Positions 1 through 64,000 of a stretch of DNA of 64,000 nucleotides are shown here, in pieces. Under the pieces are notes generated by a model. The model was given only the letters and a program-made list of their open reading frames with translations, was not told where the DNA came from and did not search any database. This stretch comes from Paraspadella gotoi (lineage: Eukaryota; Animalia; Chaetognatha): assembly GCA_051294375.1 (NCBI GenBank), contig CM119268.1, positions 3,886,992 through 3,950,991 on the forward strand, written 5' to 3'. Positions within the stretch are counted from its first letter, which is position 1; each line of letters begins with the position of its first letter. Made by a program: the position numbers and the translations under genes.

Positions 1-85
1 GTACGTAAAAATACATCCGTTTAAAATTTAAAATCGCTTCGAAGGTAATGAAATGATAATTAGATTTGAAAAGGGAAATTCATAC

Positions 86-118
86 CTGTGATTCTTTATC
101 TCCGGCTTCTTCGCTCAT
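86..118 (-). CDS. Possible first coding exon of an unknown gene running off the left edge (MSEEAGDKESQ)
   Basis: Minus strand reads aaaATGAGCGAAGAAGCCGGAGATAAAGAATCACAG|GTATGA: ATG, 11 codons, canonical donor. No homology recognised. Confidence 0.35.
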
Positions 119-347
119 TTTCACGATTTAACGATTTTTCGATTAATAATATTAATAATTAAATATTTTCTGCTCCTTTTCGTTTAAAGAATAAAATTTC
201 AAGCGAATCGGATCGGCCAAAAATGAATGAAGTGCGAAATTATTTTGTCACCGAATTTTAAATCCGCACGTTTCCCCTTTTCACAAAAATTGTGAAAAAC
301 GTTAAACTATTTTTTCTCATTTGACGCTAAAATCCCCGTGAAAGGAA

Positions 348-467
<120 letters not shown>

Positions 468-1421
468 GGCGTAATTAGTAGAATTAATTTAATTATCCCA
501 GGTCAAGATCGCCGCGCAGCCTTTTGTTTCGTAAAAAAGAAAACTTTCTTTTTCTTCTTCTTCTTTTTTTTTATTTTCGGGTGAAACTCGAGAGATCGAG
601 AGACACGCAAAGATCGAGAGAGTATTTCTATTTTTAGAACTACTCTTTGTAACGAAAAATTAAATATCTAAACGTTAGCGGAGCGTGACTGGTCCTCGAA
701 GGCTCGAAGAGCTGTCGGGAGTCTGTCGGGCGTGACACAGTGACACCGTGACAGTCACGAAAATCACGAGGAAAAAACGAAGAGGACGAGCGTGAATCGT
801 GAAAAGTCGTGAAGAACTGAAAAATAATCGATGACATAAAAACGTAAAAATCTGACACGATTTTTTTTTTGGTTTCTTATTTAAGGGGAGGAGCACAAGT
901 TTTGGGACCTATATTGATTAGTAAGGGCTAATTTTCTACTTTTTACTCTCGCTGTCACCAACTTCGGTCACGTGATCGGGAAAAAGGCGAAAAAAAGAAC
1001 CAAAAAGAAAAGGCAATGCTGACGAACCTCTGAAATAAAATAAAATAAAATAAAATAAAATAAAATTATCCATTCATTCGATAAATATGTTATCTTGGAG
1101 AGGATATGGATATGAATGGCCAAGGCCTCTATCCCCCTTAAAACATCGTAAAATAGAGAGACCAAGCAAGTTTCAATCTCTCAGGGTCTTGTTTATTCGC
1201 ACCCAGAGTGGCTGGCTTCTCTATTGATGAAGTGATTAAATTTTTTTAAGAACGAATTCAATTTCGTAAGAGATTCACTCTCATATTTTGCTCACCTTAT
1301 CGAGTTCAGTTCCTTGAATAATTCTGTTACAGATAAGTAATTCGACAATACTATTTATAGTCCAACTTTGTTGCTATTAGGTCACGTTTAAAAATCAATA
1401 TCGGAATTTTGCCCAAAGAAA

Positions 1422-1493
1422 TAGCAGCGGATGGTTTCGATCCATCGACCTCTGGGTTATGGGCCCAGCACGCTTCCACTGCGCCACGCTGCT
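1422..1493 (-). tRNA. Initiator tRNA-Met (CAT)
   Basis: Minus strand begins AGCAGCGTGGCGCAGTGGAAGCGTGCTGGGCCCATAACCCAGAGG and has T-loop GATCGAAA. A1-U72 pair, GGG/CCC anticodon stem and A54 are hallmarks of eukaryotic initiator tRNA. Confidence 0.97.
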
Positions 1494-1592
1494 ACTTATG
1501 AGTTGGATAAATTTATGTTATATATGTTATTCATGTTAATTAAATAATTTATATATAGAATTTATAGATGGCTTTGAAAAATGCTTTAGTGT

Positions 1593-1665
1593 GCCCGGTT
1601 AGCTCAGTCGGTAGAGCATTAGACTTTTAATCTGAGGGTCAAGGGTTCAAGCCCCTTACTGGGTG
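1593..1665 (+). tRNA. tRNA-Lys (TTT)
   Basis: GCCCGGTTAGCTCAGTCGGTAGAGCATTAGACTTTTAATCTGAGGGTCAAGGGTTCAAGCCCCTTACTGGGTG: 73-nt cloverleaf with A and B boxes and anticodon TTT. Confidence 0.93.
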
Positions 1666-2005
1666 TAACTTAAGATGCTTAATGACTTCCATTTAACATA
1701 AGCACTTACAGTTTTTAAATATTATTTCCCTCTTTTTTTTTTAAATTTACTTACCAGCACGAAATTAGATAATTTCTCTTTCTATCTCTCTCAGCGTCAG
1801 CATCAGCAGCAGCAGCGGCGTTGTCTTTAATTTCGTCAAGTCGCAAACGTAAGCAACGATTTTTTGTCAATTTTATCATCGTCCAAAAAAAATGTCACCG
1901 TCATTGTCAGCACACAGTGCACACAGTGCACAGTCTTTGTTTTTGTAGTCGATATTATTTGACGTCGTCGTAGTCGTCGTCGTCATCGTCGTCTTTATCG
2001 TCGTT

Positions 2006-2178
2006 TTAGCCTTCAATGTCATCGTCCATTGAGAAAAGGTCACTGTAATCGCTGTCATTGTTGTCGTCGTCATTTATGTCACCGGCGTCGTCATCGTCGT
2101 AGTCGACGTCGTTCGTCTCCATCAAACGGGCGTCGAGAGGAATTTCAAGAGGCGAGCGCCATCTGCGTCTCTCGACCG
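2006..2178 (-). CDS. Possible terminal exon of an unidentified gene with an acidic C-terminus (...LEIPLDARLMETNDVDYDDDD...DDDIEG*)
   Basis: GC-rich open frame after a cccag acceptor, ending in TAA. No family recognised. Confidence 0.25.
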
Positions 2179-2661
2179 CTGGGCGGCGCCGTCGAAAGTT
2201 AAGTGGGACGGGCTCAGGAAGAAGGGCTGGGGGAGACGGGCTCAGGAAGAAGGGCTGGGGGAGACGGGCGCTGGAACATGGGGTGGGGGAGATGGGCGCT
2301 AGAAGAGGAGTTGGATGTGGGAATTGTGGGATGTAGAAGGAGGTGAAGAAGTTGAAAGGAATAAAAAAAGAATGAGGAAAAAAAAGGCGCCACTCTAATC
2401 CAATCCCCATCAAATGGTGTTTTATCCTTATTCAACCTTTCCCCTTCCCCTTCCTTTTTTTAAAGCTTCATTAATTTAACGCCAGGAGGAGAGAGGAAAA
2501 AAAGGGCTAAGAAAAATATAAAAACATCGCGGGGAATTAATAGCGTCTCAGAAGAGAAAACTAAACTTAAGCACAAGATTTTTCTTTTTTTTTTCTTTCC
2601 TTTTTGTTTACTCGTTTTTGGCTCATATTAAGACAAATGTTTCATGAGAGGTAAGACAGGG

Positions 2662-2719
<58 letters not shown>

Positions 2720-3177
2720 CGATGACGACCATGAAGACAATGACGAAGATAATGTTTTCGTTTAAGTCGTTGAAACGGAAAGGAAAGGGTAAGTTAATAC
2801 GCGTACAAGAGTTGAAAATGTCTCAAACGAGAAGGAAGATGACGACGACGATGTCGTTGAAAAGACAGAGACGAGCGGTCGACGAACGACGACGAACGAT
2901 GAGCCGAATGAAGACGACGACGAACGATGACGACGACGACGACGGACGACAGCACGACGAGACGCGAACGTGTGCCGAATGAGAACGCGACGACGGGAAC
3001 GATGACGACGACGAACGACGACGACGAAGATGACGCCGGAACTGATGACGACGACGAACGAGACGACGAGAAAGACGACGACGACGAACGATGACGACCG
3101 AATGAGACGACGACGAACGATGACGACCGGAGAACGACGACGACGAACGATGTCGCCGAATGATGACGAACGACGAA

Positions 3178-3208
<31 letters not shown>

Positions 3209-3670
3209 ATGACGACGACGACGGAAACGAGAACATGACGCGAATGATGACGACGACGAACGATGACGACCGACGAGACGGTACACGACGAGTCGACGAC
3301 GACGAACGAGCGACGAATGAAGCCGACGCCGATGAGGACGACGACGACGACGACGAACGACCGAACGACGACGATGACGACGAACGACGTGACGACGACG
3401 CACGACGGACGAACAGACATAGTGGCGAATGAAGACCGCGCGAACGATGACGACGACGACGACGTACACGACACGGACAAGACGAGACCGAGAACGAACG
3501 ACGAACGATGTCGCCTGAAGACGACGACGAAGATGACGACGACGAGTACGACCGACGACGACGCACGAACGAGTGACGCCGATGCGAGGACGAACGATGA
3601 CGCGCAACGCGCACGACGATGGACGACGACGACGAAGTAACGACGAGACGACGACGGACGCGACGAAATG
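2720..3670. repeat. Cryptic (GAC/GACGAAC)n low-complexity tract, ~950 bp
   Basis: Near-continuous GACGACGAACGA-type units; they generate spurious long ORFs on both strands. Confidence 0.85.
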
Positions 3671-3809
3671 AAGAGGAGTTAAATCCCTTCGAATCAATGG
3701 AGAGAAAAATTCTTATTTCGTTTTCGAGTTTCGTCTCCTCACTCGACGAAGCCTTGAGTCGCCGAGACATTGAAAGAACTTACCTTTTTGCTTAGAGAAC
3801 ACCTCATCT

Positions 3810-3975
3810 TTTCCTTTTTATATTATTCCTAACCCCTTTTTCTTTCTTTTTCTATCCTTTTATTATTCCTAACCCTTTTAAATCTTTTTCTATACTTTTA
3901 TTATTCCTAACCCTTTTAAATCTTTTTCTATCTTTTTATTATTCCTAACCCTCTTAAATCTTTTTCTATCCTTTT
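3810..3975. repeat. Minisatellite, ~38-40-bp unit (TTTTCTATCCTTTTATTATTCCTAACCCTTTTAAATC-like), ~4 copies
   Basis: TATTATTCCTAACCC recurs four times at regular spacing. Confidence 0.8.
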
Positions 3976-4232
3976 TTCTCCATCCTTTCATCTTCCTATC
4001 CGCCAGAACTCCTTTCTCTCTCTCTCTCAGGTATTTCGCTAACTTCCTCTTTTCCTCCCTCTCTTCCTTATTCCTCGCTCTATTTCCTCTCTCTTCCTCC
4101 ACACCCCCCATTTTTACGAAAATAACCTCTTCCCCCGCCCCACATCCCTCACCCCCCCCCTGTCGCCTAAACTGCCTTCAGACGAACTCGAAAATCACTG
4201 AGATTTTCTTTTTTACTTTTTACTTTTTTCTT

Positions 4233-4325
4233 TCTTTTTTAGTTGCGCCACGAGTACTCGCGGAGCAACTCTATAAATCACTTTTCGGTCGGTCGGTCGG
4301 TAGGTCTGTCCATCGGTCTGTCCTC
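4233..4325 (+). mobile_element. Helentron-associated (DINE-1/HINE-like) element end
   Basis: T-run, imperfect palindrome AGTTGC...GCAACT, CTATAAATCACTTTTCGGTC, then (GGTC/CTGTC)n. Related heads occur at ~49703 and ~63616. Confidence 0.45.
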
Positions 4326-4812
4326 CTTACGTTAAAAATGTATATAATTTATAGTTGGTTGCTCTTTTGTTAAGACAGAAATCTAAGGGACTGCTAGCGC
4401 CACCTTCAGGAAATCCTAAAACTATAAGGAATAAAAGACTAAATTTTGATTCAGTGCATGTCATAAATACTCAGGCTAAGAAAGTTATTGTAGTCATGTA
4501 GTCATGTCATGTCACGTCACGTCACCTCATATCATGTCACGAGAAATAAACGTGATAAGGCAGTCACTGCGGTGCTACACATTTGAATTACCCTTCTAGT
4601 TTTCTTTTTAAATTCTTTACTATTTTCGGTTTTCAAAGTAAAACGATTTCTCTCTTGACGAATCCGCGCTCCAATTTCTCAAGTTTTCCGTTGTTTCATT
4701 TTATTTGTTTTGTTTGTTTATATAATACATAGGTTTCTTATTTGTTGTTTTCTTTTGTTTCGCCGCCAAAATTGGATTTGAAATAGATTATAAATCACAA
4801 TTTATTGTATAC

Positions 4813-5543
4813 TGTGGCAGCAAGACTTAAAGCTGCCTCACTGCTGTCCGTCCTCAGCCTCGTCTCAATGGCTGAGCAGGCTAAATCATCTCATTCCATC
4901 CGTGCGTCCCGGGTTCAATCCCTGGGTATCCCGGTTCTGGCTTAAATGTGACGGTGCCGGTATAAACATGCCAGTGACAGGAGGTGGTCACTGAGGGTCC
5001 GCAGCCCCTATGCCAGTTGGTGAGATACCCCGCGCCCCGGGTATCACAGGCTATCCTCCCGTTGCCATAAGTGGTGAGCCCTACTCTCGAACACGCAACC
5101 GCTGCGCACCGTGCGCCCACGCTTACGTCGCTTAGGGTATGCATATCAAGCATATGCCCTACTTCTCTGGTAACGCTCCAGACTCGCTCGCTCACCCGCT
5201 CGCTCTCACTATGGCAATGAGATCAAAACCTTCTCTCAGACATCTCCTCAGGATTGAGGCCCCTGTGGAGAAGTCTGGTGGGGGGATCCTGTGGCAGCAA
5301 GACTTAAAGCTGCCTCACTGCTGTCCGTCCACAGCCTCGTCTCAATGGCTGAGCAGGCTTAATCATCTCATTCCATCCGTGCGTCCCGGGTTCAATCCCT
5401 GGGTATCCCGGTTCTGGCTTAAATGTGACGGTGCCGGTATAAACATGCCAGTGACAGGAGGCGGTCACTGAGGGTCCGCAGCCCCTATGCCAGTTGGCTA
5501 TACCCGCGCCCCGGGTATCACAGGCTATCCTCCCGTTGCCATA
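4813..5543 (+). mobile_element. Non-autonomous miniature LTR element (TRIM), family 1, with tRNA-like boxes in the LTRs
   Basis: LTRs 4813-5069 and 5290-5543 nearly identical (TGTGGCA...TGCCATA); PBS TGGTGAGCCC at 5072; G-rich PPT before LTR2; 4-bp TSD ATAC (4809-4812 and 5544-5547); no coding capacity. Confidence 0.88.
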
Positions 5544-6244
5544 ATACATCCTTATCATGAAATAATATCATTATGCTATCGAAACGATGCACGAGGACGA
5601 AACAACGGATACTAAACAAGAAAGAGTCACAAAATACAATGTGGAGATTACAGACTCGATCTTCGACTTTCACGGCCACGCGTCGTCCATCCAACGCATT
5701 CGGCCACGAGGGACGAAACCAGCGAAGGAAAGAATTACTTTAAAAGAAGAAAGAAAGAGAAAAAGAGAAAAAAGGTTGACATTCGTCCCTTTCCGCCCCT
5801 TTGACTCCTTTTTTTCCTTCATTCATTTAGAAGGAAAAAAATATATTTTTTTTATTCTGCGTCGAGTGGACGCGATTGGCTTCGGCAGCCATTTTGGCTT
5901 TTCTTTCTTTCCTTTTTTCCTCCTTTATGTCTTTCTTTTTTCCTTCTTTCTTTCTTTCTTTCTTTTTTTCTTTCTTTCTTTCTTCCTTCCTTCTTTCCTT
6001 CCAGTCTTTTCTTTTTTTTCGATTGTTTAAATTTTAATACATTTCGTTCTTGATTCTCTACTTTTCTTTTCCAATTTTATTTCCCATTTGTAACCGATGC
6101 TAACCAAACTTCATTCCACAACAACAACTACTTTCTCCACCCTCTCCGCCGACTGCGTCCCCCGCCTTCTTCAGTTCCGCCCTCGACTGATCTGCCCTTT
6201 CGCCTTTCCTCTCTCTTTCTTTCTATCTCCTCTTTTTTCTCTCT

Positions 6245-6282
<38 letters not shown>

Positions 6283-6373
6283 CTCTCTGCTCTCTGCCCT
6301 TTCGCCTTTCCTTCCACAAATGGATCGATGAAAGGTTTAACCTCTCCGTCCATTTCCCAACTCTTTCCTGGAT

Positions 6374-6447
<74 letters not shown>

Positions 6448-6733
6448 CTCTCTCTTTTTTCCTTCCCCTTTTTTTAAACTTTAAACAATTCCACCGTCAC
6501 ACCCTTATTTCAGCCACCACTTTCATTCCCCTATCACCCTTCCACCCCCCTAACCCCCGGCCCTTCTCAAGCCCCCTTCCAAACCCCTTCTCGTCTTCGA
6601 CCCCCTAATTGCTCCGCAATTCCTTTGCGTCACTCCTCCTGTCGTCCTCGTGATTTATTTCCCACATTTCATTAACATTTCAACGGAGGAATACATATTT
6701 TCTGAGTAGGGGTTTCGCTCCGGTAAAGTCAAG

Positions 6734-6803
<70 letters not shown>

Positions 6804-6804
6804 C

Positions 6805-6838
<34 letters not shown>

Positions 6839-8187
6839 CTAATGCCCGTCGTCCCCATTTATCCTCTGTTTTTGTTTCGTCTCTAAGATTTCTTATCTTT
6901 TTATTCCTTTTATCTTTTCTTTTAATTTTCATTTTAATCTTGATCTCATCTTTTTTTCTCTCTTCTTTAATGTAATTGTCTTTTCTTTTTTCCCCTCACA
7001 TCTTTCTGTCTTTCTCTTCTTTCATTTTCTCTTTCTTCCGTCTCTCTCTCTCCCTCTCACTCTTCCTCACATTCATTCGCTCCCGTAGTTAAAAGGTGTA
7101 ATTTCCAGTCAAACGCTTTTAATTCTCCGTCTCTTTCTCCTTCTCTTTTTCTTTCCTTTTCCAAACTCTAGTTTCTCCGATGATCTTTCCCATTTCCCTA
7201 ATTATTTCCTTTCTTTTTTCTTTCCTCCTTTTTATTCCTTTTTCTACTTCTATCCTGTTTCTATTCTATTCCGCTTTCATGCCATCGCTCGACGTTTCCT
7301 TTAGAATCCTATTAAGAGTAGCCTCTTCAAACTTCATTACAGATAATCATTGCCAATATTTCTCTCCCCACTAGTATATAAATTTATTCTCTCAGGAGTC
7401 CTTTTTTTTTAAATTCTAATTTTGGACCATTTCGTCTTAATCAATTTCGAAATTAAGTTAATTTTTAGGTTTAAAAGGTTAGTTAAAAGGTTTCGGTTAA
7501 GGGTTAGAGATTGGGGTTCGGATTTGGGTTATAGGTTTGTTAACAGATTTAGGTTTAATATTAAAATGTAAATGAATATCTGTGAGTAAGTAACAGAAAT
7601 GGGGCGTTTATGAAAAAGAGTGCCCAGAGCTTTTGTTTATTTTATTTTTTCCTTTTTATTTCCTGCTTCCTTTCCAATTCACAGCTGGGGTCACGTGACA
7701 GTTTATAGCTAATCTGAATCTCCTCTAGGTTATGATGAATAATGAATGATAAATGATAAATGATAAATGATAAATGATAATCGCTCTTTGTATAAAAAGA
7801 TTGAATCAATCGTTCGATCTTCGTGATTCATCCTCGTCCCTTTGGACAGTGGGACAGGATAAGTCCGGTTTGAACGGATGCACAATTAGCTAAATCAATT
7901 TATTATTTTTTAAACTTTTTTGTAAACTTTAGAATGTAGTTTATGTAAATTTATTTTTTTCTTTCTTCCAAGATTTATATTTCGATGATTTAACTTTCAA
8001 TTATTCGTCGCTTCATGCATCCATTCCTTAAAGCTTTGATCTATTTAGTAATTAAAACAGCTTATTCGACCGTAAAGTTATCGATATAATAAGATTATTA
8101 ACATAAATTTTGTATTTTAAATAAACTTTCGACACTAACCAAAATATCCAGAGCCATCTTGACGCGACGCCCTGAGACAAAACGGCG

Positions 8188-8850
8188 TTAAAACGACGCC
8201 GAGGATTCCATGTAATAATTGATGATTTTTCTCCCTAAGGAGCGACGCCTATGCGAAGCCGCTACCACCGCAGCCGCCGCCGAGGCCGCCTCAGCCGCCG
8301 CCTCAGCCGCCGCCGCTGCCGAAGCCGACAAAGTGACTGATGATCCATTCGTCTCGTATCCCCGCTCTCTTATCAAAGCTGCGAAATCATAAAGATAAAA
8401 AGAATGATGATGATTATGATGATGAATTAATTACTTTCTTCGTTCATTATTCCTCTTCCTCTTCCTCCCCTTACCCACTACAACTTCCTCTTCCCATCCT
8501 CCCACTATTCTTCCCTCTCTCTCTCTCTCTCTTCTCCCGCTCTGCCTCCTCCCACTATTCTTCCCTCTCTCTCCCTCTTTCTCTCTCTCTTCTCCCGTTC
8601 TGCTTCCTCTCACTATTCTTCCCTCTCTCTCCCTCCTCCTCTCTCTTCTCCCGTTCTGCCTCCTCCCACTATTCTTCCCTCTCCTGTCTATTCCTCTGCC
8701 CGAGTTTTCCTTATCAATAATCTGATGATTAAAAATAATGACGATGACGATTATGATGATGATGATGATGATGATGATAAAGACGATATTAAATATGTTG
8801 CGGATGACAATGATGTTAAAGATTGAGATTAAAATTAAGTTGTTTTTTTT

Positions 8851-8930
<80 letters not shown>

Positions 8931-8979
8931 TATTTTTTTTATTAAGTATTTTCTTTCTTTTGTTTCTTCTTTCTGTTTT

Positions 8980-9050
<71 letters not shown>

Positions 9051-9140
9051 CACCACTTGAGCTGGTCCCGCACGAGTCGTTATTCCCGGACTCTACTTTC
9101 TTCTTTGGCTTCATTCTTCGCACAATTGAGAACCTCCTCT
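8188..9140 (-). CDS. Possible small exons of an unidentified gene (~9056-9133 RRMKPKKKVESGNNDSCGTSSSG; ~8188-8365 Ala-rich terminal exon)
   Basis: Two GC-richer open segments among simple repeats, one with a TG|GTGAGA donor, the other ending in TAA. No family recognised. Confidence 0.25.
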
Positions 9141-10006
9141 CTCCAAATGCTAATTACAAATTTAATAATTAATATATACCATGTCATTTATTGATTATTT
9201 ATAAATGGCTATTTTGCGTTTTTGATCTATCATATCTAAAATTTTCATCACATGTAAGAAAAAAGGCGGACTTTAATTACCTATAAATCTTTATGACGTC
9301 GTCTTTATGACATAGTCTCTATGATCCTCACTTTCTTTATCACATCTACCGAATTCCGCTCCCCAAACGCCTATTTCCAACTCCACCCGTTGGCTCAGTT
9401 TTCTCTTTCCACTGGCGCTATGAGTTATTACTCCTTCCAAATTCATGAACCACCTCTTTCTCTCTCCATCTCTCTTCGTCTCCTCTCCTTCTCGTCTCTC
9501 TCATCTCTTCTCTTTCTCTCTTCTCCTCTCCTCTTCTCCTCTCTCGTCGTCTCTCTCTCTCTCTCTCATCGTCTTCCGCGATGCTCTCTCTCCTCTCTTT
9601 CATCTCGCACACAAGGTCCAAGGCCGAGCCCACGGGAGTCGTGTAAAAGCTCGAAAAATGTAAGTATGAGAGAATTATTAGCGTCATTGGTACAAGTTTT
9701 TTGTTTTCGACGCGCGAAAGAATTTGCCAGGAACGGAGTTTTGGCCGGGGGCTGGAAAAGCTTCGGTTACCTCACTTGCTGGGAAACGGAGACGTCGGGT
9801 AAAAGTGGGTGAGGAAAGTTTAAATCAATTAGTTGAATTGGTTACGTTTTAAAAAAAACGAGAAATAAAACGGTTAATAAGTAAAAAGGTAAATGGTAAA
9901 TATTGTAAATATATCAAAAAATCGTTTATTTTTACTAATAAATTTAAATATATTTTATATTATTATATTCTAAGATTAATTTTAGTTATATGGCATACTA
10001 ATCATT

Positions 10007-10109
<103 letters not shown>

Positions 10110-10224
10110 AAACGCTTCATCACCAACAACAGCCTCTTCTCGTATTCTACGGATTTCTTGGGAATCTGAAAATTTTATCAGTTGGAGACACGTCGTTCGT
10201 CGTTCGTCGTTCGTCGTTCGTCGT

Positions 10225-10268
<44 letters not shown>

Positions 10269-13200
10269 GCCGCAATCGGTTTTTATCTCCGATGCTGTCG
10301 CCAACAACAAATTCCGGTAGCGAACAACGAAACAGTTGAATTCAACTCGAATTAAAAATGCAAAGTCCGCGCAAGAAAAAAAAAAATGTTTTTCTCATTG
10401 ATATTTTATAATTATATTGTCATTGTGACGACACTGAGGGCGCCAAACAAAAAGTACGAAACAGTGGATATAAAAAATGGGGAATGACATGAACATGACA
10501 TGAGCGATGTCACTTTGTGATCTCTTTCTTTCACCGACCACCTCTCGGTCGACCTACTGCTACCGACCAGCGACTCAGCCATATTGCCGCCACTGGCCAA
10601 AGAGAGCGTCCTCGCTCCTGTTCCCTCAGTCATGTAGCCTCCAGGGATCAACTTCGTCTCCGGTGGCGTTGAATACATCAACGCCACCACGTCAACGGAG
10701 ACTTCATGCCGGGATTTCCGGATTTGGACCGGAGATACATTCTGACGCAGGTGAGGAGTATTCTGGTGAGGGGGTTGGGGATTAGTCTGGGTAAGGGTCA
10801 GAGAATTCGAAACGAAGTACTTAACCCTAAATCGAGCTAAAGGGGTGGCCGCAATTTTTTTTCGACCGGGTAATTCGTATTTATATCCATGTTTAAAAAC
10901 CTCAATTCCCGATTTGGTTTTAATTATTATTTTGCGTATATATAATCTGACTCATTTTCGCATAACGTTTTAGCCAATTATCATGCATTTATATTTTGTA
11001 TTTAATTATTACATTATTAGTAACTTACCCTAATAACTACAAATAAACATATAATCCACCATGATCGGAGTAACGGTGTTTTTGAGGGTTAGTTGACGAG
11101 ATATTTAAACGTTATATTTATTATTCTTTAACTTGAGGTGTTCAATTCGTTTGTTTAATTGGCATTTCAAGGATTTTAAAGTTTAATCGTTTATTACATA
11201 AGTTCTAATTATGTAGACAACAGGAGACAATAACGAATTTAAAGCAAGATGGCATTATGTAGTTTCCATTTTTAGCAAGGAGTATACAGCACTAAAAACT
11301 AAAAAATAACAAATTTATTAGAAAACTTATTCTTTAAAGAAAAAATAATCATTTTTTACAAGACAAATACTAACATCCTTTTAGCGCAGGAGTGACTCAA
11401 ACATAGTGAAGCTACCTTTTATATAAGGGTTTGACTTTTGTTTCTAACAAAATATTTACAACACTTATTTCAAGATGGCAGCCACAATAAATTTTAGTTA
11501 GTAATATATAGGATTACGTCGTTGCTACATGTTATAGAGAAAACAAGAAGACCAATAAATTTAAATCATAAATGTCAAAAAAGTATTCCAACAACACGGG
11601 ACCTTTGGATCACGGATCAAACCGTGCCTCAGCTTTTTGGCAAATGATGTGGGAGCAAAATTGTCGGCGCTATCGTCATGTTGAAACAAATGTCATGGAG
11701 AATAATAGACCTAAATGCGCCTCGTAAGTCTTTTATTATTATTAATATTATTATTATTATATATTTTTTAGTATTGATATTTAACAATTCTTAAAGAGTT
11801 TTCAGCAAGAAGTCAAATTTTAATTGTCTTCTTGAGATTATCCACAAATTATTTCTTAGCCTTTTATTTAGCTACTTGAGCAATAGTTATTGACACACAA
11901 AAAACATTCGAAATACCGTTTATATTCCAAACACATTCCATAAATTTATTTATCCGATTCATTCATCCGGGAAAACGAAACCACCAATACAATCTGCAAA
12001 TACTTCAAAAACTTCATTGTCCATCGACTCCTGCAATACCTCGCAACCGCGATTCCTCCGTGGTCTAGGTATTGGCCTCTCGGTCGCGAGTTTGGCGACA
12101 ACGACGGTTCAGCTTCGATGGCCCTCGATTTGGAAGCTCATGTTTCGTTGTGCCATGGAAACCGAAGGATTGCTACAACTACTTGACCAGTCGCTCGGTC
12201 GGTCGGTCTGATGGGTCTATCCGAGTGCTCATTGTATTGCTATTTTCTTACTTGGTTTCTTGGTTTCTTGGTTTCTTTGTTTCTTTCTTTATTTCTTTCT
12301 TTTGATCAGACTAGCAGCTCCCGACAGAAAAAGAACATCAGTAACAACAACCGCTTCAACAGCAACAACAACAACACACAAAGTCGTGAGATTCTACACC
12401 TTTCACTTCACGACTTGGCCAGACTTTGGAGTTCCCTTCGAGTCAAAGGACATGATGTCGCTTCTCTACGGCCGTGACTCCATTACTGGCTTTTATTTAT
12501 TATTAATTATTATTAAATTTACATAATCTGTTGTAAAACAAAAAAACTCTTTTAAAATTTTTGCGAAAAATAAAATTTTCTTTTTATCTTTTTAGTTGAA
12601 AAAAAAAAAGCACGTCTAAACAGAGCTTTCTTTTTATTTGCTCTGAACTAAAAATACTACTTTTCCTTTTAATTTCGATTGTCTTTTGTTTATTTGCTAA
12701 AAGTAAAAGCCAGCGGCGCTTTGGATGCACGGGGCGCCGCCACCTAGTCGTTCACTGCAGGCGCGGGAAGCGAAGATCAGGATCTTTTATTCTCATCGAT
12801 TCGATGCTTTTCCCTCATGAAAGCCAGAGTAGGACGAAGAGTAGAGAAAGAAAAGAGAGCGAAGTGAGATAACGAGATAGAAAACCCTTTTTGTCAAACT
12901 TCAACGACAGAACACGATGGAACCTTGCGACATGGTGCAGCTCCTCATTGGTCTCCGAAAATGCAGAATGAGTTTGGTTCAATCTTGGGAACAGTTTCGT
13001 TTTTGGCTATCAGGTCGCGATCTAATTTTGTCCGTGTTTTCAGCGATAAAAAAAGGGATAAAAATGAAACAATTATTTAATTGCTCTGCCCTGTCAAATT
13101 TAAAAAAAAAACCCTTTTGATGTACCAACATAAAATTAAAAATAATATACTATCGTTAACGACCTAGGGTTTTTTTTTTCCGTTTTTCGCACGTCCCTAA

Positions 13201-13547
13201 CTTTCGTAATGATTTGTATAAAGGAGGCACATGTACTCGACATATACTTTCCACTCCCCCCCCCTTCTGTCCCCTTTTCCCGCGGCAACAGGCCGTCGTG
13301 GACGAAGCGAAACGTCATTTCCGCGCCGACGACGAACGAACTCGGGGTCGCGGCAGTCCTCCGTCGGCATCTCGGGCACCAAGTAGGGTAGGGTGAGGTT
13401 ACGGTGGGTAACAATGGGTGATGGTTCAGTAGTTTTAAGCTTAATATTTAACTTTAATGTCTTACAAATATATCTAACCAAACCCGTAACCCTAATATAA
13501 TTTTTTAGTCATTAACCATTCATCATTAATCCTTAATTATTACCATT

Positions 13548-13675
13548 GAAAGAGAGAGTAATGATTTTATGTGTTAGTGACAGAACCGTTCAATATAAGC
13601 AGTCCCTGAACTTCGGATCAGGCTGTAACACCGTGTTACAGGCGGGTTAAGCGCCCCGTCTCTCTTAACTGCTAC
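13548..13675 (-). mobile_element. Partial LTR of family 2 (mirror copy at ~19425-19553 on +)
   Basis: Matches the 3' half of LTR 48404-48635 (GCAGTTAAGAG...CTGTAACACGGTGTTACAGCCTGATCCGAAG...CTCTTCA). Confidence 0.8.
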
Positions 13676-14154
13676 TGCTAAGTTTAACGTTAACATCTTA
13701 TATGACATAACAATTTAGGGTCAATTATAATTAAATAATTTTAGCCGGGTTGCATGTAAATCCTGAGGTGAGAAGCTTCTCGCCATCTGGCCTTGAGAGA
13801 CTTCGGACCCTCAGCGGTTGCCCCAAACCATTGACGCTTTACGTTGTTTCCGTGACTCTATTCTGACGGAGATAACGCTTTAGGCCGCCTCGACCGAGAA
13901 ATCTCGTTGAAGTTCATTCGAATTAATATTGACTCTCTTCGTCGTTAATCTTTTCTGACTTCCTACCAACTTTTTCCCCTCCTCTTACCCCGCCCCCTTT
14001 CCCTCTTCCACCCCCTAACCCGTCCCGCCCCTTCTGGCCGAAAGGATTGCGAGGGAAGTCGCGTCGTCTGAAAAAGACGCCAAGAAAAACGCGGCGCGAA
14101 TTGCGGACAAGGCGAGGGGGGTGGGGCTGTGTTGTTGTTGTTTCAAAGATTCGC

Positions 14155-14340
14155 TTTTAGTATTCTAGCAAATTCGTAGTAGGATTTACGAGAGCGTTTT
14201 TTTTTTGTTTTTTTTTTGTTAAATATTTCGATTCTTATGGACGAATCATTTTTTCAAGCGGTCCATAAGAATCGAAATATTGACAGAAAAACTAAAAAAA
14301 AAAGCACTTGTAATCCTATACGAATTGCTTAATACTAAAT
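14155..14340. mobile_element. Foldback/MITE-like inverted repeat (mirror copy ~18750-18950)
   Basis: ATATTTCGATTCTTATGGAC...GTCCATAAGAATCGAAATAT core, with outer arms TTTAGTATT..GCAAATTCGTAG / TACGAATTGCTTAATACTAAA. Confidence 0.65.
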
Positions 14341-15584
14341 AATTATCTTCGAGTTTAATGTCTCTTCAACAACTGATTCACTTTTGTTGGATATGACGTT
14401 TGATTTTTTTTTTAATGTTTTTTTTTGTTAGTAAAAATATTTTAGGTACCATAAAGCCCCAAAGAAAGTCTACACAAGAGTTAAACTACGCTCGTCTCCT
14501 TAACTCTGATGCTTTAAGTCCTAAGTATCGTCTTATTTTTCCTGGGTATATTTTCTTGATACTGATTGTACAATTATGACATGTTTCATAATCGACGAAA
14601 ATATCAATTGTTCATATTTTTCTTTATTTAAAACTTTCATGCAGTCGTCAAACGAGGCTAACGCCATCATTGACTCGCGTCACGAGGTACCGTTTACTGA
14701 TTTGTTAATTAAACAACATAATAAATATATAAATAAAACCTGGTAAAGGGAATCAAGTTAAACAACAATTCAGATTCCAAAATATAAACGCCAAATCTAC
14801 TTTTACGTATTTTTATAAATCGATCCTATACCTAAATTCACACTCACTTCAACCTTACCTCACCTCAATCCCCTTTTTAAGAAAGATCACCCTGACTCCG
14901 CCCGTGCGGCGCCGAGTTCGCCCAACCGGTGCCAGCGCCGCCACACCAGGCACTGCCTCAGCAAGTCTGAGCAGAGAAGGCTGCTGCGTCAGGCGCAGTA
15001 CTTGAAACCGGGCAACGAGAAAAGCCTGAGAAGGTAGGTGAAGGGGTTTGGGTGGAGTTAATAGTATTGACTTTACTCAGTTAAATGTAATGGTAATAGT
15101 TTATAAATATTTCAAAATTTTACTTCGGCTGCACACGAAAATTATCAAAGCGAAGGAACGGATGGACGGAACGGAGGGAGACGAACGGACGGACATTGGC
15201 GCAGGGAAACGAATTTTTGAAAAAAATTGATTTCAAGTAGCTTTTTTATACAATATTATAATCCGTATGTCTCATTTACCGTGTCAGTCATAAATTTGGT
15301 CTGTATACTGTCTAGGCACCATTTTTTGGTCTAACATTTCTCTCTTCTCTCCCTGTCTCTCGTCTCTCTCTCTCTGTCTCTCCTCTCCTCTCTCCTCTCC
15401 TCTCTCTCTCGTCTCTCTCTCCTCTCTCTCTCCCTGCTCACACACTCGCTTGTTTAGCAAGGCATTTGGTTCGATGCATCCCTGAATTAAATGAAATAGG
15501 CTCTCGTTTTGACGTAAATCCAGAAAAAAGCCGAACGGAGGAAAAAAATATTGCAAACAAAAGGAAAAAAAGTTAATACATAAT

Positions 15585-15647
<63 letters not shown>

Positions 15648-16491
15648 AGATGAGAGAATCTAAGGAAAAAAGGAAGAAAGAAAAGTATTAACAAGGCGCG
15701 ATCATGTATTATGCAGTCGTTTACTTTCAGCATCATAACGAAGGCATAATGATTTGACGGGCCATCGACTTTCGTCGCGATGGATCAAAACGCAGACTTG
15801 TTTTTTATTGAGTTTTATTGAAGAATCTGTCTCGTGCAGGATTCCATTTCTTTTGTGTTGTGGGGCGGAGGGGGCGTGGGGAATAGAGATGTGCGAGGAA
15901 ACGACGTCGTGGTGGTTAAGTCAAAGGAGAAGAGTTATAAAAAGCTTTAATTTACAATATGACTATATGTACAGGACTACAATATAGATTACAATATGAG
16001 ATACCAGATATATTTTTTTTATCTTTTTTCCATTCTGGCTTTGGAATATTTCGTTTTATGTCAACTCTTAATTCTTAAAAATGGGACAAAATATTTTTAA
16101 AAATAGAACGTTAAATGTTTTTTCTTTTTAATTAAAATTGTATGGTAAAATTTTTTTTTAAATAAACATTGACTTAATTAAAAAAAACATAATACCACAT
16201 AAACCAAAAAAAAAGCTAAATACGAAGGAAGAGCAGATACATTACGGCGAATTTAGTCAATACTGCTTGCGATATTTTATGTAGGAATAAAATGGAAAGA
16301 GAGAGCAATAAAAAATATAAATCATAAAGGGAAAGACAGAGAATGACACAAAATGGAAAATTGGACAAATGGTAAAATCAGGTACAAAAAAAAAAAAAAA
16401 AAGGAAACTTTTGTTTTGTTTGTCCCACGGCGTCCCCTATAAGCGAAGCCATTTTTTTTTCTTTGAAAATATGAGAAAGAGAGAGAGAGAG

Positions 16492-16570
<79 letters not shown>

Positions 16571-17443
16571 GAGAGAGAGGAACAGAGACAGACGACAGAG
16601 ATTCTCCGGTATCCGTCTAACTCGATTAATTCAAAAATCCTGCTCGCAGCCCTTTCGCCTTTCTCGTGCCACACAAATCAATCTTTTTTGTGTTANNNNN
16701 NNNNNNNNNNNNNNNNNNNNACCTGATTTTATCCATTTCCAATTTTCCATTTTGTGTCATTCTCTGTCTTTCCCTTTTATGATTTATATTTTTTATTGCT
16801 CTCTTTCCATTTTATTCCTACATATAAATATCGCAAGCAGTATTGACTAAATTCGCCGTAATGTATCTGCTCTTTCCTTCGTATTTAGCTTTTTTTTTGG
16901 TTTATGTGGTATTATGTTTTTTTTAATTAAGTCAATGTTTATTTAAAAAAAAATTTTACCATACAATTTAATTAAAAAGAAAAAACATTTAACGTTCTAT
17001 TTTTAAAATATTTTGTCCCATTTTTAAGAATTAAGAGTTGACATAAAACAAATATTCCAAAGCCAGATGGAAAAAAGATAAAAAAATATATCTGGTATCT
17101 CATATTGTAATCATATTGTAGTCCTGTACATATAGTCATATTGTAAATTAAAGCTTTTTATAAACTCTTCCTCCCTTTGACTTAACCACCACGACGTCGT
17201 TTCCTCGCACATCTCTATTCCCCACGCCCCCCCGCCCCACAACAAAAAGAAATGGAATCCTGCACGAGACAGATTCTTCAATAAAAACTCAATAAAAAAC
17301 AAGTCTGCGTTTGATCCCATCGCGACGAAAGGTCGATGGCCCGTCAAATCATTATGCCTTCGTTATGATGCTGAAAGTAAACGACTGCATAATACATGAT
17401 CGCGCCTTGTTAATACTTTCTTTCCTTCCTTTTTTCTTAGATT

Positions 17444-17520
<77 letters not shown>

Positions 17521-17673
17521 ATTATGTATTAACTTTTTTCCTTTTGTTTGCAATATTTTTTTCCTCCGTTCGGCTTTTTTCTGATTTACGTCAAAACGAG
17601 AGCCTATTTCATAATTCAGGGATGCATCGAACCAAATGCCTTGTAAACAAAGGCGAGTGTGAGCGAGAGAGAG

Positions 17674-17724
<51 letters not shown>

Positions 17725-17854
17725 GAGACAGAGATCGAGAGCACATGAGAGACGAGAAATGTTAGACCAAAAAATGGTGCCTAGACAGTATACAGACCAA
17801 ATTTATAGACTGACAGGTAAATGAGACATACGGATTATAATATGTATAAAAAAG

Positions 17855-20800
17855 CTACTTGAAATCAATTTTTTTCAAAATTCGTTTCCCTGCGCCAATG
17901 TCCGTCCGTTCGTTCGTCCCTCCGTCCGTCCATCCGTTCCTTCGCTTTGATAATTCGTGTGCAGCGAAGTAAAATTTGAAATTTTATTTTAAACTTTTAC
18001 CATTACATTAACTGAGTAAAGTCAATTACTTTAACTCCACCCAAACCCCTTCACCTTACCTTCTCAGGCTTTCTCGTTGCCCGGTTTCAAGTACTGCGCC
18101 TGACGCAGCAGCTTCCTCTGCTCAGACTTTGCTGAGGCAGTGCCGGAGCTGGTGGCGGCGCTGGCACCGGCGTTGGGCGAACTCGGCGCCGCACGGGCGG
18201 AGTCAAGGGTGATCTTTCTAAAAAGGGGGATTGAGGTGAGGTAAGGTGAAGTGAGGTGAATTTAGGTAAGGATCGATTTATAAAATACGTAAAAGTAGAT
18301 TTGCGTTTATATTTGGAATCTGAATTGTGTTTTAACTTGATTCCACTTTACCAGGTTTTATTTATAATTTATTATGTTGTTTAATTAACAAATCAGTAAA
18401 CGGTTACCTCGTGACGCGAGTCAATGATGGCGTAGCCTCGTTTGACGACTGATGAAAGTTTAAATAAAAGAAAATATGAACAATTGATATTTCGTCGATT
18501 ATGAAACATGTCATAATTGTACAATCAGTATCAAGAAAATATACCCAGGAAAAATAAGACGATACTTAGGACTTAAAGCATCAGAGTTAAAGGGAGACGA
18601 GCGTAGTTTAACTCTTGTGTAGACTTTCTTTGGGCTTTATGGTACCTAAAATATTTTTACTAACAAAAAAAAACATTAAAAAAAAAAATCAAACGTCATA
18701 TCCAACAAAAGTGAATCAGTTGTTGAAGAGACATTAAACGAGATAATTATTTAGTATTAAGCAATTCGTAGTAGGATTTACAAGTGCTTTTTTTTTTTAG
18801 TTTTTCTGTCAATATTTCGATTCTTATGGACCGCCTTGAAAAAATGATTCGTCCATAAGAATCGAAATATTAACAAAAAAAAAAACACAAAAAAAAACAA
18901 AAAAAAAAACGCTCTCGTAAATCCTACTACGAATTGCTAAATACTAAAAGCGAATCTTTGAAACAACAACAACACAGCCCACCCCCCTCGCCTTGTCCGC
19001 AATTCGCGCCGCGTTTTTCTTGGCGTCTTTTTCAGACGACGCGACTTCCCTCGCAATCCTTTCGGCCAGAAGGGGGGGGACGGGTTAGGGGGTGGAAGAG
19101 GGAAGGGGGCGGGTAAGAGGAGGGGAAAAAGTTGGTAGGAAGTCAGAAAAGATTAACGACGAAGAGGAGTCAATATAATTCGAATGAACTTCAACGAGAT
19201 TTCTCGGTCGAGGCGGCTAAAGCGTTATCTCCGTCAGAATAGAGTCACGGAAACAACGTAAAAGCGTCAATGGTTTGGGGCAACCGCTGAGGGTCCGAAG
19301 TCTCTCAAGGCCAGATGGCGAGAAGCTTCTCACCTCAGGATTTACATGCAACCCGGCTAAAATTATTTAATTATAATTGACCCTAAATTGTTATGTCATA
19401 TAAGATGTTAACGTTAAACTTAGCAGTAGCAGTTAAGAGAGACGGGGCGCTTAACCCGCCTGTAACACGGTGTTACAGCCTGATCCGAAGTTCAGGGACT
19501 GCTTATATTGAACGGTTCTGTCACTAACACATAAAATCATTACTCTCTCTTCAATGGTTAATAATTAAGGATTAATGATGAATGGTTAATGACTAAAAAA
19601 ATTATATTAGGGTTACGGGTTTGGTTAGATATATTGTAAGACATTAAAGTTAAATATTAAGCTTAAAACTACTGAACCATCACCCATTGTTACCCACCGT
19701 AACCTCACCCTACCCTACTTGGTGCCCGAGATGCCGACGGAGGACTGGGCCGCGACCCCGAGTTCGTTCGTCGTCGGCGGAAATAGACGTTTCGCTTCGT
19801 CCACGACGGCCTGTTGGGGGAAAAGGGGACAGAAGGGGGGGGGGAGTGGAAAGTATATGTCGAGTACATGTGCCTCCTTTATACAAATCATTACGAAAGT
19901 TAGGGACGTGGAAAACGGAAAAAAAACCCTAGGTCGTTAACGATAGTATATTTTATTTTAATTTTATGTTGGTACATCAAAAGGGTTTTTTTTTTAAACT
20001 TTGACAGGGCAGAGCAATTAAATAATTGTTTCATTTTTTATCCCCTTTTTTTATCGTGAAAACACGGACAAAATTAGATCGGACCTGATAGCAAAAACGA
20101 AACTGTTCCCAAGATTGAACCAAACTCATTCTGCATTTTCGGAGACCAATGAGGAGCTGCACCATGTCGCAAGGTTCCATCGTGTTCTGTCGTGAAAGTT
20201 TGACAAAAGGGTTTCTATCTCGTTATCTCACTTCGCTCTCTTTCTTTCTCTACTCTTCGTCCTACTCTGGCTTTCATGAGGAAAAGCATCGAATCGATGA
20301 GAATAAAAGATCCAGATCTTCCGATTCCCGCGCTGCAGTGAACGACTAGTGGCGGCGCCCCGTGATCCAAAGCGCCGCTGGCTTTTACTTTAGAAAAATA
20401 AACAAAAGACAATCGAAAATTAAAAGGAAAGTAGTATTTTTAGTTCAGAGCAAATAAAAGAAAGCTTGTTTAGACGTGTTTTTTTTTTTCAACTAAAAAG
20501 ATAAAAAGAAAATTTTATTTTCGCAAAAATTTTAAAAGAGTTTTTTTTGTTTTACAACAGATTATGTAAATTTAATAATAATTAATAATAAATAATAAGC
20601 CAGTAATGGAGTCACCGGCGTAGAGAAGCGACATCATGTCCTTTGACTCGAAGGGAACTCCAAAGTCTGGCCAAGTCGTGAAGTGAAAGTGTAGAATCTC
20701 ACGACTTTGTGTGTTGTTGTTGTTGCTGTTGAAGCGGTTGTTGTTACTGATGTTCTTTTTCTGTCGGAGCTGTAGTCTGTCAAAAGAAAGAAATAAAGAA

Positions 20801-23800
20801 AGAAACAAAGAAACCAAGAAACCAAGAAACCAAGTAAGAAAATAGCAATACAATGAGCACTCGGATAGACCCATCAGACCGACCGACCGAGCGACCTGGT
20901 CAAGTTGTAGCAATCCTTGGTTTCCATGGAAACGAACATGAGCTCCAAATCGAGGCCATCGAAGCTGAAACCGTCGTTGTCGCCAACTCGCGACCCGAGA
21001 GGCCAATACCTAGACCACGGAGGAATCGCGGTTGCGAGGTATTGCAGGAGTCGATGGACAATGAAGTTTTTGAAGTATTGCAGATTGTATTGGTGGTTTC
21101 GTTTTCCCGATGAATGAATCGGAAATAAATTTATGGAATGTGTTTGGAATATAAAAGGTATTTCGAATGTTTTTTTGGTGTCAATAACTATGCTCAGTAG
21201 CTAAATAAAAGGTAAGAAATAATTTGGGATAATCTCAAGAAGACAATTAAAATTTGACTTGCTGAAAACTCTTAAGAATTGTTAAATATCAATACTAAAA
21301 AATATATAATAATAATAATATTAATAATAATAAAAGACTTACGAGGCGCATTTAGGTCTATTATTCTCCATGACATTGTTCAACATGACGATAGCGCGAC
21401 AATTTTGCTCCCACATCATTTGCCAAAAGTGAGGCACGGTGTGATCCAAAGGTCCCTGTTTGTTGGAATACTTTTTGACATTATGATTAAATTTATTGGT
21501 CTCTTGTTTTCTCTATAACTGTAGCAACGACGTAATCCTATATTACTAACTAAATTTATGTGCTGCCATCTTGAAATAAGTGTTGTAAATATTTTGTAAG
21601 AAACAAAAGTCAAACCCTTATATAAAAGGTAGCTTCACTTGTTTGAGTCACTCCTGGCTAAAAGGATGTTAGTATTTGTCTTGTAAAAAATGATTATTTT
21701 TTCTTTAAAGAATAAGTTTCTAATAAATTGTTATTTTTAGTTTTTAGTGCTTATACTCCTTGCTAAAAATGGAAACTACAATGCCATCTGCTTTAAATTC
21801 GTTATTGTCTCCTGTTGTCTACATAATTATGAACTTATGTAATAAAACGATTTAAACTTTAAAATTCCTTGAAATGCCAATTAAACAAACTCGAATTGAA
21901 CATCCTCAGTTAAAGAATAATAAATATAACGTTTAATATCTCGTCAACTAACCCTCAAAACGTCCGTTACTCGATCAGTGTTGATTATTATGTTTATTTT
22001 AGTTATTGGTAAGTTACTAATAAGTTAATAATAATACAAAATTATAACTGCACGATAATTGGGCTAAACGTTTATGCGAAAAAGAGTCAGATTATATATA
22101 TCGCAAAATAATAATTACCAATCGTGAGTTTTTAAACATGTATAAAAATACGAATTCCGGTCGAAAAAAAAATTGCGGGCCACCCCTTTAGCTCGATTTG
22201 GGTTAAGTACTCGTTCGAATTCTCTGACCCTTACCCAGACTAATCCCCAACCCCCTCACCCAGAATACCCTCACCTGGGTCAGAATGTATCTCCGGTCCA
22301 AATCCGGAAATCCGGCGAGGTCTCCGTTGACGTGGTTGGCGTTGATGTATTCAACGCCACCGGAACGAAGTTTGACGCGGGTTTGATCGTAGGGGAGGAC
22401 GTCTCTTTGGGGGGGGGGGTATGGTGGTTGGGTCGGGGTGGTCGAGGTGGTCGGAAGAAGAGATACGAAAGTGAATCGTCATGTCATGTCATGTCATTCC
22501 ATTTTTATATCGATGTTTCGACTTTTATGTTTGGCGTCAGTGTGTCACAATGAAATTAATTATAAAATATCAATGAGGAAAAAACATTTATTTTAATAAT
22601 AATAAAAAGATTAAGTAAAAATACTATTCCAAAGAAAAATTTTTAAAAAGGATGCCGTACCAAACTAAAGGGGACTGCGCCAGGCGAATGCTTCTATTTT
22701 TAAAACACCATAACTAATAACAAACATGATATTTTTCCTTTGCATTTCACGACGCAAACCAATTTATTTAACGGCCTCTCACGGTCAACCCCGCCCAGCG
22801 TTTATCGCCGTTATCATCATCATCGTCATCATCTTCATCATCATGGTCGTCATCTTCAAAGTCATCATCGCGGTCCTGGATCTTAAGTGAAGAGGACAAT
22901 TTTAAAAGGATATGTTTTTTTTTTCTCCAAAGAAGAACGTAAAGTTTTTAACGATTCGGCGAATTTCTCCGCCGGTCCAAAAAAACAGCGGCAATTTTTG
23001 AATCTGAAAATGAAAAAAAAAAGAAAAAAAGAAAACAAAACAAAAACGGACGAAAGAGCAGTAAAGAAACATATTAACATATTAACTGTTGAATAACAGT
23101 TTTATCAAATCGTCACATTCTTTACACACGAAGGGAGCACCGATGATGACTACGATGAACACTACTGATTTCTACAGATGACTACTGATGACTACTGATG
23201 AAAACGATATAAGGAGAGAGTTTTTTGCCTTTAGTTTTTTTCAAAAACACTTAGAAAATAAAATCTTTTAAACCTCTTTTTGTAAATTTTAAAATATAAA
23301 CAAAAAAAGAGAAAACCTAATTTAAGAAGAGTATTATCGAATATCGTATCGTAACTTATGTAGAATGTCCACGGTCCAAGGACCATTGCCCAATGCCCAA
23401 TGCCCAATGCCCAATGCTCAATGCCCCAATTGCTCCATGCCTGTATCGATTGAACTGTTGATTCGTGGGATGTTTGGCGATCCTTGTCGTCAGCCTCGCC
23501 TCCTCAACGGCCGCGTGGGAAGCCTCGTTCACTGACTAAATCGATCAAGCAATCGATATACCAATCACTAATCAATCAAGCAATGAGTCGTTCAATCAAT
23601 CAATTAATTAATGAAACATTTGATAAATCAATCAGTCAATCAACCCATGAGATACTGCGTTCAATCCTCAATGGAAGGAAGCGTGTTGGCGGCCGCCTCA
23701 AGCCTGGTTCCAAGCCCAGGACCCGTTCCATTGCCGCTTAAGGGGAACAGATAGTCTTCATATCCACACCACCGGCTTTACCCTAAACGACGAGGGCCAA

Positions 23801-23856
23801 GTTCCGGCTTTGTCCCGGGTCATGAGGTACTTCTCGGTCTGACAACTCGGAAACAT
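17855..23856 (-). CDS. Non-receptor protein tyrosine phosphatase, PTP1B/TC-PTP (PTPN1/PTPN2)-like
   Basis: Exons 23782-23856 ([25 protein letters not shown]), 23441-23535 (...FNRYR, GC donor), 22275-22404 (DVLPYD...YINAN...YILTQ), 21343-21455 ([11 protein letters not shown]), 20896-21009 (YWP), 20616-20776 (WPDFGVP), 20266-20387 ([11 protein letters not shown]), 20085-20186 ([15 protein letters not shown]). Tail exons down to ~17855 are less certain and contain some indels. Confidence 0.9.
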
Positions 23857-24495
23857 GGCGACCCCTCGGTTCTCTCTCTTTTGTCCTTATCTCATTTCTG
23901 TCGTCCAAATTTTCAGTCGGGATCGAGTATTCGTCAAATCTTCGCGGGAAACGAGAGCAAATTTTCTTTTAGCGACATCTGTGGGAGTTTCTTGTTCTTT
24001 TGTTTCAATCGGCTAGTTACCTGTTCTTTTTTCCTTTTTACGTATTATTATTGCTCCTTTTTTTTTGGAATTATTTCGTGATCTCGGATCAATTTTTGTG
24101 CTCAAAACTAACTTATGATTTTTTTATTTGTAGAAAATCTTTTTTTAAATCTATCAATAGTGCACACTGCACTGCACTGCAGTGCACAGGTACAATACAC
24201 TATGTACAAAAAATGACACGTCGGTGTTAAGTGAAATCCTGTTAATCTTTGTATATGATTCTTCAAAGGAGCATTCAAATAGTGCGGACATGTATAATTT
24301 ATTATGCATTTGCAATACGTTTCCCATCGATTATAATTTATTTCAACGATGATTTCGGAACGGTCAAAAAGTCGCGCACTTATCTCCTTCTACAATTTAT
24401 TCGCAAAAAATATAACGGAAAACAAATTACAAGTAATCATTCTCTTTTGCTAAAAATTTATTAGTTTTTTAAAAAAGGAAATGGGGAGGGGGAGG

Positions 24496-24561
<66 letters not shown>

Positions 24562-25489
24562 TAGAAGGAGGAGAGAGAGAGAGAGAGAGAGAGAGGGTCA
24601 TTCAATCTCTCCGATCGAAGTTTCATCTTTTCGTGACTGATTCAAGATTTATTTTCTTTCAGGTGCTGGATCGTTTCAATTCTTTTTTTCTGTCCAATTA
24701 TTTAAGTTGACTTTTTTTTTTAAAACTAAACAACCGAATGAAAAAAAACTAGTACTTAATTAAAAAAAACATTAGCAGTTGAACATTAATTTTATCGGCC
24801 AGACTGACTTTTTGAAATTCTTTTTTTATCCCTGGGTCAGTTTACACTTTACAGTCTCATCACTCGATCTGGACCAAAATTGTGAAAGTTTGAAAGTTCG
24901 TCGTCGTAGTCGCCATCATCGTCGTCGTAGTCGTCGTAGTCGTTCTCTCCGCTCACAAAGGTCGTCTTACACTTTTCTAACTCTCTCTCTCTCACCCTCA
25001 GCGATTCTCCAAACATTTGATCTTTCCCTTAGCTTTTCACAAATCACGCCATCTCTTCTTCCATCACAGATTTCTTGATTTCTTTTTGATTCCTTCAACA
25101 TCCCTCTTTAATATCACAACCTGCTCCCCATTCAACATTCCAACCTGCTCCCTCTTTAACAACCGAACCTGCTCCCTTCACTTTGACCCTCTCATAAAAC
25201 TTTTATATAAATTGCAAAATTACTTGTTTCACTATTTAATTTTTTTAGATTTTATTATTTTTTTCTTAGTTTCCTTTTTATTTTTGGGGGGGAAAGTTAG
25301 TGTTGTATTATGGAAATAGAGTGAGCGTCTATATACAACTCAAGATTAAAATACTTTCCCCCCCAGTTTTATAATAGACGTGACGCATCATTTCTGTTAG
25401 AAAATCATTACTTAAAACTCAAAACATCTAATTTTCTAAGAGGCCGAACACAACTTTTCTATTTTCCACTTTTTTTTTCTCCCCCGTGT

Positions 25490-25751
25490 TTTCTGGCCCC
25501 CCCCACACCCCTCGCTGTCCAGTGTCCACCGCCTCTATATTCCCTTGTCTCTTATCTTTAACCACCCTCTACCATCCCTCTTCATTTATCCCCACCACCC
25601 TCAAACCCTTGACACCCTAATCCCCACACGCACACCCCTACACCACTCCGCCACTCAACCTGTCGCTTTTCGCTTTCATCCTTTTTGTTTTGATTTCGTC
25701 TCATTTTTATTTTGTTTTTTTTTCCTTCGTCGATGAACTTCTTGGTCTTTC

Positions 25752-25806
<55 letters not shown>

Positions 25807-25807
25807 T

Positions 25808-25849
<42 letters not shown>

Positions 25850-26311
25850 GTGTCGCATATGTAAAGAATTAAGTACTTTTTCACGAAAGCCTTGAGGAAT
25901 TTTTGTAAAAAATTAGCTAGATTTTATACTGTAACCACATAGATTCAAGTCGAATCTTACTTTTACAATACGAAAAACTAATTTAGAAAGCGTGTTTTAT
26001 TAACAATAATTGATAATATGGAGAAAAATAGACAAAGAAAATATTGCGGCCAGAAACTATCTATCATCTTTCCTTTCGTCTTAATCTTAAATCATCTCGT
26101 CGTCGTCGTCGTCGTCGTCATAACTATCAAAGGTAGAAATGAAATATGTCGTCCATATAGAAAAGAGACGCGAAATTGACGAGACTTTCGTGCCTTTTAA
26201 CATTTTATATCTTTATTTTTTTATATCTTTTTCATTTGATTTTTTTTCTCTCACTTTCGGGCGGCGAACGAATCCATTCATCCCCAGCCGTATCAGTCAC
26301 CCGCGTTTCGT

Positions 26312-26403
<92 letters not shown>

Positions 26404-29180
26404 CATATTAAAAAAATTATTAAAAGTGTTGGTCAACTTTTAAATCGCAACGTTTTTTATAAGTTTTTCAGGTCGCATCAATTTAAGCGGTACATTGTAA
26501 TTTGCATATTGTAAAAGTTGTTTGTTTTTTTATTATTTCCTCATTCACCCATTTGTTCCACCTTCTTTTTATAACAAGGGTTCAGACGCGAAATAGCACT
26601 TTCGTGAATTTCATGAAATAAATTAAAATGAACTAAATCTCCTTTCTTCATCAACTTTTTTTACATTTTTTTAAAAATAATTCAATCCATAATGTTTAAT
26701 TTGAATGGTGCGGACAAAATTGTTAAGGGCGACCGATTTCGCCGACCGCTTGTTTGAAAAAATCTCGTATTTTATTCTGAATTTAGATTTTTATCAGCGA
26801 ATATCATTAAACTGACGTTTGATTAAACGACGTTCACGACTTGACTCTATCTCTCTCTTTCTTTTTCTCTCTGCTCTCTCTCTCCTGCAATCTTTTTATT
26901 CTTTTTTAAAGAATGAATTTCTGAATTTTAAACTTCTCATTCTTGAGAAAGTTTTAGATAAAATCTTGCAGGAAAACAGTTGTACTCTTTCGATCCGTGA
27001 TCAAGTAACCACTGTTAGAACATCACAACAACATCCCTAACAAAATGTATAAAAAAAAAAAAAGGATGAGAAACTGAGAGACAAGAATTTTCCCTCATCT
27101 CCCGCGAACGCTTGACCTTTCCGACCCGACCTTCTCGTTAATTCTCCGCTCGCTTCCTCATTAACTTCCACTCTGTGTCTCATATTTTTTCTTTTTTTTT
27201 TTACGATTTTCTTTTTTTTCCGATGGCGATAGACTTTTTCTTTTTTTTTTTTTTTAAGGCGCTCATTTTTATTCGTTATTATTTTTCCCGCGGACGGACT
27301 GACGACGAACGGACGGACGGAAAGCCAGAAAGAGGACGGACAGACGAACGGACGGACAGACAGAGGGGTCGAATGGACGGACGTCCCGACCTCTAGCGGT
27401 CATCAATCAAGATTCGTGGAAAAGACGAAAAATTTGGGAAAAAAAGTCTGGGAGGCGAAAATGGCGATGGAGGTGAGTGAGTGGAGAGAGGTGAGAAGTG
27501 GGAGAATTTGGTGGTGCATTTGCTCTCTCTCTCTCCCCCCCCTCTTCTCATATTTTCACGTCGCATCCTCTTCCTCTCCTGAGTTTTCTTTCTACCTTCC
27601 GATCCTCTTCCACTTCCTCCATCTCTTCCTCCTCCTCTTCCACCTTCCTCCTCCCTCTTCCTCTTCCTCCCATCTCTTCCTCCTCCCTCTTCCTCTTCCT
27701 CCTCTTCCTCCCTCTTATAAAAGCCGTCCTCTCTCTCTCTCTCGTCACCACCAGAACCGAAATAATCGAGGATCGGACGTCGAATCCTCTGATCAGGAAA
27801 AAAAAAGCCCGGGATCCAAAACCCGCCTGGGAAATCCGTGGGTCAGAGAGAGAGAGAGAGCGAGAGAGAGACAGAGACAGAGACAAAAAAACGTCGCAAG
27901 CTTCTCTCTTTGGTCAGCGCGACTCTCAGAGTGAAAGGTAAGTTCAATGTCTAATTTTCGTTGTATTTGTTGTTATAATCATAGTTTTAAAAATAAGTTT
28001 AGTAAAGAAATCACTACTTTCGGATTTATGTCGGACTCTTATGAGCCAGATTGCTTCTTGAAGAAAGAATTATTTTATACAATCCTTCACCCTTCAGATG
28101 TAAACTTACCAATATTATTTTATTTTTTCTCATCATAACTTTCCTATCTTCAACATTACTTACCTTTTAATTTTGACCCGCATTGTTTAAAAAGGAAACT
28201 TTAAAGATAATGTTTCATTCATTGGTTAGACGGTACGTGATTTATTTTATCATTCAGCTATATTTTTATATATATATTTTTTGTATATATTTTTCAATTC
28301 TAAAAAAGTTAAAACTCACGCGACAGAGTCCGAGACGCAAGATGGCGACGGAAAAGTTGAGTCCAAAACATCCGGATTGGATTTGGCTTCAATCCCCGTC
28401 CGATCAGCTGATGGCCGAAAGGTCTGCTCCGTTTGATCCGAAGGTGAGGATGATTCGGCGAGTTTTACGGATGAGTCACATAGATAAGTCTGACTGTTGA
28501 TATTTTTTGTACTGAACATTAATTGATTGAGACTGAACTGAACTGAACTGAACTGAACTAAAGTGAACTGAAATGAACTGAACTGAACTGAACTGAAATG
28601 AAATGAACTGACTGAACAGAACTGAACTGAAATGAAATGAACTGACTGAACTGAACTGAACATTAAGTGATTGAGACGGCGGTTATCGTCCAGAATGAAG
28701 CTTGGCTAAATGAATGAAGAATGAAGAATGAAGCTTGGCTCTTTGAATAAATGAATGAAGAATGAAGCTTGGCTCTTTGAATAAATCATTCATGAATTGA
28801 TGAAATGATGAGAAAACGAATATAGGAGAAAGATTAAATTAATGATTGCAAGCTGCATGAATGATAGAATCAATTGATCAATCAAGTAATAAACCATTAA
28901 ATGAGTCAATGAAAGAATCAAATCCTAAATCAAAGACCAGATTCACTGTTGAATTTATTTATGTTTGAATACCCGAACAAATATAATATTATAATTTTAA
29001 GATTTAGGATGTAAAATCATCAATTAATTAATTAATTAATTAACTTACCCGAATTTTCTTCTAGACGGAATGTTGGGTGGCTGACCCGGAACTTGTCTAC
29101 GTGAAAGGAAAGATTGTTGGAGGAGACGGCGACAAAGCCATTCAAGTTCAGACCGAAAATGGCAACGTGAGTGGAACTCG

Positions 29181-29257
<77 letters not shown>

Positions 29258-30636
29258 TTTGTTATAACGCTCTATCTTATTTGCATATTGCAGTATTGAT
29301 CTGTATACTCATTACGAGCAAACGCTCTCGTTTACCTAATTACCTTTAATTAATAATTAAAAAAGATAAAAAAACAATCATTTTTTTCTCGCGTTCTAAT
29401 TGGTGGAAAAAAATAATTCTTTGCTGCGATTAGATAAGTCTTCGTTCTTGCTTCAGCGTCTATGCGACGTCGGTTAAATGTTACGTTATTTTATTTTTAA
29501 CATGGAAACATCCTGGCCAATAAAATTAACTTGGCAAATTTTTCTCCATTTTATCAATACTGTTGATGAGATTTTAATTCAATTTGAAGTATTATTTTTA
29601 ATATCCTTGTCTCTCTTAGTCCTACACACTCCCCAAAGAAGAAGTTCTGGAATGCAATCTCCCCGAAGTTCCACAAAGAGGAGGACATGTCCAACTTGTC
29701 AGTCTTGAACAAGTTAGTTCAGACTTTTATTTCCTGACAGATTTGAATGTATCAGAATGTGTAAAAAAAATATTTAAACGTAAGCTGAGCTTTTTATTAA
29801 TAACAAAAAAAAATCACCGCTCATTTCAATAGAGTAGCGAAATTGTGTAAAATCGGTACCACAAATATCAAAATTATTAATTCGTTCAATAAATAAATGC
29901 AAATTTAATAATTTGATAAAAAAGAATATGGCGTAAAAAACCCAAACAATTCTCCTTTCTCCTCACCCCCTCTCCCCCCTTCACTTACCTTGGAAAAAAA
30001 GAGCCTGCGTCCTGCAAAATCTCCGCAGCCGCTACGTCGTGCTGCAATCTACACCTACTCGGGTCTCTTCTGCATCTGCATCAATCCTTACAAGTGGCTC
30101 ATGGTCTACACGCCCATCATGAGAGCGCATTACAGGAACAGGCGGAGGAACGAGGCCCCGCCGCATCTCTACGCCGTAGCAGACGGAGCGTTGCAGCTGC
30201 TGGAGATGGGTGAGGAAGGAATGATGATGATGTTGATGATGATAATCATGCCGACGAAGATCGTATTATTATTAATGATGATGATAATGACGACGACGAC
30301 GTTGATTTTGATGATGATAATAATGATTATGATAATGATGACGACGACGATTATGACGATGACGATAATTGATGATTGACGATGATTATGAAGACAATGA
30401 TGATCACTGGACGATTCTTTTATTCGACCCTAAAATCCATAGAGCCTTTTTTGTAGTTAGAATAATTTTAAGCTTAAGCTTTTTTTTATGATCAACCATT
30501 TTACTTTTTACCCAATCGCTTCAGAGAGTAAGAATCAGTCGTCTCTCATCACCGGAGAATCGGGAGCAGGAAAAACGGAAAACACTAAAAAAGTCTTGCA
30601 GTACTACGCTCTCAATTGCGCGGATCCGAAAGTCAG

Positions 30637-30679
<43 letters not shown>

Positions 30680-30757
30680 ACTAATCATCTAATTGCCTTC
30701 AGGCCGCCAAGTCCAAAGCTGACACTTTCGGCAAGATGGGTTCATCTCTCTCTTGGG
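25490..30757 (+). repeat. ~5.3-kb direct duplicate of ~37227-42520 (myosin promoter and first exons)
   Basis: Near-identical; differs in microsatellite length and single-base indels; ends at the N-gap. Confidence 0.92.
28342..30745 (+). pseudogene. Truncated duplicate of myosin heavy chain coding exons 1-6 (probable assembly or haplotype duplicate)
   Basis: Same exons as 40142-42520 ([17 protein letters not shown]), with frameshifts near 29660 and 30047, cut by the gap. Confidence 0.75.
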
Positions 30758-30782
30758 NNNNNNNNNNNNNNNNNNNNNNNNN

Positions 30783-33700
30783 AAAGATCAAAAGAATTTC
30801 GAAGAGGAGTTTTCCGACTCTCGAGCGATGGAAACAATTTATCTGAGTCGAGGTTGCATCTTCAACCGCGAAGTCTTGAATCCGTTAAAGAAAAAATCCC
30901 TGCAATGGAAGCAGTTGAGATGTGGGACTTTCCATTATATAAAATGCAATGGAACTCTTTAATTGATCAAAAATTTATTAACTTACCATTTTGAGATGCG
31001 ATCGTTTAATTAAAACACTTACCTTCACAGTTAATACTATTACTTACTGTTCGAAGATGTCCGATCCAGTTGGTGTGCAACGATACCTTCAAGAATGGGA
31101 ACACCTCTACGATGAATGAGGAAAGATGGACGACAAACATTTGCGGAAGGACCTCAATGTGAAAGGAGCAAAGAGGCGAAGTCGAACGGCATCCAGAATG
31201 GCACAAGTACAAACCTGAAGACATCAAAATGAAGCTGAAGGAAGCCGCCGAAAAGGACGTCCGAAACGCGTTAGGATGGAAGAAGACGGGCTGTGATGCT
31301 CAAATTTCACCAGAAAGAAAAGACTGAAACTTATAATGAGATTTACAATATGATTGATGAATATATAAAGGAAAACAGGAAGAAATTCAAATCCTGTCTT
31401 AAATCGAACTTACCTTGTTTAAATTATTTATGTTTTGCCTTCAGGAATATTCAGAAACAATGCAAGGCTGCAGTGGGTTACCTTGCCTATCGATATAAGG
31501 ACTTTCGAGCATTCATAGTAAAAGAACGGAAGAGTTGAACAATGAAGCTCCCGATTGTGTTGAAAAGTGTTTCGACCTCATCAAAAACTATTCCTTGGAA
31601 CTGAAGCAATTGCAGGAAGTCCGCTGAAGGTCAAGACGAATCGAATCAAATTCTTGGGAAGAGGAAATATGCTTCATCGAGAAATGGAAGAAGATTCGAC
31701 TTGCTGGAAGGGCGCATCTTCATAAAGAAAGTGTCGAGACATAATGGAAGAATTGCCATGAGAAAATAACTCAAACTTACCTCAAAGTTATTCGGTTCGC
31801 CTTCTTTCACTAATAATTGTCTTATTTTTAAATAAATTTATTCAGCTCTTACTTGCTACAATGGCTCAATGAAATCCATTTTCGAGATTCAAGATGAGAT
31901 TGCTCGCGATTGGGAGAGAGCGAGGAATATCAAAGATCGTTTTGAAGAATTCTGCGGTTGAGAGCATAGTCTTTCGGGAATATGAAATTCGAATCCGGAA
32001 GAAAAGGGGAAAGAGAGGAAAGGATGAGAGGCAATAAAGCCATCGAGGCGTCCGAACTGTACAAGGACATCAAGAATTGGAAGATCGCCAAAAATGGGCA
32101 AGGAATGCGAAAACCGCAAAAGACCAGAATCTTGGTGAAATTTATGATGAAATTGAAAGGCCGGGCAAAGAGACTCCAGGATCAGGCAAAAGAACGTTTA
32201 ATGAAAATATAAAACAAAACTTAATCTTTATTAGGCATTCCGGATTAGTGATTTATATCAATTGTATCAATTCACTTACCTTGTAGTTACAGAATGACAT
32301 TAAATTCTGAGTTTTACGTTCGAAGAAATGAGACTTGTTTGCCGATCATATTTGGTTCCGGATTCGTTGGAAAGAGCTTTAAAAAGACTTGAAGAGGCTT
32401 TGAAAAGGAATTGGCTCAAGAAGAACAAGAAATTGAAAAGGGACGAAAGGAGAAAGGACAAACGAAGTATCGAATGCCATGAAGGGCAGACAGAATATTT
32501 GCAATATCGCATTAAGATGCTGAGGAAATGGCCGGACATTTTGAAAAAAGATGGGAAAAATATTCGCCACCAGAATTTACAGAATTCCTGAGTATTGTTG
32601 AAATTTTTAAATACTTACCTTTTTCTAAATTTCAGCTTCTCACTAATATTTTAAAATGTCTGAAGTGAGAAGAACTTCAAAAAAATACGCCAGAGAAACG
32701 CGATATTCTGGCTACCTACCAATCTTGAAGACGCACTGGATGAAATCCAGAAGAGAGAAGACAATTGGTCCGAAGAATTCAAGAGTATGGATCCATGGTG
32801 CTGATGAACGAGAATTCAGAACAATTGCACAACTTACCAGATGGGCGAAAATCCTGGAAGACAAAGAGATATATTTTCACTCGGAACCAAAACTGTAATG
32901 GAATTTACCTTGCTAACTTACCTGTTCTTTTTTTTTGGTCAAGTCAAAGCAAATTTGACATTTTTTGATATCTTGATAATCAACTTATTTTCAGGTAAAA
33001 ATGGATTTCATTGCTTTTAACAAGAATTCGAGATCAATTAAACAGAGACTGGATGCAGCTCAACGAAAAGCCATGGGGTCAAGAGAAGACAAAATCCATC
33101 ATCGATCTGACTATCAGGGAAATGCCCTATGGAACCTGAGAGAAGAAGGGATCAGAAGACAAGTTCCTCAACCATTGCTGAAATCAGAAAGGAAGTGAAA
33201 AGTCAACCGACATCGTACGGCTGATCGGGAGGCTCTGAAGATCAAACCTGAAACGCTAGCATTTATCTCCGGTTTTATGAAGCGCAGAAGGAAAAGATGG
33301 AGACTCTTGAAAGAGAGAATTCTCTTTAACAAACCTGTAACGGTCATCATCATCAATTGCCTATATTTGGTGTATTCCATTCGTTATTAATTGAAATGTT
33401 ATTTATCTGTTTATTCATTTATTAAGCTTATCAAAGTATGTCAAGAGAACAAGACTTTGATCATTGGATTCGTGGCCATAGCCAAATTACCTACGTTATA
33501 AAAACTCGAATGAAACAAGAGGTTAATCAAAGGATGCCGAGTTCTGCGGAAGAGTCCCTCGAACAAGCCAGAAGCAACGACTCGGAGATGGCAAGAATTG
33601 AAAACCGCTGTCGAGACGAAACTGGCAGAAAACCCTGCGGCGGACGTCGAAGCCGAAAGAAAAAGAATTCAATTTATCGACGACGAAAATACAAACTGGT

Positions 33701-35373
33701 CCTTTGGGCGATGTTTAAGATTCAACGAGGAGATCTGTTTCGCTCAAAAAACTTTAAATGAAATCGCGCCAAATCAACGCGAGAATTAATATTTGTATTG
33801 TTCGTAATATTATTGTTTGGTTGCTCAATTGAGTTTATTGTTTTGAATAATCAATTACCTGTTCTCAAACTTACCCTTTAACAGTGTGTCTTTCCGATAA
33901 TAAGCGCTATCGCACTAAAAACCTCGAACGCTCAACTGCGCGAATCTTTATAAACTTTGAATTAAAAAATTACGCGATTTGAAGGAGTCTTCACCGAATC
34001 CAAAGCAATAACTTATTCTAGGTGAGAATGTCTGTCACTTACCTGGAAGACTATTATTTATATGTAATTATTACACAAATTATTCAATATACTCACCCAT
34101 ATTCAGATGCTCACTCTCGTGACACGATGTGGGAAACGAAGAGCTCCTCACCTCCGCTCGACGTCCAGGAGAGGACTACGCCTCCATCTTCCCGTCGACC
34201 CCTCTCTTCGATTCCGAGAATTGCGCGAATCCGGACGATGTCGCAGGCTTCAACAGAAAGGACCGTGAACCTCTGCACCCCTCCCAACCCCAATACCCGT
34301 CCCAACTTCAACACCCGTCAATTCCGAACGCTCCACCCGCTTTCAGCTCACCTATTTCCCCCCTCATGAATCTTCCGGAGTATTTAAACTGTCATTTATT
34401 GTGGGATTATCATTGCATTATTATTTTTATTACTTACCTGGTGACTTTCGCAGTCGACCATACCTTCAACGTCAACCTCTAACGCAGCGTTGGAGGACTC
34501 CACATCAAGCGACGGCAACTCTGCCGTACGAGATTCCGCCAACTCCGAAGACCCCCGCCCAACTTACCGACGACCTTGTTTGGGCCGCCTTCGCGAAAAA
34601 TACCGCCGATTCGATGAGAAACGGAAAGATAGACACCTCAAATGCAACAATAACTTAAAGTCTCCTCGCGCTGAACAACGAAAACATTCCGTTCATCATC
34701 GGAATTCAGATGAATGGAAGTTCAGGCCGGATGTTCCGCTTTCCGGCAAGATCGGAAAGTGGATAAAGACGTGCCGTAAGAATTGGCGAAAAGTCGCGAG
34801 GAAAAGGCGGATTGATTTCGTAAAGTTCGTCTTCGAAAATTCTTGGACTGATCGTCAATCCAGCGAAGGCCAAGACGAACGGCTCCATTTCCCTTCCAGC
34901 GGCGACAAAAAGGCGACCTCAGCAAAACGAACGTCGTCGTCAAAGCTCCAGCTCATCAACGTCTTCGTCGTCCATTGCCGAAAAGTAGCGCCGCCCGGCG
35001 TGCCACTAGCGTCGTCGTCTTTCATCGACATCCCAGCGGAAAACGAAAAAACCGCGAAGCGACGAAGTTCGTCGTCTCCTGGCCGAGAAAGAAGCTCTCA
35101 AAATGGAACGCGACAAATACAAGGCTCGCGCAACAAAGTACGAAGAAGAACTCGCTCAGGAAAAGAAAATTGCGTGAAAAGGATCGCGATCGTTACGAGG
35201 AAAAGATCCAGAAACTAAGGGAAGATTGCGACAAGCGTATCGATAGAATGACGGAAACTCACCTTCATGAAATAAGGAGCTGCGCGAAGCTCTTTGCGCT
35301 CCTCGGCAATCTTCGAAATCTCATTCGCCATCAAAGAACAAAGAAAATCGTGAGTCGCCAAAATGCGCGTTAA
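30783..35373 (+). other. Cluster of co-oriented short orphan ORFs (frameshifted) separated by short AT-rich spacers
   Basis: GA-rich coding-like blocks with ATGs at 31057, 32294/32328, 32656, 33001, 33438 and a block at ~34107-35373 (Pro/Ser-rich, a Trp/basic segment, coiled-coil-like end). No family recognised. Confidence 0.55.
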
Positions 35374-35444
35374 TAGTGAACCCTTTAAAATCGCGGTCAC
35401 TCGTCCCCACTTACCTGCCTTTGACCCTCCTCCCACCTCCAATA

Positions 35445-35790
35445 TTTGACGAAAAACCCCGTCAATCCCCACCCCCCCATAAAAAACATAAAAAGTAATA
35501 TCACTTACCTGTACATATTTTCATCCTTATTTATCTGTATTTACGATTTCCATGTCCAAAAATTGGCGAAAACCCCCGTCAATCTCCACTTACCGTGTTC
35601 TGATCCCATTTTTTCGTGTCTAAAAATTGGCGAAAACCCCGTCAATTCTCACCTACCTGTTATCCTGATCTTATTTTCCGTGCCCAAAATTGATGAAAAC
35701 CCCCGTCAATCCCACTTACCCGTTCTTCAATTCCCCTTTCCATTCTTTTATGTATTCATCTGACAAAAACCCCCGTCAATTCTATCCTAT
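35445..35790 (+). repeat. ~60-bp degenerate repeat AAAACCCC(C)GTCAAT..CACTTACC, 5 units
   Basis: AAAACCCC(C)GTCAAT near 35453, 35568, 35633, 35696 and 35766. Confidence 0.8.
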
Positions 35791-36384
35791 AAAACAGTGA
35801 AATTGGTATAATTACTCGCTATATATTAACATTATTATCGGTCAGTTTAATTTTGTACCATAAAGAATCAAATTTATTTCAACTTGGCGTAAATTACCTG
35901 ATACGTCTCAAAACAATTTATTATTAAATGTTAATCAACTATCACAATTATTAATCATTATTATTACTTACCTACGATCCAATTTGAGTTATTACTTGAA
36001 TATTATTGTCGTATATTCTGGTGTAAATTAACATTAATGTCGAATGATTACTCACCTGTTCCCTGGCTAAAAGTAATAAATATTATGGACAACGTAATAA
36101 AGTAAAAGGTTTTAAATTTTCAAATTAGATAGTCGAGAAAAAACAAGTACAAATTTAATTACCCCTCACAAATGGGGGAGAGTGAGACCCTTTTTTTCAA
36201 AAGCTAACTTCCCAAACTAAACCCGAGTAAATTCAAACAGCACATAATTTGTGTGGAAATAATTAATCGATCGAGACAAACTGAGACGCGTTTCCATGAC
36301 AACCGAGTTCGTCGAAAGCTTGAACGATCTGATTCTGTACCGAAAGTCCGACGGTGGGAGCGGACCGGTCCAAAAGGACGAATC

Positions 36385-36600
36385 TGCAGACGGATCGCCG
36401 ACGGATCGCGGATGGGATCACCGACGAATCTGCAGACGGGATCGCAGATGGGATCACCGACGAATCTGCAGACGGGATTGCAGACGGGATCGCCGACGGA
36501 TTGCAGACGGGATCGCCGACGGACTTGCAGATGGGACTGCAGACAGGATCGCGACGGGCATCGCAAGATGGGACCGCGGACGGGCTAGCAGATGGAATTA
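36385..36600. repeat. GC-rich tandem array of 11-12-bp GACGGGATCGC(A/C) units
   Basis: Repeated GCAGACGGGATC / GCCGACGGAT motifs. Confidence 0.8.
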
Positions 36601-37515
36601 TCGAACGATCGAGATCGGGTTGGGAAATTGCAGCCGCAAACGGGGGAGTTATCGCAGCATTGCAGCATCGGGGATGCAGGCCTTTGGGACGGGGGAGTAA
36701 GAAGGAAGAAATGATAAAACCTCCTTCAAGATGACGCAGTCTGAAATGATTTAGATGTACCACTATGTCTGCGCTTTCTTTATTTGGCAACCTTGACATA
36801 CGAGTATTACAATGTTCCAAGGTGCGAGTGTAACAATAGGCCGCTAGCATTAATGGTACGAGCGGAGAATGGGATGGAACGATGATCATCTGTTTCCTAA
36901 TAATCCCTTACTTTCACCCTCTACCGTTCTCAGGTTCCAGCTCATTCTCCGATGGAAGGCCGAATCGTAAACATCGAAAATAATAATTTTCTACTATTTC
37001 ACAAAAATGTAAATATTTAATTAAATATTTATTATTATTATAACTAAGAATTAATTAATAAATTAATTCTTCCTTCCATTCTAGGTTTTGAACAAATTCC
37101 ATTGTTCTTATTTTGGAATTCCGCGAAAATGTATCGTCTTCTAAAATATACCTTGGTAGTTCTACATTAGTGAATTATATTTAAGGTATTAATAGTATAG
37201 ATTAGTTAGCATTTTTAATCCTCCCCTTTCTGCCCCCCCCCACACCCCTCGCCTGTCCAGTGTCCACCGCCTCTATATTCCCTTGTCTCTTATCTTTAAC
37301 CACCCTCTACCATCCCTCTTCATTTATCCCCACCACCCTCAAACCCTTGACACCCTAATCCCCACACGCACACCCTACACCACTCCGCCACTCAACCTGT
37401 CGCTTTTCGCTTTCATCCTTTTTGTTTTGATTTCGTCTCATTTTTATTTTGTTTTTTTTTCCTTCGTCGATGAACTTCTTGGTTCTTTCATCATCATCAT
37501 CATCATCATCATCAT

Positions 37516-37550
<35 letters not shown>

Positions 37551-37565
37551 TATCATTTCATCATC

Positions 37566-37603
<38 letters not shown>

Positions 37604-38069
37604 GTGTCGCATATGTAAAGAATTAAGTACTTTTTCACGAAAGCCTTGAGGAATTTTTGTAAAAAATTAGCTAGATTTTATACTGTAACCACATAGATTC
37701 AAGTCGAATCTTACTTTTACAATACGAAAAACTAATTTAGAAAGCGTGTTTATTATTAACAATAATTGATAATATGGAGAAAAATAGACAAAGAAAATAT
37801 TGCGGCCAGAAACTATCTATCATCTTTCCTTTCGTCTTAATCTTAAATCATCATCGTCGTCGTCGTCGTCGTCGTCATAACTATCAAAGGTAGAAATGAA
37901 ATATGTCGTCCATATAGAAAAGAGACGCGAAATTGACGAGACTTTCGTGCCTTTTAACATTTTATATCTTTATTTTTTTAATATCTTTTTCATTTGATTT
38001 TTTTTCTCTCACTTTCGGGCGGCGAACGAATCCATTCATCCCCAGCCGTATCAGTCACCCGCGTTTCGT

Positions 38070-38205
<136 letters not shown>

Positions 38206-39513
38206 CATATTAAAAAAATTATTAAAAGTGTTGGTCAACTTTTTAAATCGCAACGTTTTTTATAACGTTTTTCAGGTCGCATCAATTTAAGCGGTACATT
38301 GTAATTTGCATATTGTAAAAGTTGTTTGTTTTTTTATTATTTCCTCATTCACCCATTTGTTCCACCTTTCTTTTTATAACAAGGGTTCAGACGCGAAATA
38401 GCACTTTCGTGAATTTTCATGAAATAAATTAAAATGAACTAAATCTCCTTTCTTCATCAACTTTTTTACATTTTTTTAAAAATAATTCAATCCATAATGT
38501 TTAATTTGAATGGTGCGGACAAAATTGTTAAGGGCGACCGATTTCGCCGACCGCTGTTTGAAAAAATCTCGTATTTTATTCTGAATTTAGATTTTTATCA
38601 GCGAATATCATTAAACTGACGTTTGATTAAACGACGTTCACGACTTGACTCTATTCTCTCTCTTTCTTTTTCTCTCTGCTCTCTCTCCTGCAATCTTTTT
38701 ATTTTTTAAAGAATGAATTTCTGAATTTTTAACTTCTCATTCTTGAGAAAGTTTTAGATAAAATCTTGCAGGAAAACAGTTTTACTCTTTCGATCCGTGA
38801 TCAAGTAACCACTGTTAGAACATCACAACAACATCCCTAACAAAATGTATAAAAAAAAAAAAGGATGAGAAACTGAGAGACAAGAATTTTCCCTCATCTC
38901 CCGCGAACGCTTGACCTTTCCGACCCGACCTTCTCGTTAATTCTCCGCTCGCTTCCTCATTAACTTCCACTCTGTGTCTCATATTTTTTTTTTTTTTTTT
39001 TACGATTTTCTTTTTTTTCCGATGGCGATAGACTTTTTCTTTTTTTTTTTAAGGCGCTCATTTTTATTCGTTATTATTTTTCCCGCGGACGGACTGACGG
39101 ACGAACGGACGGACGGAAAGCCAGAAAGAGGGACGGACAGACGAACGGACGGACAGACAGAGGGGTCGAATGGACGGACGTCCCGACCTCTAGCGGTCAT
39201 CAATCAAGATTCGTGAAAAAGACGAAAAATTTGGGAAAAAAAGTCTGGGAGGCGAAAATGGCGATGGAGGTGAGTGAGTGGAGAGAGGTGAGAAGTGGGA
39301 GAATTTGGTGGTGCATTTGCTCTCTCTCTCTCCCCCCCCTCTTCTCATATTTTCACGTCGCATCCTCTTCCTCTCCTGAGTTTTCTTTCTACCTTCCGAT
39401 CCTCTTCCACTTCCTCCCATCTCTTCCTCCTCCTCTTCCACCTTCCTCCTCCCTCTTCCTCTTCCTCCCATCTCTTCCTCCTCCCTCTTCCTCTTCCTCC
39501 TCTTCCTCCCTCT

Positions 39514-39521
39514 TATAAAAG
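39514..39521 (+). promoter_or_regulatory. TATA box of the myosin gene (duplicate at ~27716); non-coding exon ends AAAG|GTAAGT at 39734
   Basis: TATAAAAG follows a long CCT-rich tract, ~220 bp upstream of a perfect donor. The next acceptor precedes the ATG exon. Confidence 0.55.
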
Positions 39522-40141
39522 CCGTCCTCTCTCTCTCTCTCGTCACCACCAGAACCGAAATAATCGAGGATCGGACGTCGAATCCTCTGATCAGGAAAAA
39601 AAAAGCCCGGGATCCAAAACCCGCCTGGGAAATCCGTGGGTCAGAGAGAGAGAGAGAGCGAGAGAGAGACAGAGACAGAGACAAAAAACGTCGCAAGCTT
39701 CTCTCTTTGGTCAGCGCGACTCTCAGAGTGAAAGGTAAGTTCAATGTCTAATTTTCGTTGTATTTGTTGTTATAATCATAGTTTTAAAAATAAGTTTAGT
39801 AAAGAAATCACTACTTTCGGATTTATGTCGGACTCTTATGAGCCAGATTGCTTCTTGAAGAAAGAATTATTTTATACAATCCTTCACCCTTCAGATGTAA
39901 ACTTACCAATATTATTTTATTTTTTCTCATCATAACTTTCCTATCTTCAACATTACTTACCTTTTAATTTTGACCCGCATTGTTTAAAAAAGGAAACTTT
40001 AAAGATAATGTTTCATTCATTGGTTAGACGGTACGTGATTTATTTTTATCATTCAGCTATATTTTTATATATATATTTTTTGTATATATTTTTCAATTCT
40101 AAAAAAAGTTAAAACTCACGCGACAGAGTCGGAGACGCAAG

Positions 40142-57253
<17,112 letters not shown>

Positions 57254-58141
57254 AACAACAAAAACAAAAAATCAAGTTGAAGATCCAACCAACCCAATTG
57301 TCAAAAGTATCTCTCTCTCTCGTCGAAAAAAACAAATAAAAGCTGCCTCAAGACGTCCGATTGATTCCATCCGATCAGCGACGGTGGCTTTTATATTCTC
57401 TCACTGACGACAGAACACCACGGAAACAATAACAACAACAACAACGTTAACAACAACAAACGCTGGCCGTCTCCTGTCTCTCTTTCTTTCTATACTGTAT
57501 CCACTATCTTTTCACTCTTTTTCCGTCAAGTGTAGACCAAGAGGAAATATTACTATTATTACTTCTTTCCTTAATTCTTCTAAAACTTTTTTGGGTGGGA
57601 GAACCAGTAGCCGAAACAACATTTAATTAAAAACAGAAGAAGAACAAATATTTTCTGTTTGAAACGAAACAGAGTGCTTTGCATAAATTTTCTTTGTCTA
57701 CGATCAAGTTGTAATGTTTATTTTGTATTCCCTATAATATTTATTATCTATGATCAAGATCACATCAAACCTTTATTATTATTAATTACATTGGCGTGAA
57801 TTGATCGTTTCTTCCCAAGTTGCCACATTTAATTTATTCTCGCATCCGCTGTTACCAAAAGAATGTTAAGTCACACGTCATCGATGAAATACAATTTTGA
57901 TTCTTAATTATGCTTTCTTTTTTCTAAGTTTATAACTTAATAGTTGATTATTATCAGAATTTAAATTATTTTTTAAGGAGATTAAAATGAAAAAAAATAA
58001 TCGTTAACGACAATCATTTTGTAAATTTTACATTACAAGTACAGCAGAAGGTAAGAGTTATCGTTAAATTAATGTCTGAGACGCTCTTTCACTTTTCCTA
58101 CCTAAGGTCTACGACATTAACTAGCAAGTACAGTAGTAGTA

Positions 58142-58173
<32 letters not shown>

Positions 58174-58970
58174 TTACTATTATAGGTTTAATTAACTATC
58201 AAAACCTGAAATGCACCGCTTAAAAAAATCAAAATATAGCAAGCAGTATTGGCTTACATTCTACTCCAACAATCGAGCAATGTGTACTTGGCCGGAACAG
58301 GTTGAAAACTAGAAGTTTTAGAATAATGGTGAAGTGACTGTTAGAGAATATGAAAATAAAAATAATTTAAAAAAAATTATCTTATTAATAAGCGCACGAA
58401 AGATTATTTTATTACTATATAAAGTTAAAATTTTTTAATAGATTCTGATAGAGCTTTAAAAAAGGTTATCAATAAAAATTTTAAAAAACCATAAAATTCA
58501 GCCAATGATGATAATGATGATGATTTTTTAACGTTTTTTTTGTTTTTAACCAATTTCTTATCAAAATTTTAAAATATTGTAGTACTAACTTTCATTTAAC
58601 TTTTCAAGCTTTATAGGAATCCGTTCTTAAAAATAAATTTTTAAAAGTTTTTTTGTCATTTTGAAGACGCTGTCGGATCAAAAAGTGCCAAAAAGTCCCC
58701 CTTTAATTTGTTATATTAATAAATATTTCAAAGCTTCAGTGCAACAACCCAATGAACTAATTCAAAAAGTTGCATTGAAAATCGATTTAGTAATAGAAGG
58801 AAAAAAGAAATTTTTTTAAGAGAATTAGAAGTTATAAAAAGTGTTCAATTTTGGCCCGCCTTAATGCTTACGTATATTGTACGTATAAACTTAAAAGTAA
58901 CCCACTGTAAGTGTAAGTGTAAGTGTAACTTTAATTTAAATGAGGGAGTACATTGTACGCTGCTCTTTTG

Positions 58971-59060
<90 letters not shown>

Positions 59061-59849
59061 GTCTGCTTCTCCTTTGCCTTCGCCCCCTCGGCCATGTGAC
59101 GTCATCGTTATCACTAAACACGAAAAAACCGTCACCGCCGCCGACGCCGCTGCCGGACGCCGCCGACACTGTCGACACCGCTTCCGATACGGCTTCCGTT
59201 AATTACGTTCCGTTTCACATCCGCATCTACGACGAATCGTCGCTCGTTCGTCGTGAATTCGTCGCAAATTCCGTATATCCGTCCGCGTGGACCGTACTTC
59301 TGTTCGTCCTTCAGTCCCCTTCAACAGGATATAATCCGATACGCACGTGTTTCCATCAATTCGCTCGGGATTTAGAAAGAGAGCGAGCGAGTGCAGAGAG
59401 AGAGAGAGAGCGACCGAGAGAAAAAAACAATGCGAGAGAGCGAGAGATTTCCCGGATGTGTTACAATTTTTGATCGTGGCTCGCCGAACGGATAGAGAGA
59501 GAGAGCGAAATTGTAATTTAATTATGAAGAGAGAAAGAGACAGAATGCTGCGTCCACAGGCTGCTTTTCGGTCCCATTGGGTTTTTCTCCGTCGCAGTTA
59601 TTGATAGCGAATCGGTTATTTGTTTCGTATTTTGAATTATTATCTACGAGCTTGAGTATAAATTTTTTAGATTTTTTAGATGTAATCTTTAACTAGCCTT
59701 TTTACTAATCTGACTGTTTTAAATTACCACGAAAACTTCAAATTGTATGTCATATTTGTCATTGTATTATTTTTCTCTCTTTTCGTTGCTAAGTGAATAT
59801 TAAGAATTGTTTATTTATGTGCCAATACAACGATTTTTTTATTATTAGT

Positions 59850-59890
59850 AGTACATGTTTCGACTCTGTTGGTTTTAGTCTTCATCAGCT
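59850..59890 (-). ncRNA. Minimal (Penelope-type) hammerhead ribozyme core
   Basis: Minus strand CTGATGA-A-GACT-aaaaccaacag-AGTC-GAAAC-AT-GTA: conserved core, stem II, palindromic CATG stem III and GUA triplet. Stem I is only ~2 bp. Confidence 0.6.
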
Positions 59891-60161
59891 TTGAAGCTTG
59901 TATTGGCACAAAAATAAACAATTCTTAATATTCATATTTGTCATAAAATAATTAATTCGAACCTAAAACCTCGTTCCTTAAATTCATTCACATTTCCTTT
60001 GTAAAGTCCTGACGACCGCTTATTATTCAATACGGTTAGCGGGGCCCGTCGTCTGCTGTCCGTCGGCTGCGGAAAGAAGCTGCATGTAAACAAAAGACTT
60101 TAATATTGTATAAAGAGTGTAAACATTATTATTAGTAGCTCCCGTCAGCTTTAACTAAATA

Positions 60162-62348
60162 ATGGCGACGACCACCACCCCTCCAATTCTCGAAACCTTC
60201 AACGATGTGGCGGAGGCTTCGACTGTCGCCTCGGAGCCCGCCTCCCGCTCCGAGTCACCCACGAGCGAATCTTCCAGCGACACCGTCACCAGCCACGCCT
60301 CCTCTTCCTCCGCCGGTGTGTTCTCGACGTCGACTTCCACCGAGACGCCGCTCAACCTTCCCGCGTCTCCGGAATTGGCCTCCAAGCCGGAAACGGATCC
60401 CGACTCCGGCGTCAAGGAATCCCTGGCCGAAATGAAGAAGGAGAACGATCTCATCGAGAAAGAACTGGAGGAGGAAAACAAGCGCGAGGAGTTGCTGCAT
60501 TCGGCCAATCGCGGAGACTCTGAGCAAAAATACCAGCAGCTCCGCTATCTGCTGGAGAAGAGCACCACCTATACCGACTACCTCTTCCGGCGGATGGAGG
60601 CGCAGCGGGAAAAGAGCCGGAAAAAGGCGGAGAAGCGGGAAAAGAAGCGGGCGATGATACTGCAGGAGGAGCGGGAAGCGGCTGTTGCTGCGGAGGAAAA
60701 AAGCGGCAAGAAGAGGAAGAGGATCGAAGACGAGGAAGACTCGGCGGCCAAGCGCTCCAAGGCCGAAGACGGTCGCCCGGTTGTCAAAGAGGAAACGGTT
60801 GTCGACGCCGAGGGCGGCATCCTTCCTGTGGTGGAAAACCTCGCCCAAGTCGTGGCCGGCCTCCGCCCCGACGCTTTCAGCCGCTCGGTGAACGGGGAGA
60901 AGGTGTCAGATCTGCAACCGCGCCTCGTCTCCGGCGGGGTCTTGCGGGATTACCAGATCAAGGGTTTCGTGTGGATGAAGGGACTCTTCGAAAACGCCAT
61001 AAATGGCATCCTCGCCGACGAGATGGGTCTCGGCAAGACGGTGCAATGCATCTCCCTCGTGGCGCATCTGGTCTCACAAAAATGCGAAGGCCCATTTTTG
61101 ATCGTCGCTCCCCTCTCCACCGTCCCCAACTGGTTCTCCGAATTCAAGAGATTCACGCCTCTCTTGCCTGTGATGGTTCATCACGGGGCCAAAGAGGCGC
61201 GACTGGCGGGAGCGAGAAAGATCGGCAAGGTGAGTTATGGGGTGATATTTAGTGATTTATTAAATTTGTTTAAAAGCTTTTGATAAATGTCAGGTCCGCC
61301 CCGTTGGTCCTTTTTTCTCCCGTCCCGTGGTCATCACCTCCTACGAGATGATCATCCACGATCGACGAGTCATCGGCCGCTTCCCCTGGAAATGCATCAT
61401 CGTGGACGAAGGTCACCGCATCAAAAACATGAACTGCCGTCTTATTCGGGAGCTCAAGCTCTTCGATTCGTGCAACCGGCTTCTGCTCACCGGAACCCCG
61501 CTCCAGAACAATCTGGCCGAGCTCTGGTCGCTGCTCAACTTTCTTCTCCCCGACATCTTCGACGACTTGAATTCGTTCGAGTCTTGGTTCGACATGAGCC
61601 TCGTTACGGACGAGGGCGGACAGGAGGCCATCCTTCGCGCAGAACGAGAGAACAATGTCCTCTCGATGCTCCATCGCATCCTCGAGCCTTTCCTTCTCCG
61701 CCGGCTTAAGAGCGACGTCCACCTGGACATTCCGCCCAAGCGAGAGGTGCTCGTCTACGCGCCGCTGACCGCCGAGCAGCGGGAGCTATACCAGTCGGCC
61801 GTCAACCGCACCATCGAGACGCTGCTGAAGGAAAAGTCGGGTGAGGCCGTCGGGGATTGCCTGGCGGCGGAGGAGGAAGAGGAGGATGTCGGCCGCGGGA
61901 GGCGACAACGAAAGGCGAAGATCGATTTCAACTACGCTTTTTTCGACAGCGGGGAAAAACAGGGGAAGAGGATGTCGTTGGTGAAGAGACGGGACGAGGA
62001 AAACAGGTGATTTATTGGGGCTTTATCCTTTTTTTTTTTTTGAAAGGGGAATCAGGATATGAAGAAAAACGTCATTTTTATTTATATCGAGTGATCGAAC
62101 AGCTGCTTTTTTAAATCAAGTAAACTTCCAAATTTTAGTATTACTTGTACGTATGCTAAGTGTTCGCTATCTTTTTTCTTTTTAACGTTAAATGTAAATT
62201 TACAATTACTTAAATGTTTAGGGAAAAAACTGTGGCCGAGAAGAAAGGGAAGAACAAAGAGGGAAAAGGAAAAGCAAACGGGAGAAAAGCGAAAAAGGAA
62301 GTAGAAGACGATGACAAGGAAAACGATGGCGACGAAAAAGAAGACTGG
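60162..62348 (+). CDS. HELLS: SNF2-family chromatin remodeler HELLS/LSH (DDM1 subfamily), 5' part
   Basis: Exons 60162-61229, 61294-62006 and 62222-62348 splice in frame. L.YLLEKS..Y..YL N-terminal motif, LRDYQ, GILADEMGLGKT, DEGHRIKNMNCRLIREL, LLLTGTPLQNNLAELWSLLNFLLPDIFDDL..FESWFD. C-terminal helicase exons were not found in the window. Confidence 0.9.
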
Positions 62349-63019
62349 TAAGTTTTTAAATACACGATTTACTGAATTGAATAAATTACAAATTTGCTTT
62401 ATTATGGCTTGCTCCGGTAAATATATTTTGTAACAGCTATTATAAGAATAACAATTATATATATATGTTAAGGTGGGCCAAAATTGGTCACTTTTTATCA
62501 TAAGGAGTTCTGTAATATAAAATTCATTTGTCCATCATATACTTGATCAATATTTACTTTTAATTTTTATTTCGCCAGACGGGCGAATGCCCGACTTGGG
62601 CGAGATGTTAATTTGTTTCTGCTTCTTTTGATCGTCGTTGTCATGCCGTTTTAACATTGAAAATAGTTCAAGAGTGTAACCATAGGAAGCTAAAAAATTA
62701 GATATAGCTTCTAATCGTCAAGATCTTTTAGATACAAATGTTTCATATTCCTCCACTCATTTGTTTGTTTTATTTACAAAACAATTTTTAAATATATACG
62801 AGTTCAGCTGTCCAGCTCTTTATCTTTCTCTTTTTTAAATATATGTCGGTCTCTCTCTCAAATAATCAGATGTCGCGCTCTCTCTCTCTTTTTCCTGTGG
62901 CTGCTTCTTCTGACTCGTTTAAAAACGATTTAAGCTCTGCAGCGGCTGTCCAGTTTTTATCCTTTTTCTTTCTTTCTTTCTCTCTCTCACACATACACGC
63001 ATTTGTTTGTTTTTATTTA

Positions 63020-63480
63020 TAATGATTATCATCGCATCAATGAATGATTATCATCGCATCAATGAATGATTATTATTGCATCAATGAATGATTATTATTG
63101 CATCAATGAATGATTATCATCGCATCAATGAATATCATCGTATCAATAAATGACTATCATTGTCAATGAATGATTATCATAGCATCCATCATTTTGTTAT
63201 CATCGCATCCATCATTTTGTTATCATCGCATCCATCATTTTGTTATCATCGCATCCATCATTTGGTTATCATCGCATCCATCATTTGGTTATCATCGCAT
63301 CCATCATTTGGTTATCATCGCATCAATATTTGGTTATTATCGCATCAATCTTTGGTTATTATCGCATCAATCTTTGGTTATCGCATCAATCTTTGGTTAT
63401 TATCGCATCAATCTTTGGTTATCTTTGCATCAATATTTAGTTATCATCGCATCAATATTTGGTTATCGCATCAATAATTA
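63020..63480. repeat. ~22-24-bp minisatellite (TATCATCGCATC + variable spacer), ~20 copies
   Basis: ATCGCATC core repeated throughout. Confidence 0.9.
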
Positions 63481-63723
63481 ATTACTATTACATCAATCTA
63501 TTATTACATCAATAATTTGTTCTTGCTTCAATCATTTTCGGGTTTTTTTTTTCAAAATTTTTTATTAATTTTTTTTTTATAGTAACGTCTGGCGAGATCA
63601 CTATACTTTTAGGATTTTTAGTCGGATCTGCTTATCAGCAGATCCCGACTCTATAACTCACTTTGTCGGTCTTTGTTGTGTTTTAGATAATTGAAACTAA
63701 AGACAAAGTCTTGNNNNNNNNNN

Positions 63724-64000
63724 AATTTTTAAATATATACGAGTTCAGCTGTCCAGCTCTTTATCTTTCTCTTTTTTAAATATATGTCGGTCTCTCTCTC
63801 AAATAATCAGATGTCGCGCTCTCTCTCTCTTTTTCCTGTGGCTGCTTCTTCTGACTCGTTTAAAAACGATTTAAGCTCTGCAGCGGCTGTCCAGTTTTTA
63901 TCCTTTTTCTTTCTTTCTTTCTCTCTCTCACACATACACGCATTTGTTTGTTTTTATTTATAATGATTATCATCGCATCAATGAATGATTATCATCGCAT
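63724..64000. repeat. Duplicate of ~62783-63059 across the 10-N gap
   Basis: Essentially identical sequence on either side of the gap (contig overlap). Confidence 0.9.

Follow-up and report, generated by a model that had tools for sequence, protein, structure and literature searches.

Directly to the right of an assembly gap, the 64,000-nt window holds a cassette of head-to-tail coding blocks on the + strand, and the opposite strand carries a dense series of U1-type 5′ splice-site sequences. The features of this part of the window are as follows.

30758–30782, no strand: 25-N gap, adjoining the left end of the cassette
30783–36100, + strand: multi-gene cassette, its left end cut by the assembly gap; candidate shared AATAAA at 36075 and 36096
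30791–30973, + strand: coding block 1, from a frameshift-tolerant coding scan; 5′ end lost in the gap
31057–31769, + strand: coding blocks with acceptors 31030 (ATG 31057) and 31444 (ATG 31460)
31861–32212, + strand: coding block with acceptor 31845 (ATG 31861)
32294–32898, + strand: coding blocks with acceptors 32286 (ATG 32294) and 32635 (ATG 32656)
33001–33330, + strand: coding block with acceptor 32994 (ATG 33001)
33438–33789, + strand: coding block with acceptor 33426 (ATG 33438), its spacer lacking ACTTACC
34022–34106, + strand: probable cis intron (GTGAGA...TTCAG), from sequence and donor score; contains ACTTACC and ACTCACC; unspliced in low-depth RNA
34107–35390, + strand: longest gene, Pro/Ser-rich, with a basic Trp-containing stretch and a coiled-coil-like end; probable cis intron 34380–34453
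35375–36100, no strand: non-coding 3′ tract in which the motif is densest; five-copy unit of ~63 nt at 35443–35800; 302 nt without AG on the + strand
36296–36700, + strand: open frame that lies outside the motif zone and contains 12-nt tandem repeats
36580–37211, + strand: expressed multi-copy sequence that stops where it joins duplicated host DNA
30981–36058, − strand: zone of U1-type 5′ splice-site sequences, 27 with at least 7/9 matches and 17 with at least 8

The + strand codes: it holds eight orphan coding blocks, broken by errors and arranged head to tail, and a frameshift-tolerant scan scored it at 74 against 13 ± 4 for shuffles (− strand, 13 against 3 ± 2). In the longest gene, 11 of 19 intervals are multiples of three (P = 0.024; circular synonymous calls were not used). 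Seven ATGs lie 6–26 nt downstream of an AG acceptor picked by eye, and all seven have A at −3 (background 36/88). They comprise the four for which the earlier note had described an AG just before the ATG (32294, 32656, 33001 and 33438), all of them present, and three further ones at 31057, 31460 and 31861. Because the + strand codes above shuffles, seven ATGs follow acceptors and a second copy exists, the operon-like array of orphan ORFs proposed in that note holds; same-strand genes lie less than 250 bp apart, as in chaetognath SL operons. Its further remark that the spacers show no good GT donor stands only as a mild deficit, the absence of + strand donors not being marked: there is one with at least 7/9 U1 matches against 4.4 ± 2.0, and six by the host donor matrix against 10.1 ± 2.9. 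Acceptors on the + strand are not in excess (11 against 10.8 in local shuffles), and AATAAA occurs in one of the eight spacers.

The sequence at 25490–30743 is repeated at 37227–42519 with 97.5% identity, as an assembly overlap or a haplotype, and no cassette is present upstream of the other locus copy. The cassette exists in more than one copy, a second one being 93% identical over 34463–34750. The cassette is therefore likely to be mobile, a view that rests on copy number and on presence at one of two locus copies, since no transposase, reverse transcriptase (RT) or viral hallmark was found in the visible part, where a protein family search also found no gag-pol. A purine tract (36687–36711), TG at 36712 and CA at 37210–37211 are LTR-like, as a candidate only, the left end being lost in the gap; in RNA, the region 36580–37211 is a mosaic multi-copy sequence with one roughly GT-AG joint, 37009/37087. 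Neither a hammerhead ribozyme (Rfam) nor an Athena RT, the marks of a Terminon, was found in the visible, error-rich part. Indel differences from same-species RNA contigs run at about 2–3.5% (for example, 17 gaps in 492 nt and 21 in 1037 nt) and, together with the adjoining 25-N gap, indicate that most frameshifts are probably sequencing errors.

No match above the curated Pfam cut-off was obtained with sets of 41 and 8 fragments, the best PHROGs match among 29 fragments had an E-value of only 0.0016, and a word-indexed protein search with two fragments gave none. Against representative proteins, 34703–34879 gave three matches, all to repeat proteins and two of them HA-repeat proteins at ~30 bits per repeat, a weak match that hints at a resemblance to helicase-associated (HA) repeats. 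No locus related to 34703–34879 was found in the viral and metagenome contigs searched, and two other fragments gave only three short chance matches in the related-locus search. The single-sequence fold of a 59-aa fragment was one helix, the two Rfam matches were both far below the gathering score, and no paralogy was found among the cassette ORFs. As for the host, it is probably a chaetognath, a member of a phylum in which SL trans-splicing and operons occur; its myosin scores 80–86% to marine plankton proteins and 55–63% to rotifer, mite and vertebrate ones.

Exact counting of 30783–36160 gave 17 copies of ACTTACC on the + strand and no GGTAAGT, in full agreement with the 17 positions reported by eye beforehand. 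Markov models of the region predict 0.18–1.4 copies, and the remainder of the window, once redundancy is removed (14 copies in 45,923 nt, both strands counted), predicts 0.82, making a 21-fold excess (Poisson P ~ 4 × 10⁻¹⁷). Most copies had been said to lie in AT-rich spacers, and 15 of the 17 do lie in AT-rich non-coding stretches; the other two fall inside coding blocks, where the enrichment is not significant (0.56 expected, P = 0.11). The tandem ~63-nt unit at 35443–35800 is the source of two exact copies and one variant, and density peaks in the non-coding 3′ tract, which has no ORF and holds eight copies or variants. CTTAC in the region (n = 19) is preceded by A in 18 cases and followed by C in 17, then T in 12, then G or T in eight each; the 41 and 45 copies elsewhere show no such flank bias.

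The motif is the exact reverse complement of the generic donor MAG|GTAAGT. On the − strand, 17 sites match U1 at 8–9 of nine positions, against 0.38 ± 0.58 expected, and one of 19 host donors is that strong (at least 8/9). Most of the host introns were located by eye together with tblastn, and RNA joints placed three; 21 of 22 candidates were kept, one without GT being dropped, and two doubtful donors were then left out to give the 19. The variants GTGAGT, GTAGGT and GTAATT on the − strand keep CAG at −3 to −1, and motif variation follows U1 pairing over all nine positions, while 36300–37230 contains no site with at least 7/9 matches. All ten − strand AATAAA, which form about seven clusters, sit 6–75 nt downstream of a U1-type site. 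Nine of the ten lie within 70 nt of an upstream site, compared with 56% of spacer positions (P = 0.026), a weak geometry in that the hexamers are clustered and a motif at the 3′ end of + strand spacers also fits a + strand role. In the motif-free spacer 33330–33426, the two antisense AATAAA are covered by a site in the next ORF (33490).

In RNA run X1, spliced RNA of this species, the cassette is covered ~3–8× by unspliced contigs only, and no splice joints are listed for 30783–36500 in this one run at that depth. Contigs pass unspliced across acceptors 32994 and 33426 (contigs only, 3–8×), and a 1,042-nt RNA contig crosses five U1-type sites unspliced. Because host introns show 0–8× cover in X1, the unspliced cover of the cassette may be background.

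We give an even chance to the reading of a likely mobile, multi-copy cassette with U1 sites coating its antisense strand, from which a putative long antisense RNA would likely bind U1 snRNP; dense antisense U1 sites, listed as an alternative in the earlier note, fit best. In U1 telescripting, U1 suppresses premature poly(A) signals. The U-rich spacers, required as acceptors on the + strand, would generate poly(A) signals on the − strand, and U1 just upstream would suppress these by telescripting; bound U1 would also keep the antisense RNA on chromatin, in the nucleus. Only some of the − strand sites would be real donors, 36055 and 32921 being the best candidates. The + strand mRNAs would gain a leader at each acceptor, either SL in trans or one upstream cis leader, and the + strand genes would probably share an end near 36100, while some motif copies may also act as + strand branch points. 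The host phylum, element class and mechanism given here for the cassette are ones that we infer. There is precedent for retroelement antisense RNAs that are non-coding and rich in donors (PMC2615633, PMC1636488), and for U1 motifs that retain lncRNA on chromatin (10.1101/310433).

A role in the + strand RNA is unlikely, though several placements speak for it. The motif would then serve as a strong branch point, as a docking site, or as both; in docking it would pair with a generic GTAAGT donor, either of an upstream cis leader or, in trans, of a host pre-mRNA, and deliver that donor to the acceptor that follows. Six of 13 spacer copies lie 10–23 nt upstream of a + strand AG, within the host YTNAY range (2.8 expected, P = 0.037), and the motif zone stops where the two + strand AATAAA (36075, 36096) sit. 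ACTTACC also occurs in the last 50 nt of two of 21 host introns, including the RNA-confirmed 41490–41779, whose AG is not preceded by a pyrimidine tract. Introns 1–4 of the host myosin gene together carry four sense-strand copies, against 0.31 expected in a post hoc test, and two of these copies are at branch-point distance. Against this role, the cassette has 18 ACTTAC and none of the better U2 partners ACTAAC and ACTGAC, the eight copies or variants of the 3′ tract have no acceptor there and the tract includes 302 AG-free nt, one acceptor spacer (33330–33426) has no motif, and copies lie downstream of acceptors too (31042, 31848).

That a fully spliced − strand transcript, from either a micro-exon lncRNA or a gene, overlaps the cassette and uses these sites as normal functional donors is rather improbable. 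Two short introns, 36055–36018 and 32921–32854, are plausible, TTGAC occurs 15 times on the − strand against three on the +, and micro-exons below 31 nt would escape contig placement. Yet there is no − strand acceptor excess to match the donors, donor–acceptor pairing at 35–110 nt is no better than in shuffles (P = 0.39), several sites lie merely 13–36 nt apart, the densest part of the motif zone has no − strand coding signal, and the 1,042-nt contig is unspliced over its five sites.

Slighter still is the prospect that U1 mimics in the sense RNA pair with host GTAAGT donors, so that the cassette acceptors capture the capped first exons of host pre-mRNAs, a spliceosomal cap-snatching independent of SL RNA; it would explain both the fit of the motif to a generic rather than an SL donor and the six spacer copies at branch-point distance from a + strand acceptor.

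The earlier note favoured an Ur-like guide, in which base-pairing of the motif to the donor of the SL RNA would steer SL trans-splicing of an operon, and this we now consider highly improbable. Operon-like spacing, the acceptor-ATG units and the frequency of SL trans-splicing and operons in chaetognaths speak for it, as does TACCTT, a listed Ur type present eight times on the + strand and not at all on the −. The pairing itself is poor: three putative chaetognath SL RNA gene arrays from metagenomes (L049, L058/L059, L064) have the donor AAA|GTATGT, a test that is valid only if the host uses the same SL class, and because its complement ACATAC occurs zero times on the + strand (as does TACTTT) the guide reading is not supported. 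Proposed earlier as a check, complementarity between the motif and the SL 5′ splice site is lacking, pairing at −2.1 to −4.2 kcal/mol with a GTATGT donor against −9.0 to −14.4 with GTAAGT, and the whole SL RNA does no better (−6.8 against −6.5 kcal/mol in control spacer windows). Ur-guided operons of C. elegans have a stem-loop before the motif. Rather than one element ~50 nt before each trans-splice site, the cassette has distances of 12–91 nt, many copies without an acceptor and one spacer without the motif; the scarcity of AATAAA in the spacers also tells against a guide, and ACTTAC is missing upstream of a host gene whose ATG (60163) follows an acceptor by 15 nt.

A DNA signal that is donor-like by chance, whether a protein-binding site or a virus or transposon promoter element, has very little probability: strict orientation, occurrence in the tandem unit and the merely predicted status of a U1 role would suit it, but the variation matches U1 pairing at nine positions, and the motif occupies 11 300-nt bins here, whereas none of the at least 208 viral loci listed, picked for paired copies, has it in more than six. 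Motif-array scans of viral contigs gave 44 loci, mostly tandem repeats, and nothing comparable among those at least 208 further loci.

If the antisense U1 reading is true, a compact array evolved antisense U1 sites far stronger than the donors of its host, apparently keeping its antisense RNA intact. It would be a natural, splicing-independent U1 function visible in sequence, in an invertebrate mobile element, and would give a testable handle on the splice sites in retroelement antisense RNAs, the reason for which has been called elusive (PMC2615633). Strand asymmetry would also be a signature for orphan-gene elements that homology searches miss; a literature search found no paper on such a signature, which is weak evidence of novelty.

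Adenovirus-type shared-leader units, with several co-oriented ORFs expressed by splicing, can be likened to the cassette. Bdelloid LTR elements with a spliced ORF3 and Terminons share with it co-oriented accessory ORFs, coiled-coil-like products and splicing-based expression (PMC5408684, PMC6431247), but the 6.4 kb visible here contains no RT, gag, hammerhead or viral hallmark. C. elegans Ur likewise has a TACCTT-containing motif upstream of intercistronic acceptors (PMC7668243, 10.1101/642082), whereas the cassette motif is multi-copy, has no fixed ~50 nt distance and lacks complementarity to the putative SL donor. SL-resolved chaetognath operons also have same-strand genes less than 250 bp apart with an acceptor just before the ATG (PMC2481426, PMC12460157); the known ones are made up of housekeeping genes, and a poly(A) site adjoins the acceptor, while the cassette has orphan genes, AATAAA in 1/8 spacers and a putative SL addition.

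Likenesses are also offered by the telomeric retrotransposons TART and HeT-A of Drosophila (PMC1636488, PMC2615633): the sense strand codes, the antisense strand is non-coding with many good splice sites, these sites cluster in a repeat-containing 3′ region, and the antisense RNA is nuclear, as that of the cassette would be. TART/HeT-A have complete spliced introns of 53–104 nt, one of 489, whereas the cassette has the good antisense donors and no paired acceptors or short introns beyond chance (P = 0.39), no acceptor enrichment and no splicing seen; its sites also span the whole multi-gene array, with no RT or telomere in view. U1 telescripting, and the chromatin retention of lncRNAs by U1 motifs (10.1101/310433, PMC12211998), share with the cassette strong U1 sites that lack a partner and lie close to poly(A) signals on a strand without coding function. 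In mammals these U1 effects are described as a trend in the statistics of lncRNAs and sense strands, whereas the cassette would present a dense antisense coat over a compact array.

All 17 positions at which the earlier note had placed an exact ACTTACC on the + strand of 30783-36160 are correct, as is its claim that GGTAAGT is absent there (0 copies). The motif is 21-fold enriched over the non-redundant remainder of the window (0.82 expected in the region); AT-rich non-coding stretches hold 15 of the 17 copies, and a tandem unit of approximately 63 nt supplies two exact copies and one variant. Of the 19 CTTAC in the region, 18 have A directly in front and 17 have C directly behind, with T next in 12 of 19 and then G in 8 or T in 8, a flank bias not seen for CTTAC elsewhere. 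ACTTACC is the reverse complement of MAG/GTAAGT, and the variants read on the - strand as GTGAGT, GTAGGT and GTAATT, each behind CAG. Donors pair with U1 over a nine-position consensus; by this score the - strand carries 27 sites with at least 7 matches, 17 of them with 8-9 of 9. Shuffles yield 0.38 sites of this higher grade, which one of 19 host donors reaches. The one-strand signal is real and striking. Antisense U1 sites are its best reading, as a variant of known behaviour with a proposed mechanism.

The signal lies on a real orphan gene array. In a frameshift-tolerant scan the + strand scored 74 for coding (shuffles 13 ± 4), bearing out the ORF array proposed earlier, with the signal falling into eight blocks; the - strand scored 13 (shuffles 3 ± 2), and neither strand showed coding in 35400-36300. 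The cassette has a second copy, revealed by an RNA contig 93% identical over 34463-34750, in which 11 of 19 substitution intervals are multiples of three (P = 0.024) despite indel errors. Profile, protein and related-locus searches yielded no credible homologue for any cassette product. By eye, seven acceptors can be placed on the + strand at 6-26 nt upstream of an ATG, and all seven of these ATGs have A at -3 (background 36 of 88). Donors on + are mildly scarce (1 versus 4.4 and 6 versus 10.1 expected, by two scorings), and the spacers 34022-34106 and 34380-34453 look, by sequence, like cis introns. AATAAA occurs in only one of eight spacers, with two more at 36075 and 36096, which suggests that the cassette mRNAs are 3'-coterminal.

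The visible part of the cassette begins directly after a 25-N gap. Because 25490-30743 recurs at 37227-42519 with 97.5% identity, the 5' part of one muscle myosin gene lies on both sides of this gap. Its product shares 80-86% identity with marine plankton proteins and 55-63% with named myosins of rotifer, mite and vertebrate origin, which suggests a chaetognath-like host. The stretch 30783-37211 is found upstream of just one of the two myosin-locus copies, a pattern compatible with haplotype-specific insertion or with a mis-join. Same-species RNA contigs span most of the cassette with indel differences of approximately 2-3.5%, so the window is error-rich here. Other features of the window are as follows.

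1421-1494 and 1592-1666: tRNA-Met and tRNA-Lys, back to back
10379-16383 / 16721-22594 and 25490-30743 / 37227-42519: near-duplicates around two 25-N gaps, inverted and direct, differing in indels; probably assembly overlaps rather than true duplications
13542-13674, 19427-19558, 48401-49056 and 50133-50338: interspersed repeat of approximately 230 nt, SINE-like in look
36580-37211: multi-copy, well-expressed sequence that contains a short inverted repeat at 36863-36951; related families differ internally
41490-41779: RNA-confirmed myosin intron, with an A-rich run before AG, no pyrimidine tract and ACTTACC 18 nt from its end
43531-52499: 9-kb myosin intron with nested - strand genes (CT..AC joints in RNA), presumably TENA/THI-4-like; two or three similar copies
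60148-61960: SNF2-type helicase gene, which we take to be HELLS/LSH-like; the AG 15 nt ahead of its ATG resembles an acceptor, and ACTTAC is absent upstream

The most likely reading, to which we give an even chance, is a mobile multi-gene cassette with a U1-coated antisense strand. The U-rich + spacers would create poly(A) signals on that strand, U1 bound at the antisense sites would suppress them, the long antisense RNA would stay nuclear and the + genes would gain a leader at each acceptor. All ten - strand AATAAA hexamers sit 6-75 nt downstream of a donor-like site; nine lie within 70 nt of one, whereas 56% of spacer positions are that close (P = 0.026), a weak association since the ten form about seven clusters.

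That the motif is instead a + strand branch point or donor docking site is doubtful, yet it is the best-placed rival. Two observations count against the antisense reading. Of the 13 copies in spacers, six are followed by a + AG at a distance of 10-23 nt (P = 0.037), and the first four myosin introns carry four ACTTACC on the sense strand, two of them at branch-point distance. ACTAAC and ACTGAC are absent from the region (0 copies), so the motif is no general branch-point consensus. Geometry does not separate the strands of action, since the A-rich tract of the - strand has its 5' end where the + spacer has its 3' end.

A fully spliced antisense transcript, in which the sites would be working donors, is improbable: acceptors on - are not in excess (12 versus 11.2 expected), partner acceptors 35-110 nt downstream of the 27 donor-like sites are no better than in shuffles (P = 0.39), and some sites are just 13-36 nt apart. 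The same-species run X1 is spliced RNA, with myosin exons covered thousands-fold, GT..AG joints and introns at 0-8x. Its cover of the cassette is approximately 3-8x, in unspliced contigs, unstranded and near background; one contig of 1,042 nt spans two + acceptors and five - donors, and at this cover no joint falls in 30783-36500 among those listed for X1. The run is weak negative evidence against efficient splicing on either strand.

Two accounts describe about half of chaetognath genes as trans-spliced, with operons present (PMC12460157, PMC2481426), and the earlier note had proposed that the motif, like the Ur element, guides spliced-leader (SL) addition by pairing with the SL RNA donor. 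A search with part of the SL2.0 leader published for chaetognaths retrieved 20 metagenome loci, three of which (L049, L058/L059 and L064) carry putative SL RNA genes, two as tandem arrays and all with the donor AAA/GTATGT. These genes (L049:214-340 and 909-1035; L059:12, 765 and 1444; L064:795; tandem spacing approximately 680-750 nt) have three predicted hairpins behind the donor and no Rfam match, and the L059:1444 copy differs in its 3' part. ACATAC, the complement of this donor, has 0 copies on the + strand of the region; the motif sites pair with the donor at -2.1 to -4.2 kcal/mol. With a GTAAGT donor they reach -9.0 to -14.4 kcal/mol, and the perfect complement gives -12.0; with the whole SL RNA the motif sites pair no better than control windows. 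The motif is also densest in a part without ORF and without AG for 302 nt. Guidance by the motif is therefore unsupported and very unlikely, judged on a donor from metagenome SL2.0-like genes, from which the host's own SL genes and other SL classes may differ; a DNA signal is an equally slim prospect.

As to known systems, searches of the visible part found no reverse transcriptase and no hammerhead, and the cassette is placed in no element family; its right end has a purine tract followed by TG...CA, of unproven LTR character. Eleven of its 300-nt bins hold the motif, against at most six in any of the 208 viral loci listed, which were chosen for paired motifs, and a literature search found no published account of such a strand-asymmetry signature. 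Bdelloid retroelements with spliced extra ORFs (PMC5408684, PMC6431247) are a possible analogue of the cassette. Its antisense strand has a second likeness in U1-retained lncRNAs (10.1101/310433; PMC12211998), and most resembles the TART and HeT-A antisense RNAs, which are non-coding with many good splice sites (PMC1636488, PMC2615633).
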